In this document: positions 1-36,271 of the stretch, one piece after another
How positions within the stretch are numbered: the first letter of the stretch is position 1
Layout of the letters: every line of letters begins with the position of its first letter
IMG/VR virus record: IMGVR_UViG_2695420676_000012
Length of the DNA: 36,271 nt
Strand: one strand, 5' to 3'
Source of the DNA: a virus
Taxonomy: Duplodnaviria > Heunggongvirae > Uroviricota > Caudoviricetes
Translations under genes and position numbers: made by a program
The notes under the pieces: generated by a model
What the model was told of the DNA's origin: nothing
Seen by the model: the letters and a program-made list of their open reading frames with translations, nothing else
Databases searched by the model: none

Positions 1-273
1 ATGAACATCGGTAAAGCAATCATCAACTACGCAGCACGTCGCAACATGGACATTACCTTGATTGGTGATGAGGCCGTGGCGTTCTGGGAAGCGGATAACG
101 ATTGTGAATGGATGTTCTCCTACATGATTGGTAATGATGGTTTCCTCCACTTTAAAGGCAATGTGTATCTGCCGCAGGAGATTAAAGAAGAATTACCGGC
201 GTGCATCGATACAGACAAGAAGCTGAAAGAAGTAATCAACTTTATCGCTAAAGAGTTTATCAGCAAGAAGTAA
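1..273 (+). CDS. hypothetical protein (90 aa); possibly 5'-truncated at the window edge
   Basis: ORF from track; ATG at position 1, so the true start may lie upstream; no recognisable motif. Confidence 0.35.
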   Translation: MNIGKAIINYAARRNMDITLIGDEAVAFWEADNDCEWMFSYMIGNDGFLHFKGNVYLPQEIKEELPACIDTDKKLKEVINFIAKEFISKK

Positions 274-285
274 GGCAGCAAAACA

Positions 286-672
286 ATGTTCAATATCATG
301 ATTCGTAAATTTGGTGAGATGACTTTCGAGAAAGCTGGTGTTGCGCGTACAGAAGAAGAAGCAATGGCCTTAGTTCTGGTAGCACTGAGATCATCACCTG
401 AGATTATCGACGCTGAATATGTTGCGGCTGAGGGTGAGATTAAAGAGATTAAAGCGGTTGCTAAGGAATTAGGTGTTAAAGGTTTCCGTAAGCTGAAACT
501 ATCCCGCGAGACTTATGTCATTGGACAGCAAGGACAATACCTAGATGAGAATAGCGCGATTGTCCTACTGAATAAGATCACCCGCTATGGTTTCCAGATT
601 GAGCAATATAAAACGTGTTTCGAATTATACGAAAAAGGTTTGCTGGATACTCTGACCATCGTTCGTGCTTAA
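286..672 (+). CDS. hypothetical protein (128 aa)
   Basis: ORF from track; weak SD-like AAGGCAG upstream of ATG; followed by a hairpin plus T-run. Confidence 0.45.
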   Translation: MFNIMIRKFGEMTFEKAGVARTEEEAMALVLVALRSSPEIIDAEYVAAEGEIKEIKAVAKELGVKGFRKLKLSRETYVIGQQGQYLDENSAIVLLNKITRYGFQIEQYKTCFELYEKGLLDTLTIVRA

Positions 673-687
673 TTAATTTCTAATTTG

Positions 688-714
688 GTGGGTGTAATTC
701 CCACCGCTTTTTAA
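688..714 (+). terminator. Rho-independent terminator candidate
   Basis: 'ggtggg-tgtaatt-cccacc' stem-loop followed by 'gcttttt' directly after the 286-672 ORF. Confidence 0.5.
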
Positions 715-980
715 ACTGGAGAATCAAACATGTTAGCTTTTATCTCATTCGTGGGAGGTAGTCTCACAACTATGATTAGTCTTTCTTATATTGTCGTTAG
801 TATGGGGTGAGCAATGAAACAATTTCATGATGGCATTTCATCCAAGACATTCAAGAAAGAATATAGCGGATTGTGTATTAACTGGATTGATTTGATTGGT
901 GCGGTTGTGTTTGGTCTGGTAATTAGCATCAATTTTTAACGATATAAATATATCGTAATTCATTCAAAGAGGATTCAATT

Positions 981-1322
981 ATGAAAAAGACTATCTACGC
1001 AATTATTGTTTCTGTGTGTGTTGGTGGCATCGGTGGATTTGTTTGTGGGTATGACTATTCCGATACTCAACATCAAGAGACTATCCGGTCAAATAAGGCC
1101 GAGATTAAGGATCTGAATCAGGAGATTAGCCAGTTAGAAAATGCTCTCTCACTCAAAGACAGTGAATATAGCGAGGTTTATGCAGATAAACAAAAATATT
1201 GGAAAGAGAAAGATAATCTCGTTGTTTACGGGATGAAATTGTGTAAGAGCATGAAGGACGAGCGCAGTTGTTTAATGGAACTTGCCCTTAAAGGTAACGT
1301 GACCATCGACTTCAAAGACTAA
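981..1322 (+). CDS. membrane-anchored coiled-coil protein (113 aa; N-terminal TM then coiled coil, Rz/i-spanin-like topology)
   Basis: Hydrophobic N-terminus 'IYAIIVSVCVGGIGGFV' followed by heptad-like charged region; SD 'AAAGAGGA' 7 nt before ATG; TATAAATA box at 943-950. Confidence 0.5.
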   Translation: MKKTIYAIIVSVCVGGIGGFVCGYDYSDTQHQETIRSNKAEIKDLNQEISQLENALSLKDSEYSEVYADKQKYWKEKDNLVVYGMKLCKSMKDERSCLMELALKGNVTIDFKD

Positions 1323-1351
1323 TTAATTCAAATAACAAAGAGGATTCTATT

Positions 1352-1597
1352 ATGAAAAAGATTATCGCTGGTATCGTTCTTGCTCTGGGTTTGGTTGGTG
1401 CTGCAAATGCCGAACAATATGTACAGGGTGATAGTGTCAAGCGTGCTGCCGTTGCACCTTCTTTAAATCAACTGTGTACTGAATTAGCACAGGTTGCCGG
1501 AGTTGGTGACGATGACGACTTTATTACTGCGTGTGTATGGAGTCATATCGAGGATATTAATAAACGTGATGCAAAACTAACTGGAAAGAAATATTAA
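1352..1597 (+). CDS. small secreted protein with Sec-type signal peptide (81 aa)
   Basis: N-terminus 'MKKIIAGIVLALGLVGAANA-EQ' looks like a cleavable signal peptide (no lipobox Cys); SD 'AAAGAGGA'; leader nearly identical to that of the preceding gene. Confidence 0.5.
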   Translation: MKKIIAGIVLALGLVGAANAEQYVQGDSVKRAAVAPSLNQLCTELAQVAGVGDDDDFITACVWSHIEDINKRDAKLTGKKY

Positions 1598-1613
1598 TGA
1601 CTTACTAACCAAT

Positions 1614-1653
1614 GCCCCTATCGTTATAATACGCGGTAGGGGCGTTTTTGTTT
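1614..1653 (+). terminator. terminator-like hairpin plus T-run
   Basis: 'gcccctA...Taggggc' inverted repeat followed by 'gtttttgttt'; overlaps the TTG-initiated extension of the recombinase ORF. Confidence 0.4.
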
Positions 1654-1662
1654 GGAAATGGT

Positions 1663-3342
1663 ATGAAAACTAAACTGTATTCGTATATTCGCTTCTCGTC
1701 TATGCGTCAGAATGATGGTTCGAGTTATGAACGACAAATCAGGATGGCGAGAGAGGTTGCGGCAAAGTATGACCTTGAACTGGTAAATGATTATCAGGAT
1801 CTGGGTGTATCTGCGTTTAAGGGTGCTAACTCCAAAACAGGGGCGCTATCTCGTTTCCTTGATGCAATAGGTAGATCCGTTCCTGTTGGTAGCTGGCTAT
1901 TCATCGAAAACTTGGACCGTTTATCCCGTGCCGATATTGTCAGTGCGCAGGAGTTATTCCTTTCAATCATCCGTAGGGGGATAACCATTGTTACTGGCAT
2001 GGATAACAAGATCTACTCGCTGGATACTGTTACCGCTAACCCGATGGACCTGATGTTCTCCATCCTTTTATTCATCCGTGGTAATGAGGAAAGCCAGACT
2101 AAGCGCAATCGTACTAACTCAAGCGCACTGATTAAGATTAAAGCCCATCAAGAAAATCCCCAGAATCCGGCAGTGGCAATCGAGGAAGTTGGAAAGAATA
2201 TGTGGTGGACTGATACCACTTCCGGTTATGTGTTGCCTCATCCTACATACTTCCCTGTTGTTCAGGAGATTGTGGAATTACGGAAGAATGGACGTTCAAC
2301 CGCCGAGATACTGGATCACCTTAACGAGACATATACACCGCCACCAGCGGTTAGTAATAAGAAGCATTCAAAATGGTCACGGGCAATGGTTGAAAGGTTG
2401 TTCCATACCCGCGCTTTGATTGGTATCAAGGAGGTCTCTGTCGATGGTGTTAACTATGAGTTAAAGGATTATTACCCTCGTGTTATTGATGATGCTACGT
2501 TCTATCACCTTAAGAAAAATATTGGTGCTAGAGCATGGAACTTTGGAGACAAGGAAGAAGTTAAACCGATCCCCCTGCTTAGTGGTATTGGCCTATTGAA
2601 ATGTGATCATTGCGGTTGCGCTATGGTTAAAGTGAAGGGAACGAACAAACGTTCTGACCAGTATCGTTATACATGTGATGCGACCCGTTCACGTAGACTT
2701 GATTGCGAGCATCCAAACTGGAGTTTTCGAGGTGATCAATTAGAGAAAGCTGTATTGCAATTGCTGGCTGATAAAATCTGGATTGCTGAGGACAAGGCTA
2801 ATCCGGTTCCGGCGTTGAAAGTACAGGTTGATGAAATATCACGCAAGATTGATAACCTGATTGCCCTTTCTGCTATGACAGGAGCAACGAAGGAGTTAGC
2901 CGATCAGATTACTACCCTCAATAGCGAGCGTGAAACACTCTACAATCAGATCAAGATGGCAGAAGAGGAAATGTATTCTGTGGACTCTCAAGGCTGGGAG
3001 AAGCTCGCAGAATTTGATTTAGAAGATGTTTATAACGAGGAACGACTAAAGGTCCGGTTTAAGATTAAGCAAGCTCTAAAGCGGATCGGGTGTAGCAGGA
3101 TTGACAGGAATAAAAACTTGTTTGTACTGGAATACATCGATGGAAAGACCCAGAGAGTTGTAATAGAAAATTCAAGAGGAACGAGGAAAGGACAAATCTT
3201 TGTCGATTTGAAAACTATCAATGATAGGCAGATTCTGGAGAGTAACGGGCTTGTTTTGCATCCATGTTTAGACATGCTGACAGATAAGAACTGGAAACCA
3301 GAAGAGGAAATACCAGGTCCATTACAGGAATTTGGAATTTAA
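1663..3342 (+). CDS. large serine recombinase (integrase/resolvase family)
   Basis: N-terminal resolvase catalytic motifs 'YIRFSSMRQ' and 'GVSAF...LFIENLDRLSR'; downstream Cys cluster 'CDHCGCAM...YRYTCD...LDCEH' (zinc ribbon) and coiled-coil segment; track ORF opens at 1648 with TTG, first ATG at 1663. Confidence 0.8.
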   Translation: MKTKLYSYIRFSSMRQNDGSSYERQIRMAREVAAKYDLELVNDYQDLGVSAFKGANSKTGALSRFLDAIGRSVPVGSWLFIENLDRLSRADIVSAQELFLSIIRRGITIVTGMDNKIYSLDTVTANPMDLMFSILLFIRGNEESQTKRNRTNSSALIKIKAHQENPQNPAVAIEEVGKNMWWTDTTSGYVLPHPTYFPVVQEIVELRKNGRSTAEILDHLNETYTPPPAVSNKKHSKWSRAMVERLFHTRALIGIKEVSVDGVNYELKDYYPRVIDDATFYHLKKNIGARAWNFGDKEEVKPIPLLSGIGLLKCDHCGCAMVKVKGTNKRSDQYRYTCDATRSRRLDCEHPNWSFRGDQLEKAVLQLLADKIWIAEDKANPVPALKVQVDEISRKIDNLIALSAMTGATKELADQITTLNSERETLYNQIKMAEEEMYSVDSQGWEKLAEFDLEDVYNEERLKVRFKIKQALKRIGCSRIDRNKNLFVLEYIDGKTQRVVIENSRGTRKGQIFVDLKTINDRQILESNGLVLHPCLDMLTDKNWKPEEEIPGPLQEFGI

Positions 3343-3379
3343 GCGGCCTAAATCGACGTATAACGAGCTAAACACTTTA

Positions 3380-3404
3380 AGGGGTACATCTGTACCCCTT
3401 TTTA
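3380..3404 (+). terminator. Rho-independent terminator (also candidate att-core palindrome)
   Basis: 'ggggtaca-tc-tgtacccc' perfect 8-bp inverted repeat followed by 'ttttt', directly 3' of the recombinase gene. Confidence 0.5.
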
Positions 3405-3415
3405 ATTTAATTGTA

Positions 3416-4414
3416 TTAAAGAGCCTCTAAAGGGCTTAAATCGAGTTCTAAGTCTTCCGGTGTTAAATCAGCTAACGGTGCATTCATCCACTGCGATAAA
3501 TCTCGTTCTATGTCTTCATCACTAATGTAGTTGTTCAGATTGATTGCGTTGGTATCATCAAAATACATTGGCTTAGATGGGTTGGTGTGGATGTATTCAT
3601 TGATGAATGATTTAACATCTTTCAGCTTGCTAATCGGTAGCGTTTCTGTGAATCCGCTATTCATTACCTTACGTGGGATTTTCTTGCCCTGAATATTCTT
3701 TTTAATCCCCATTTCTAAATCACCAGCTTTCCATCCAATGTTAAACAAATGTGAGCATTCAAAGGTGATTTTCTCGCTGGTGTGCTTCTGGTGTTCTCTT
3801 ACCCGTTGCATCGGATCTTTGCGAGTGGTAATTCCATATTTGAAAAACTTCTCGCCAACACGAATTAGATAAAAGTGCATAGGGCGCTGTGCAAACTTGT
3901 TTCTGATAACCTGTTTTCTACCATTCTGAATTGATTTAAGTACCCCCCTAACCAAAGGGCATGTTAACCCGCCTTGTCTGCGGTTATTGTGTAAATCACC
4001 TTTCTTGTGAATCTTTCCGTGGCACTTACAACGAAGAATTAGTTTAGTGTCAACACCCTGATAAGGTTCAGCCAGACCTAACACATCCCACCCTATCGGC
4101 TTGTAGAACTTGCGAGCGTTTTCTAAGTGTTCTTCTTCGGTAAATCTAAACTTCTTCTTAGGCGGTGATACTCTATCTTTGCCAGTAAACTGACCAGTTA
4201 GAACATGACTAATACATGGCGTTTTAACCTTTCCGTTAACTTCTATGCAAACTTTGGTGTTCTGGAATGGTTTCTTTACAGGAAGCACAAAACCACTGTA
4301 TAACCATCCATGCGCTTGACAAACTTTAATGATTCTGGTTTCATATTCGACCGGAGGGGTCGCACGTTTGCTTTTTGCGGTAAATTCGATATCCTTTGCT
4401 AAAGTAGTATTCAT
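3416..4414 (-). CDS. GIY-YIG-like nuclease domain protein (candidate free-standing homing endonuclease), 332 aa
   Basis: Central segment 'FYLIRVGEKFFKYGIT...RVREH...ITFECSHLF...LEMGIKKNI' resembles the GIY / YIG / Arg / FECS / Glu spacing of I-TevI-type nucleases; Cys/His-rich N-terminal part; SD GAGGA before ATG. Confidence 0.4.
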   Translation of the reverse strand: MNTTLAKDIEFTAKSKRATPPVEYETRIIKVCQAHGWLYSGFVLPVKKPFQNTKVCIEVNGKVKTPCISHVLTGQFTGKDRVSPPKKKFRFTEEEHLENARKFYKPIGWDVLGLAEPYQGVDTKLILRCKCHGKIHKKGDLHNNRRQGGLTCPLVRGVLKSIQNGRKQVIRNKFAQRPMHFYLIRVGEKFFKYGITTRKDPMQRVREHQKHTSEKITFECSHLFNIGWKAGDLEMGIKKNIQGKKIPRKVMNSGFTETLPISKLKDVKSFINEYIHTNPSKPMYFDDTNAINLNNYISDEDIERDLSQWMNAPLADLTPEDLELDLSPLEAL

Positions 4415-4456
4415 AGTAGTGAATCCTCAATAAAATAATATTCACTACTATTTATA
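4414..4456 (-). promoter_or_regulatory. TATAAATA box plus 11-bp hairpin occluding the RBS/start codon of the 3416-4414 gene
   Basis: Minus-strand 'TTATAAATAgtagtgaat[loop with GAGG]attcactactATG'; perfect 11-bp inverted repeat 4414-4424 / 4440-4450. Confidence 0.45.
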
Positions 4457-4460
4457 AGAA

Positions 4461-4832
4461 TTAATTATTGTAGTTTTGGAAACCAGTAAGATCGCAAAAT
4501 GAATCAGTGTCATGTGCTGGGGAACGATGTTCTGCTTCGTCAGAGAAAATGTTGGCTACCGGAGATTCCACTTTAACTTCCGGTGCTTCTTCAACATCTG
4601 ACTTAACTTCTTCGACCACTGGTTCAACTGCTGGAGATTCTTCTTTTGTTTCTTCAATGACGATCTCAGGTTCTTTCATTGCTTCAACCAGAGACGGATC
4701 AACTTCGTCGAATACAACTTTATCATCTGCGGTATATTTGTCTATAATGAAAAAATGGTCAGAAATATAGCTAACGTCGCCAGCATATTCTAACAAAAAA
4801 GCGCCTCTGGTGGGCGCTTTTGTTTTATCCAT
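4461..4832 (-). CDS. acidic hypothetical protein (E/V/P-rich); start uncertain
   Basis: Track ORF 4461-4862 starts with TTG and overlaps the peptidase gene and a hairpin; first in-frame ATG at 4832; codon usage matches neighbours better than the antisense S/T-rich ORF. Confidence 0.35.
   Translation of the reverse strand: MDKTKAPTRGAFLLEYAGDVSYISDHFFIIDKYTADDKVVFDEVDPSLVEAMKEPEIVIEETKEESPAVEPVVEEVKSDVEEAPEVKVESPVANIFSDEAEHRSPAHDTDSFCDLTGFQNYNN
4800..4827. terminator. bidirectional terminator-like hairpin
   Basis: 'agcgcc-tctggtg-ggcgct' flanked by A-run upstream and 'tttgtttt' downstream, at the 3' end of the peptidase gene. Confidence 0.45.
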
Positions 4833-5178
4833 TCCACCGTGATTTTTTTGATCTGGAATCAATATGCGTAAAGGTTTTATATTTTCCTAAGCCGTATTGA
4901 GTAGGATATTTCCCATCAAGATAAGCATGAACAATATCAGGAGAAATTCCTTTCACCGATATGTCAGCCGCGCGGCCTCGAACGTGATAGCTATTGGCTG
5001 CCCCGCCTACATTCTTGTTATGAGTCGGGCAACGGTTGCCACTGTTAATAATCACTGGTTTACCGAAGTGCTCTCGTACATCCTCAAGAATCACCAGTAA
5101 TTCAGCGTCGATTGTATCATAATCACATTTTCCGCATTTACATTTAAATTCCTTGCGAGAAAAATGCTTACTTAACAT
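4825..5178 (-). CDS. peptidase M15 family zinc peptidase (D-Ala-D-Ala carboxypeptidase-like), probable endolysin
   Basis: 'FSRKEFKCKCGKC...' then 'SGNRCPTHNKNVGGAANSYHVRGRAADI', the hallmark SG(Y/N)R..HN...S.H..G.A.D signature; SD 'AAGGGGGT'. Confidence 0.75.
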   Translation of the reverse strand: MLSKHFSRKEFKCKCGKCDYDTIDAELLVILEDVREHFGKPVIINSGNRCPTHNKNVGGAANSYHVRGRAADISVKGISPDIVHAYLDGKYPTQYGLGKYKTFTHIDSRSKKSRWNG

Positions 5179-5187
5179 ATTACCCCC

Positions 5188-5535
5188 TTAGATATATTGC
5201 ATAAGATAGCCGGTAAATCTAAGTCCCTTGATATAATAGTTAGTTGTCCCTACACACACCGCGCGTGTATCGCCAATACAATTGAAGTTGTAAGGATTAA
5301 CTACATCAATCTCCTGCCCTACACGAAAGCGATACTTAGGACGTTTAGCGAGTGTCGCAACACAAAACACTAGCCCGTTACCATCATCGCGGATCATCTG
5401 CTTGAATTGTTTATGTTGGACTCTCTTCGCCTCAAAATCATAGGTCATTGATTCTGGGCTAATGCCATTGATAAAAATACCGGAAAGCTGGTCGACCGGA
5501 TAAGTAGGAAATTCAGTGAAAATATTTTTAGCCAT
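5188..5535 (-). CDS. hypothetical protein (115 aa)
   Basis: ORF with SD 'GGGGGT' 6-7 nt before ATG; no recognisable motif. Confidence 0.5.
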   Translation of the reverse strand: MAKNIFTEFPTYPVDQLSGIFINGISPESMTYDFEAKRVQHKQFKQMIRDDGNGLVFCVATLAKRPKYRFRVGQEIDVVNPYNFNCIGDTRAVCVGTTNYYIKGLRFTGYLMQYI

Positions 5536-5573
5536 GTTATACCCCCATAAGTTTCTATGAGGGTATTTATGGA

Positions 5574-6257
5574 TTAAACGTATTTCATGCGCGATTTAAT
5601 GTGCTTATTGATGTTTTCAAGCATCATTGCTTCGTTGCTTTCCCACGATCCTAGCGTCGAATAACGAGTAGAAATTTTATCCGATTTAACGGCAACAATT
5701 CGCTTGCTCTGTTTCTGTATGCGTTTCTCTAAGCGACGTTTTGCCACCGCCGATCCATTCCTAGCGCGTTTGGTTCGGGATTTCTTAGGCTTGTACTTCT
5801 TCATGATAAAAGTCCCTTCCTTGTTCTCTACCTTGATGAAGTTGCCGTTTTCGAGGTTACGCATCATCTTACCGCCTTTGATGGCCTTAATGTTCCCGTG
5901 GGCGTCTAAGACCTTACCGTTGGCGATTGGAACTAGCTTATTGATTTTGCCCCCATCGAAATAGTGTTTCAGATAGTCGTCCTGACTGCCGATCTTCTTA
6001 TCCTTATCCCTTGCGCCCTTGATGAAGATTTGGTGTCTCGTCCCTGATCGGTTCTTGTAGTTGGTATTACCTACAGCTTGCTGAGTCCAGCGAGTAGGTC
6101 TATCAACATTCTTGTTAATCTTCTTCTGGAGTGCTCTGGAAGCAAAGATCGCCCCTTCCCCTATCGCCCTTTCGAATGTATCGGTTGCCTTTTCAGACCA
6201 TTGCCTCAACGCTTTCTTAGTCCTTAGAGCGTTTCGTTTATTGGTACTGGTTGCCAT
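5574..6257 (-). CDS. highly basic (K/R-rich) hypothetical protein, 227 aa
   Basis: ORF with SD 'AGGGGG'; start ATG overlaps the stop of the upstream small ORF (TAAcATG). Confidence 0.5.
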   Translation of the reverse strand: MATSTNKRNALRTKKALRQWSEKATDTFERAIGEGAIFASRALQKKINKNVDRPTRWTQQAVGNTNYKNRSGTRHQIFIKGARDKDKKIGSQDDYLKHYFDGGKINKLVPIANGKVLDAHGNIKAIKGGKMMRNLENGNFIKVENKEGTFIMKKYKPKKSRTKRARNGSAVAKRRLEKRIQKQSKRIVAVKSDKISTRYSTLGSWESNEAMMLENINKHIKSRMKYV

Positions 6258-6258
6258 G

Positions 6259-6429
6259 TTAGCCCCCTAATAACGAAAAGACCCCCGCCAGTGTCCTTAG
6301 CAATTGTTCATCCACGGTCATAGCCGGGAGTTCAAGCCCAAAGGACGTTAGCAGAGGTCTAATAGCTACGTTATAAGTGAGGGCGACAATCAAGAGATAA
6401 CCAAAATATTTCTTAAGTTTATTCTTCAT
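6259..6429 (-). CDS. small membrane protein (56 aa), not in the ORF track; holin-like size
   Basis: Manual translation 'MKNKLKKYFGYLLIVALTYNVAIRPLLTSFGLELPAMTVDEQLLRTLAGVFSLLGG'; SD 'AAAGGGGTG' upstream. Confidence 0.35.
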   Translation of the reverse strand: MKNKLKKYFGYLLIVALTYNVAIRPLLTSFGLELPAMTVDEQLLRTLAGVFSLLGG

Positions 6430-6447
6430 ATATTCACCCCTTTATTA

Positions 6448-6726
6448 TTATTTTTGTTTGAGTATGTCGAGAACTTGGTCAAATTTGGCGTCCATCGCAA
6501 CCACTTTCTTCTCTATACCGTGTAGTGTTTGTTCCATTTGGTAAACACGTTCAGCAATCTGAGTATGGTTATTCTGCATCGTCTCAAACTTCTGGTTTAA
6601 CAATGCGTCGCTGGATTCCAATTTCGACAATCTATTTTCTGTAGCTAATTGATTTCGGTGAAGTCTCCAAAGCCCACCACAAATTAAGGCGATAACACCG
6701 ATACCGCCATATATAATTTCAGTCAT
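6448..6726 (-). CDS. membrane-anchored coiled-coil protein (92 aa; i-spanin-like topology)
   Basis: N-terminal TM 'IIYGGIGVIALICGGLW' followed by coiled-coil-like region; SD 'GGGGG' before ATG. Confidence 0.5.
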   Translation of the reverse strand: MTEIIYGGIGVIALICGGLWRLHRNQLATENRLSKLESSDALLNQKFETMQNNHTQIAERVYQMEQTLHGIEKKVVAMDAKFDQVLDILKQK

Positions 6727-6771
6727 TACGCCCCCGATATTTTTATATAATTTAATGGCAGAATTATTTAG

Positions 6772-6814
6772 ATAAAAATAATCCCGCCTAACTCAAAAGA
6801 ATTAAGCGGGATTA
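6772..6814 (-). terminator. Rho-independent terminator after the J-like gene
   Basis: ~10-bp stem 'atcccgcCtaa / ttaagcgggat' followed on the minus strand by a T-run. Confidence 0.5.
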
Positions 6815-6831
6815 ATTATTAGAATTAAATT

Positions 6832-9800
6832 TTAAGAAACAGAAATACCAGTAGCGGCTTTCTTAGTTACCATTACCGTTAGATCGCTGATATATGCACT
6901 TGGGTTATAGTTGTTAACGCCCTTACAGTAAACTTCAAAAGTCATTGTTACTGCCCCGTGTCCGGCTGGCATGTCAATAACTCCACTGTACATACAGCCA
7001 GAAGTTGCAGTGCGATCATATAGAACACCACCATTTTTCTTAACGATTAGTCGGCAAGTATCCCAATGATCGCTACTTTCGCCACGACGAACAGACCCGT
7101 TATGATGAATCGCTGGAATCACTATTTGGCGATCGAATGGATGATCATCTTCGACCCTTACAGTGATTGCACCATCAGGCCAGTTTGGTTGGCGATGCGG
7201 GAAACTCCTACCAACCACTTTCACGAAGTCACCACGCACCTGATTAGCATCAAGCATACCCAAAATGCGGCAACTTGAATTAATCGTTACGTTGTTCATT
7301 TCGCCGGAATCAGCCACCAAATGACCACGAATATTAGCGTGTCTAAAATGACAAGTGCCATCTTTGCCGATATACCATCCATCGTTACCATTCCAGTTAT
7401 AAGACTGGATATAGTTACCAATTTTAGCATTATCGATAGAGCCATCAATGATATGACCTGTTCCGATCTGTGCGTGTTGGATGTGAGCGCCGTTAATCTG
7501 GGCTGTGCCGATCTTAGCCGTGGTGATACTAGCATCACTAATCTGGGCTGTGCCAATTGCAGCATTACGAATCATCGCATTATCAAGATAAACTTTGTTA
7601 TCTTCGATGCCAAACGGACAAACTTCTGATCCGTCTTGTGGAGCTACCGCGATTTTATCAGCCGTAAAGATGATTCTTGTCGGTTCTGCCGGATCATTGG
7701 TTGCGCTCATATGAATACCAGCCACGCGACCATCTGCATTAACTGCCAGATTATATTTGCTGTTAATGGTTCCCTTCAAAGCATCGATTTTTACATCTGC
7801 TTCCTGATTCACACCAGCAATCTTGCCATCCATTTCTACCCGAACTTGATCAATCTTACTTGCGCTTGCTGCCTCACTGGTAGCAATTGCTTGTTTCAGG
7901 GTAGTAGCAGATGCGCTAACTTCTTTGGTGATATCGCCTTTCAGTTCAGCTTTAACCTGATCAATCTTAGTTGCGCTGGCTTGCTCACTGGTAGCAATCA
8001 GACTCTTGAGAGTATCGGCTGAGGCTTGGACCGTCTGCCCTGTCTCGGTAGTAATCTGTTTATGCATTGCATCAATCTTAGCATCGGCATTAGCGCCAGC
8101 TTGAGCAATAGCATCCGCGATGGTTTCATCTAAGCGATCTTGTAAACCAATCAGGTCTTCCAGTGCTTCTTTGTCCTGATCGTCCCAGCTAATGGTAGAT
8201 TTCATTTGCATGAAATACGGTTCAGACCAAACAGCATCATCCATACCGAAAATATCATAGTGAGCACCACGGATATAATAATCACCGTCAGCCAAATCAA
8301 AGGAAGTATGACTAACGCTATTGGTAGTCACTGCCCTTGCATCGGAGAAAGTATTATCGGTTGCATACTGGATGATTGACCCTGCATAGTCATGTTCTAC
8401 GTCATCCGCCCAGCTAACAAACGCAGTATTAAAGCCACCACGCGCACTAAAACCTTTCATCGGCTTATGTTGTGGGTTGATAGCCACTAAACGCGCTGGG
8501 GCGCTCTCTGAGTTGTTATAGCCCTTGACTGATACTTCTACCGTCAATTCACGGGAAAGGCCGTTAAACTGGTTCATATCAAGCGTATAAGTCCATGATT
8601 CAGGATCGCGGGTACGGTACTGAATAGACTTACCAGCCTTGTTAGTTACCTTGATAATGTATGCTTCAAACAGGTCACTAAACTTGTTAGCTTCACCGTT
8701 GATCATCACATCTAATTGTTGCTGATTTTCCCATTCGATAATCAGATCATTGCCTTCGAAAGTACCAGGCGTGCTACCCTGATTTTTGATTCGAATAACC
8801 GGAGTCGGCAATTCATAGGTAACAGTAGGATTCTGGTTAACCAGTTCCACCCATTCGGAACGAGCAATAATACCGAAAGCACAAACGCGGTAATCGTAGG
8901 AGCGATCTTTTGCCAGTGCATTGATATTGAAAATTTGCTGTGAAGTCTGCCCCAGCTTAATCCAGTTAGGCGATCCACTTACACGGTAATCAATCTGGAA
9001 ACCGTAGCGGTTAAAATCTTCCGGTGCATCCCATGTCAAAGTAACGTTTTTACCGTGGATTGTCTCACCAGTTGCCTTAATTCTGAAATTAGTCGGTTTC
9101 TGTACTGTCATTGAATCCGGTAAACCAGTAGGTCTATTGTCTGGAGTTGCCGCATAGTTCAGGTCAGTATAAACCTGAGAATTATATTCTGTGGCGGTGA
9201 TAGTCATCATCCCAGCAATACCAGAATCAATAGAACGATCAATTGCAGTAATGCGCCAAAGTGAATTATTCAGTTTCAATTCATCATAGGTTACGCTGAT
9301 AACGTCCCATACTTCGGCGGTGAATGCGTCAGTAGTCATAAAGCTGATAACCTGAGTGATACGAGATTTATTTCGTTCTACACTCGCAAGTTTATCAATC
9401 TGGGCTTTAGACTTAACAAAACGATATTCAATATCTTTAGCGATAATTCGACCATCTTGACGAATAGTAGCATCGTTTTCAGCATCAGCCGGATAACGTA
9501 GCATTTGCTCTGAATAGTCGATTGATGGTTCTTGATACATCGCGTTAATGGTATTGAAATAACCGTTAGTGCCACCTGTTTTCAGTGATACCTTACCCAT
9601 CATGATATTGTCTTCATTGAAGGTATGCTTAACAATATCAGGAGCATCCAGTTTCAGCGTAATACGTCCAAAGGATTCGAACATCACCCCGCCGAAAGTC
9701 TGCATAAGGCTAGTTAAGTTCTCTTTAAAGCTGGCGTTCGGATCACATGCACCGTTGGAATGTAAATCCATCTGGCGTACTTGTTTACGCACTTTCAGGA

Positions 9801-10578
9801 ATGAATCAACGTTAATATTTTCAATCGGTACACTAAGACCATACTTTGTATTTGTCAGATAATGGAAAATCTGGTCCACGCCGTTAGTGCTAGCCTCAAT
9901 AGCATTGGTTTCAAGGTTACGAATCTTTAAGCCCATAACATCGACCGCTACCTGGCTATTAGGCTGGAGAATATCAACACCAGCAGCCAAAGATTTGTCA
10001 TCACGACGTAAAACAATACACATGGTCGCAATGCCGTTACCCTGATACCGATCATCCCAATCAGCGCCCAAATGATGTTTAGCTAAATCCAATGCAGTGT
10101 TAGGATTTTTACCCGTGCGAAACTCGACTTCTAAAACTTTGCGGTATTCGTCTTTAATGTTTCCTTTATCGAGAATGCCATCACGAATTGTCATATTCTG
10201 GCTAATGAGAACGTTTTTATTATCGATGTGCAGTGCTTTAAAGTGATCGATCTCACCTTCGGCAATAGCAAAAATTTGTACCAGCTTGTTATTTTCACGC
10301 TGTGAAATTGCCTTGTAAACGCAGATTGCACCAGTTCGGGTAGTACCGAAAAGAACGGGTAAAACTGTCTTAGGATCGTTTGATGTTCCTAGTGTCACCG
10401 CATTATCTGGGCTTTGTACTTTAGGTGTTTTTGGTGCGCCTACAGTGGAAGCGATCAAGGTCATTGCACCAGCAGCCATACCGATAGCGACTGCGGTCAT
10501 AACAGAAAATGTTGCAGCAGCAGCCATCCCAGCAGACGCACCAGCAATAACCGCGCCTACCAATATTTCAAATCCCAT
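6832..10578 (-). CDS. central tail fibre / host-specificity protein (lambda gpJ-like), 1248 aa
   Basis: Size and position after a K-like gene; C-terminal ~110 aa ('DDHPFDRQIV...VIDMPAG...TGISVS') resemble my recollection of the lambda J receptor-binding end; SD 'GGGGGTG'. Confidence 0.8.
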   Translation of the reverse strand: MGFEILVGAVIAGASAGMAAAATFSVMTAVAIGMAAGAMTLIASTVGAPKTPKVQSPDNAVTLGTSNDPKTVLPVLFGTTRTGAICVYKAISQRENNKLVQIFAIAEGEIDHFKALHIDNKNVLISQNMTIRDGILDKGNIKDEYRKVLEVEFRTGKNPNTALDLAKHHLGADWDDRYQGNGIATMCIVLRRDDKSLAAGVDILQPNSQVAVDVMGLKIRNLETNAIEASTNGVDQIFHYLTNTKYGLSVPIENINVDSFLKVRKQVRQMDLHSNGACDPNASFKENLTSLMQTFGGVMFESFGRITLKLDAPDIVKHTFNEDNIMMGKVSLKTGGTNGYFNTINAMYQEPSIDYSEQMLRYPADAENDATIRQDGRIIAKDIEYRFVKSKAQIDKLASVERNKSRITQVISFMTTDAFTAEVWDVISVTYDELKLNNSLWRITAIDRSIDSGIAGMMTITATEYNSQVYTDLNYAATPDNRPTGLPDSMTVQKPTNFRIKATGETIHGKNVTLTWDAPEDFNRYGFQIDYRVSGSPNWIKLGQTSQQIFNINALAKDRSYDYRVCAFGIIARSEWVELVNQNPTVTYELPTPVIRIKNQGSTPGTFEGNDLIIEWENQQQLDVMINGEANKFSDLFEAYIIKVTNKAGKSIQYRTRDPESWTYTLDMNQFNGLSRELTVEVSVKGYNNSESAPARLVAINPQHKPMKGFSARGGFNTAFVSWADDVEHDYAGSIIQYATDNTFSDARAVTTNSVSHTSFDLADGDYYIRGAHYDIFGMDDAVWSEPYFMQMKSTISWDDQDKEALEDLIGLQDRLDETIADAIAQAGANADAKIDAMHKQITTETGQTVQASADTLKSLIATSEQASATKIDQVKAELKGDITKEVSASATTLKQAIATSEAASASKIDQVRVEMDGKIAGVNQEADVKIDALKGTINSKYNLAVNADGRVAGIHMSATNDPAEPTRIIFTADKIAVAPQDGSEVCPFGIEDNKVYLDNAMIRNAAIGTAQISDASITTAKIGTAQINGAHIQHAQIGTGHIIDGSIDNAKIGNYIQSYNWNGNDGWYIGKDGTCHFRHANIRGHLVADSGEMNNVTINSSCRILGMLDANQVRGDFVKVVGRSFPHRQPNWPDGAITVRVEDDHPFDRQIVIPAIHHNGSVRRGESSDHWDTCRLIVKKNGGVLYDRTATSGCMYSGVIDMPAGHGAVTMTFEVYCKGVNNYNPSAYISDLTVMVTKKAATGISVS

Positions 10579-10997
10579 TATTCACCCCCGAATCTATAAA
10601 CTTGTTCATAGTCAATGTCTGAAACAGGAATGGTCATCCAGATACCATCTTCTTCAACAAGGCCATAACCGGAATAATGAGGAACTACGGAATAATATTT
10701 GCGGTTTCCTAATTTGTGGGCTGTGACCAGTAAGTCGCCGTCCTGTAAATCATCAGTGACTAATTTGAAATGTTTCTTAATTGGTTGAAGGATATTTGAA
10801 TACCCGCTTAATTCTTTGCAGATTTTCAAGCCTTCTTCTTTAGTTGAATATTTTTTATAAAGAGAATTATATAGGTCAGTACCAGCGAGAATATCGATGA
10901 TCTTACATGCAATTAGATTGCAATCATTCTCGCCTTGAACGAACTCCTGACCTATTAAAGAATTGATGTAATCGGTGATAAGCCTAGTTTTTAGCAT
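10578..10997 (-). CDS. tail tip protein with NlpC/P60-like motifs (lambda gpK-like)
   Basis: 'ENDCNLIACKI' (Cys) and later 'VVPHYSGYG' (His); start set at the ATG with SD GGAGGT (track ORF extends to 11153 through a start lacking an SD). Confidence 0.45.
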   Translation of the reverse strand: MLKTRLITDYINSLIGQEFVQGENDCNLIACKIIDILAGTDLYNSLYKKYSTKEEGLKICKELSGYSNILQPIKKHFKLVTDDLQDGDLLVTAHKLGNRKYYSVVPHYSGYGLVEEDGIWMTIPVSDIDYEQVYRFGGE

Positions 10998-11043
10998 GTT
11001 GAATACCTCCATGCTGTTATTTACTAGGCTTAGGGAGAAGGGA

Positions 11044-11697
11044 TTATTTCTTCGATGAATGCCACTTGCTTTCCGATTGCCAGCGCCCGGTCCTTGAGAA
11101 GAATAGATCGTTCTCGTTTCCAACATAGGAACGGTGGATACCATCGGAGGCATGACTACGAGCGTTTTTATCTAGAACTTCCCAGATACTATTAAGCTGA
11201 AATTCTGATTCGTTTTTACACTCATCATCTTCATGTTCGATGTTAATACCGATGGAATCGACTACCCCACGGAAAACAGGGTAAGTGGTTTCAACCTTGC
11301 CCGTGTTGGGGTTAAGGAAAACCATCTCGATTTTCACATCGGATTTATCGAATTGCTTGTTTCGAATGAGAGTAATGTATTCTTCGCGAACGTTAGAAAC
11401 GGTTACGTTAATCCCGTTGTTGTTGATCTCCTTCTCTTCGGTATTCGATGAGATTTGAAGAAAATCACCCGTTGCGAGATACGTAAATCCGTTATAGTCC
11501 AAATCGAAATACCCATCTGTAAGCCGTAGAACGTCCCCTGACGCTGTTATCACTTCGATAATGTGAAACATCGATCCAGTGGAAAAAAGCTGCGGTAGCG
11601 TCAATCTAGACACGTTCTGACCTGTCTGGTCGTTGTAGACCTCGATGAAGTCCAGATTAGTGCATAGTTTGCTGAATGATTCCTGAATAGTTGCCAT
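11044..11697 (-). CDS. minor tail protein (lambda gpL-like by position and size)
   Basis: ~218 aa between the M-like and K-like genes; start ATG overlaps the upstream stop (TAATG); weak resemblance to gpL. Confidence 0.4.
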   Translation of the reverse strand: MATIQESFSKLCTNLDFIEVYNDQTGQNVSRLTLPQLFSTGSMFHIIEVITASGDVLRLTDGYFDLDYNGFTYLATGDFLQISSNTEEKEINNNGINVTVSNVREEYITLIRNKQFDKSDVKIEMVFLNPNTGKVETTYPVFRGVVDSIGINIEHEDDECKNESEFQLNSIWEVLDKNARSHASDGIHRSYVGNENDLFFSRTGRWQSESKWHSSKK

Positions 11698-12257
11698 TAT
11701 ACATTCTCCACTAATTCGAATTTCATCTTGCCAATCTGGGCGATCTTCCAATCGATATTTTCAGTTTTGAGAACAAATTCACCTTCTACGTTCTGATACT
11801 TGATCACCTCACCAGCCAGGACGTTTTGACGCAAGTTAGGGAAGAGTTTCATTTCACCACCTGATTTCACATCTTCGGTGATCGTGTAGATTTTCTTGTG
11901 GTTCTCAAACTGGATGATAGTTCCCGCTTTCAGTGTTCCGGTGAAGTTGGAGAGTCTTACCTTACGCCCACCGCGAGCAGTACCAGCAGCAGCCGTTACC
12001 ATCTGGCGTACATCGCCTGTATATTTTGAAAAGTAAGACAGTGGCACACTAAAAGGACGACCAAAAAGGTGACGTGCTACAAATTCTTTTACTTCGTTAA
12101 TATCCTGAGCCATGAAATTAGCTGTAAATTCTGCTTCATAAAAATGAATACCAGTAAAGCGACGCTGGAACTTACCAGAAATAGATTGCGCCTTGAAGAA
12201 AGGCTGTTTTGATTTAAGAGTAAAATCTGTGATTTTAATATTCTTGGATTTGAACAT
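11697..12257 (-). CDS. minor/distal tail protein (gpM/Dit position), 186 aa
   Basis: First gene after the tape measure; SD 'GGGGG' lies in the 3' arm of the 12263-12302 hairpin. Confidence 0.4.
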   Translation of the reverse strand: MFKSKNIKITDFTLKSKQPFFKAQSISGKFQRRFTGIHFYEAEFTANFMAQDINEVKEFVARHLFGRPFSVPLSYFSKYTGDVRQMVTAAAGTARGGRKVRLSNFTGTLKAGTIIQFENHKKIYTITEDVKSGGEMKLFPNLRQNVLAGEVIKYQNVEGEFVLKTENIDWKIAQIGKMKFELVENV

Positions 12258-12258
12258 A

Positions 12259-12306
12259 GAAAAGCCCCCATAGTTTTATGATTATTTATCACTATGGGGG
12301 CTTTTA
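12259..12306 (-). terminator. intercistronic hairpin (attenuator) between tape-measure and distal tail genes
   Basis: Perfect 11-bp inverted repeat 'agcccccatag / ctatgggggct' with 18-nt loop; on the minus transcript followed by 'UUUUCU' and the ATG; 3' arm contains the SD. Confidence 0.45.
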
Positions 12307-12307
12307 A

Positions 12308-14737
12308 TTACATCTTACGACGCTGAACGTCTTCTATCGCCTGAGCAACAAACTTAGCGTGACGTTTGATAGCATCCATGACCATCTTGTCTGAGCTATT
12401 AACGTTGCCGTTAATGTTCAAAGGCGCATTAACTTCAATCGGCTGAGAGTTACCACCACCTGATTTTTGAGCAGCAAGGAAGTCTTTCAAATCACCGTTA
12501 GTACGCTGATCAACTACTCGTTCACCCTTATCAAGCAACCATGTACCCTCACGAGGGATGTTATCAATACCATCATGAGCCATACCGCTAACGTTAGTAG
12601 ACTTGATGTTTGCGATGTTCCCCATGTTCTGAGAAACAGCCAATGCAGCAGCCGCGATTTTTTGACCTGTGGTGACGTTGGTCGGATCGTTCCATGCATC
12701 GGTAGCAGCCGTCCACATGTTCACCGTCGCTTGTCCGATAGAGAATGCTTTATGAGCATTGAAAGCCATCTGCATAGCTTTAGTGTTTTCCTGCCCGAAG
12801 AGAGTCATTGCAGCAGCAAAACCGCCGTACATATCATCGGCTATTGACTGGCGAGCATCAGCATATTTCTTCTCAATTGCAGCCATTCGTTTTTGATGGT
12901 TTTCATTGAGTTTTTCTAATGCTTCCATCCGTTTAGCCGGATCGGTGATCCCATCAATCTTGAGTTTATCGGTCTTATAATCTTGTTCAGCATCCGATTT
13001 CTCTTTATCGATTGCATTAAATTTAGCAAACGGATTATTTGAGTCCTGATAGTCTAAGCTATTGGTCAATTGATTGGTTTTAAAACCATCCATTCCATGC
13101 AAAGAATCTTCAATCTGTGAATAACTTTGTTCGGTATCATTCACACGACGCATATATTCTTCGTAGGAGATAGCCTTACCATCAAGTAACCGTTTATGGC
13201 TTTCTAACTCGTTGTCCCTGATTTGTTGCAATTGTGTTAAAGCATTCAGAGCATCAACCGGATCAGCACCTAAGACCATTTTGTATACGTTTTCAGTATT
13301 CTGATCGATTAGCGCCTGGCGTTTCGCGGCTGCGTCTTCCTGAGAGATTAAGCCCAGAGCTAAAGCAGTATCCAAATCTTTCAAACTGGCTTCTAACTGC
13401 TTGTTTTGAGAAGCAATAGACGCGGCGACCTGCCCTTGCAATTTAACATCAAGTGCATTCAGTCGCTTGATTGCGTCCTCGCGTTCTTTCTGTGCTTTTT
13501 CTGCGGCTTCCTTAGCCTTTTTAGCTGCCTCTTCCGCTTTCTTGCGTGCTTCTTCTTCGGCTTTCTTCTCGTTGCCAGATTTACCCAATGATTCTGGTCT
13601 TACTGGTTTATTTGGTATAGTCAAATCAGTGTTAGGATCTGCCTTGCGTGTCAGATGTTCCCCGTTATCGACAACAATCAGAGAGCCATTTTTCTTATAA
13701 GAATCACCAAAACGTTTCTTAAATCCTTCAACATCAAAGCCAGCAGTACGAGGATCGACACCAGCACCACGGATCGCGGCCTTTTCCCAATCTGCCAGAT
13801 TATTCCAACGCTTTTCTTTATTGTACTTGTCAATAATTTTTTGAGCGTCTTTATGGTTGGCGTTAAGAATACCGCCAGTTGCGGTCTTGCCTTCTTTATT
13901 CAGTCGATCTAATGCCCTGAATAGAGAACTCTTTTCCCAATCAATATTAAACCAGTCAAATAACCAGTTTAAACTATCAACCAGCGGACCAGAAATGGTC
14001 ATACCGACACCTTTCAGGTTATTTTCCAGCTTATTGATATTTTGAGAAAATTTATCATATTTTTTAGCGTTTTCTTCGGTGACGTTAACAGATTGATTCT
14101 GAATAGCGATCATCGCCTCTTGAGCAGTATTATATTTCTCAAGCTGGCTGGTCATATGGCTTGAATCACTGGCTAAAGATTCCATCATGAACTTGATTTC
14201 AGCCATTGATTTTCCGGCTTTCTTCATGTCATAGAACACTTGGATCGCCGCTTTCATACCACCTTGCGGATCAGTCATGAAGTGAGCATAGTTTTCTAAC
14301 TTAAGGCCAACCGATTCTAAGTCATCGGCAATACCGCCACCGTTAGCCCATGCATCACCCATTTTATCTAAGGTGTCTTTGTTGATATCACCGAATTTTT
14401 CAACTGTTAGGCCAGTACCAGAAAATTCCTTTTCCAGTCTTTGAAGGGATTCAATCGAGAGTCCGGTCGCCCTAGATACTTCTGAATACTGTTTAACGTA
14501 TTCCGCACCAGCTTTAGCGGCTGCAACCACTGCGGTCGCAACTAAACCGATACCACCAGCAGCCAAACCAGCAGAGCCAGCGATCCCACGAAGAGATCCA
14601 GTCAGACCAGACAAGCCACCACCAAAATCAATATTACTTGCCTTTTCAGACAAATCATCGAGCAGGTCAGCGGCTTCACTAGTGCTTCTCTTTAGCCCTT
14701 TATTATCCCCTTCTATTGTTACTATATGTTTTGTCAT
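12308..14737 (-). CDS. tail tape measure protein, 809 aa
   Basis: Long Ala/Gly- and coiled-coil-rich protein between the chaperone pair and the tail-tip genes; SD 'AAAGGGGT'. Confidence 0.8.
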   Translation of the reverse strand: MTKHIVTIEGDNKGLKRSTSEAADLLDDLSEKASNIDFGGGLSGLTGSLRGIAGSAGLAAGGIGLVATAVVAAAKAGAEYVKQYSEVSRATGLSIESLQRLEKEFSGTGLTVEKFGDINKDTLDKMGDAWANGGGIADDLESVGLKLENYAHFMTDPQGGMKAAIQVFYDMKKAGKSMAEIKFMMESLASDSSHMTSQLEKYNTAQEAMIAIQNQSVNVTEENAKKYDKFSQNINKLENNLKGVGMTISGPLVDSLNWLFDWFNIDWEKSSLFRALDRLNKEGKTATGGILNANHKDAQKIIDKYNKEKRWNNLADWEKAAIRGAGVDPRTAGFDVEGFKKRFGDSYKKNGSLIVVDNGEHLTRKADPNTDLTIPNKPVRPESLGKSGNEKKAEEEARKKAEEAAKKAKEAAEKAQKEREDAIKRLNALDVKLQGQVAASIASQNKQLEASLKDLDTALALGLISQEDAAAKRQALIDQNTENVYKMVLGADPVDALNALTQLQQIRDNELESHKRLLDGKAISYEEYMRRVNDTEQSYSQIEDSLHGMDGFKTNQLTNSLDYQDSNNPFAKFNAIDKEKSDAEQDYKTDKLKIDGITDPAKRMEALEKLNENHQKRMAAIEKKYADARQSIADDMYGGFAAAMTLFGQENTKAMQMAFNAHKAFSIGQATVNMWTAATDAWNDPTNVTTGQKIAAAALAVSQNMGNIANIKSTNVSGMAHDGIDNIPREGTWLLDKGERVVDQRTNGDLKDFLAAQKSGGGNSQPIEVNAPLNINGNVNSSDKMVMDAIKRHAKFVAQAIEDVQRRKM

Positions 14738-14748
14738 AAATTACCCCT

Positions 14749-15090
14749 TTAACCGCTTCTGAGTTTCTCAAGCAAAGATGGATCAAACATGTTCAGCATT
14801 GCCGCTTTACGTTCTTCTTCTTTCTTGCGTGCAAGTTCTTCCAGTTCTTCTTTAGTTTTAAAGAGTTTTTCTTCTCTAATTAATTGGAATTGGCTAGGCT
14901 TGAGTTTGCGTGCAGTTTCGCGTGTCATTCCTTGCGACGTCATATACATGGAATATTGCAACATCGCATTCTGCATATCATGAAACGCGGGGCTTTGTGG
15001 TTCTAAGTAGGTGTCGAAAATGTATAATTTCCAAAACAGAGTGATTGGCATATTATCCATTTCATCTTTACTAAGCCCCGATCGCATCAT
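14749..15090 (-). CDS. tail assembly chaperone, T-frame portion (probably expressed as a G-T fusion by -1 frameshift)
   Basis: Frame is open from 15135, overlapping the last 5 codons of the upstream chaperone gene in the -1 frame; lies between major tail protein and tape measure. Confidence 0.5.
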   Translation of the reverse strand: MMRSGLSKDEMDNMPITLFWKLYIFDTYLEPQSPAFHDMQNAMLQYSMYMTSQGMTRETARKLKPSQFQLIREEKLFKTKEELEELARKKEEERKAAMLNMFDPSLLEKLRSG

Positions 15091-15119
15091 TTGCCGGAAA
15101 TAGAAATTCAGAAGCGGGT

Positions 15120-15135
15120 TTACTTTACCTCGTTT
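15120..15135 (-). other. candidate programmed -1 frameshift window (G/GT-type)
   Basis: Overlap between the end of the 15120-15428 ORF and the open -1 frame leading into 14749-15090; no canonical X XXY YYZ heptamer seen. Confidence 0.35.
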
Positions 15136-15428
15136 TCAATTACTGCCGGATCTTGCATCAATGACGCTTGAGCAACCAAACCGATTAATTCACTGCGGAC
15201 GTTAGTATACAGTGCCTTAACTTGTTCCATAGATTCAAATACTGGTTTACCGTCTTCATCTTCAATACAACGAAGAATAGAACGTTCATCACGGTCATCT
15301 TTATCGGTATTGAAAACATGTTCGTTAAATTCTTTTACTGACATAGGGCGAGCATAGAAAGTGAATCCACCGATGGTCAGAGATTCGCGTTTCGGAGAAA
15401 GAGCTTTCAGCATTTCATTAATATTCAT
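15120..15428 (-). CDS. tail assembly chaperone (gpG-like), 102 aa
   Basis: Immediately downstream of the major tail protein gene; SD 'AAGAGGAAA'. Confidence 0.55.
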   Translation of the reverse strand: MNINEMLKALSPKRESLTIGGFTFYARPMSVKEFNEHVFNTDKDDRDERSILRCIEDEDGKPVFESMEQVKALYTNVRSELIGLVAQASLMQDPAVIENEVK

Positions 15429-15473
15429 TCTTGTTTCCTCTTAAGTTAATTCGATATGTTTATTTAGAATTGG

Positions 15474-15503
15474 AAACAAAAAAGCCACCCCGAAGGATGG
15501 CTA
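15474..15503 (-). terminator. Rho-independent terminator after the major tail protein gene
   Basis: Minus transcript 'agccatcc-UUCG-gggtggcu' followed by 'uuuuuu'. Confidence 0.55.
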
Positions 15504-15510
15504 GATAATA

Positions 15511-15981
15511 TTAGAGTTTCTGGAAAACAGCTTGTTTAACCGGAGCACCATCTACTACAAAGGTGAAGGTACGGCCTACTACAGTATCCTCACCACCAGT
15601 CATGGTAGTTTTAGACAGGAAGCCGTTATAAGCGATATGTACACCAGATTTTTTCGTAGCGTCGATGTAGTAAGCAATTTTAAGCTGTACGCGCTTACCG
15701 TCTTCGGTTGCTTTAATCAGTTTTTCGTGTACTTCGTTACCCGGCATGTAGTTGATCGAAAGTTCGATATCCGGTACAGACATACGACCAACCAGCTTAC
15801 GGTTATACGGACCACCGAAGTTAGGAACATCGACAGTAGAACGTTCTACACCAGTTTCCGGGAAAGCCGCACATTCTGGAATTTCCAGATAGCTTTCACT
15901 GTCAAGATCGGTGTTAGTTACTTCTTCATGCAGAAACAGACCAACGAGGCCACCAGAAAAAATATCAAATTTAGTAGTCAT
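15511..15981 (-). CDS. major tail (tube) protein, lambda gpV N-domain-like, 156 aa
   Basis: Position just upstream of the chaperone pair; strongly biased high-expression codons; 'ELSINYMPGNEVHEKLIKATEDGKRVQLKIAYY' resembles the gpV 'MPGEQG...YKIRF' region (recollection); own terminator. Confidence 0.6.
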   Translation of the reverse strand: MTTKFDIFSGGLVGLFLHEEVTNTDLDSESYLEIPECAAFPETGVERSTVDVPNFGGPYNRKLVGRMSVPDIELSINYMPGNEVHEKLIKATEDGKRVQLKIAYYIDATKKSGVHIAYNGFLSKTTMTGGEDTVVGRTFTFVVDGAPVKQAVFQKL

Positions 15982-16035
15982 TATTCTTTTCCTTCTATTT
16001 TAAACAATAGGGCACATACCCGTAATTCTATTTAT

Positions 16036-16338
16036 TTAGCGGTTGCTCAAACGTCTATAACGAAGATGAGCGATCCCCCTATTTGTGCTAACGGTAATTA
16101 CCGCCCCTTGCGGTGCAATACAAGAATGAATCTGTCCCCAATCATGACCCTTATGGCTTCCAGAAACACACAAACCATGAATAAGCAATTCAGAGTCACC
16201 ACCGCCACCACCGGAAGAATGAGCACAGAATGAAATAGTCCCGAAAGCGTCGGCTGTCCAACCGTTAGGAATATCAAACCATCCTTGATTTGCTTTACCC
16301 GCCCTATTCCCCAAAGCGCCATCTACCCAAAATGCCAT
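16036..16338 (-). CDS. small glycine-rich protein, paralog 3 of 3 (100 aa)
   Basis: Shares 'W....FDIPNGW', Gly-run and 'G..WG...V..G..V' with the two upstream paralogs; start overlaps the upstream stop (TAATG). Confidence 0.55.
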   Translation of the reverse strand: MAFWVDGALGNRAGKANQGWFDIPNGWTADAFGTISFCAHSSGGGGGDSELLIHGLCVSGSHKGHDWGQIHSCIAPQGAVITVSTNRGIAHLRYRRLSNR

Positions 16339-16643
16339 TAGTGCATTCTCCTGAATTTAAAATAATGCAAACTACCTTTACCCAATGTAAAGCTAACGGT
16401 AGCACCAGCGCCAACTAAAGAACTAGCGCCCCAACTCCCAGCATCACCAGCATGATGACCTGATTCAATCAATCCATTTACAGCCAATTCAGAATCAAGA
16501 TCACCAGCACCGTTAATGGCTTCCATATGAGCAAAAACAATTCCGCATGAATCAGTAACCCAGCCGTTGGGGATATCAAAATATCCACCATTAGCCCAAA
16601 TACTAATAGCGTTTGACATTCTTTGATTTATCCATCCAGCCAT
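16338..16643 (-). CDS. small glycine-rich protein, paralog 2 of 3 (101 aa)
   Basis: Same conserved motifs (FDIPNGW, ...TVSFTLG...YFKF) as paralog 1. Confidence 0.55.
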   Translation of the reverse strand: MAGWINQRMSNAISIWANGGYFDIPNGWVTDSCGIVFAHMEAINGAGDLDSELAVNGLIESGHHAGDAGSWGASSLVGAGATVSFTLGKGSLHYFKFRRMH

Positions 16644-16645
16644 AA

Positions 16646-16942
16646 TTAAAACTCCATGAATTTAAAATATTCAACACCACCTTCACCCCCTAAACCAAAG
16701 GAGACGGTGCAGCCAGCAGGAACAAACGAATTTATAGTAGATCCCCAATTGGTCCCACCACGACGACGAGCAACGGTCAAACCATCTACGTTAATATGTG
16801 CATCAGACCACCCACCACCAGCATTATGACGCATTACAGCGACACCAGCACGAGCAGTACCATAGCCGTTAGGAATATCAAATACATGCCATTTTAAAGC
16901 ATCGATTTTAGTATTAATTTCACTACTTACCCAATATCCCAT
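16646..16942 (-). CDS. small glycine-rich protein, paralog 1 of 3 (98 aa)
   Basis: Motifs 'FDIPNGY', 'GGGW', 'TVSFGLGGEGGVEYFKF'; SD 'AAGGA' before ATG. Confidence 0.55.
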   Translation of the reverse strand: MGYWVSSEINTKIDALKWHVFDIPNGYGTARAGVAVMRHNAGGGWSDAHINVDGLTVARRRGGTNWGSTINSFVPAGCTVSFGLGGEGGVEYFKFMEF

Positions 16943-16980
16943 ATAAGAATCCTTAGCGGAGATTTCTCCCCGCTTTCCAA

Positions 16981-19900
16981 TTACCCTAATTTAGCTTCAA
17001 TTGCAGCAAGACGTTCACGAAGAAGTTTATTTTCTTCGCTCATTTCTTGGACCGCTTTAATTAAAAGCGCGTTCACTGCGGAGTTTGAAATTGTTAAAAT
17101 TTCTTCTGGGTTATCAAGACCACCAATTTTTGCGGTTTTAACAGCTTCCGGTAATACCTCTTGTAAATCCTGTGCGATAATACCAATCTCATGACCTATA
17201 ACTTCTCGGTCATTAAGAGATTTAACTTTATCGTAGGTTTTAACTTTGAGTTTATTTACCTTATCCACCGCATTTTCTTCGTAATCTTCAACATTAATTT
17301 TCAGACGACCATCGGAACGAATATAAACATCGTTAAAGTTACCATTACCAGGAGAATAGAAAGTACCATCATGATGAAATTCAAACACCGCTTGAGGATG
17401 ACCAGCCGCTGGCGATGCCTCCGCAGATCCAACGCGAATAATTGCTTGCCCCCAATTTTGAGGAACACGACGCATACCAAAATCGACGGCAGTTGTATAC
17501 CCTTGATTGGTGATTAAACTTCTTCCTTTAATAATTGGATAATAGCTATCTGGTCCTACATAACCATGATCGACAAATATCGGCGCTTCTAATCCCCATT
17601 GATCGCCCCAACCTCCAGATTGGCTAGCAGTCCAACGTTCACCATGAACATAGAATCGAACGTTATTGACATGAGTCATTTCGACACCTTTTGGACTTAG
17701 CGCGATATCACCCGCGTTTGTAATATTGATAGCAGCATTAGTAGCATAGCTATAGAACGCTAATCCATTATCAGCACCACCTTTACCGATATACCAGTTG
17801 TTATTATCAGCACAAGTACCCAGCAAATATATAGACGAATCACCCGTTTCGGCATTCATGACGATTGCGTCAGAACCACGATTAACTTTAAGTTTCCCGA
17901 AGAAGGTGTTTTTAATGGTATTATCACCCAATCGTTCAAATTCTGCGAAAAATCCTTTTGAGTCACGAAGACTTAAAACGTTATTTCGACCTGTATTGCT
18001 TGCCCCCCAATGGACGAGTTCCATATAGTCCATAGATTGACGAGAACCAGCTTTAAAGAAAAGGTTGTCTTCAAGACGGGTACTACCATCAATTCCGAGA
18101 TGCAAACAACGAGCGGTTGCAGTACCACCTAAATACAATCCACCGTCCGCAAAATCATAGCTGAATGGTCTGCGATTATTCCAACTACCAAAAGAATCTT
18201 TTAAATCGGTAGTAAGAATATGGAAGCTAGAACCATCATTGCGTAAAATCAAACCATAGTTACCACCTTTGACAGCCAAACGAGCATTTTCAGATAATGC
18301 AACTTCGCTATTCATTACAATTTTCTGGCCTTTACCGCCAGTAATATGCAATTCACCATCTTCAATCAGGTTTATAGAGTTTTGACCGTTATCGTTCCAC
18401 CAAATAAAATCTTTGGTTGTTCCATCACCAAAACCAAACCAACCATTACGAACATCTTGTCCAGTGCGATAATCCATGAAATTAAAATGACTTGATTCGT
18501 TTGGTCCTCGACGAATATCAATACCAGAATTTCCAGTAACACCGCCATCCAATGTTAATTTCTTGACATGTAACCCGGATGTTGCTGTCAGCAATAATTC
18601 CTGATTTGTATCTTCGTATCCAGTAGCAAGACGATATGCGTTATCATCAACTGTCTCATGCCAGATAGTGGCAGGAGCAGAACTACGGAAGCGACGCAAC
18701 ATTTTCTTAGCATTTGTTTGCTGTTCGTTCAAATGCTCAATGTCGTATTGGCCTTGATGGTTTCCAGCAAAATTTAACGTTCCACGGTTGCTAAAGTTAT
18801 TGAACGATGAAATGTTAAGAGCATCAAAAATTTCATCTGCAACAGGTTTTTCACCACCCAGATATTCAGGAGTATCCAACAGGTTTAAAGAAACACCACC
18901 GGAAGAAACTTGATATTCTGCTAAAACAAATCCTGTATGTGCACCGTAGTAAGCGTAAAGATCGTAATTGTCGCCATCGGTTGGAATAGCGCAAAAATGT
19001 TGTTCATGATGCCAAATAGTATAATACGCATTGAATACAACACCTTTCGGGCTATTGTTGCCGCATCGAATCACCAATTCGATAATATTGGCTTGTCCAT
19101 TATGTCCTACGTTATAACCGTTACCACCAACCAAACGGATCTTAGCCGTGCGACCGTGTTGTTGTGGCATTGTCAAAGTGCCTAGTTTAAACCAACCACC
19201 CTCGATACCAAAATTAAGCGTCTTCTGGAACAGTCGGTCAATTTCTGCTTTCGAATATGCGCCAATTTCAGCCGGAGTAGGTTTATCACCTTCATGATAC
19301 ATGCGGTGAGAATATGCCAAATGTCCCAATTCATCATAGCCGTATGTTCTTACCGTATGAACCGGATTAGACCCATAAGTGAACTCAAAACCACGAGCAT
19401 GATTAACGCCGGATGGGTGCGGAACATGCAAGATCATTGCAATATGACCCGCCAGGTCATTCATGCGAAATGCACCAAAGTAATCAAGATTAAGAGCACT
19501 CGGATCATCAAAAGGGTTTGCGGTCTTAGACAGCAAATAGCCATCAGTGCAAGTGTTTACGTGCTTTTTGATGTACTTGCCATCACTTGATCCATCGGCT
19601 GCATCAATACGGCTTTCTAAACGTGCAAGTTCGGAATCAGTGTAAGACTTGTTATTGTCAACTTTGCTATGAATTGCTGAATTTTTGGCTTCAACATCAC
19701 GGGTTAATGCTGCGACGTTATCCGCTGCCTCTTGCTTATTGGCTGCAATCACACCAGTAAGGTTATTGTAGGTGTCAGTTAACTGATTTTCCGCATAGGC
19801 GTGATTTGCTGCGATAGTGCGGTCAGTTTCTGCCTTAATCAAATCAACTTTGTCATTGATTGCTTTGTGATTGCTTACGATGGTTGCATCGGTACGGGAT

Positions 19901-20391
19901 TTAATATCATCAACTTTTTTATTGATGCGGGTGTCCAGTTCCTGAGTTGCTACAGCAGCCGCATTTTTATTAGCGTTGATGGTATCCGACAATTCAGCTT
20001 TAACACCAGCAAGATCGGAAGCAGCTTTATTTTTATTGGCCTCGATTGTCGCGTCGGTTTCGCGTTTAATTACATCAACTTTATTGTTAATTTCTGCGTG
20101 ATTTGCTGCGATGGTTGCATCAGTAGTTTGTTTAATTTCATCTACTTTAGCGTGAATATTGCGGCCATTTACTGCAATTGTGCTATCCAATTCTTGTTTG
20201 TTAGCATCAACTTTAGATTCTAGTGCCGCGTGAGTTTCAGGAGAAACAGAGATTTGAACTACTTCATGATCTCGGTCTTTGGTAAAAATAACATGGTCTT
20301 TAAGGTTGATTGCTACCTCACCGACCTGTAATTGTTCCGGCGTTGGCTTTTTGCCAGAAACATTAGTTCGTTTAAATTGGATTGATTGCAT
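16981..20391 (-). CDS. tail fibre with C-terminal intramolecular chaperone (peptidase S74-type) domain, 1136 aa
   Basis: C-terminal 'SDGRLK...GIIAQDLQEVLPEAV...LLRERLAAIEAKLG' matches the autoproteolytic chaperone module of T5 L-shaped fibre / endosialidase-type fibres; N-terminal ~22-aa 'KVD.IK..TDATI.ANH' repeats; SD 'GAGGTGA'. Confidence 0.8.
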   Translation of the reverse strand: MQSIQFKRTNVSGKKPTPEQLQVGEVAINLKDHVIFTKDRDHEVVQISVSPETHAALESKVDANKQELDSTIAVNGRNIHAKVDEIKQTTDATIAANHAEINNKVDVIKRETDATIEANKNKAASDLAGVKAELSDTINANKNAAAVATQELDTRINKKVDDIKSRTDATIVSNHKAINDKVDLIKAETDRTIAANHAYAENQLTDTYNNLTGVIAANKQEAADNVAALTRDVEAKNSAIHSKVDNNKSYTDSELARLESRIDAADGSSDGKYIKKHVNTCTDGYLLSKTANPFDDPSALNLDYFGAFRMNDLAGHIAMILHVPHPSGVNHARGFEFTYGSNPVHTVRTYGYDELGHLAYSHRMYHEGDKPTPAEIGAYSKAEIDRLFQKTLNFGIEGGWFKLGTLTMPQQHGRTAKIRLVGGNGYNVGHNGQANIIELVIRCGNNSPKGVVFNAYYTIWHHEQHFCAIPTDGDNYDLYAYYGAHTGFVLAEYQVSSGGVSLNLLDTPEYLGGEKPVADEIFDALNISSFNNFSNRGTLNFAGNHQGQYDIEHLNEQQTNAKKMLRRFRSSAPATIWHETVDDNAYRLATGYEDTNQELLLTATSGLHVKKLTLDGGVTGNSGIDIRRGPNESSHFNFMDYRTGQDVRNGWFGFGDGTTKDFIWWNDNGQNSINLIEDGELHITGGKGQKIVMNSEVALSENARLAVKGGNYGLILRNDGSSFHILTTDLKDSFGSWNNRRPFSYDFADGGLYLGGTATARCLHLGIDGSTRLEDNLFFKAGSRQSMDYMELVHWGASNTGRNNVLSLRDSKGFFAEFERLGDNTIKNTFFGKLKVNRGSDAIVMNAETGDSSIYLLGTCADNNNWYIGKGGADNGLAFYSYATNAAINITNAGDIALSPKGVEMTHVNNVRFYVHGERWTASQSGGWGDQWGLEAPIFVDHGYVGPDSYYPIIKGRSLITNQGYTTAVDFGMRRVPQNWGQAIIRVGSAEASPAAGHPQAVFEFHHDGTFYSPGNGNFNDVYIRSDGRLKINVEDYEENAVDKVNKLKVKTYDKVKSLNDREVIGHEIGIIAQDLQEVLPEAVKTAKIGGLDNPEEILTISNSAVNALLIKAVQEMSEENKLLRERLAAIEAKLG

Positions 20392-20411
20392 CTAATCACC
20401 TCACATAAAAC

Positions 20412-20452
20412 AGGAATAAGGGAGGCGTTAACCTCCCCGCGTCATGTTTTAT
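20412..20452 (-). terminator. terminator-like hairpin upstream of the tail fibre gene
   Basis: 'gggagg-cgttaa-cctccc' stem-loop followed on the minus strand by a T-rich run. Confidence 0.35.
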
Positions 20453-20464
20453 TTAGAGAAGCAA

Positions 20465-21298
20465 TCAGTATTCCCCGAAGTCGATCCGGTCATGGATAGA
20501 AACGGCTTCAATCTCGGCTGGTGTCGGTTTTTCTTCCGTGGAATACACTTTCACCCATCCAGAATTACCGTCTTTCTGGACTGTGCGAACTCGTAAACGT
20601 GGTGCGCCGGAAGCGGTGCAAGTTAATTGCCATCCTCCATCTTCATTAGGTTGAACGTGAATTAGTGAAGTATCAGCACTAAATGGGTTAGATGCGCTCG
20701 ATCCCTGATAGGTTACGAAACGGTTTCCGGCTAATGCTTCGCTATCAATCGGACCCGTGAATGGATTTACACCAGCACCCAAACCAAAATCACCTTGACG
20801 TAAGATCCGGCCTTCGGTGGCAATACCACGGTCGAGAATCCCACCATCAGGATCTAATTTAAATTCGATGGTAGTAACTTTGTTATCGCTACCACGGGTT
20901 TTGTGTGATGTGACGTATGCATCAAAAATGACGTAGTATCCTGTGTTAGCAGCACTATAGCCAGAGTTCACAACATAGAACATACGGAAGCGTAAAGGGG
21001 TTTTATCCTCTACCGCTTTCATCAACATTGCTTGATGTTCATCATCCAGAACACGGTTTACTGTGAGTGTTGTTGATTCAAGTTTACGATAGCCAGCCAA
21101 CTTACCAGTAACATCATGGTCATATTCTTCTAACGTCTGGATCTCTGTGGATTCGGTTATCGTCGGAAATGCTGCGATGTTCTCGATAGGACTAAATGCA
21201 GGATCGAAAAAGTCCGGCTGGTTATCCACCATAGTAGACACGGAGACTTCAACATGCGACCCCGTGAAAATGTCTAAGTTATCTTGTGTAATATTCAT
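20465..21298 (-). CDS. tail tube-like / neck structural protein, 277 aa
   Basis: Weak gpV-like pattern ('TLTVNRV...LRFRMFY...YVIFDAYVTS...TTIEFKL'); C-terminal 'KPTPAEIEAVS..DRIDF' also found in the tail fibre; SD 'AAGGGGT'. Confidence 0.4.
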   Translation of the reverse strand: MNITQDNLDIFTGSHVEVSVSTMVDNQPDFFDPAFSPIENIAAFPTITESTEIQTLEEYDHDVTGKLAGYRKLESTTLTVNRVLDDEHQAMLMKAVEDKTPLRFRMFYVVNSGYSAANTGYYVIFDAYVTSHKTRGSDNKVTTIEFKLDPDGGILDRGIATEGRILRQGDFGLGAGVNPFTGPIDSEALAGNRFVTYQGSSASNPFSADTSLIHVQPNEDGGWQLTCTASGAPRLRVRTVQKDGNSGWVKVYSTEEKPTPAEIEAVSIHDRIDFGEY

Positions 21299-21307
21299 TA
21301 TTACCCC

Positions 21308-21730
21308 TTAAAAACGCGCTAGATAAGAAAATTTAAGGCTAAGTGTCCCAACGATACCCCCATCACTAGAATCATCGTCATAATCGGTATTAGAGGCTAC
21401 TGGAGTGATATCTGAAATAGAGAATCCCATATCTTTAAAACGTGGGTTATCCGGCTGAATCTGGATTATCTGGCAAATACCCTCATGGATTTTGGTTTCA
21501 TGAATTTGGGAATATAATTGCATTTCGATAACACACTCAGCTTGCATTGCATTACCGCCACGGACCCTAGTGTAAGTCTCATTCATGCCAGTAATCCAAC
21601 AAACCACGTCATTACTAAAACCTTGCTGAGTTTGTTCTACGTTTAAAGCCAGACCTAAATCTTGTTCGATAATATCTTGCAAGGCGCGTTTGATTTTCAG
21701 TCTCGGCATATTATTAACGGTAGCGAGCAT
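21308..21730 (-). CDS. hypothetical head-tail joining region protein, 140 aa
   Basis: Position between capsid and tail genes; SD 'AGGGGGT'; overlaps the upstream gene by 17 nt. Confidence 0.45.
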   Translation of the reverse strand: MLATVNNMPRLKIKRALQDIIEQDLGLALNVEQTQQGFSNDVVCWITGMNETYTRVRGGNAMQAECVIEMQLYSQIHETKIHEGICQIIQIQPDNPRFKDMGFSISDITPVASNTDYDDDSSDGGIVGTLSLKFSYLARF

Positions 21731-22004
21731 GTGTACCCCCTGCTAAAGTGATAAAGCAATCACAAGTATTATCACCATTGCGCTTAATATATTGAACTTT
21801 GAAACGCTGATTTTCTACAATGACAATATCACCCTGCTTTAAGTCTCCCTCACGACAGAATAGAAATTCTGTTTCTGTCATTACCCCTTGTTCGTCGGTA
21901 GTAGTAATTTCATGATAAGCACGAATTGATTTACCACCTTCCACCGAAAATACAGGAGCACTTCGGAACATTCTTGATAATTGTGATTCTGATAATTTGA
22001 ACAT
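21714..22004 (-). CDS. hypothetical head completion / connector-region protein, 96 aa
   Basis: Position after the capsid gene; SD 'AAAGGGGGGT'. Confidence 0.45.
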   Translation of the reverse strand: MFKLSESQLSRMFRSAPVFSVEGGKSIRAYHEITTTDEQGVMTETEFLFCREGDLKQGDIVIVENQRFKVQYIKRNGDNTCDCFITLAGGTHARYR

Positions 22005-22036
22005 AGTTACCCCCCTTTATGGAGTATTTACATACA

Positions 22037-22062
22037 AAAAAGCCCCACCATTAAGGCAGGGC
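22037..22062 (-). terminator. Rho-independent terminator after the capsid gene extension
   Basis: Minus transcript 'agcccugcc-uuaau-gguggggcu' followed by 'uuuuuu'. Confidence 0.45.
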
Positions 22063-22068
22063 TAATTA

Positions 22069-22200
22069 TTATTTTGCTTTAGTCTTACGTTCTTTTTTAA
22101 CTGTGGCTTTCGCCGTAACCTCTTGAACTTCTTCTTCCTGAGATGGAATCAGATTTTCTTCCCCCAAATCGGGGGAAGGTTCAGAAGGTTCTACAGGAGT
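22069..22200 (-). other. in-frame 43-codon open extension after the capsid gene UGA stop (possible readthrough product)
   Basis: Manual translation after TGA: 'TPVEPSEPSPDLGEENLIPSQEEEVQEVTAKATVKKERKTKAK' then TAA TAA; no ATG/GTG start or SD inside. Confidence 0.3.
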
Positions 22201-24201
22201 TCATTCAGCGGAGATGTGAAGAACTTTCAGGGCTTCCGGCTGTGCTACAACGTAGTCCAAATCTACAAAGATACGAGGCACTACCGCACCACGATCCCTA
22301 TATGTAGTTAGATCCATGTCGAGTTCCAGACCTCCCCACTCACCGATAGTAATACCGGAGAAGTCACCCAGAACGATGTGGTCTGCCGGGATAACGCCAG
22401 AAGTAACTACTTCGTAACCAGCCAGTTTGCCGTTTTCGATGATATAACCGGAAACGCCGTTATCTTTCAGGGTAGATTCCAGTTCAGCAGCAGTTGCACC
22501 GCTCATTGCAAACTTGATCGCCTGAGCAGGAACGCCAGCGTCGGTCAGTGCTGCAATTTCTTTCAGGAAGTCTTTATAAGAGAAAGCAGCTTTCTTGGTA
22601 ACGCGGCTAGCGTCTACCAGTTGCTTAACCAGACCAGCCGGACCACGAGCATTTTCTTTATCAGACAGAATCAGTTGTTCCAGTTTGATACGAACAGCTT
22701 TGTTAATGTGATCAGTGATCAGGGTAGCGATGCCCGGAACGGTTTTCAGCGACTGACGGCTGATCGGGTTGCCACCAGCAAAAGTTTTCGGAGACAGTTT
22801 CACGTTCGCAAATTCAGCTTTGCTTTCCGGTGCAGCACCGTTTTCATCAACGAAGCCGAAAGCGTCAACGCTGGAAGCGGTCATTTTTGGAATAGCGGTC
22901 GGGGAGTTCAAGCCACTGTAAACAGTCACACCCAGACGACCCAGAACAGATTCCGGCATCAGCATTTCGATGTAGGATTCAGTCATCAGTTTTTCGTCAG
23001 TTACAGCGGTCAGAGTAGTTTTGGTGTTACCATCAGCAGCAGCACGCAGAGCAGCAGCCGGAACGAATACAGAGCCACCACGAGCAGCACGACCACGCTG
23101 CATCGCAGCACCAGCAGCCATAGAGGAATATTCAGCTTCGTTAGCACCCAGAGCAGCACCATCTACCAGAGAGCGAATTACGTTGTTCAGGTCAAAAGTT
23201 TTTTCCATTTTAGAGTCCTTAATTTGTTCGTTATTACGTTGAGCATTGACGAGATTATTTAGTGCCTTAGTGCGGAATGCTTCCGGCGTCATGTCTTTAA
23301 TTGCCAATGCGCGTTTCAATTCTTCGTCATCAATATTTAGTTCGCGTGCAATTTCGCGAATTTCTAATTCGTCTTCTTCGGAACGTTCAGCCACTTCTTC
23401 GATTTTTTCTTCTTCAACCGGAGCAGCTTCACGTTCTTCTTTTATTTCTTCTTCCCGAACAGTTGAACTATCATCATCAACACTTTCAGGATGTTCAGCG
23501 TCTTTTCCGTCTTCGAGATTTTCATCTTCTTTATTCTCTTCAACTTGGCGCTCTTGAGTTTCTTCAACTTCCGATTCTTTAATTTCTTCTACCGGAGTTT
23601 CTTCAACCTGAGCGGATTCTTGTTCTTCTTTGATTTCTTCAATTTGTTCTTTAGTCATATCGCGTTTAGCCTCCAAATTAACTGTGATAGTATTTAGAGA
23701 GCGATTTAAACCGACCGTATCGTCAGCAGGAACGGTGACAAATGAGAGTTCATAGGGCGCCCACTTAGTAACAATCAATTGCCCTTTGGCGTAATCGATG
23801 TGATATTCTTTAATGTCATAGCCGACAGAAATTTTTTCCATCGTACCTTCAATGACTTTATTGCGAATATCATTAGCCAAAGTGCCATGCTTAGAGAATT
23901 TAACCAGAGCACGACCTACGTTATCCGCATCGATTCGAGCGTCGCAGACTACACCTAAATGATTATCGAAATTATGATTGAACAGCAACGGAGCGTTATT
24001 ATTCAGACGAGACAGATCAACCGCTTCCGGTGTATGTACCAGAATTTCATCTAGTACCACCATCTCTTGATTTTGCTCATCCCAGAATTGGCGCTGATAC
24101 GGCTGTTCACTGGAGAAAGCAATTTCAAATTCGTATTGATCGTTATGCCCTTCGTTAATAACTCCACCGTAACCGTTAAGATCGCGGCGAAATTTAAGCA
24201 T
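22201..24201 (-). CDS. prohead protease (HK97/S78-like) - acidic scaffold-like linker - major capsid protein fusion, 666 aa
   Basis: N-terminal ~160 aa ends with protease-like 'ELSFVTVPAD'; E/D-rich linker (~residues 180-290); C-terminal ~350 aa Ala/Gly-rich capsid-like domain; between portal and connector genes. Confidence 0.7.
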   Translation of the reverse strand: MLKFRRDLNGYGGVINEGHNDQYEFEIAFSSEQPYQRQFWDEQNQEMVVLDEILVHTPEAVDLSRLNNNAPLLFNHNFDNHLGVVCDARIDADNVGRALVKFSKHGTLANDIRNKVIEGTMEKISVGYDIKEYHIDYAKGQLIVTKWAPYELSFVTVPADDTVGLNRSLNTITVNLEAKRDMTKEQIEEIKEEQESAQVEETPVEEIKESEVEETQERQVEENKEDENLEDGKDAEHPESVDDDSSTVREEEIKEEREAAPVEEEKIEEVAERSEEDELEIREIARELNIDDEELKRALAIKDMTPEAFRTKALNNLVNAQRNNEQIKDSKMEKTFDLNNVIRSLVDGAALGANEAEYSSMAAGAAMQRGRAARGGSVFVPAAALRAAADGNTKTTLTAVTDEKLMTESYIEMLMPESVLGRLGVTVYSGLNSPTAIPKMTASSVDAFGFVDENGAAPESKAEFANVKLSPKTFAGGNPISRQSLKTVPGIATLITDHINKAVRIKLEQLILSDKENARGPAGLVKQLVDASRVTKKAAFSYKDFLKEIAALTDAGVPAQAIKFAMSGATAAELESTLKDNGVSGYIIENGKLAGYEVVTSGVIPADHIVLGDFSGITIGEWGGLELDMDLTTYRDRGAVVPRIFVDLDYVVAQPEALKVLHISAE

Positions 24202-24246
24202 TTAATCACCTTTAATTAATTGGGGACATTGCGCCCCCGTTGGTTA

Positions 24247-25758
24247 TTAGGGATCGGCTGGGGAATTTTTTTCTTCACCCTCGCCATTAACGATAATATT
24301 TAGTGCGCTCTTTTCGGCTTGAATCTCTGAGAATACTTTTTCAGGATCATCACCACGTTCAAGAATAACGGCAGTACGTGATTTAAGTCCGTTATCAATT
24401 AAAGCAATCTCGGCGCTTACGTCTTTAAATGGATCGACGGATTCAAAACGCGGACGAATAATAGTAGTGTTATCGATAATATGCGGAATTGCAGTAATAC
24501 GAATCGGAACAATACCACGCGCGGAATAATGGCGTAGATATGCTTCGAAAATTGGCAATACCACTGTTTCAATCAATTTGTTTTGCAGTGCTTTAACGCG
24601 GTGTCGTTGCATTAAATCACCGAATCTACTGGCGCTGTAATTTATTTGGCTAGTGTCACCAGTCAAGCCCTGTTTAAACACGCCTAAGCCCATCGCGACG
24701 CTACCATACATCGCATCGTTAAAGGATTTGAAATCATCACCGCTTTGCGTCGCCTGGATGCTCTTGATCGTTGCCCCTTCCGGTAATTCCTGAATAGTAC
24801 CAGGTGCAAAATCCTGTACTACTTCCGGCGCTTGATATTGTTCATCATCTTCACCAGTATCAAAATCGTCACCAGAATCTTTCGGACGCTCGATAAAGCC
24901 CATAGAGCTAGCTGCAATGCGTTTCTGGATAATTGCAGTTTCGCGGAATGCGTCTTGATGTGCGATATCCTTAATCACTGGCAGGAAGTCAGTCACACCA
25001 CGCAGGGATTCGGCGGTAAGTGGTTGATAGTAATGGCATACTTGCGATGCTTCTACACGATAGTTATCACCTGTGTAAGTCTGAGTCAGTAGGTTGACTT
25101 TACGAAACCAGTATGCTACGGGCTTCATTGTTTCTACGTCATACTCGATCCCCTGATAGATCGCACGTTCTTTGCTTACTTCACGGTTGAGCGTCCAGTC
25201 GCACTTATCAGCAGACAGGATAGAAACATTTAACTCATTGTTTTCTTTGGTTAAAACTATGAAGCACTCACCACCCATAACGCGCTCACGTTCAGCCATT
25301 ACCAGCAATTCACGGAAGTTAAAACGACCATTGCGAGAGAAGCGTTTAGCATTCTGCGCCCACTTCCAGAAAGCATTCTCGATCTGCTTATTCAGTGCGC
25401 TATCAAGTTTTCCATTTGGTTTAACAACTGACGGCTTCGGATCTAGGCCAGTACCTACCACCATATCGGTGATGTATTGCGTGTAGCGACTGCCTACGGA
25501 AGTGTTTAAGGCCAGAGTACGACCCTGATCATAAAGGCGCTTACCATTCGATTTGAGAGCCTTATTGAAGGTTCCTGTAATGGTGTCTTGTTGAAGTGAT
25601 CCATCAATACGATCACCAACCAGTCCTAAACTACGAGTCGCCAGAGATTTCTGGAATTTTTCTACTTGCTTATCGATGAAAATTTTTGGTTGTTGCTGGC
25701 GGTGATTAGTTTTAACTGGAGTTTCTACCGCCTTTTTGCGTCGAAAAAGATTAAACAT
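24247..25758 (-). CDS. portal protein, 503 aa
   Basis: Size and position between terminase and the protease/capsid gene; SD 'AAGGGGT'; no motif independently verified. Confidence 0.65.
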   Translation of the reverse strand: MFNLFRRKKAVETPVKTNHRQQQPKIFIDKQVEKFQKSLATRSLGLVGDRIDGSLQQDTITGTFNKALKSNGKRLYDQGRTLALNTSVGSRYTQYITDMVVGTGLDPKPSVVKPNGKLDSALNKQIENAFWKWAQNAKRFSRNGRFNFRELLVMAERERVMGGECFIVLTKENNELNVSILSADKCDWTLNREVSKERAIYQGIEYDVETMKPVAYWFRKVNLLTQTYTGDNYRVEASQVCHYYQPLTAESLRGVTDFLPVIKDIAHQDAFRETAIIQKRIAASSMGFIERPKDSGDDFDTGEDDEQYQAPEVVQDFAPGTIQELPEGATIKSIQATQSGDDFKSFNDAMYGSVAMGLGVFKQGLTGDTSQINYSASRFGDLMQRHRVKALQNKLIETVVLPIFEAYLRHYSARGIVPIRITAIPHIIDNTTIIRPRFESVDPFKDVSAEIALIDNGLKSRTAVILERGDDPEKVFSEIQAEKSALNIIVNGEGEEKNSPADP

Positions 25759-25768
25759 GATTTACCCC

Positions 25769-26266
25769 TTATCGCGTAAGACGTAATTTGATATTTTTAA
25801 TCGGGCTAATTCCCTGTTTACGTCGTTCGGCTTGAATTAATTTAGACAGTTGACGTTCATAATCGACTTTTAGAGTCTGGAGAACAGCCAATGACTCATA
25901 GGCGAAAGTATTCCCTTTCACTGTCATTGCTGATAATGCGGCTTCGTCCCCAGATAAACGGGCGAAAATAACTTGCTCGATTAAGGCGATAGTTTCCCGC
26001 AGATATTCTTTTTTGGATTGTTTGGCGAATACTGGTAAAACAGTTAATTCCTGCATTGATATCAGTTCTTCTTCCAAAGTTATTACGATGGTATATTTAC
26101 CTTCGGCAAAATCTAAGGTTTTAATCTCGTGATTAGCCGGAGTATCATCAACCTGATAAATGATACCTTTATTATTATTTCCTACCTGAATTGTTACACC
26201 CTCTTCATTCGCCAGCGTGATTTTTTCGCCTTTACGAATTACTAAGGGAATTAGTTCTAAATTCAT
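25769..26266 (-). CDS. hypothetical protein between terminase and portal, 165 aa
   Basis: ORF with SD 'AAGGGGT'. Confidence 0.5.
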   Translation of the reverse strand: MNLELIPLVIRKGEKITLANEEGVTIQVGNNNKGIIYQVDDTPANHEIKTLDFAEGKYTIVITLEEELISMQELTVLPVFAKQSKKEYLRETIALIEQVIFARLSGDEAALSAMTVKGNTFAYESLAVLQTLKVDYERQLSKLIQAERRKQGISPIKNIKLRLTR

Positions 26267-26314
26267 AATTACCCCTTATTTAATTGTTATTGGATTAACA
26301 ATATTTAGGAGTAA

Positions 26315-26332
26315 GCCGCCCCGAAGGACGGC
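26315..26332 (-). promoter_or_regulatory. intercistronic hairpin (RNA processing/stability element candidate)
   Basis: 'gccgcc-ccgaag-gacggc' equivalent to a 'ccUUCGgg'-type hairpin on the minus transcript; no T-run. Confidence 0.35.
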
Positions 26333-26338
26333 GAGTTA

Positions 26339-28246
26339 TTAGAACGATGTTACCCAGCTACGGCCTCTATTTGGGCGTCTGGCGATGTTTTGACGTTGCG
26401 GTCGTGTGATTGGCTTAGTTTCTTCGATTTGCTCGTCAGATTGCGATTCAGGAGCTTTTACGGGTTCTTCTTTAACGCTGTTTAAGCTGTCTTTCATTGC
26501 AATGAGTTTATCCCATGACATTTTTGAAAGGACGTAGCGAGAAGCAGCATAGCTATAAACCAGACAGTCGAGAGCCTCGTTTCGGGTACTACCTGGATTT
26601 TTCACCCAACGAACACCAGTAGTAGTACGCTTGATGGATTCACTCAAAAGCTGATCGAGATAATCATCAGGAACGGTTTCTGATATTTCTAAGCCAATAT
26701 GAGGATTATCTTTCAGGTTTCTAACCAGCATTTCACGAACAGCGGATTTACCAACGTTAACGCCCAGCATAAGCAATTCATGACCACCTGTGCGGGTAGG
26801 TTTAACCGGAATCACTGGAGCATTACCAGATGAACTACCTTTAATAGCGTGTAGGTTCTTCCACTTACCACAAATACGGTATCCGGCTTGAGTGAATCGA
26901 CCGTTTGATGTATCGAGGAAGCTGGCGAGCATTGGCACACGTTCACCATTAACGTTATAGAATTTGGTTTTCTTGAAGTTAACCAGACGATCCCATACAG
27001 GTGATTCGTATCGTTCACAGTTATGATCGTAAAAGCTACGGTGATCCAGAATGTAAACCTTATCTTTCGCTACACCTAAGATGGTAGATTCTGCGCGATC
27101 CAATTGCTGGTCAATTCCTGAGCACAAGAAAATCACGTCATCAGGGATATTCTCGATAGAAACATCTGTTTTGAGTTGTTCCAGTTCATTTGCTTCTACT
27201 GCCGTGTCCTGATCATCGTATACCTTGCCTAACACGGTGTTATAAAATGATTGTAAATCAAAGGATTGCCACGCATGACTAAAATCAACCACACAAGCGC
27301 GGATCGTGCTGAAAGGTGAATACAGACGGCTAATCCAGAATCCTGCTACTTCACTTTCACGGGTTGCTCTCCACTCGCCTTGCGCTACTGCCCTGATTCG
27401 TTCCCCTTCTGTCCATGCGTTCTTACAGTGGGGGCAAATATAACGAGCGGTATCAGGATCGGGTAAGTTCTTACCATCGATGTTACGCCATTCAAATTGA
27501 ACGTTTTCCCACTCGATCACCTGGTGTTCCCCGCAATGAGGACACGGAACAAAAAACATACGCATATCGCTTGATAACCATTGCTGGTTAATGCTTCCGA
27601 GCTTACTGGTCGGGGTACTGGATACGACTAATCGGCCTTCATCGCCAAAGGTAGTTAAACGGTTAGCAGCCAGTGCCACCGGATCACCTTCTTCTGAGGC
27701 TGTAGCAGCATCGATTTCGTCTAGTAGTCCGACCTTTGCGGTCTTACCACGTAGGGTCGATGGACTGGTTAGCGATACCATGTACAGGAAGTGATTCGTT
27801 TTTAGCTGTAGCTGGTTATTGTTGTTAACCGCATTGCGATCATTCTTGTCTGTAACCACGTCTTTTAATGCATCACATGCTTCGATAGACGGTCGGATCT
27901 TACCAGCGAGATATTGAGACATTTCTTTAGCGGTTGATTGTCCGATAATCATATTGCATGGATCGTTAGCCATCTGGTTAAACAGGATGCCGTTCAAGAT
28001 GGTAGTCTTTCCGATCTGCGCACTGGTCATCAGAACATACTTTTTCTTGTTCTCAAGGAAAGGAGCATCAATCATACCTTTCTGGAATGACAGCAATTTA
28101 ACTTTATCCCCAGCTTGAGGACCATCTACCAGCACCATATTAGCTTCGCACCATTCAGAAGGAAGGAGTTTAGGCGGTGGCGTAATATATTTGGCTGCAT
28201 TTCTGAGAATCTTTTTTAATTTGGCCTTATTAGAAATTAGTTTCAT
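26339..28246 (-). CDS. terminase large subunit, lambda gpA family, 635 aa
   Basis: Walker-A-like 'AQIGKTT'; 'PCPHCGEHQ' and 'YICPHCK' zinc-finger-like motifs; 'GIDQQLDR'; '[14 protein letters not shown]'; order and spacing match gpA as I recall it. Confidence 0.9.
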
Positions 28247-28289
28247 GTAATTACCCTCATTACGAAATATGAAGGTATTTATTAAATTG

Positions 28290-28317
28290 TTGATTTTTTG
28301 ATAAATACGGGTATTAA
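28290..28317 (+). promoter_or_regulatory. sigma70-like promoter candidate for the plus-strand gene at 28334
   Basis: 'TTGATT'-16 nt-'TATTAA' in the divergent region between the terminase and 28334 genes. Confidence 0.3.
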
Positions 28318-28333
28318 GATTTAAGGGGGTTGT

Positions 28334-28936
28334 ATGCTAATTAATCAGCAACAAAGAGATGAATTAGAATTAGCCTTGTCTTGTACCGATCATGAATATC
28401 GTTTGCCAGTAAAACATAAGCACTTAAGGACTGATTACACAACATCCGGTTTTAGCCGTGAGGAAGCGAAAGAGATTTTAATAGAATTTTACCGTGATAA
28501 TGGTTATACAGACGTTCACAACTTCTTTAAGAAGCATAGAACATCACATACAGAGTTTCGGAGAGTCCGAGATTGGTTTGATTTTGATATCAAGCGTTAT
28601 TATCGCATTGATGACGGTCCTATCTATCGGTTGCAGTGGAAGCCGATCCGAGAAGTGTTGAAACAGAAGAGATTGAATCACGCTATTACACGCTATCGTA
28701 ACGAGGCTTTTAAGAAAGGCTATGGTGATACAAGGGAATTGTTTGTAGAACTCGCTAACGTGCGATATAGCCACTATTACAACGATCCTAAGTCCTTCTT
28801 CGAAGTGCTGCGCAAGGTTGATATAAGTCGGGGTACATACTATTCACGGTTGAAGAAGTACGGGATTAAGGCAGAGTTCTTTATGTCGGTTGACGATGGA
28901 GAACTTTTTCCTATAAAATGTAAGTCCTCTAAATAA
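28334..28936 (+). CDS. basic Tyr/Arg-rich protein with C-terminal HTH-like module, 200 aa
   Basis: C-terminus '[25 protein letters not shown]' resembles the two small HTH proteins at 28966 and 32781; SD 'AAGGGGG'. Confidence 0.5.
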
Positions 28937-28965
28937 AGGTGAACATTCACTTTAATTTGGAGAAA

Positions 28966-29196
28966 ATGACTATGACTACTAAAGCTACTCGCGGTCGCCC
29001 TGCCCGTTTTAATCGTGAACAACTGGCAGCGATTGTAAAAGCGTACTATCAAGCACCGAAAGGTAAAGAGAACAAAGAACGGGTATTAAATGAGCATGGC
29101 TTATCTATAGCCCAGCTATACAAATCCCTACATAAAGTTGATTTGAAATTCTTTGTTCAGGTTGACGGTGAAATGGTAGAAGCAACAGGAATTTGA
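28966..29196 (+). CDS. small HTH DNA-binding protein (RP.KF.RE...HTH module), ~76 aa
   Basis: 'GRPARFNREQLAAIVKAYY...HGLSIAQLYKSLHK...VQV'; start at ATG with SD 'GGAGAAA' (track ORF opens with GTG at 28939); paralog of 32781-32960. Confidence 0.5.
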   Translation: MTMTTKATRGRPARFNREQLAAIVKAYYQAPKGKENKERVLNEHGLSIAQLYKSLHKVDLKFFVQVDGEMVEATGI

Positions 29197-29202
29197 TTCT
29201 CT

Positions 29203-29233
29203 AGGCCAATCCTTCGGGGTTGGCCTTTTTTAT
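29203..29233 (+). terminator. Rho-independent terminator
   Basis: 'aggccaa-tccttcgggg-ttggcct' followed by 'tttttat' immediately after the 28966-29196 gene. Confidence 0.6.
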
Positions 29234-29237
29234 ATCC

Positions 29238-29453
29238 GCTCAAAACTGAGCACATCTCTAAGTCATTGATTCTTCCGATGAGTCCAGATTTGGACTGATC
29301 TATAGATGCCCTCAAAACTGAGGAGATGTGCTTAAAGTTCAGCGTATCTATCTAAGTGGTTGATTCTTTCGAGAAATTCAAACTTGAATCAATCGGCGCA
29401 AAACTGCGCTCATCTCTAACCTATTGATTCTTCCGATAAATCCAAATCTGGAT
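29238..29453. repeat. three tandem ~65-85-nt units each carrying two conserved hairpins with compensatory substitutions (candidate structured RNA / protein-binding array)
   Basis: Hairpin 1: GCTCA-AAAC-TGAGC (29238), CCTCA-AAAC-TGAGG (29310), GCGCA-AAAC-TGCGC (29396). Hairpin 2: AGTCCA-GATT-TGGACT (29281), ATTCA-AACT-TGAAT (29376), ATCCA-AATC-TGGAT (29440). Conserved 'ttgattcttccgat' between them. Confidence 0.6.
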
Positions 29454-29465
29454 GCATCAGATACA

Positions 29466-29497
29466 AAAAAGCCCAGCGCAATTATGCGCCGGGCGAT
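29466..29497 (-). terminator. Rho-independent terminator for the minus-strand Rha-like operon
   Basis: Minus transcript 'gcccggcgc-auaau-gcgcugggc' followed by 'uuuuuu', directly after the 29501 stop. Confidence 0.5.
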
Positions 29498-29500
29498 TAA

Positions 29501-30334
29501 TCAGATCCCAAAATCAACAAGGGAAATTACGTTACCTGATTCACGAATCTGTTTAGCAGCTTTGTTTTGAATCAGAATAGTGTTATTTGGCTGCGGCAGT
29601 TTAAGAGTTGCTTTCTGTTCTTCTTCCAAAACGCCCAATTCAACCAGCACCGGAAGAACATCAACAGTAAACTCAAGCTGGTAATGAGCATTCATGCGGC
29701 AGAAAGACAGAGAAGAGTCATTAGCAACATACCCACACGGCTTGTTATTTTCATCATAGACGCGCTCAATGTAGCCAGCAGTACGTAAGGCCGTCAGTGC
29801 TTGTTTAACCTTCGTAGCGCCCTTTTTAGCGCCTAACAGACGTGTCATAGAATGGCTATCTACGGATTTGCGAATGTGTAGCTCAATCAGTTTTTTATTT
29901 TTGCGTTTTTCATCTAATGCCAGTTCGATCCAGTCGGTTTCTTCAAAGTCCGCATACGGGTTAACAGGAGTATTATTGGCGGTTTTCAGTTTCTCTTCCA
30001 GATAATTCCAACGGTCAACCAGTTGGCGAGTAAATTCCGGTACGTTTTGAGCAATCAAGACAATCGAATCTAAGCGACCTTGCTCACCCTCAAACACATA
30101 ATCTTTAACAGTAACAGCAAACCCTAAGTTATTGATTTTTTCGAAATTCTGCGTTGCAGGTTTTCGGATAACTTGGCGTTCAACCAGTCGGTTCATAGAA
30201 GTTTCAAGGTTTGAAAAACGAACTCCAATAAGGTCGGCAATTTCACGAAGAGTCATTTTTGCAACTTCGTTATCAACAACCAGAGACACGGAAGCAGTTT
30301 TAACAGCAGTATTCATAGTAGTAACAGTATTCAT
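29501..30334 (-). CDS. Rha-like phage regulatory protein (antirepressor-like), 277 aa
   Basis: N-terminal 'MTLREIADLIGVRFSNLETSMNRLVERQVI' resembles the Rha N-terminal DNA-binding motif; SD 'AAGGGG'. Confidence 0.45.
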   Translation of the reverse strand: MNTVTTMNTAVKTASVSLVVDNEVAKMTLREIADLIGVRFSNLETSMNRLVERQVIRKPATQNFEKINNLGFAVTVKDYVFEGEQGRLDSIVLIAQNVPEFTRQLVDRWNYLEEKLKTANNTPVNPYADFEETDWIELALDEKRKNKKLIELHIRKSVDSHSMTRLLGAKKGATKVKQALTALRTAGYIERVYDENNKPCGYVANDSSLSFCRMNAHYQLEFTVDVLPVLVELGVLEEEQKATLKLPQPNNTILIQNKAAKQIRESGNVISLVDFGI

Positions 30335-30423
30335 AGTAAAATTCCCCTTAAACGGTTTAGTGATATTGATCCTCCTAGTTCCGGCATCACCACCGGAACA
30401 TTTTTATTTATGATAGAAATTTA

Positions 30424-30756
30424 TTACCAATCGATTTCTACTTGGTCTTCTTCATAATAAGGAATCGCATATTCATAACGCCAATTTTCGATGATTTCAC
30501 GTTCTTCATTAGTAAGAAGGTGATTGTTAACTGGAGTCGCATTGTGATTACCAGCTTCGAATTGCTCGCGAACTTCCAGCATTGCATGAATACCAGTTAA
30601 GGTCATCAGATCAAACGGAACATGCATACTACGGGAGATAGTTTCACGGGATACACCCCAATCATTTTCTACATGGCTAGGGGTTACAGAAACGGTTTTG
30701 CCGGAGATTTTAACAGTCCAGTCATACAGGGATTTAGTGATGGTAAATTCTTTCAT
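30424..30756 (-). CDS. hypothetical protein, 110 aa
   Basis: ORF with SD 'AAGAGGA'. Confidence 0.5.
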   Translation of the reverse strand: MKEFTITKSLYDWTVKISGKTVSVTPSHVENDWGVSRETISRSMHVPFDLMTLTGIHAMLEVREQFEAGNHNATPVNNHLLTNEEREIIENWRYEYAIPYYEEDQVEIDW

Positions 30757-30802
30757 GTTACATCCTCTTTACAAATCTAGGTCAAATAGATTCAAAGTTG
30801 TC

Positions 30803-30830
30803 AAGTGCGATAATCATAAAAAAGTCAGAA
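30803..30830 (-). promoter_or_regulatory. sigma70-like promoter candidate (minus strand) inside an inverted TTGTCAA/TTGACAA pair
   Basis: Minus-strand 'TTGACA'-17 nt-'TATGAT'; plus strand shows 'ttgtcaa-tacccc-ttgacaa' inverted repeat at 30825-30847. Confidence 0.3.
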
Positions 30831-30876
30831 ATTTTTGTCAATACCCCTTGACAAGACGCCAAAGGGTTGACCTAAC

Positions 30877-31335
30877 TTACAGCATATCTAAGCCTTCATC
30901 GTAACCGTAGAAGCCACCGTGAGAAGAGAAACAGATTGGTGTGTAGTCGTCGTCATCTTCGTCTTGTTCATCTTCTTCTGGGGCTTCCTGAGCGGTTTCT
31001 TTACCATAATCAGCCATAATCTGGTCAAGATCGGCGATCCCATAGTAAGAGCCTAAATCAACGTCATATTCACGAACATCAAAAGGCAGGTCATCACGAA
31101 CAATAATTGCTGGAATATCGTTGTATTGAAGACGACCCTCATCAGTAAAACAGTCGATGATCACAGTAGGACGACCATTTCGTTTTAAAGCGTAGAAAGC
31201 AGTTGAGTAGTTGGAGTCTTCGGAATGACGAATGATGTTATAACCACGATGAGCGAAAACTTCTAGCATATGGAAGTTACCATAGTTTTCAGAGTCCAGA
31301 CCCAGAAGTACGAAAGGAGTTTTAGTATTGATCAT
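30877..31335 (-). CDS. hypothetical protein with strongly acidic C-terminal tract, ~152 aa
   Basis: Start placed at ATG with SD 'AGAGGA' (track ORF extends to 31365); C-terminal 'EEDEQDEDDDDY'. Confidence 0.5.
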   Translation of the reverse strand: MINTKTPFVLLGLDSENYGNFHMLEVFAHRGYNIIRHSEDSNYSTAFYALKRNGRPTVIIDCFTDEGRLQYNDIPAIIVRDDLPFDVREYDVDLGSYYGIADLDQIMADYGKETAQEAPEEDEQDEDDDDYTPICFSSHGGFYGYDEGLDML

Positions 31336-31355
31336 AGTGGTATCCTCTAAAAGAA

Positions 31356-31386
31356 AGTGAATCAAGTAAGTTCACTATTATTTATA
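31356..31386 (-). promoter_or_regulatory. TATAAATA box followed by GTGAA/TTCAC hairpin upstream of the 30877-31335 gene
   Basis: Minus-strand 'TTATAAATAatAGTGAActtacttgaTTCACT...AGAGGA...ATG'; same architecture as 4414-4456 and 32508-32537. Confidence 0.4.
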
Positions 31387-31588
31387 AAGAGAAAATTCTT
31401 GTTATTATGAAAGGTGATTGTATTCAGTCGGGCAAAGCCCTCCTTCATGATTTGATTAAATTATGATCAAAACGAAGAAGTATCTTTAGAATATAATAAT
31501 CTTTCTTTTGGAGAAATAATAATCAGGAAGTAATTTAGCAACCGAAGGTTGCAATCCCGAAGGGATACCAATACCTTTCATGATCATT

Positions 31589-31846
31589 AAAGTGATCTAG
31601 AATCATCTAGTAACCAGTTAACTACTATTATCTTCAAAGTGATTATTACTATCTTTCTAGAATCAGTTAGTAACTAGTATTAAATCCCTTTCGAGAAAAT
31701 CCTTTCAGAAGTGATTCTCGATGCCACGCAGTGGCGTCGCAGACGTTTGAGAGTGAGCGAAGCGAGCGAGCAAACTAGTTAATTCCTTCTAAGACCATCT
31801 AGTATCATCTAGTTTAAATTAGTTGTTACTAGAAGTAATTGGTTAG
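31589..31846. repeat. CTAG-rich imperfect direct/palindromic repeats in an ORF-free region
   Basis: 'aaagtgat' x3 (31589, 31636, 31708); 'tctagaatca(t/g)(c/t)tagtaac(c/t)agt' x2 plus variant 'tctaagaccatctagtatcatctag'; palindromes 'agttaact', 'actagt'. Confidence 0.45.
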
Positions 31847-32017
31847 CGCTTCGCGCAGTCGGGCTACGCCCTCCTAATTATCTTTTTGGTTATTTGTTGT
31901 TTTTAGTTTTACACATGAGCGTAGCGAATGTGTTATATAATATCTATGCACGCCCGATCCCCCGCTTTTACCCCTCGCTAAGTTAATGTTTTATAAAGAG
32001 TTTTTATCACCAATCCT

Positions 32018-32216
32018 TTTCAGGGGCAAAAATGAGGGGCAAAAATTAGATTTTCAGGGGCAATTATTGGCATTTCAGGGGCAAAAATGAGGGGCAAAAT
32101 CACTGTTTCCCAGAATTTCAGGGGCAAAAATAGTAGGTTTCAGGGGCAAAAATGGGATAGTAGAATCTTGGGGATTTTATTCGGGGGCAAAAATTCAGAA
32201 TTTCAGGGGCAATTCC
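32018..32216. repeat. direct-repeat (iteron-like) array: 9 copies of (T)TCAGGGGCAA(A)AAT core
   Basis: 'GGGGCAA' at 32023, 32036, 32057, 32078, 32091, 32121, 32143, 32184, 32206; exact 27-nt duplicate 'tttcaggggcaaaaatgaggggcaaaa' at 32018 and 32073; spacings 13/21/21/13/30/22/41/22 nt. Confidence 0.8.
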
Positions 32217-32408
32217 CATCAAATATTTTGATAGAAAATTCTTGTATATTATTTAATCAAAAAATCACCAAAAAGTGGCGTAAGTTAATGATTTAAAAAG
32301 AATTGTCAAAAGGTCTCCGTGCTATAATAGGTTATAAAGGTTGATAATCCTGATCTACAATTTTCAAACAAAAATTTTGATAGTCATTTCTCGCTTAGGT
32401 CAAGTGCA

Positions 32409-32437
32409 TTGACAACTGTCAAGGATTATTTTATACT
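32409..32437 (+). promoter_or_regulatory. consensus sigma70 promoter with palindromic -35 (TTGACA-AC-TGTCAA)
   Basis: 'TTGACA' (32409-32414), 17-nt spacer, 'TATACT' (32432-32437); -35 lies in a perfect inverted repeat. Confidence 0.55.
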
Positions 32438-32507
32438 TTTTCTCACTGGTGGGGGTTGAAATTTTCTAAACAGTCCCCATATAGATGATAAGCAAGAATT
32501 TCCACGT

Positions 32508-32537
32508 TATAAATACATGTGTGAAATGATTGTTCAC
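32508..32537 (+). promoter_or_regulatory. TATAAATA box followed by GTGAA/TTCAC hairpin
   Basis: 'TATAAATA' 32508-32515, hairpin 'gtgaa-atgattg-ttcac' 32521-32537. Confidence 0.4.
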
Positions 32538-32574
32538 TTCTGAAAATCTCCTGATTCACTGCTAATTCATACAT

Positions 32575-32600
32575 CACTGGTTAGATATACAGTGCTTTTT
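32575..32600 (+). terminator. terminator-like hairpin plus T-run in the leader region
   Basis: 'cactg-gttagatata-cagtg' followed by 'cttttt'. Confidence 0.4.
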
Positions 32601-32658
32601 CGGTTGAATATTGTACGAATTGATTAATAATTAATCTTCTCTTTAGCAATTCGTGCTC

Positions 32659-32686
32659 CCACTGATCGGATATACAGTGGTTTTAC
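32659..32686 (+). terminator. terminator-like hairpin plus T-run
   Basis: 'ccactg-atcggatata-cagtgg' followed by 'tttta...gggttttc'. Confidence 0.4.
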
Positions 32687-32707
32687 AGGGTTTTCTGACA
32701 ATCATTT

Positions 32708-32747
32708 TATAAATACAAGTGTTCAGAGCGAAATGCTCTTTTTTTAA
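32708..32747 (+). promoter_or_regulatory. TATAAATA box followed by hairpin plus T7 run (attenuator-like) before the 32781 gene
   Basis: 'TATAAATA' 32708-32715; 'agagc-gaaat-gctct' 32725-32739; 'ttttttt' 32740-32746. Confidence 0.4.
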
Positions 32748-32780
32748 GAAATTATTAATCCACATGTGAGGAATCGACTG

Positions 32781-32960
32781 ATGGCTAGACCTGTTAAGTT
32801 CACTCGTGAAATGATTGTTGATATTGCTAAACGCTTTTACAGCGACACTGAGCGAGGCGGGGAAAACTTCTTTAAGAAGGAAGGAATTGATAGAAGCGGA
32901 TTCTACAAGCTAATGAAGAAATACGAAATTCAGGTAAAGATTAACGTTCAAGTTTGTTAA
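32781..32960 (+). CDS. small HTH DNA-binding protein, paralog of 28966-29196 (~59 aa)
   Basis: 'ARPVKFTREMIVDIAKRFY...GIDRSGFYKLMKKYEIQVKINVQV'; start at ATG with SD 'GAGGA' (track ORF opens with GTG at 32766). Confidence 0.5.
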   Translation: MARPVKFTREMIVDIAKRFYSDTERGGENFFKKEGIDRSGFYKLMKKYEIQVKINVQVC

Positions 32961-33074
32961 TCCACTTTCACTGAGAATTATATGATGGCTTTAAAAAAGA
33001 AAAAGCCTCCCTTGTTGCAGCAAAGGAGGCTTGAAATGAACAATTAAAACTAACTTTCCACAGGAGTATTTATA

Positions 33075-34037
33075 ATGTTATTTTCCGCTAACTTTTTCAC
33101 TAACGAAGTAACCAACGCTAAAGCAGTTATCAAATTTGGCACCGAAGCAAACAAGAAGATTCAGCCGAAAGTTGTTGCTCATGTTTCCTTTGCGCAGCAG
33201 AAATCCGCTTTCGCTGGCTTTAAAGCACATCGTGAAGCACTGATCGCGGCTGGCTTTGGTGTTGACGGTAAACTGCCTAACGGCATTCGTAAAGCAATCG
33301 ACCGCGTTAAACCTGCTAAAGACGTTGCAGTAGACCACATCGTTACTTTCACCGTTAAGAACTCTTCTGAACTGTTCCACCTAGTGATTGCTGGTGATAC
33401 TGCTATCGTTTCCGCTCCTAACATGGATTTTCAGGATACCGCTGATTGCAACATTACCTTTGGTCGTCGTAAAGAAGTTACCGGAAAAGCTAAACTGAAC
33501 TTCACCAAATCCGGCAATCCTTACTTTGCTGTATTCTTTAACAGCCACGCTACTGAGAAAGAAGTAGTAGAACTGGTTGCATATGAAGGTGAAGAAAAAG
33601 CACGTATTGAATCTTGCGACGCTTTCGTAGAACTGGAAGCACAGGTTAATGCTGTTTCTCCGGTTGCTGTTGAAGATCGTTTCTCTGCACTGGAAGCACA
33701 GATCGCAGAACTGAAAGCTGCACTGAAAGAAAAAGACCAGATCATCGAAGCACAGAAAGCTGAGATTGAAGAACTGAAAGCTAAAGAAGTTGCTCCGGTT
33801 GCTGTTGAAGCAGATCAGGAAGTTGAATCTAAAGACTTCTTTACTCAAGCGGTTGAATCTAAAGACAAACAAGCTCTTTGGATTCTGCTTAACGAAAAGC
33901 GTACTGTTGCAGACGTTGCAGAATGGAACAAATACCTGATTAAGAAAAATGGTTCTTCCGTTCAATTCATCGATTTAATGACAGTTAAAGTTTTTGATGC
34001 GTTCGAAAATGTGTTCGACGTTCGCAAAGCAGCTTAA
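33075..34037 (+). CDS. hypothetical abundant protein with coiled-coil and internal 'SPVAVE/APVAVE' repeat, 320 aa
   Basis: Strong high-expression codon bias (ctg, cgt, gct, gaa, aaa); SD 'GGAG'; downstream of the consensus promoter. Confidence 0.6.
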   Translation: MLFSANFFTNEVTNAKAVIKFGTEANKKIQPKVVAHVSFAQQKSAFAGFKAHREALIAAGFGVDGKLPNGIRKAIDRVKPAKDVAVDHIVTFTVKNSSELFHLVIAGDTAIVSAPNMDFQDTADCNITFGRRKEVTGKAKLNFTKSGNPYFAVFFNSHATEKEVVELVAYEGEEKARIESCDAFVELEAQVNAVSPVAVEDRFSALEAQIAELKAALKEKDQIIEAQKAEIEELKAKEVAPVAVEADQEVESKDFFTQAVESKDKQALWILLNEKRTVADVAEWNKYLIKKNGSSVQFIDLMTVKVFDAFENVFDVRKAA

Positions 34038-34063
34038 TTTTTAATTTAATTGGAGACCCTACT

Positions 34064-34405
34064 ATGGCAACTTTAAACGAAAAAGCACTGTCCCGTAAAA
34101 CTCTGAAAGAGAAAAACATGATTCTTTCTGAAACGCTAAAACAGACTAATGCTGAGTGTGAATTTTTGACCATTAAACTTTCGATTAAAGAGAAAGAATG
34201 CAATGAGCTAATGGAAAAGTACAAATCCTTACATGATAATTACGTGAAACTTGGTGAAGGATTTAAAGCCATGCAAGAAGACTACAAGAAATCATTGAGG
34301 GAACAGATTAAACTACTTGAAGAATTGAAAGGGTATAGAGAAAAGTCCGTTAAAGAAAAGAAAATACAGAAGATGAAAAACAAAGGATTGCGTCTTGTTG
34401 CTTAA
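34064..34405 (+). CDS. Lys/Glu-rich coiled-coil protein, 113 aa
   Basis: ORF with SD 'GGAGA'; heptad-like charged sequence. Confidence 0.55.
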   Translation: MATLNEKALSRKTLKEKNMILSETLKQTNAECEFLTIKLSIKEKECNELMEKYKSLHDNYVKLGEGFKAMQEDYKKSLREQIKLLEELKGYREKSVKEKKIQKMKNKGLRLVA

Positions 34406-34410
34406 GACAA

Positions 34411-34437
34411 TAAAAAAAGGGACTCCGAAGAGTCCCT
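34411..34437. terminator. hairpin with A-run/T-run flanks (bidirectional terminator candidate)
   Basis: 'gggactc-cgaag-agtccc' preceded by 'aaaaaaa' (T-run on the minus strand). Confidence 0.4.
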
Positions 34438-34502
34438 AGTAAGTTTAGGTTAGGTTTGCACAACAAAGATGAGGTTATAATGAACATAATGCTACATTAT
34501 TC

Positions 34503-34541
34503 TTTAAAGCCAGAAAAATAACCGCCCCGAAGGGCGGGAGG
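34503..34541 (-). terminator. Rho-independent terminator for minus-strand transcripts from the terS-like block
   Basis: Minus transcript 'cccgccc-UUCG-gggcgg' followed by 'uuauuuuucu'. Confidence 0.5.
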
Positions 34542-34695
34542 ATTAACACTCAATCTATACTTGTTATGTTTTTATGTTGTATAGATCACTGACTATGAAA
34601 ACACTGTACTGGAGTGTGTTTTATGGCTTTTAATCGGGAATCCTCAAAGAAGATCCCCTGTTAATAACCATAAGGAGAAAAGGCAGATTACACTA

Positions 34696-34869
34696 TTATT
34701 TAGTATCCTTTTTACAGCAACTAAAAAGAATAAACAAAAAGAAGCATACCCAGCCGTAAGGCGTACCGATTAGAAATTTGAAAAACACCACCAGCGATAT
34801 AAAAATCAATTTAATGCCAGCGACGATAGTCAAAAACAGCAGAGTAGCAAAGTAGACAAAAAGATCCAT
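34696..34869 (-). CDS. small hydrophobic membrane protein (57 aa), not in the ORF track
   Basis: Manual translation 'MDLFVYFATLLFLTIVAGIKLIFISLVVFFKFLIGTPYGWVCFFLFILFSCCKKDTK'; SD 'AGAGGA' 7 nt before ATG. Confidence 0.4.
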   Translation of the reverse strand: MDLFVYFATLLFLTIVAGIKLIFISLVVFFKFLIGTPYGWVCFFLFILFSCCKKDTK

Positions 34870-34922
34870 AGATAATCCTCTTTGAAAACGACCATCATCT
34901 ATAGTTCAATTCATCGATTTAA

Positions 34923-35024
34923 TTAATGATACTTGAAAGCGTTACACACAGCAGAAATGCCAATATGTGCCAGTGAAAATACGATAGTTAGCCCTACAGC
35001 CAGATAAATTAAAAATTCAACCAT
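34923..35024 (-). CDS. small hydrophobic peptide (33 aa), not in the ORF track
   Basis: Manual translation 'MVEFLIYLAVGLTIVFSLAHIGISAVCNAFKYH'; SD 'GAGGA' before ATG. Confidence 0.3.
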   Translation of the reverse strand: MVEFLIYLAVGLTIVFSLAHIGISAVCNAFKYH

Positions 35025-35121
35025 AGGTAAATCCTCAAATAAGAAAAAGGTTAGCGGGGGGTGATTCCCCCGTAGACGTTGACCATCAACATCTTTCACA
35101 TATGTATTTAGTATCTAATTT

Positions 35122-35673
35122 TTAAGACACATCAAATTCATCGTCTTCTTCTGGTTCTTGTTCCGGTTCATCGATTAATGGTAATTCTTCTTCCTCGTCA
35201 TCGCCTAAATCCGCATTTTCGAACAAGTCCCCTACTTCATTTAAACGACGCTCGATGATCTCCCTTAGCTTATTCTTCAATGTTTTCTGATCAGTGGCAG
35301 ATTCGAGAATTTCTAAAGCGTCGATTGTGGCGATCTGCAAAATAGTCTGTTTCACCTTTCCGCAATATTCCGCTAGCTCCTGCTCAACATACCCGACCGG
35401 AATCAGGAGATTCATTGCTTCCTGGTTCTCTCGTTCGATAGCGTCAGCCTCGCCTCGCGCCTTGCGTAGTTTCTCTTGTTGGATTTGGGCTTGTACATCC
35501 ACTTCCCGCAAAGGATTGATTATGTTGGTGAGTATCCACTTAATGGCTAGATCGCGAGGACAACGGCGGGTATTAGAATTGAATGGCAAACCGCGTTCTT
35601 TCCATTTAGTGACAGCCGGAAGTGAATAACCATACATTTTCGATAATTCTGTTAGTGTAATTTCTGCGGACAC
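35122..35673 (-). CDS. Nu1-like small terminase subunit candidate (winged-HTH N-terminus, acidic C-terminus), 183 aa
   Basis: N-terminal 'LTELSKMYGYSLPAVTKWKERGLPF...LAIKWIL' resembles my recollection of lambda Nu1 'KKQLADIFGASIRTIQNWQEQGMPV...VIKWY'; size matches Nu1 (~181 aa); GTG start with SD 'GGAGGA'. Confidence 0.45.
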   Translation of the reverse strand: MSAEITLTELSKMYGYSLPAVTKWKERGLPFNSNTRRCPRDLAIKWILTNIINPLREVDVQAQIQQEKLRKARGEADAIERENQEAMNLLIPVGYVEQELAEYCGKVKQTILQIATIDALEILESATDQKTLKNKLREIIERRLNEVGDLFENADLGDDEEEELPLIDEPEQEPEEDDEFDVS

Positions 35674-35698
35674 TTTTTAATCCTCCATATTAGAAAAT

Positions 35699-35729
35699 TT
35701 GCGTAATGGTATTTAGATGAATTACGCAA
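35699..35729. promoter_or_regulatory. perfect 9-bp inverted repeat with 13-bp spacer (operator or packaging-site candidate)
   Basis: 'TTGCGTAAT-ggtatttagatga-ATTACGCAA' 26-56 nt upstream of the terS-like start. Confidence 0.35.
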
Positions 35730-35905
35730 TAAAACGCGCTGTAATGAGATGAGAGAGATCGGCGTGTGATAAGGCGTTGAAGGGTGTTTTAGCTCGTTGT
35801 GGAGTGTGCTGGAGGGCTTAACTAAACCGTTTTGAAAAATGCTCACGCACATCAAAAACCGGGGTGCCGAAAACTCGCTTTATTTCACTCGTGGAACAGT
35901 ACCTT

Positions 35906-35934
35906 TTGATTTTGTCAAGTCTTTTTTATAAATA
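35906..35934 (+). promoter_or_regulatory. sigma70-like promoter candidate with TATAAATA -10 region
   Basis: 'TTGATT' (35906-35911), 15-16 nt spacer, 'TATAAATA' (35927-35934); ATG at 35966. Confidence 0.4.
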
Positions 35935-35965
35935 ATCGAAAATATTTTTCACACGAGGGCAAATC

Positions 35966-36271
35966 ATGAAGACTAAAGATATTAAGATTGACTTTGAAAC
36001 TGTTGATGACGTTCGGGAACATCGCATTGATTCTACTGGCTGCATCTTCCAGCTTACTAACTCCCCTATTGGATTGATTATCTATGTAGCAGAAGATGAC
36101 GTGTACGCTATATGGGATGGACAGGATGAGTTTAAAGGCGGGAATAGCCATCTGATCAATACTCATGAGGGATTTGATCCGACTCCTGTCTGTATGCTTG
36201 CTTATCACGTAACACTGGATGAACTACCGGAAGCAAGCGCGCGTATCCGTAGAATGAAAGACATTAAGTGA
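35966..36271 (+). CDS. hypothetical protein, 101 aa
   Basis: ORF with SD 'GAGGG'; stop TGA at the window end. Confidence 0.55.
   Translation: MKTKDIKIDFETVDDVREHRIDSTGCIFQLTNSPIGLIIYVAEDDVYAIWDGQDEFKGGNSHLINTHEGFDPTPVCMLAYHVTLDELPEASARIRRMKDIK

Follow-up and report, generated by a model that had tools for sequence, protein, structure and literature searches.

The window is a stretch of 36,271 nt from a virus of the class Caudoviricetes, and positions 32409-32780 of it hold a sigma70 promoter (P1) and a non-coding leader, which extends for 337 nt from P1 to the gene for a helix-turn-helix (HTH) protein termed p59. This gene begins with an ATG at 32781 behind a GAGGAA Shine-Dalgarno sequence at 32768, and is followed in the same rightward operon by the gene for a second protein, p320. 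The promoter, palindrome, boxes, hairpins, and T7 run described in a first-pass annotation of this DNA were all found where it had placed them. The leader that it had proposed ahead of a first open reading frame (ORF) at 32781 is likewise real, and is conserved and non-coding, this start being the one annotated by RefSeq in relatives. The features considered here are as follows.

28334-28936: p200, a 200-amino-acid two-domain protein.
30813-30853, minus strand: PL, sigma70 promoter TTGACA-17-TATGAT, the only other strong sigma70 promoter of the element.
32014-32217, plus strand: iteron array directly ahead of the promoters, with about 10 copies of TTTCAGGGGCAAAAAT.
32218-32232, unstranded: palindrome ATCAAA-N3-TTTGAT, with a second, imperfect copy at 32367-32381; the pair flanks P2.
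32320-32328, plus strand: P2, extended -10 promoter TGcTATAAT without a good -35, read from the sequence.
32409-32437, plus strand: P1, sigma70 promoter TTGACA-17-TATACT, 11/12 match (hexamers at 32409-32414 and 32432-32437).
32409-32424, unstranded: inverted repeat TTGACA-AC-TGTCAA(GG), candidate operator, overlapping the -35 and spacer of P1.
32446-32484, plus strand: stem-loop near the 5' end of the P1 transcript (GGGGGTTG...CAGTCCCC), -11.6 kcal/mol.
32508-32515, plus strand: TATAAATA box 1 (extended TATAAATAcatGTG), candidate internal -35-less promoter.
32521-32537, plus strand: GTGAA-N7-TTCAC stem-loop, 6 nt after box 1, weak (-3.1 kcal/mol).
32575-32600, plus strand: hairpin CACTG-N10-CAGTG followed by CTTTTT, repeat copy 1, -5.0 kcal/mol.
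32613-32656, plus strand: long stem GTACGAATTG...CAATTCGTGC, -12.5 kcal/mol, z = -5.0, none of 200 shuffles as stable.
32639-32657, plus strand: conserved 19-mer CTCTTTAGCAATTCGTGCT, common to otherwise unrelated leader alleles.
32659-32686, plus strand: hairpin CCACTG-N10-CAGTGG followed by TTTT, repeat copy 2, -7.4 kcal/mol.
32708-32715, plus strand: TATAAATA box 2 (TATAAATAcaaGTG), candidate proximal -35-less promoter of p59.
32725-32746, plus strand: stem-loop AGAGC-GAAAT-GCTCT followed by T7, -5.9 kcal/mol, the sole plus-strand terminator call in the region.
32781-32960, plus strand: p59, 59-amino-acid homeodomain-like HTH protein, first gene of the operon.
33075-34037, plus strand: p320, 320-amino-acid protein, second gene of the operon.

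The element that carries this leader belongs to an undescribed family of temperate siphophages that reside as prophages in Escherichia, Salmonella, and Proteus. The element is about 35 kb in size, and the family integrates at ycdX and was identified in 58 of 5,426 complete E. coli genomes (about 1%); protein searches pointed to roughly 400 members. Strains with an intact copy include E. coli GN4741 (NZ_CM177112, with the prophage in ycdX) and PE15. Around 40 distinct copies from E. coli conserve the leader, and the relatives from Salmonella and Proteus keep it in modular form. Full-text literature searches combining TATAAATA with prophage or temperate, and ycdX with prophage, returned no description of the element. 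Apart from its tail-fiber genes, the family is without a DNA match in 50,697 deposited phage genomes. No isolated phage corresponding to the element has been deposited, and a p200 profile searched against species-representative genomes yielded no relatives. The tail-fiber genes (approximately 16020-19305) are up to 97% identical in DNA sequence to Tequatrovirus genomes, indicating recent exchange. The element has a large terminase of lambda GpA (cos) type, and a Nu1-like small-subunit gene lies 2.4 kb from the leader core. The nearest relative of the large terminase in an isolated phage shares 43% identity and is encoded in a 26-kb siphovirus-like module of DCP80, a chimeric-looking T-even assembly; this module, which bears TTATAAATA boxes after terminators, was found nowhere else. 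The element is equipped with complete virion, lysis, integrase, and iteron/initiator-like modules of its own. It encodes no CI/Cro-type repressor, late sigma factor, or known replication protein, and no repressor, replication protein, or late regulator was recognizable in the family. It also lacks tRNA and tmRNA genes.

Three sites in the whole window match 11 of the 12 sigma70 consensus positions, and two of them, P1 and the leftward site of PL (30841-30813), are intergenic and correctly oriented; promoter-like sites as a class are not enriched here (4 versus 6.1 in shuffles). P1 combines TTGACA/TATAAT-type hexamers with a spacing within 16-18 bp, and transcription from it would be expected to start at approximately 32444. 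The near-consensus promoter reported by the first-pass annotation is conserved across genera: the -35, the TGTCAA arm, and the -10 are retained in all 24 E. coli leaders of the window type, and equivalents were identified in Salmonella (TTGACG...TATACT), Proteus (TTGACA-17-TAAAAT), and a metagenome locus, L066 (TTGACA-18-TATAAT). In E. coli, P2 is conserved in the form TGCTATAAT or TGCCATAAT, and Salmonella has TGCTATATAA at the equivalent position; both copies of the palindrome that flank it are conserved in 12 E. coli loci.

The sequence TTGACAACTGTCAA (32409-32422) at the -35 of P1 is a perfect inverted repeat that is unique in the window. Its arms are invariant in the 24 E. coli leaders, and its center is AC, TG, AG, or TC. 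The sequence TGTCAAGG occurs at only two places in the window, the P1 repeat and PL (30846-30853), where the -35 lies inside TGTCAA-N6-TTGACA, an arrangement conserved in Salmonella. PL precedes a leftward operon that encodes a 110-amino-acid protein and a Rha-family protein. The two repeats differ in spacing (N6 versus N2) and have their arms in opposite arrangement. As both promoters carry their -35 within an inverted repeat, they would probably be governed by one repressor. The operator-like character that had been proposed for the P1 palindrome is thus in keeping with its invariant arms, its variable center, and the parallel at PL, and an operator role, with repression at this site, is plausible. 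This character does not extend to the whole family, as the palindrome is missing from the Proteus relative, one Salmonella relative, and the alternative E. coli leader allele, with L059 and L069 among the loci that lack it; in L066 it has N5 spacing. A neighboring regulator that co-varies with the promoter was discarded as a candidate, since neither the p59 alleles nor those of the leftward neighbor follow the leader or promoter type.

Downstream of P1, folding of the whole leader gave z-scores of -1.2 for the plus strand and -1.5 for the minus strand, and the stem at 32613-32656 was its only statistically stable local structure. Three variable positions of this stem still pair through G-U or C-G, and do so on the plus strand only; one stem position breaks in 2 of 26 sequences. 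One-sided changes that preserve pairing through G-U occur at 32614, 32616, 32618, and 32727, and RNAalifold detected no two-sided compensatory changes in the 26 sequences. The Rfam search returned no match at the gathering score in the window, and only chance-level matches (E 0.18-7, with scores well under the gathering threshold) within 31300-33100 at E ≤ 10. The discrete small RNA that the first-pass annotation had suggested is thus backed neither by an Rfam match, nor by whole-leader stability, nor by two-sided covariation; a small RNA or an attenuator is a conceivable function. The stem-loop near the P1 transcript 5' end shows one-sided changes that keep pairing; Salmonella has a hairpin of other sequence at the equivalent position, and in the alternative allele the 32446-32484 hairpin lies between both boxes. 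In most E. coli relatives the GTGAA/TTCAC stem is reduced to 4 bp, and Salmonella has GAAGG...CCTTC in its place. A 14-mer, GTGAAATGATTGTT, spans part of this stem-loop and recurs within p59 at 32806-32819 as a direct, not complementary, repeat.

The two CACTG-N10-CAGTG hairpins (32575-32594 and 32660-32679) are direct repeats, 84% identical and 85 nt apart. The first has a conserved stem, a variable loop, and a competing 5' arm (CACTG) at 32557-32561, and the second is conserved in E. coli and has a bulge in Salmonella. Both had been taken for terminators. They were not called by the terminator scan, their 10-nt loops exceeding its limit, and with runs of four to five T, z-scores of -1.8 and -1.6, and the folding energies listed above, they are weak terminators. 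The only stretch of the leader with the features of an intrinsic terminator, although a weak one, is 32725-32746. Its stem sequence is retained and its loop varies across the three genera, and in 10 of 26 sequences an A has changed to G, with pairing maintained as G-U. For transcripts of the leader this hairpin is terminator-like, and transcripts started at box 2 would carry it as a 5' stem-loop.

Around the hairpins, E. coli copies share 94% identity in the leader core (32570-32690), which is 78.5% identical to that of a Salmonella relative whose p200 is only 47% identical. This core is better conserved than the adjoining p59 gene, the alleles of which fall to 48-57%, and is wholly missing from L068, L066, and Proteus. 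Within it lie a 7-1-7 palindrome, GATTAAT-A-ATTAATC, which is not conserved in Salmonella, and the 19-mer CTCTTTAGCAATTCGTGCT, which recurs in Salmonella and in both the window-type and the alternative leaders of E. coli, and of which L069 has two copies. The 19-mer had three matches in 185,579 species-representative genomes, a chance level. Several other candidate features of the leader were set aside. None of the plus-strand mini-ORFs has a Shine-Dalgarno sequence, and they are conserved only to the extent that the DNA is; minus-strand ORFs of 44 and 40 amino acids are broken by indels in relatives. An immunity RNA of the P4 CI or P1 c4 type was rejected because the 10-nt complementarity between 32524-32533 and 32698-32707 is not conserved in relatives, and a DnaA box at 32756-32764 (TAATCCACA) has one mismatch and is not conserved.

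The TATAAATA boxes were retained with much greater fidelity than their surroundings: exact copies of box 2 were found in 26 of 26 distinct leaders and of box 1 in 23 of 26, compared with 60-78% mean identity in the flanks, and the 10 nt upstream of box 1 vary freely. Box 2 forms the mosaic boundary common to the window-type and alternative leader alleles, and the unit formed by box 2, its hairpin, and the T-run occurs in every relative examined (Salmonella, Proteus, and L066). Each of the two leader alleles has two boxes. The separation of exactly 200 nt that had been pointed out holds in the window and is not a conserved property, being 54 nt in the alternative allele and approximately 199 nt in Salmonella.

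Nor are the boxes, which had been described as a local feature of the leader, confined to it. TAAATA is the top enriched hexamer upstream of genes in the element, occurring in the sense orientation at 17 of 36 genes and in the antisense orientation at 3 of 36, compared with 3.9±1.8 genes (maximum of 12) in 1000 dinucleotide shuffles. The perfect TATAAATA precedes five genes against 0.42 expected, a number reached in none of 2000 shuffles, and the extended form TAAATA-N3-GTG, to which box 1 belongs, has six matches against 0.46 expected. The same enrichment was found upstream of orthologous genes in Proteus (11 of 18 sense, 2 antisense) and Salmonella (11 of 19 sense, 2 antisense). The median distance from box to start codon is 32 nt, a stem-loop begins 1-10 nt 3' of each perfect box, and several boxes directly follow terminator hairpins. 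Many copies at late genes are degenerate at the first two positions (nnTAAATA); TATACATA denotes a point-mutant form of the TATAAATA box. An artifact of AT-richness was rejected, as the 17 versus 3 strand asymmetry, hexamers of the same composition (at most 11), and the dinucleotide shuffles all speak against it. Ordinary sigma70 promoters were rejected as an explanation because the boxes have no -35 at 16-18 bp, their upstream flanks are variable, and none scored at least 10/12 in the promoter scan. An oriented intergenic motif is also how a roadblock-type repressor site would be expected to look.

Two sites outside the leader bear on the function of the boxes. The 87-bp divergent gap between the p200 and large terminase genes contains two back-to-back boxes and no sigma70-like promoter, and both boxes are retained in relatives in which this gap is as short as approximately 60 bp (L033 and L035). 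In addition, a strong terminator lies about 40 nt beyond a minus-strand box at 33067-33074 (unit 33003-33074), and this arrangement is difficult to account for if the box is not a promoter. The product of this unit is possibly an antisense RNA opposite the ribosome-binding region of p320. The boxes have the TATAAATA core of a T4-type late promoter, lack a -35, and lie just upstream of genes. Being element-wide, strand-oriented, and -35-less, they are best read as a second class of promoter. No relative of T4 gp55 was detected among window ORFs of at least 40 amino acids (phmmer and blastp, E > 3), and no sigma-like family was matched by Pfam or PHROGs in the 11 non-structural proteins scanned. 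We read the boxes as putative element-specific, -35-less promoters of T4-late type in an element with no detectable gp55 homologue.

The N-terminal arm of p59, MARPVKFTRE, is invariant in the alignment, and this arm and helix 3, the two parts presumed to contact DNA, do not vary between alleles that are only 54% identical. The AlphaFold model of p59 has three helices (pLDDT 79), and its best Foldseek matches, all non-significant (E > 2), include HTH, homeodomain, and NtrC-type DNA-binding domains; no sequence relative was found in the PDB. p59 is paralogous to repeat 1 of p200 (hhalign probability 96.5%; also tblastn). The models of p200 and p59 gave generic HTH matches only and no gp55-like sigma factor. 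No relative of p320 was found in Pfam, PHROGs, or the PDB, and it has no detectable similarity to any Rep family. The p320 allele co-varies perfectly with the type of iteron (CAGGGGCAA, GTGTAGG, or CTAGGGAT) over approximately 50 loci, independently of p59 allele and leader type. From this co-variation, we infer that p320 is an iteron-binding protein, either a replication initiator or an autoregulator.

The explanation that we consider best, and to which we give an even chance of being right as a whole, is that 32409-32780 serves the rightward early/replication operon p59-p320 as its control leader and that the boxes constitute a second promoter class. Host RNA polymerase with sigma70 would enter at P1 and P2. 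The P1 transcript would begin with a protective 5' stem-loop, cross the conserved and mostly sequence-constrained core, and then meet the terminator-like hairpin and T-run at 32725-32746. The location of this hairpin just before the p59 ribosome-binding site suggests that sigma70-driven expression of p59 and p320 would be attenuated, with termination at 32746. The TATAAATA boxes would be recognized as promoters with T4-late sequence and no -35, in some cases in the extended form TATAAATA-N3-GTG, and would place a stem-loop at or near the 5' end of their transcripts. The p59-p320 operon would have box 2 as its proximal promoter, and a transcript internal to the leader would arise from box 1. 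With T4-like spacing, the box-2 transcript would include the whole hairpin and T-run and might thus self-terminate after approximately 25 nt. The factor that reads the boxes would not be sigma70 alone, and candidates are p59 or its two-domain paralogue p200, acting with the host polymerase.

The boxes could also be the asymmetric binding sites of a monomeric HTH repressor (p59 or p200) that imposes a prophage-wide block, with boxes 1 and 2 mediating negative autoregulation of p59 from P1. They would then resemble the stoperators of cluster A mycobacteriophages (the L5 gp71 sites), which are also numerous, asymmetric, intergenic sites with one orientation in a temperate phage. The numerous asymmetric copies, found in short gaps between genes and uniformly oriented with respect to transcription, the position of p59 behind a constitutive-looking sigma70 promoter, and the match of an invariant p59 arm and helix 3 with an invariant box are consistent with such a block. 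It would leave unexplained, however, how the large terminase and p200 genes are transcribed from a two-box gap without a sigma70 promoter, why stem-loops immediately follow the perfect boxes, and what the minus-strand unit at 33003-33074 is for. Boxes occur where a promoter is required, and no repressor was identified in the element. Compared with the 13 bp of stoperators, which also lack the 5'-proximal stem-loop after each site, the core is only 6-8 bp long. Immunity repressors and their sites normally diversify together, whereas the box is identical in three genera, and we consider repressor sites an unlikely explanation. A T-even phage is another conceivable source of the reading factor. 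T4 late promoters consist of TATAAATA at -13 to -6 without a -35 and are read by gp55 with gp33 and the gp45 clamp. The boxes share with them the identical 8 bp, the lack of a -35, a strong orientation bias, short leaders, and many copies upstream of single genes, often right after terminators. If they were true T4-type late promoters, used by the gp55/gp33/gp45 machinery that a superinfecting T-even phage supplies, the genes of the element would be turned on at the T-even late phase, and the element would act as a helper-activated prophage or as a trap against T-even phages. The lack of a late sigma factor, CI/Cro-type repressor, or known replication protein, the Tequatrovirus-like tail-fiber DNA, the terminase relative with its TTATAAATA boxes inside DCP80, and the missing isolates of a family carried by about 1% of complete E. 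coli genomes would all fit. With complete modules of its own, however, the element looks autonomous. Homology between tail-fiber genes of lambdoid and T-even phages has long been known and needs no dependence, and the DCP80 record may simply derive from a mixed lysate or from misassembly. Because T-even phages break down DNA that contains cytosine and, via Alc, prevent it from being transcribed, a chromosomal prophage would be a poor late template. Unlike T4-like myoviruses, the carrier is a 35-kb temperate siphophage-like prophage without a detectable gp55 homologue, many of its late-gene copies are nnTAAATA, an extra GTG is conserved 3 nt downstream, and promoter activity is predicted. Dependence on a T-even phage thus appears improbable to us; in a weaker version of this idea, a non-gp55 protein of the family would give E. 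coli RNA polymerase a T4-late-like, -35-independent specificity.

Two further proposals concern the leader rather than the boxes. Its products could be discrete regulatory RNAs, with candidates of approximately 155 nt (P1 to 32600), 80 nt (box 1 to 32600), and 300 nt (P1 to 32746), or a riboregulated attenuator that decides p59/p320 synthesis, a possibility that is compatible with the control leader and second promoter class preferred above and not exclusive of it. The conservation of the core beyond that of p59, the stability of the 32613-32656 stem (z = -5) with its variable positions pairing on the plus strand only, the attenuator-like competition of two alternative CACTG 5' arms (32557 and 32575) for one CAGTG arm, and the T-run after each hairpin all point in this direction. 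They have to be set against the weak putative terminators (-5 to -7 kcal/mol, 10-nt loops), the unremarkable folding of the leader as a whole, the negative Rfam and covariation results, the unconserved 32524-32533/32698-32707 complementarity, and the absence of the core block from L068, L066, and Proteus, and we regard an RNA function of this kind as rather doubtful. Alternatively, the core could act as DNA, as part of a replication origin, a cos/pac site, or a binding site for terminase or p320. Its primary sequence is conserved without covariation and includes direct repeats 85 bp apart (about eight helical turns), the 7-1-7 palindrome, and a 19-mer that is sometimes present twice. It also lies 350-480 bp from the iterons, with the putative iteron-binding protein encoded just downstream, and the element has a lambda GpA (cos) type terminase and a Nu1-like gene 2.4 kb away. 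The block is missing, however, from members that retain the iterons, P1, and box 2, the central palindrome is lost in Salmonella, and the G-U-preserving substitutions favor a plus-strand RNA, making a DNA site very improbable in our estimation.

The preferred reading, a control leader with a second promoter class, has partial parallels in other known systems. As in the PL/PR region of lambdoid phages, two divergent strong sigma70 promoters lie approximately 1.6 kb apart with an inverted repeat at each -35, the first rightward gene stands behind a long leader that contains terminator-like hairpins, and replication-type genes lie downstream. In contrast to that region, the element lacks homologues of CI/Cro, N, and Q, a search for nut-like boxA/boxB sites identified none, each promoter has one repeat of differing geometry instead of a tripartite operator, and a putative second promoter class is embedded in the leader. 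Promoter-plus-stem-loop modules between genes, shuffled in order and copy number among related genomes, are reminiscent of the 'PeSL' cassettes of T4-type phages reportedly described by Arbiol and colleagues in 2010. PeSL cassettes have sigma70 early promoters and belong to lytic phages, whereas the cassette of this element has a late-type box and resides in a prophage. Iterons immediately upstream of the promoters for the operon of the co-varying, putative binding protein, and a possible antisense RNA opposite the p320 ribosome-binding region, resemble iteron replicons with an autoregulated rep operon. Unlike in those replicons, p320 has no Rep-family similarity, a 337-nt leader and an HTH gene separate it from the iterons, and the origin role is putative.

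If the boxes are promoters, these prophages would represent temperate phages that use -35-less promoters of T4-late sequence without a gp55 homologue, implying either a new way to re-program E. coli RNA polymerase or a dependence on T-even phages. Should the latter be true, the element would be the first T-even-dependent 'hitch-hiker' or an anti-T-even trap. The leader itself would be a compact switch in which a sigma70 entry, an operator-like palindrome, an attenuating hairpin, and a promoter of the second class are placed before the genes for an HTH protein and a putative iteron-binding protein, and the finding opens a view of a family of prophages in E. coli, Salmonella, and Proteus.

A prophage of about 35 kb, from an undescribed enterobacterial family, makes up the window. 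It encodes a lambda-GpA-type large terminase, a portal, a protease-capsid fusion, a tape-measure protein, a J-like tip protein, an M15 endolysin and a serine recombinase; no CI/Cro, N/Q or replication genes were recognisable in the element. The entire element is integrated in ycdX in E. coli GN4741, and relatives in Salmonella and Proteus are flanked by this same PHP-family gene. Of 5,426 complete E. coli genomes, 50-58 carry homologous DNA, as do about 40 prophage contigs of IMG/VR. A comparison with 50,697 phage records matched only the DNA of the tail-fibre genes (up to 97% identity to T-even phages), and the nearest phage-encoded large terminase on record is just 43% identical. The tail-fibre/adhesin genes (gp37/gp38-like; ~16020-20391, minus strand) share 80-97% DNA identity with T-even phages such as KFS-EC and are matched by 188 phage records, the remainder of the element by no phage. 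In E. coli rl0044 (L001, locus 18.4-24.5 kb), all that is left is a ~6.5-kb remnant, from Rha through a 101-aa gene and including the whole leader, flanked by truncated patD-like and hicB genes; decayed copies at another chromosomal location therefore still retain the control region.

The genes on either side of this control region, a leftward one of 152 aa and the rightward gene for p59, a 59-aa helix-turn-helix (HTH) protein, are separated by 1.4 kb of non-coding DNA, and Salmonella and Proteus keep a gap of similar size. The left half of the gap (31404-31960) is also repeat-rich, with a 29-nt inverted repeat whose arms lie 123 nt apart (31404-31584), four CTAG-rich repeats TCTAGAATCATCTAGTAAC (31596-31820), GC-rich GAGCGAAGCG repeats and a palindrome ACACAT...ATGTGT (~31911-31934).

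Features of the control region and of the p200/terminase gap (window coordinates)
28247-28333, 87 bp: divergent gap between the genes for p200 (a 200-aa protein) and the large terminase, with two back-to-back boxes, GATAAATA and AATAAATA
30841-30813, minus strand: PL, leftward sigma70 promoter TTGACA-17-TATGAT, 11/12 match, kept in Salmonella
32014-32217: iteron array, just upstream of the extended -10 promoter P2 and of P1
32409-32437, plus strand: P1, sigma70 promoter TTGACA-17-TATACT, 11/12 match
32613-32656: long stem, -12.5 kcal/mol, z = -5, the one statistically stable local structure, not singled out in the first-pass annotation
32725-32746, plus strand: AGAGC/GCTCT hairpin with a T7 run, the sole plus-strand terminator call of the region
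33067-33074, minus strand: TATAAATA box, overlapping the Shine-Dalgarno-to-ATG spacer of the p320 gene

A direct check of the window recovered every feature of the first-pass annotation, including the perfect inverted repeat TTGACAACTGTCAA at P1, which occurs once in the window, and the TATAAATA boxes at 32508 (box 1) and 32708 (box 2). Only three 11/12 sigma70 sites were found in a whole-window scan, and two of these, P1 and PL, are intergenic and gene-facing. The -35 of PL likewise lies within an inverted repeat, TGTCAA-N6-TTGACA, conserved in Salmonella, and the octamer TGTCAAGG has exactly two copies in the window, one per strong sigma70 promoter and oriented with each. Window-type leaders retain both promoter elements (-35 and -10), the spacer and the TGTCAA arm, and differ in the two bases at the centre of the palindrome. 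The recurrence of repeat and octamer at PL supports a candidate operator shared by P1 and PL, in line with the proposal that the palindrome is operator-like; against it, P1 and PL do not share one repeat geometry, Proteus, L069 and the alternative leader allele lack the repeat, and in L066 its spacing is N5. An extra copy of TTGACAAC lies just 3' of the PL -10, at 30804-30791.

The boxes have the sequence of the T4 late-promoter consensus, and they recur throughout the element. Within 90 nt upstream of 36 genes, TAAATA is the commonest hexamer, present in the sense orientation at 17 genes and antisense at three; other hexamers of its composition reach at most 11, and dinucleotide-shuffled versions of these stretches average 3.9±1.8 (maximum 12 in 1000). 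Perfect TATAAATA precedes five genes against 0.42 expected, a count that 0 of 2000 shuffles reach, and the extended TAAATA-N3-GTG has six matches against 0.46 expected. The median distance from box to start codon is 32 nt. The perfect boxes sit before accessory/regulatory genes (starts 981, 4414, 31335, 32781 and 35966), each with a stem-loop starting 1-10 nt further on; at late genes the box is mostly nnTAAATA, in several cases immediately after terminator hairpins. The sense bias is also found at orthologous genes in Proteus (11/18 versus two antisense) and Salmonella (11/19 versus two). No sigma70-like promoter was found in the 87-bp p200/terminase gap, and in L033 and L035, where this gap is only ~60 bp, both boxes are retained, abutting (TATTTATC|TAAATA). 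Enrichment, strand bias, and the gap and terminator contexts fit -35-less promoters better than the other readings considered. About 40 nt past the minus-strand box at 33067-33074 lies the strongest terminator of the region (33003-33032 plus a T-run), and E. coli relatives retain both despite non-homologous p320 alleles and indels beside the start codon, but Salmonella and Proteus do not; 33003-33074 could thus specify a candidate antisense RNA of ~70 nt opposite the p59-p320 spacer. The gene with its start at 4414 encodes a 332-aa protein (3416-4414, minus strand) with weak matches to T5orf172/MUG113-type (GIY-YIG-like) endonuclease domains and a PHROG endonuclease family; the gene has a perfect TATAAATA box upstream and a 9-bp stem enclosing its ribosome-binding site.

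Among 39 distinct sequences upstream of p59, 24 carry the window-type leader and 14 an alternative one in which the tandem sigma70 promoters are different; L050/L033 is a 25th window-type leader, which a regular expression first placed with the alternative type and which aligns when its -35 may vary. All 26 sequences keep box 2 exactly, and 23 of the 26 keep box 1, while mean identity in neighbouring segments falls to 78% and 60%. E. coli copies share 94% identity over the leader core (32570-32690), and identity to the core of one Salmonella relative, whose p200 protein is 47% identical, is still 78.5%. The alternative allele, otherwise unrelated, also has two TATAAATA boxes, a GGGGTTGAAA...CAATCCCC hairpin between them and the 19-mer CTCTTTAGCAATTCGTGCT. 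The recurring modules (P1 with the CAAGGATTATTTTA spacer, 5' hairpin, boxes, 19-mer, and box 2 with hairpin and T-run) appear in distant relatives in altered order and number: P1 lies between the boxes in L068, the 19-mer is present twice in L069, and the core block is missing in L066 and Proteus. The single module common to every relative is box 2 with a short G+C stem, a T-run and the p59 ribosome-binding site.

The two hairpins annotated as terminators are present, as CACTG-N10-CAGTG direct repeats (84% identity, 85 nt apart), but are weak, with 10-nt loops and folding energies of just -5.0 and -7.4 kcal/mol. No Rfam family matched, whole-leader stability was not unusual, and no conserved small ORF was found in the leader. 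RNAalifold on 26 sequences gave no two-sided compensatory change, only one-sided substitutions keeping G-U or C-G pairs on the plus strand (32614, 32616, 32618 and 32727). The suggested small RNA or attenuator is therefore no more than a possibility. An exact 14-mer, GTGAAATGATTGTT, occurs just after box 1 (32521-32534) and again in the p59 coding sequence (32806-32819, REMIV codons), longer than expected by chance within 1.7 kb.

No ORF of at least 40 aa resembled T4 gp55, and Pfam and PHROGs runs on 11 non-structural proteins gave no sigma-like match. p59 is modelled as a three-helix, homeodomain-like HTH (pLDDT 79); even its best fold matches, among them HTH, homeodomain and NtrC-type DNA-binding domains, fall short of significance (Foldseek E>2). 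The N-terminal arm (MARPVKFTRE) and helix 3 of p59 do not vary over alleles just 54% identical. Of the two HTH repeats in p200, the first is a paralogue of p59 (hhalign probability 96.5%). The p200 gene heads the late operon in divergent orientation, and homologues of p200 are confined to Escherichia, Salmonella and Proteus. We infer that p59 and p200 are candidate box-specific factors. The product of the second gene, p320 (320 aa; 33075-34037), has no detectable relatives of known function. Over ~50 loci its allele co-varies perfectly with the upstream iteron type (CAGGGGCAA, GTGTAGG, CTAGGGAT or others), independently of p59 allele and leader type; p320 would therefore be the iteron-binding protein, most simply a candidate replication initiator or autoregulator.

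In the arrangement we prefer, to which we give about an even chance, sigma70 would enter at P2 and P1, with a repressor acting at the inverted repeat, and the transcript, carrying a 5' stem-loop, would cross the conserved core and be largely halted at 32746. Boxes 1 and 2 would be second-class promoters, box 2 being the proximal promoter of p59-p320, with possible positive feedback if its factor is p59 or p200. That the boxes are instead roadblock-type repressor sites is unlikely, given how their contexts fit promoters. A mainly RNA-based leader function, compatible with the preferred arrangement, is also unlikely; the stable long stem and the one-sided substitutions stand beside the negative Rfam and covariation results. 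That the leader acts as a DNA site, for example an origin or cos, is very improbable.

Dependence of the boxes on T-even late machinery is improbable, though it gains a little from Escherichia phage DCP80 (PQ671644.1; L070-L072), a record filed as T-even (Gaprivervirus) whose 1-26 kb is a siphovirus-like 26-kb module that carries the nearest isolated-phage relative of the window's large terminase (43% identity) and has TTATAAATA boxes after terminators. The module is headed by repeats similar to those at 31404-31960, and no other entry in the phage and E. coli collections matched it. T-even genes are duplicated and inverted in the record, and capsid genes come in two sets, the second T4-type, so the assembly looks chimeric or mixed-lysate.

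The first-pass annotation thus holds as observation and is borne out in part as interpretation, and the main interest lies beyond its framing. Judged from sequence, members of this prophage family seem to use -35-less promoter boxes of the T4 late type, with no late sigma detected, and the leader would unite both promoter classes ahead of the HTH protein p59 and the putative iteron-binding protein p320.

Follow-up and report, generated by a model that had tools for sequence, protein, structure and literature searches.

Perfect co-variation between an upstream iteron array and the N-terminal domain of a codon-optimised early protein points to a possible replication initiator in an E. coli prophage family

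The window (the whole stretch of 36,271 nucleotides that was analysed) is a complete E. coli prophage of about 36 kb without a cultured relative, and its early/regulatory arm encodes, on the strand opposite to the structural genes, a modular 320-aa protein whose N-terminal domain co-varies perfectly with an upstream array of direct repeats (iterons) across an independently assorting spacer. This co-variation points to a sequence-specific DNA-binding, probably an origin-binding, protein, and we see about an even chance that it is the iteron-binding replication initiator of the prophage, resembling the lambda O protein in its action while being unrelated to it. The family to which the protein belongs is most likely previously undescribed. 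The initial annotation of this gene, made from the letters alone, had described a likely very abundant early protein of unknown function; the early location agrees with our results and no known family was found, while the range of possible functions is narrowed by the co-variation in 40 loci. Relatives of the prophage occur in 63 of 5,426 complete E. coli genomes (~1 %) and also in Shigella and E. fergusonii. It integrates via a serine integrase, and its major capsid protein comes as a fusion with an S78 protease, with no separate scaffold gene recognised. Of the early-region ORFs scanned, only the integrase and a Rha/Ant-like regulator had a recognised function. A replication gene was recognised neither among them nor in a related copy as annotated by RefSeq, and no P-like or helicase-loader gene was recognised.

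Table 1. Features of the early region around the target gene, in window coordinates
Feature	Coordinates	Strand	Remarks
Variable 'iteron cassette'	31715..32216		swapped jointly with the target gene (block comparison)
Iteron array	32022..32216	+	9 direct AGGGGCAAAAAT-like 12-mers; candidate binding site of the target N-domain
AT-rich stretch, 20 % GC	32217..32300		abuts the iterons; candidate DNA-unwinding element; conserved across allele types
Near-consensus sigma-70 promoter	32409..32437	+	TTGACA-17-TATACT; promoter scan, 11/12 matches
Non-coding leader, type I, ~300 nt	32444..32745	+	ends in a conserved intrinsic terminator
HTH-like ORF, 59 aa (p59)	32781..32960	+	always precedes the target slot; alleles independent of target type
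Conserved 12-bp hairpin, then T run	33003..33032	-	antisense intrinsic terminator; z = -3.4
Shine-Dalgarno AGGAG	33062..33066	+	8 nt before the ATG; followed by an A/U-rich spacer
Target CDS, modular protein	33075..34037	+	allele type N1 with C-terminal module type A
N-terminal domain, aa 1-165	33075..33569	+	basic, pI 9.6; predicted beta-rich; candidate iteron-specificity domain
Coiled coil, aa ~196-240	33660..33794	+	contains the internal duplication; length differs among alleles
C-terminal module type A, aa ~259-320	33849..34034	+	'..WNKYLIKKNG..VRKAA'; swaps with type B; ends -AA
113-aa coiled-coil ORF	34064..34405	+	C-terminus ..GLRLVA; swapped together with the target
GC-rich hairpin, A run and T run flanks	34418..34437		end of the + strand unit; the scan calls a - strand terminator

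The pairing was established over 32 distinct loci and eight metagenomic ones, in which four mutually unrelated N-domain types are each accompanied by their own iterons: N1 by AGGGGCAAAAAT (24/24 loci), N2 by TAGTGTAGGTTT (14/14), and N3 and N4, each seen in a single locus, by GGAATCTAGGGGA and CGGGGA(T/A), respectively. There are no mismatches (0/40) and no cross-occurrence of iteron sequences; the metagenome scan that added the eight informative loci yielded no new N-types, and hhalign, run with the N1 profile on N2 and N4, revealed no homology. Comparison of the window with L030, L042, L037 and L033 delimits the exchanged blocks. Relative to L030/L042, homology extends over 30269-31714, is lost over 31715-32216, resumes over 32217-33075 (90 %), is lost again over 33075-34409, and is regained thereafter. 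The intervening spacer recombines freely, with an identical (100 %) p59 allele found beside both N1 and N2, p59 alleles 2 and 7 each occurring with both, and leader types I and II likewise each combined with both. L004 has the 12-mer in unchanged form although its protein has diverged to 52 % identity and the spacers between its iterons are different. No allele of the early proteins Rha277, p162 and p200 was found to co-vary with N-type, these proteins being shared between N1 and N2 loci at 99.6 %, 94-95 % and 87-98 % identity, respectively. As for other candidate iteron binders, we set aside the terminase small subunit TerS (Nu1-like, 35122-35673), whose alleles do not track the iteron type, and p59, the same allele of which sits beside different iterons.

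The nine iterons share one orientation, are spaced by 13-41 bp (mostly 21-22 bp) and lie 860-1050 bp upstream of the target gene between two divergent transcription units. The motif AGGGGCAA has nine matches against 0.9 expected, eight of them in the array (32022-32212) and none inside the target gene, and such phased repeats occur nowhere else in the genome. Fine-scale composition places the most AT-rich 80 bp of the region directly beside the iterons, which overlap no predicted promoter, the nearest being ~190 bp away. The window shows no enrichment of canonical DnaA boxes, and perfect TTATCCACA boxes, three in number, were found only in L004; GC skew, as an origin marker, is confounded here by gene orientation.

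Across the 40 family loci, the slot behind the small HTH gene always holds a modular protein of 305-345 aa, in which a variable N-domain is followed by a coiled coil and then by a C-terminal module that can be swapped. This constant occupancy, together with the lack of a PADLOC match, led us to reject the idea of a moron or a defence gene located at the end of the prophage. The AlphaFold2 model of the N-domain is a 10-strand, 3-helix alpha/beta structure (pTM 0.74, pLDDT 69, i.e., of moderate confidence only), and the full-length model has a pLDDT of 59. The coiled coil and the internal repeat reported initially were both recovered, the former as a single long helix (199-237) in the AlphaFold prediction with hydrophobic residues at 9/13 a/d positions in one heptad register, and the latter as two DNA repeat pairs that are also visible in the protein: 33647-33675 / 33782-33810 (29 nt, 86 % identical; '..V(S/A)PVAVE') and 33687-33719 / 33750-33782 (33 nt, 82 % identical; 'EAQ.AE..ELKA'). 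The natural allele P0024 lacks exactly one repeat unit, in frame.

The alternative C-terminal modules, type A and type B ('..MLHDEMYGTNFSYCQ'), are borne on an otherwise 97-100 % identical N-terminal part, and the C-type assorts independently of both the N-type and the att site. Type B is present at both the ycdX and hicB integration sites, on which ground we rejected a recombination directionality factor with an integrase-matched C-module. In the metagenomic recombinant P0123, known from a single 1.5-kb scaffold, a phage ORF6N domain precedes the very same coiled coil and C-module. Most alleles, including the target, carry an -AA C-terminus reminiscent of the ssrA tag (..ENYALAA): ..VRKAA in the target, ..TNYSAYAYAA in N2, ..IREAA in N3, ..LLDFAA in N4, ..RRAA in P0122 and ..LKAA in P0129. 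The N1 alleles with module B end in ..FSYCQ, so that a degron at this position would not be universal.

The ORF (ATG start, TAA stop) is real and under purifying selection, with a dN/dS of 0.08-0.17 against 17 alleles. Its Shine-Dalgarno sequence and the following spacer GTATTTATA, which is also kept in the distant relatives L002, L003 and L004, fall inside a block common to all allele types that stops precisely at the ATG. The strongest codon bias in the window, as claimed initially, indeed belongs to this gene: its codon adaptation index (CAI) of 0.661 (z = 3.5) tops the 38 ORFs (mean of the others 0.328, sd 0.096), followed by a tail-tube-like ORF at 15511-15981 (0.61) and the major capsid protein (0.50), these values, calculated with Sharp & Li E. 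coli w values, being approximate in absolute terms and robust in ranking. The codon counts agree (CTG 12/17 for Leu; CGT 7/9 for Arg, with AGA, AGG, CGA and CGG at zero; GCT 24 and GCA 18 of 46 Ala; GAA 28/30 for Glu; AAA 28/33 for Lys; GTT 27/35 for Val), and the CAI reaches 0.83 over aa 166-250. Allelic forms measured in E. coli-type prophages likewise have a CAI of 0.56-0.72 against 0.23-0.38 for neighbouring genes, so that, as far as E. coli-type hosts are concerned, the optimisation seems to go with the locus and not with any single allele; the low-GC, short-contig allele L002, the sole one of this kind, has a CAI of 0.37. Such codon usage suggests that the protein is abundant.

The promoter to which the initial annotation attributed high expression exists and is near-consensus, its -35 element lying inside the palindrome TTGACAACTGTCAA, and it is conserved in L003, L004 and L007; however, it is situated ~640 nt upstream of the target, with a conserved terminator (hairpin 32725-32739 plus a T run, 32725-32745) and the 59-aa ORF in between. 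The leader is 77-95 % identical across the family; RNAalifold finds compensatory changes in 4/63 pairs, too weak for a structure call, and Rfam gathering and tRNA scans of the window returned nothing. The antisense terminator, read on the + strand, forms a hairpin in the target 5'UTR that L002, L003 and L004 all preserve, with changes occurring in pairs, and a promoter-like TATAAATA in the ribosome-binding region is directed at it. Given the elements that lie between promoter and target (conserved terminator, small HTH gene and hairpin), expression is probably conditional rather than simply constitutive.

Searches with the target, alleles N2-N4 and all neighbours against Pfam, PHROGs, NCBIfam and PADLOC gave coiled-coil noise only, consistent with the initial remark that no motif was recognisable. 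For the target, the Pfam scan (E<=1) returned weak coiled-coil-family matches and none to Phage_rep_O, Rep_3, ANT, KilAC, P22_AR_N, P22_AR_C, ORF6N, Bro-N or KilA-N, and its relatives did not match the antirepressor profiles (ANT/KilAC, P22_AR_N, P22_AR_C); there was no PHROG match, replication, head, packaging and recombination families included, no NCBIfam match to any Rep family or otherwise, and no PADLOC defence model for the target or its immediate neighbours. No homology to a known housekeeping phage protein thus emerged. Megablast and tblastn found no match among 50,697 phage records and 72,556 plasmids, the best E-value in the PDB sequence search (profile A2) was 0.47, and a C-terminal-module profile search returned one uninformative fragment. 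Neither the full-length model (against PDB and BFVD) nor the N-domain model (against PDB) had a Foldseek match below E = 0.04 (TM <=0.26); the top matches, Bet v 1/START-like with a probability of 0.1-0.2, were not counted as evidence, and a winged helix was not detected in these models of moderate confidence, no match in that comparison having E<0.07. No NTPase motif or domain was matched, and a HUH/rolling-circle Rep was dismissed as inspection of the conserved residues showed no HUH motif. The protein forms ~4 sequence clusters among 1.84 billion representatives, and a protein-profile plus TerL search of GTDB species representatives found no relatives.

From the above patterns we infer DNA binding, origin activity, host-factor recruitment, abundance and proteolytic instability, and propose that a burst of expression from the early rightward unit would supply the initiator, whose basic N-domain would recognise the nine iterons and whose short coiled coil would render it at least a dimer. 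It might load cooperatively on the phased iterons and thereby open the adjacent 20 %-GC stretch, while the exchangeable C-terminal module, as the effector end, would bring in host replication proteins, a step that we posit because no replication gene was recognised among the phage's own early-region ORFs. The extreme codon optimisation coupled with the -AA end (in some alleles ..NYSAYAYAA, close to the ..NYALAA of ssrA) suggests a protein made fast and in quantity and then removed by ClpXP. Against an initiator, our searches revealed no known initiator or DNA-binding domain that resembles the protein in sequence or fold, and the cassette and gene are only ~860 bp apart, so that residual linkage may contribute despite the freely recombining spacer. 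Further, it is unusual for an initiator gene to surpass all others of a phage in codon optimisation, capsid and tail-tube genes included; the initiator role alone leaves this bias unexplained.

Among the closest parallels in organisation is lambda. The O protein (299 aa) combines an N-terminal iteron-specificity domain, a flexible acidic linker and a C-terminal partner-recruiting part, is encoded in the early rightward operon, and is unstable, being degraded by ClpXP; ori-lambda consists of phased direct repeats beside an AT-rich stretch, and initiator and iterons are type-matched among mosaic relatives. The target is of similar size, is proposed to have the same division into specificity and recruiting parts, belongs to an early unit with predicted ClpXP instability, and its phased repeats also adjoin an AT-rich stretch; the N-domain/iteron matching in 40 loci would be the counterpart of the lambda modules. 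Unlike O, it lacks sequence similarity, its N-domain is predicted to be beta-rich rather than a winged helix, it possesses a coiled coil without an accompanying recognisable P-like gene, and its codon adaptation is far above that of neighbouring genes; moreover, the four lambda iterons lie inside the O gene, whereas the nine of the target lie 860-1050 bp upstream of its gene. Iteron plasmids with Rep_3 initiators (RepA of pPS10/pSC101, pi of R6K, RepE of F, TrfA of RK2) similarly have a dimerisation element and chaperone or protease control of Rep activity, and their origins share with this locus direct iterons about two helical turns apart, an adjacent AT-rich region and a nearby gene. In contrast to these, the target matches neither Rep profiles nor plasmids, the tandem winged-helix fold of Rep_3 was not detected in its models, DnaA boxes are not enriched, and a terminated leader and another gene separate it from the iterons. 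The allelic N-domain/iteron pairs recall the SaPI/PICI Rep-ori systems, in which initiator-specificity-domain/iteron pairs are allelic and mutually exclusive within one mobile-element family; SaPI Rep, however, is a helicase with a primase partner, while the target has no NTPase motif and half the size.

Of the other explanations, one that we consider doubtful is an abundant iteron-binding regulatory or architectural protein that is no replication initiator, such as a repressor/activator acting at multiple sites to set an immunity or incompatibility that is type-specific, a protein nucleated at the iterons that handcuffs, coats DNA or acts in a partition-like manner, or an origin accessory of the phi29 p6 kind. 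The N-domain/iteron co-variation fits it equally, the very high codon adaptation would suit a stoichiometric DNA binder better than a catalytic initiator, the array does lie between divergent units, and an N-terminal DNA-binding domain followed by a coiled coil and a stability-controlling C-terminus resembles the Mu repressor. Nonetheless, the iterons keep clear of predicted promoters, and the promoter with its palindromic operator-like site is conserved across all iteron types, so that immunity is apparently not set here; a serine-integrase phage has no need of a partition system, and origin function would still call for a gene, none having been recognised. That the pairing reflects mere genetic linkage on one recombination module, with the protein being, e.g., an abundant early anti-defence or host-takeover factor, we hold to be improbable. 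Less than 1 kb separates the two segments, N3 and N4 are represented by one locus each, the protein has no recognisable DNA-binding fold, and abundant early orphan proteins are often anti-defence factors; yet not one of the 40 loci is mismatched across the 860-bp spacer, the 12-mer of L004 is retained while its spacers diverge, PADLOC offers no match, and the slot is filled in every locus examined.

An antirepressor-type regulator in an immI-like module (P22 arc-ant/sar; P1 or N15 c4/CA RNA-icd-ant), in which a strong promoter, a terminated leader RNA and a small DNA-binding gene precede a burst-made ~300-aa repressor-inactivating protein, is very unlikely. The gene layout fits, as do the conserved intergenic antisense-strand terminator and the promoter-like element aimed at it, which make an antisense element at the ribosome-binding region probable. 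Similarly, ORF6N/Bro-N/KilA-N regulators are modular, with an N-terminal DNA-binding domain and shuffled C-terminal modules, and ORF6N, which precedes the coiled coil and C-module in P0123, is typical of Ant/Bro/KilA-type proteins. That chimera is nevertheless a single short scaffold, the target's own N-domain matches none of these domains, the ANT, P22_AR and KilAC profiles are not matched, and the N-domain tracks the DNA cassette instead of the candidate repressors Rha277, p162 and p200. It is scarcely probable that the gene encodes, outside the late operon, an abundant protein for virion assembly or recombination (scaffold, decoration, single-strand annealing): its CAI exceeds that of the capsid and tail-tube genes, the protein is rich in coiled coil, and no scaffold gene was recognised apart from the S78 protease fusion of the capsid protein, but the early-arm location opposite to the structural genes and the absence of relevant PHROG matches speak against it, the iteron pairing would stay unexplained, and a capsid-binding protein could not tolerate the interchange of unrelated N-domains beside conserved capsid genes.

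Returning to the initiator, we also entertain the distinctly unlikely extension that the locus represents a new class of phage origin-recognition proteins, which would be stoichiometric and self-limiting as opposed to classical catalytic initiators. Herein a shared coiled coil would connect interchangeable effector tails, with built-in ssrA-like degrons, to 'plug-in' N-domains that are unrelated in fold and that each have a cognate iteron cassette; expressed at a codon adaptation like that of ribosomal proteins, the protein would coat or nucleate on the origin in large numbers and then be destroyed. The interchangeable pairs might set replication incompatibility groups among co-resident prophages, and two RNAs may in addition gate the module, namely the conserved leader of ~300 nt and, at the ribosome-binding site, a predicted antisense RNA of ~60 nt (33060 to 32995, - strand). 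Should the N-domain/iteron pairing stem from binding, the origin and initiator of this prophage family would be identified, an apparently fold-novel iteron-recognition domain with three non-homologous alternatives would be added to the few known initiator families, and it would become clear why translational selection in this genome is strongest on a gene that is not structural; the set would also constitute natural orthogonal protein/DNA-site pairs, reusable as parts. If it does not, the gene would still be among the most strongly expressed, as judged by codon usage, orphan early genes of a common E. coli prophage.

Immediately downstream of the target, the position of the 113-aa ORF is taken in other loci by otherwise unrelated products, all of which end in (P)TLR(L/I)VA.

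The gene at window positions 33075–34037, whose boundaries agree exactly with the initial annotation, codes for a 320-residue protein that, on sequence comparison, belongs to a new orphan family of modular proteins with an N-terminal domain matched to an upstream array of iterons. The earlier reading that it has no recognizable motif holds for the family databases Pfam, PHROGs, NCBIfam, and PADLOC, and neither phage and plasmid collections nor, by sequence, the PDB yielded a match. Searched exhaustively with HMMER, 1.84 billion cluster representatives yielded 12 proteins only, amounting to about four real clusters, and all relatives on contigs giving genomic context come from the same prophage family with an identical gene order. 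AlphaFold models of moderate quality (full-length pLDDT 59; N-domain pTM 0.74) predict a β-rich, basic N-domain (pI 9.6), a helical coiled-coil middle, and a small helical C-domain; searches with these models against PDB and BFVD using Foldseek returned no credible match.

We compared 40 informative loci of the family from E. coli genomes, Logan/ENA contigs, IMG/VR, and JGI metagenomes. In every one of them, the slot after a small HTH gene is filled by a protein of 305–345 aa with one common plan: an N-domain and an 'APV.VE...ELKA' coiled coil, followed by an acidic linker and a C-terminal module. Four types of N-domain occur, viz., N1 ('MLFSANFF', the type found in the window), N2 ('MKNSKRITFN'), N3 ('MKNVKIWFYDN', with a weak HMMER link to N1 at 35% identity over residues 64–320), and N4 ('MKQNNFSITVY'); similarity of N1 to N2 or N4 is not detectable. 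About 1 kb upstream of the slot gene, direct repeats in one orientation form an array at each locus, and their sequence matches the N-type without exception: AGGGGCAAAAAT with N1 (24 loci), TAGTGTAGGTTT with N2 (14 loci), GGAATCTAGGGGA with N3 (1 locus), and CGGGGA(T/A) with N4 (1 locus). At the level of sequence, such a pairing is what is classically seen for a DNA-binding specificity domain and its putative sites. When the window is aligned block by block with N2 loci, the iteron cassette and the slot gene stand apart from the homologous DNA around them (Table). Loci of types N1 and N2 share the same allele of the intervening 59-aa HTH-like ORF (100% identical) and occur with both leader types; hence, the conserved spacer is not fixed to either type, and a mere linkage of N-domain and iterons that would leave the function of the protein unknown is distinctly unlikely. 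At the L004 locus, the protein is 52% identical and the inter-repeat spacers are different, with the iteron 12-mer intact, and none of the other prophage proteins compared (Rha277, p162, p200, TerS) has an allele tracking the N-type. The C-module types assort freely too; a role for this module as a recombination directionality factor was ruled out, type B being present at both att sites.

Table. Positions of features in the window
Feature	Position	Strand	Remark
ORF adjoining integrase	981–1322		small; hydrophobic N-terminal segment
Large serine integrase	1648–3342		
Structural block	3416–28246	−	gpA-type terminase, lambda-type portal, S78 protease-capsid fusion
Tail-fibre gene	16981–20391		1136 aa
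gpA large terminase gene	26339–28246	−	
200-aa ORF	28334–28936		HTH unit inside
85-aa ORF	28939–29196		HTH unit
Block	30269–31714		homologous to N2 loci
TCTAGAATCATCTAGTAAC-like repeats and hairpins	31540–31880		
Block, iteron cassette	31715–32216		unrelated in N2 loci
Iterons	32022–32216		
Block	32217–33075		90% homologous to N2 loci; ends exactly at slot-gene ATG
Palindrome TTGACAACTGTCAA	32409–32422		perfect
Strong promoter	32409–32437		TTGACA-17-TATACT
Leader	32444–32745	+	
59-aa HTH-like ORF	32781–32960	+	
Region of TATAAATA copy before slot gene	32995–33074	−	
12-bp hairpin and T run	33032–33003		
Slot gene	33075–34037	+	
Block, slot and downstream genes	33075–34409		unrelated in N2 loci
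Downstream gene	34064–34405		
Block	from 34410		homology to N2 loci resumes
Terminators	34537, 34437	−	
Nu1-like small terminase	35122–35673	−	
TATAAATA copies	943, 4449(−), 31379(−), 32508, 32708, 33067(−), 35927		

The protein is most likely the putative origin-binding initiator of the prophage. The nine phased iterons of the window, spaced mostly by 21–22 bp, occur nowhere else in the genome and directly adjoin the 80 bp with the highest AT content in the region (20% GC), which belong to a type-independent conserved block, as would be expected of an element used by host factors. Together with a slot that is always filled and the lack of any other recognized candidate initiator in the phage, these features make an origin the leading reading. 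The early-region ORFs scanned against Pfam, PHROGs, NCBIfam, and PADLOC gave no match except a Rha/Ant-like regulator, and no replication gene was recognized among them or in the RefSeq annotation of the copy in E. coli PEC41. Lambdoid O and SaPI Rep are modular initiators, whose N-terminal iteron-specificity and C-terminal partner-binding parts are swapped among mosaic relatives. We propose that the slot protein works like lambda O and the Rep proteins of iteron plasmids, although it lies outside both families and is similar to no initiator family. This missing similarity weighs against an initiator, as does the lack of enrichment for DnaA boxes in the window, although L004 has three perfect ones. 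The slot protein could instead bind the iterons as a regulator or an architectural protein, which we consider rather unlikely. An immI-like antirepressor is suggested by gene order, by a leader ending in a terminator, and by the antisense element, as well as by one metagenome scaffold where the coiled coil and C-module follow an ORF6N domain; however, the N-type tracks the DNA and not a repressor allele, and we judge this role very improbable. Beside the N-type-specific iterons, a structural, scaffold, or annealing protein is hardly credible.

The codon usage is indeed the most biased in the window: the slot gene reaches a CAI of 0.66, absolute values being approximate, the highest of 38 ORFs (remaining ORFs 0.33±0.10; z = 3.5), with the tail-tube-like and capsid genes at 0.61 and 0.50. 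The codons named initially recur in the counts (Leu CTG 12/17, Glu GAA 28/30, no rare Arg codons). The alleles measured (N1 of the window and L004, N2, N3, N4) have a CAI of 0.56–0.72, as against 0.23–0.38 for genes flanking the slot on both sides, indicating that it is the slot that is under strong translational selection, in E. coli-type hosts at least; L002, the sole low-GC, short-contig N1-like allele, has 0.37. The dN/dS of 0.08–0.17 shows that the protein is functional. The internal repeat is evident in both DNA and protein, in and around a predicted long helix (199–237) with a heptad pattern, and exactly one of the repeat units has been lost from a natural allele. The proposed upstream consensus promoter exists but lies ~640 nt from the gene, with a conserved intrinsic terminator, the 59-aa ORF, and a conserved hairpin in the interval. 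The description as an abundant early protein of unknown function is thus supported in part, and the N-domain/iteron match allows its function to be sharpened.

Most slot alleles end in -AA, and the N2 tail (..DTNYSAYAYAA) is close to the ssrA tag (..NDENYALAA); N1 alleles with a type B C-module are the exception, ending in ..FSYCQ. The downstream gene, missing in some of the latter loci, codes for completely different products of 113, 305, 77, 333, and 80 aa in the window, L003, L004, L033, and L042, all of which have an LVA-type tail, (P)TLR(L/I)VA, at the C-terminus. ClpXP degrons include C-terminal LAA- and LVA-type tails. Given these tails and the strong translational selection, we infer that the slot protein might be made in a burst and then removed by proteolysis, similar to lambda O, which is unstable and degraded by ClpXP.

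The ~300-nt non-coding leader, which separates the strong promoter from the 59-aa ORF and has the terminator at its 3' end, retains 77–95% identity across family members with swapped flanking genes, exceeding the conservation of the adjacent coding sequence; other members instead have an unrelated 'type II' leader with a 66-aa ORF. The type found in the window may act as a regulatory RNA, as P4 CI, P1 c4, and N15 CA do; there is little support from covariation, and Rfam gave no match. The −35 hexamer of the strong promoter lies within the palindrome; L003, L004, and L007 keep the latter as TTGACAnnTGTCAA or in a closely similar form, and it is likely an operator for a repressor common to the whole family. 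The motif TATAAATA occurs seven times against 2.8 expected, always in intergenic DNA (12% of the window) and pointing toward a downstream gene or structure, with four copies followed by ..(A/T)GTG(A/T); reminiscent of the T4 late-promoter consensus, it looks like a phage-specific, −10-like promoter element. Its minus-strand copy overlapping the SD–ATG spacer of the slot gene faces a conserved hairpin and T run, predicting a ~60–65-nt antisense RNA against the 5'UTR, analogous to P22 sar/ant; both elements are kept in L002, L003, and L004. At 31540–31880, four TCTAGAATCATCTAGTAAC-like repeats stand beside a series of short GC-rich hairpins whose loops read GAAG, GCAG, or TACG; the N2-type cassette has similar features. 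These could serve as cos/terminase-binding sites or as signals for single-strand initiation. Two other ORFs of the early arm contain HTH units paralogous to the 59-aa ORF ('RP.KF....SR..YY/FYKL.KKY'), none with a Pfam match.

The window (36,271 bp) spans a complete prophage: the related copy in PEC41, 94% identical over the 3-kb slot region, starts directly after a truncated ycdX and ends, beside the other ycdX fragment, with the ORF stopping at window position 36271. Further copies are inserted in hicB. There is no close cultured phage (best portal match 36%), and DNA of the slot region is matched in 63 of 5,426 complete E. coli genomes; the iterons and slot protein offer a clean specificity system, open to experiment, in a common but unstudied E. 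coli prophage. The small terminase gene lies ~7 kb from that of the large subunit, with the entire early region between them; after the former come two small ORFs for membrane proteins and two terminators on the minus strand. A small ORF adjoining the integrase has weak PADLOC matches (E ~5e-4) to accessory modules of DRT defence systems, probably coiled-coil noise. Part of the 1136-aa tail-fibre gene, in the stretch ~16000–19500, matches the distal subunit of the long tail fibre in T4-like phages of E. coli, e.g., KFS-EC, at 83–97% DNA identity, which indicates that a temperate siphovirus-like prophage and virulent myoviruses have recently exchanged a receptor-binding module. The PEC41 copy (L001) has IS insertions, a rve-domain gene and IS5 (L001 16290–17336 and 1550–2530), and another copy has acquired a 413-aa transposase-like ORF (L037 1778–3019).

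Follow-up and report, generated by a model that had tools for sequence, protein, structure and literature searches.

A conserved inverted repeat around a TAAATA box upstream of the Nu1-type small terminase gene in a family of temperate, siphovirus-like prophages

Immediately upstream of the small terminase gene (terS) in a 36,271-nucleotide prophage record of IMG/VR (IMGVR_UViG_2695420676_000012, the whole of which is referred to here as the window) lies an inverted repeat, at positions 35699-35729, that comparison with related prophages identifies as the fully symmetric version of a conserved site, TGCGnA-N17-TACGCA, built around a TAAATA box. By the same comparison, no other non-coding element beside the small terminase gene of this prophage family is as well conserved as this dyad. 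The conservation of both sequence and spacing around TAAATA points to a protein-binding operator, rather than an RNA hairpin, as the most likely interpretation, and it is probable, if by no means certain, that the dyad serves as an operator covering the terS promoter.

The dyad consists of a proximal arm at 35699-35707 (TTGCGTAAT in plus-strand letters and ATTACGCAA in the terS sense, that is, on the minus strand), with the core TACGCA at 35700-35705; a 13-nt spacer at 35708-35720 (TCATCTAAATACC in the terS sense), which is variable among relatives except for the TAAATA box; and a distal arm at 35721-35729 (ATTACGCAA in plus-strand letters and TTGCGTAAT in the terS sense), with the core TGCGnA at 35723-35728. 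A perfect 9-bp inverted repeat with a 13-bp spacer, placed 26-56 nt upstream of a Nu1-like start, had been described in the original prediction, and both its form and its position were confirmed: the arms are 100% complementary over 9 bp, the repeat cannot be extended, and the open reading frame downstream, 35122-35673 on the minus strand, starts at 35673. The dyad ends 25 nt before the GTG start codon of terS, and the centres of its arms are 22 bp apart, that is, two helical turns, which places both arms on the same face of the DNA. The intergenic region that holds it measures 292 bp and is divergent, with a plus-strand gene (35966-36271) on its other side. The locally GC-richer region that had been noted at 35740-35860 is real but modest, with a GC content of 0.47-0.50 at 35740-35829 against 0.30-0.33 in the flanks. 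This tract of about 90 nt (35740-35830) is strongly C-rich and G-poor on the terS-sense strand, a composition that resembles a rut (Rho utilisation) site.

On its own, a single 9-bp repeat in 36 kb is weak evidence, because chance alone would give about three per window. A count of perfect inverted repeats with arms of 9 bp or longer, 3-20 nt apart, came to 11 k-mer hits at 7 loci in the window, and dinucleotide shuffles of the window gave 3.1 +/- 2.1 such repeats with a maximum of 9; the other loci of the window are mostly terminator-like hairpins. What makes the repeat more than chance is that its core, its spacing and the TAAATA box are conserved at the same place in relatives.

This conservation was assessed in the upstream regions of about 50 loci taken from IMG/VR, from E. 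coli genomes, from Salmonella, Providencia and Edwardsiella assemblies and from metagenomes. The core TGCGnA-N17-TACGCA, with TAAATA in its spacer, is found at the same place in every relative from E. coli, Salmonella and Providencia whose TerS is 47-100% identical. The TACGCA side (as TTACGCA) is invariant in all relatives, and in the 11 distinct variants of the site TGCG and the final A of the distal core are invariant as well, the fifth base being T, C or A. In many lineages the symmetry is broken by changes in the distal arm, the proximal arm being invariant, and the proximal arm may for this reason bear an additional or a different constraint. The distance between the arms is 17 in every variant of TGCGnA-N17-TACGCA, including that of relative L092, in which TAAATA lies 1 nt farther from the distal arm, so that the arm-to-arm spacing is constrained in its own right. 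In an alignment of 14 sequences covering the upstream region of about 260 nt, the dyad forms the longest run of invariant columns, and the rest of the region has mostly diverged or been replaced. A search of all IMG/VR with the composite dyad pattern returned 24 matches, 22 of them upstream of this terS family; the remaining two look like chance. A relative from Edwardsiella (TerS 54% identical) carries a related dyad, CACGTAAA-N14-TTTACGCG, with nearly the same centre-to-centre distance and with TAAATA overlapping its left arm, and upstream of terS in DCP80-like phages (TerS 33-35% identical) the dyad is absent.

The gene downstream of the dyad, terS, encodes a protein of 183 aa and is preceded by a Shine-Dalgarno sequence, GGAGGA, at 35681-35686 on the minus strand, which is kept as (G/A)GAGGA or GGGGGA in relatives. 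The protein matches phrog_57 (small terminase) over nearly its full length (E 1.1e-14). No Pfam match to the open reading frame was obtained at E <= 0.01, the threshold of PF07471 not being reached, and some homologues have no more than faint precomputed matches. A profile of the TerS family aligned by hhalign with lambda Nu1 over 104 columns (probability 96.6%, E 5.5e-10), and a PDB search with it retrieved 6HN7_B (E 3e-4) and 1J9I_A (E 3e-3). The Nu1-like identity proposed earlier for the adjacent gene is borne out by these profile matches, and by sequence homology the gene is a Nu1-type small terminase with an N-terminal winged helix-turn-helix (wHTH). Among relatives the C-terminal half of TerS is almost invariant and the N-terminal wHTH occurs in distinct types, whose recognition helices read SLPAVxKW, T(I/L)NAAKKW or SLNGGxKRW.

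The gene for the large terminase subunit, terL (26339-28246), encodes the GpA ATPase and nuclease domains (Pfam) and is not adjacent to terS; it lies 7 kb away, with genes of the opposite strand in between, and each of the two genes has its own TAAATACC box, which is all that the region upstream of terL has in common with the dyad region. The structural genes of the window are siphovirus-like, and a large serine recombinase is encoded at 1648-3342. Of 5426 complete E. coli genomes, 64 have related DNA on the chromosome; the prophage measures about 37-39 kb there and interrupts the coding sequence of hicB, ycdX or codB (such split-gene insertions are seen in relatives L026 and L050-L060). The family is also present in Salmonella, Providencia and Edwardsiella. 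One or two variable cargo genes separate terS from one end of the prophage, which is 0.7-1.7 kb away. This cargo slot upstream of terS differs between the window (35966-36271) and relatives L051, L058-L060, L091 and L063; it can encode a protein of 101 aa or an LprI-family lysozyme inhibitor, for example, and Edwardsiella has a reverse transcriptase-TIR protein there. Just downstream of terS, Providencia has an AbiTii protein.

No DNA match was found in phage and plasmid collections, hence no close cultured relative; a scan of representative genomes gave only a spurious match of 23 residues, and a search of the published literature turned up no work on this family of prophages. DCP80 is the nearest phage and the only relative in the phage database; its TerL is 43% and its TerS 33% identical, and in it terS and terL are likewise separated, by about 22 kb. 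Its terS upstream region, in very A/T-rich DNA, has a different palindrome; a perfect 14-bp palindrome, GAACTTATAAGTTC, is found at 3898-3911 of the DCP80 record (L001), about 55 nt upstream of the terS-like gene. The DCP80 record is filed under Straboviridae, and its TerL is of GpA type.

The TAAATA box of the spacer (35710-35715, minus strand) is present in all relatives and is promoter-like, with no -35 partner. The window has 26 copies of TAAATA on the minus strand and 7 on the plus strand, and the motif is the most enriched hexamer of the intergenic DNA on the late-gene strand, where 12 of the 26 copies fall in 7% of the sequence (p 5e-8). It stands 10-70 nt upstream of terS, terL and about 12 other minus-strand genes, often directly after a terminator; boxes on this strand start, for example, at 35715, 28281, 26307, 22030, 20455, 15466, 12288, 6770, 5569 and 4454. 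Plus-strand boxes are found at 945, 28302, 28930, 32510, 32710 and 35929, and of the seven copies on this strand six precede genes of the plus strand or fall in an ORF-poor regulatory region; the copy at 35929-35934, the second near terS, lies 31 nt upstream of the divergent gene 35966-36271. A relative prophage of E. coli L3Cip3, for which RefSeq annotation is available, has TAAATA within 80 nt upstream of 20 of its 42 genes, compared with none of the 13 flanking host genes. When 23 TAAATA sites were aligned no further conserved position and no -35 element emerged. From this distribution across prophage genes, about half of which, on both strands, have the box ahead of them, we infer that TAAATA would be the promoter element of terS.

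The box differs from the sigma-70 -10 hexamer, and a sigma-70 promoter at the dyad was considered and rejected: none was called there, every TAnnnT hexamer is too near to TTGCGT, and no -35 match better than 1/6 was present. Among the open reading frames screened with PHROG and Pfam no homologue of a sigma factor, gp55 or gp33 was detected, and an AF2 model of a conserved 200-aa protein gave weak HTH-like matches at most. Late promoters of bacteriophage T4 consist of TATAAATA without a -35 element. The boxes described here are similar in that they are short, A/T-rich, lacking a -35 element and placed 20-60 nt upstream of many genes (here often straight after a terminator), but only the last six of the 8 bases of TATAAATA are conserved, and the genome is that of a temperate prophage of about 37 kb with no gp55, gp33 or other sigma homologue found. 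In DCP80, exact TATAAATA boxes occur upstream of at least three small genes.

Several other features of the window were recorded along with the boxes. A perfect 11-bp inverted repeat at 12264-12301 is a GC-rich terminator hairpin whose loop contains TAAATA, and another perfect 11-bp inverted repeat, at 4414-4450, lies directly 3' of a TAAATA box and encloses the Shine-Dalgarno sequence of an endonuclease gene (3416-4414). A low-GC stretch of about 1.7 kb with few open reading frames (31366-33074), unannotated in RefSeq too, contains a strong sigma-70 promoter at 32409-32437 (TTGACA-17-TATACT), two TAAATA boxes, one of them followed at once by a terminator (32725-32739), and, at both 32575-32594 and 32660-32679, the sequence CACTG-N10-CAGTG, in agreement with the LexA-box pattern CTG-N10-CAG; judged by these features, the stretch may be a switch region under SOS control. 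At 30757-30876, sigma-70 promoters close to consensus (TTGACA-N17-TATGAT and a second TTGACA) precede a 110-aa open reading frame, 30424-30756, which is a candidate early regulator because it is among the few genes without TAAATA.

The favoured reading of the dyad, an operator over the terS promoter, would work as follows. The TAAATA box in the spacer would drive terS, a gene that stands alone near the prophage end, and a dimeric DNA-binding protein would occupy both arms of the dyad; arms that are conserved as sequence, form reverse complements and always stand two helical turns apart are the signature of a dimeric protein site. The bound dimer would cover the promoter from roughly -30 to +10, and this cover would be expected to switch terS transcription off. 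Should the dimer be TerS, its binding to the dyad could both nucleate terminase beside cos and limit its own synthesis. The arrangement resembles classical autoregulated dyad operators in that the symmetry is centred on the promoter core and a single site lies beside the gene of an HTH protein, but the half-sites are two helical turns apart instead of one and the putative promoter is not of the sigma-70 type. An operator acting on a set of genes, that is, a regulon, was rejected because neither half-site nor dyad is repeated: the half-site is not enriched elsewhere in the window, and the full dyad is present in one copy in the window and in one copy in a complete relative prophage.

Which protein would occupy the arms is a separate question. 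TerS itself is the occupant that we favour, tentatively and by analogy; in support of it, the dyad sits where lambda has the R2/R1 inverted repeat, TerS, a wHTH protein like Nu1, is encoded right beside the dyad and the dyad is unique in the prophage, and self-limitation by TerS would make sense since terS is transcribed apart from terL. Weakening it, the core of the dyad is unchanged whether the TerS helix is SLPAV, TINAA or SLNGGG, and whether the distal arm has T or C does not depend on the helix type, while a different element does co-vary with the helix. This is a tandem pentamer element at 35815-35828 on the minus strand (GGTTTAGTTAAGCC in the terS sense), about 150 nt upstream of terS. 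The NAAKKW helix pairs with GTGCAGTGCAG in 23 of 23 loci, including those of Salmonella and the recombinant L057, in which the DNA between the pentamer and terS is of another type and the pairing has still held; PAV/QAV helices pair with pentamer elements of the GTT(T/A)AGTT(A/C)A type, and NGGxKRW helices with GATCA(CTTCA or GTGCA) elements. This co-variation is suggestive at most, because physical linkage could give the same pattern, but it makes the pentamer a better candidate than the dyad for the TerS specificity site, as an equivalent of R3 in cosB. The dyad may then be read by conserved residues of TerS or by another conserved protein. That its occupant is some other conserved regulator, of the phage or of the host, we regard as not very likely; candidate binders besides TerS are the small HTH-like open reading frames 28939-29196 and 32766-32960, and we know of no host-factor consensus that fits TGCGTA-N17-TACGCA.

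The comparison with lambda, in which terminase-binding elements were said to sit immediately upstream of Nu1, holds in its anatomy. In lambda the Nu1-binding R elements at 109-124 and 151-166 form an inverted repeat that ends 24 nt before the ATG of nu1; R2 points the other way from R1 and R3, the wHTH dimer of TerS binds the R sites, and cosN lies 190 nt upstream of nu1, with cosB between the two (PMC4669245). The dyad described here is likewise an inverted repeat before a Nu1-type terS, at 25 nt from the start, the TerS proteins are homologous, and in both systems the N-terminal DNA-binding domain differs between related phages (PMC4669245). Lambda-type cosB contains a repeated element with one copy inverted, comparable to the two inverted copies here. 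The differences are that the arms measure 16 bp in lambda and 9 bp here, with centres 42 bp and 22 bp apart, respectively; that lambda has a third copy, R3, whereas no third half-site was found upstream of the dyad; that between lambda and phage 21 the R sequence changes with the recognition helix of TerS, whereas the dyad core does not; and that a promoter-like box stands between the arms here and terS is apart from terL. Inspection of the spacer by eye for the IHF site WATCAANNNNTTR gave no match.

The architecture of cosB varies among phages with Nu1-type TerS, and one element can be the critical TerS site: the simple cosB of N15 has a single R3 and an inverted rR2 inside the TerS gene (PMC4669245). 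By likeness to N15, the pentamer at 35815-35828 could play the role of R3. A near-copy of the half-site within terS, at 35462-35469, was considered as a counterpart of rR2 and rejected, its synonymous sites not being conserved. A GC-rich island at 35859-35878 on the minus strand (GCGAGTTTTCGGCACCCCGG in the terS sense), 186-205 nt upstream of terS, is at the distance that separates cosN from nu1 in lambda and is, by analogy, a speculative candidate for cosN; the C-rich, G-poor tract at 35740-35830 comes next. When contig ends were used as a proxy for cos, none fell inside the terS intergenic region. Farther upstream, a conserved block at 35898-35918 on the minus strand comprises, in the terS sense, TTGACA (35913-35918) and AGGTACT (35898-35904), which are not a -35/-10 pair, given that the gap between them varies from 7 to 11 nt in relatives.

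Alternative explanations of the dyad have to be weighed against an operator. It could be purely a packaging site, with arms that are TerS-binding R elements equivalent to R2/R1, no role in transcription and a TAAATA that is incidental. Its place and inverted geometry match those of R2/R1 (PMC4669245), the gene that follows the dyad encodes a Nu1-type TerS, TerL belongs to the GpA type and the GC-rich island lies at a lambda-cosN-like distance, but the dyad core stays constant across TerS helices where the pentamer changes, a third half-site is lacking upstream, the near-copy in the gene is not conserved at synonymous sites, and TAAATA, being invariant in the spacer and a motif upstream of genes throughout the genome, is unlikely to be incidental; we therefore judge a pure packaging site unlikely. 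Nor is the dyad easily seen as cosN, at which a TerL dimer seated on the half-sites would place its nicks in the 13-17 nt spacer, giving cohesive ends rich in A/T. Such a role would suit the most conserved element near terS, and the symmetry and spacer length would fit staggered nicking by a TerL of the GpA (cos) type; yet the dyad is 26 nt from the start codon, compared with 190 nt for lambda cosN, where cosB intervenes (PMC4669245), the spacer is variable besides TAAATA and no contig ends lie in the intergenic region. Because of the distance from terS and the variable spacer, a dyad acting as cosN is possible but very improbable.

The symmetry might also have no function of its own, if the arms are separate promoter-proximal elements (an upstream element and an initial transcribed sequence) or a product of chance. 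An invariant proximal arm beside a varying distal arm would be consistent with this, as would the chance expectation of about three such repeats per window. Two independently conserved hexamers would, though, be exact reverse complements with a probability of only about 1/4096, the spacing is 17 in all variants even where TAAATA shifts, and none of the about 22 other TAAATA sites has these arms, all of which makes the explanation improbable. Least credible is a leader RNA hairpin, or a DNA cruciform, with an effect on the translation of terS, on mRNA stability or on termination. The arms can pair into a 9-bp stem, which belongs to the minimum free energy structure and stands 10 nt before the Shine-Dalgarno sequence, but the covariation score over the 11 distinct variants, 0.091, is no different from the shuffled mean of 0.093 (251 of 500 shuffles equal or exceed the observed value), and pairing is broken in 7/11 variants at the outer pair, 4/11 at a central pair and 5/11 at the inner pair. 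Variation in the arms thus breaks pairing with no compensation and gives the hairpin no support; the fold z-score is -1.25, the terminator scan calls none at the dyad, and a transcript starting at TAAATA would be without the distal arm. On covariation, fold z-score and terminator scan, a hairpin or terminator was rejected. An Rfam search of the whole window found nothing at the gathering threshold, and one of 35600-36000 returned a noise match (E 6.6). The original prediction had offered a terminase or repressor site, or else a leader hairpin; its symmetric protein site is supported by the conservation of arms and spacing, and its hairpin, which shows no covariation, is not supported.

A bolder extension of the operator reading, which we consider distinctly unlikely, would have most prophage genes run from T4-late-like TAAATA promoters, with a TerS dimer at the dyad shutting its own promoter; TAAATA would then be recognised by a factor not detectably homologous to any known sigma factor. 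If this were true, the dyad would couple packaging and transcription, with terminase assembly setting the level of a separately transcribed subunit, and the TAAATA motif would be of wider interest if a new transcription factor reads it. A dyad that is simply a repressor site or a TerS site would be a commonplace instance of a known design. The prophages that carry it, temperate and siphovirus-like, form an uncharacterised family, in which the dyad, as the best conserved non-coding element by terS, offers an obvious handle on the control of terS and the start of packaging.
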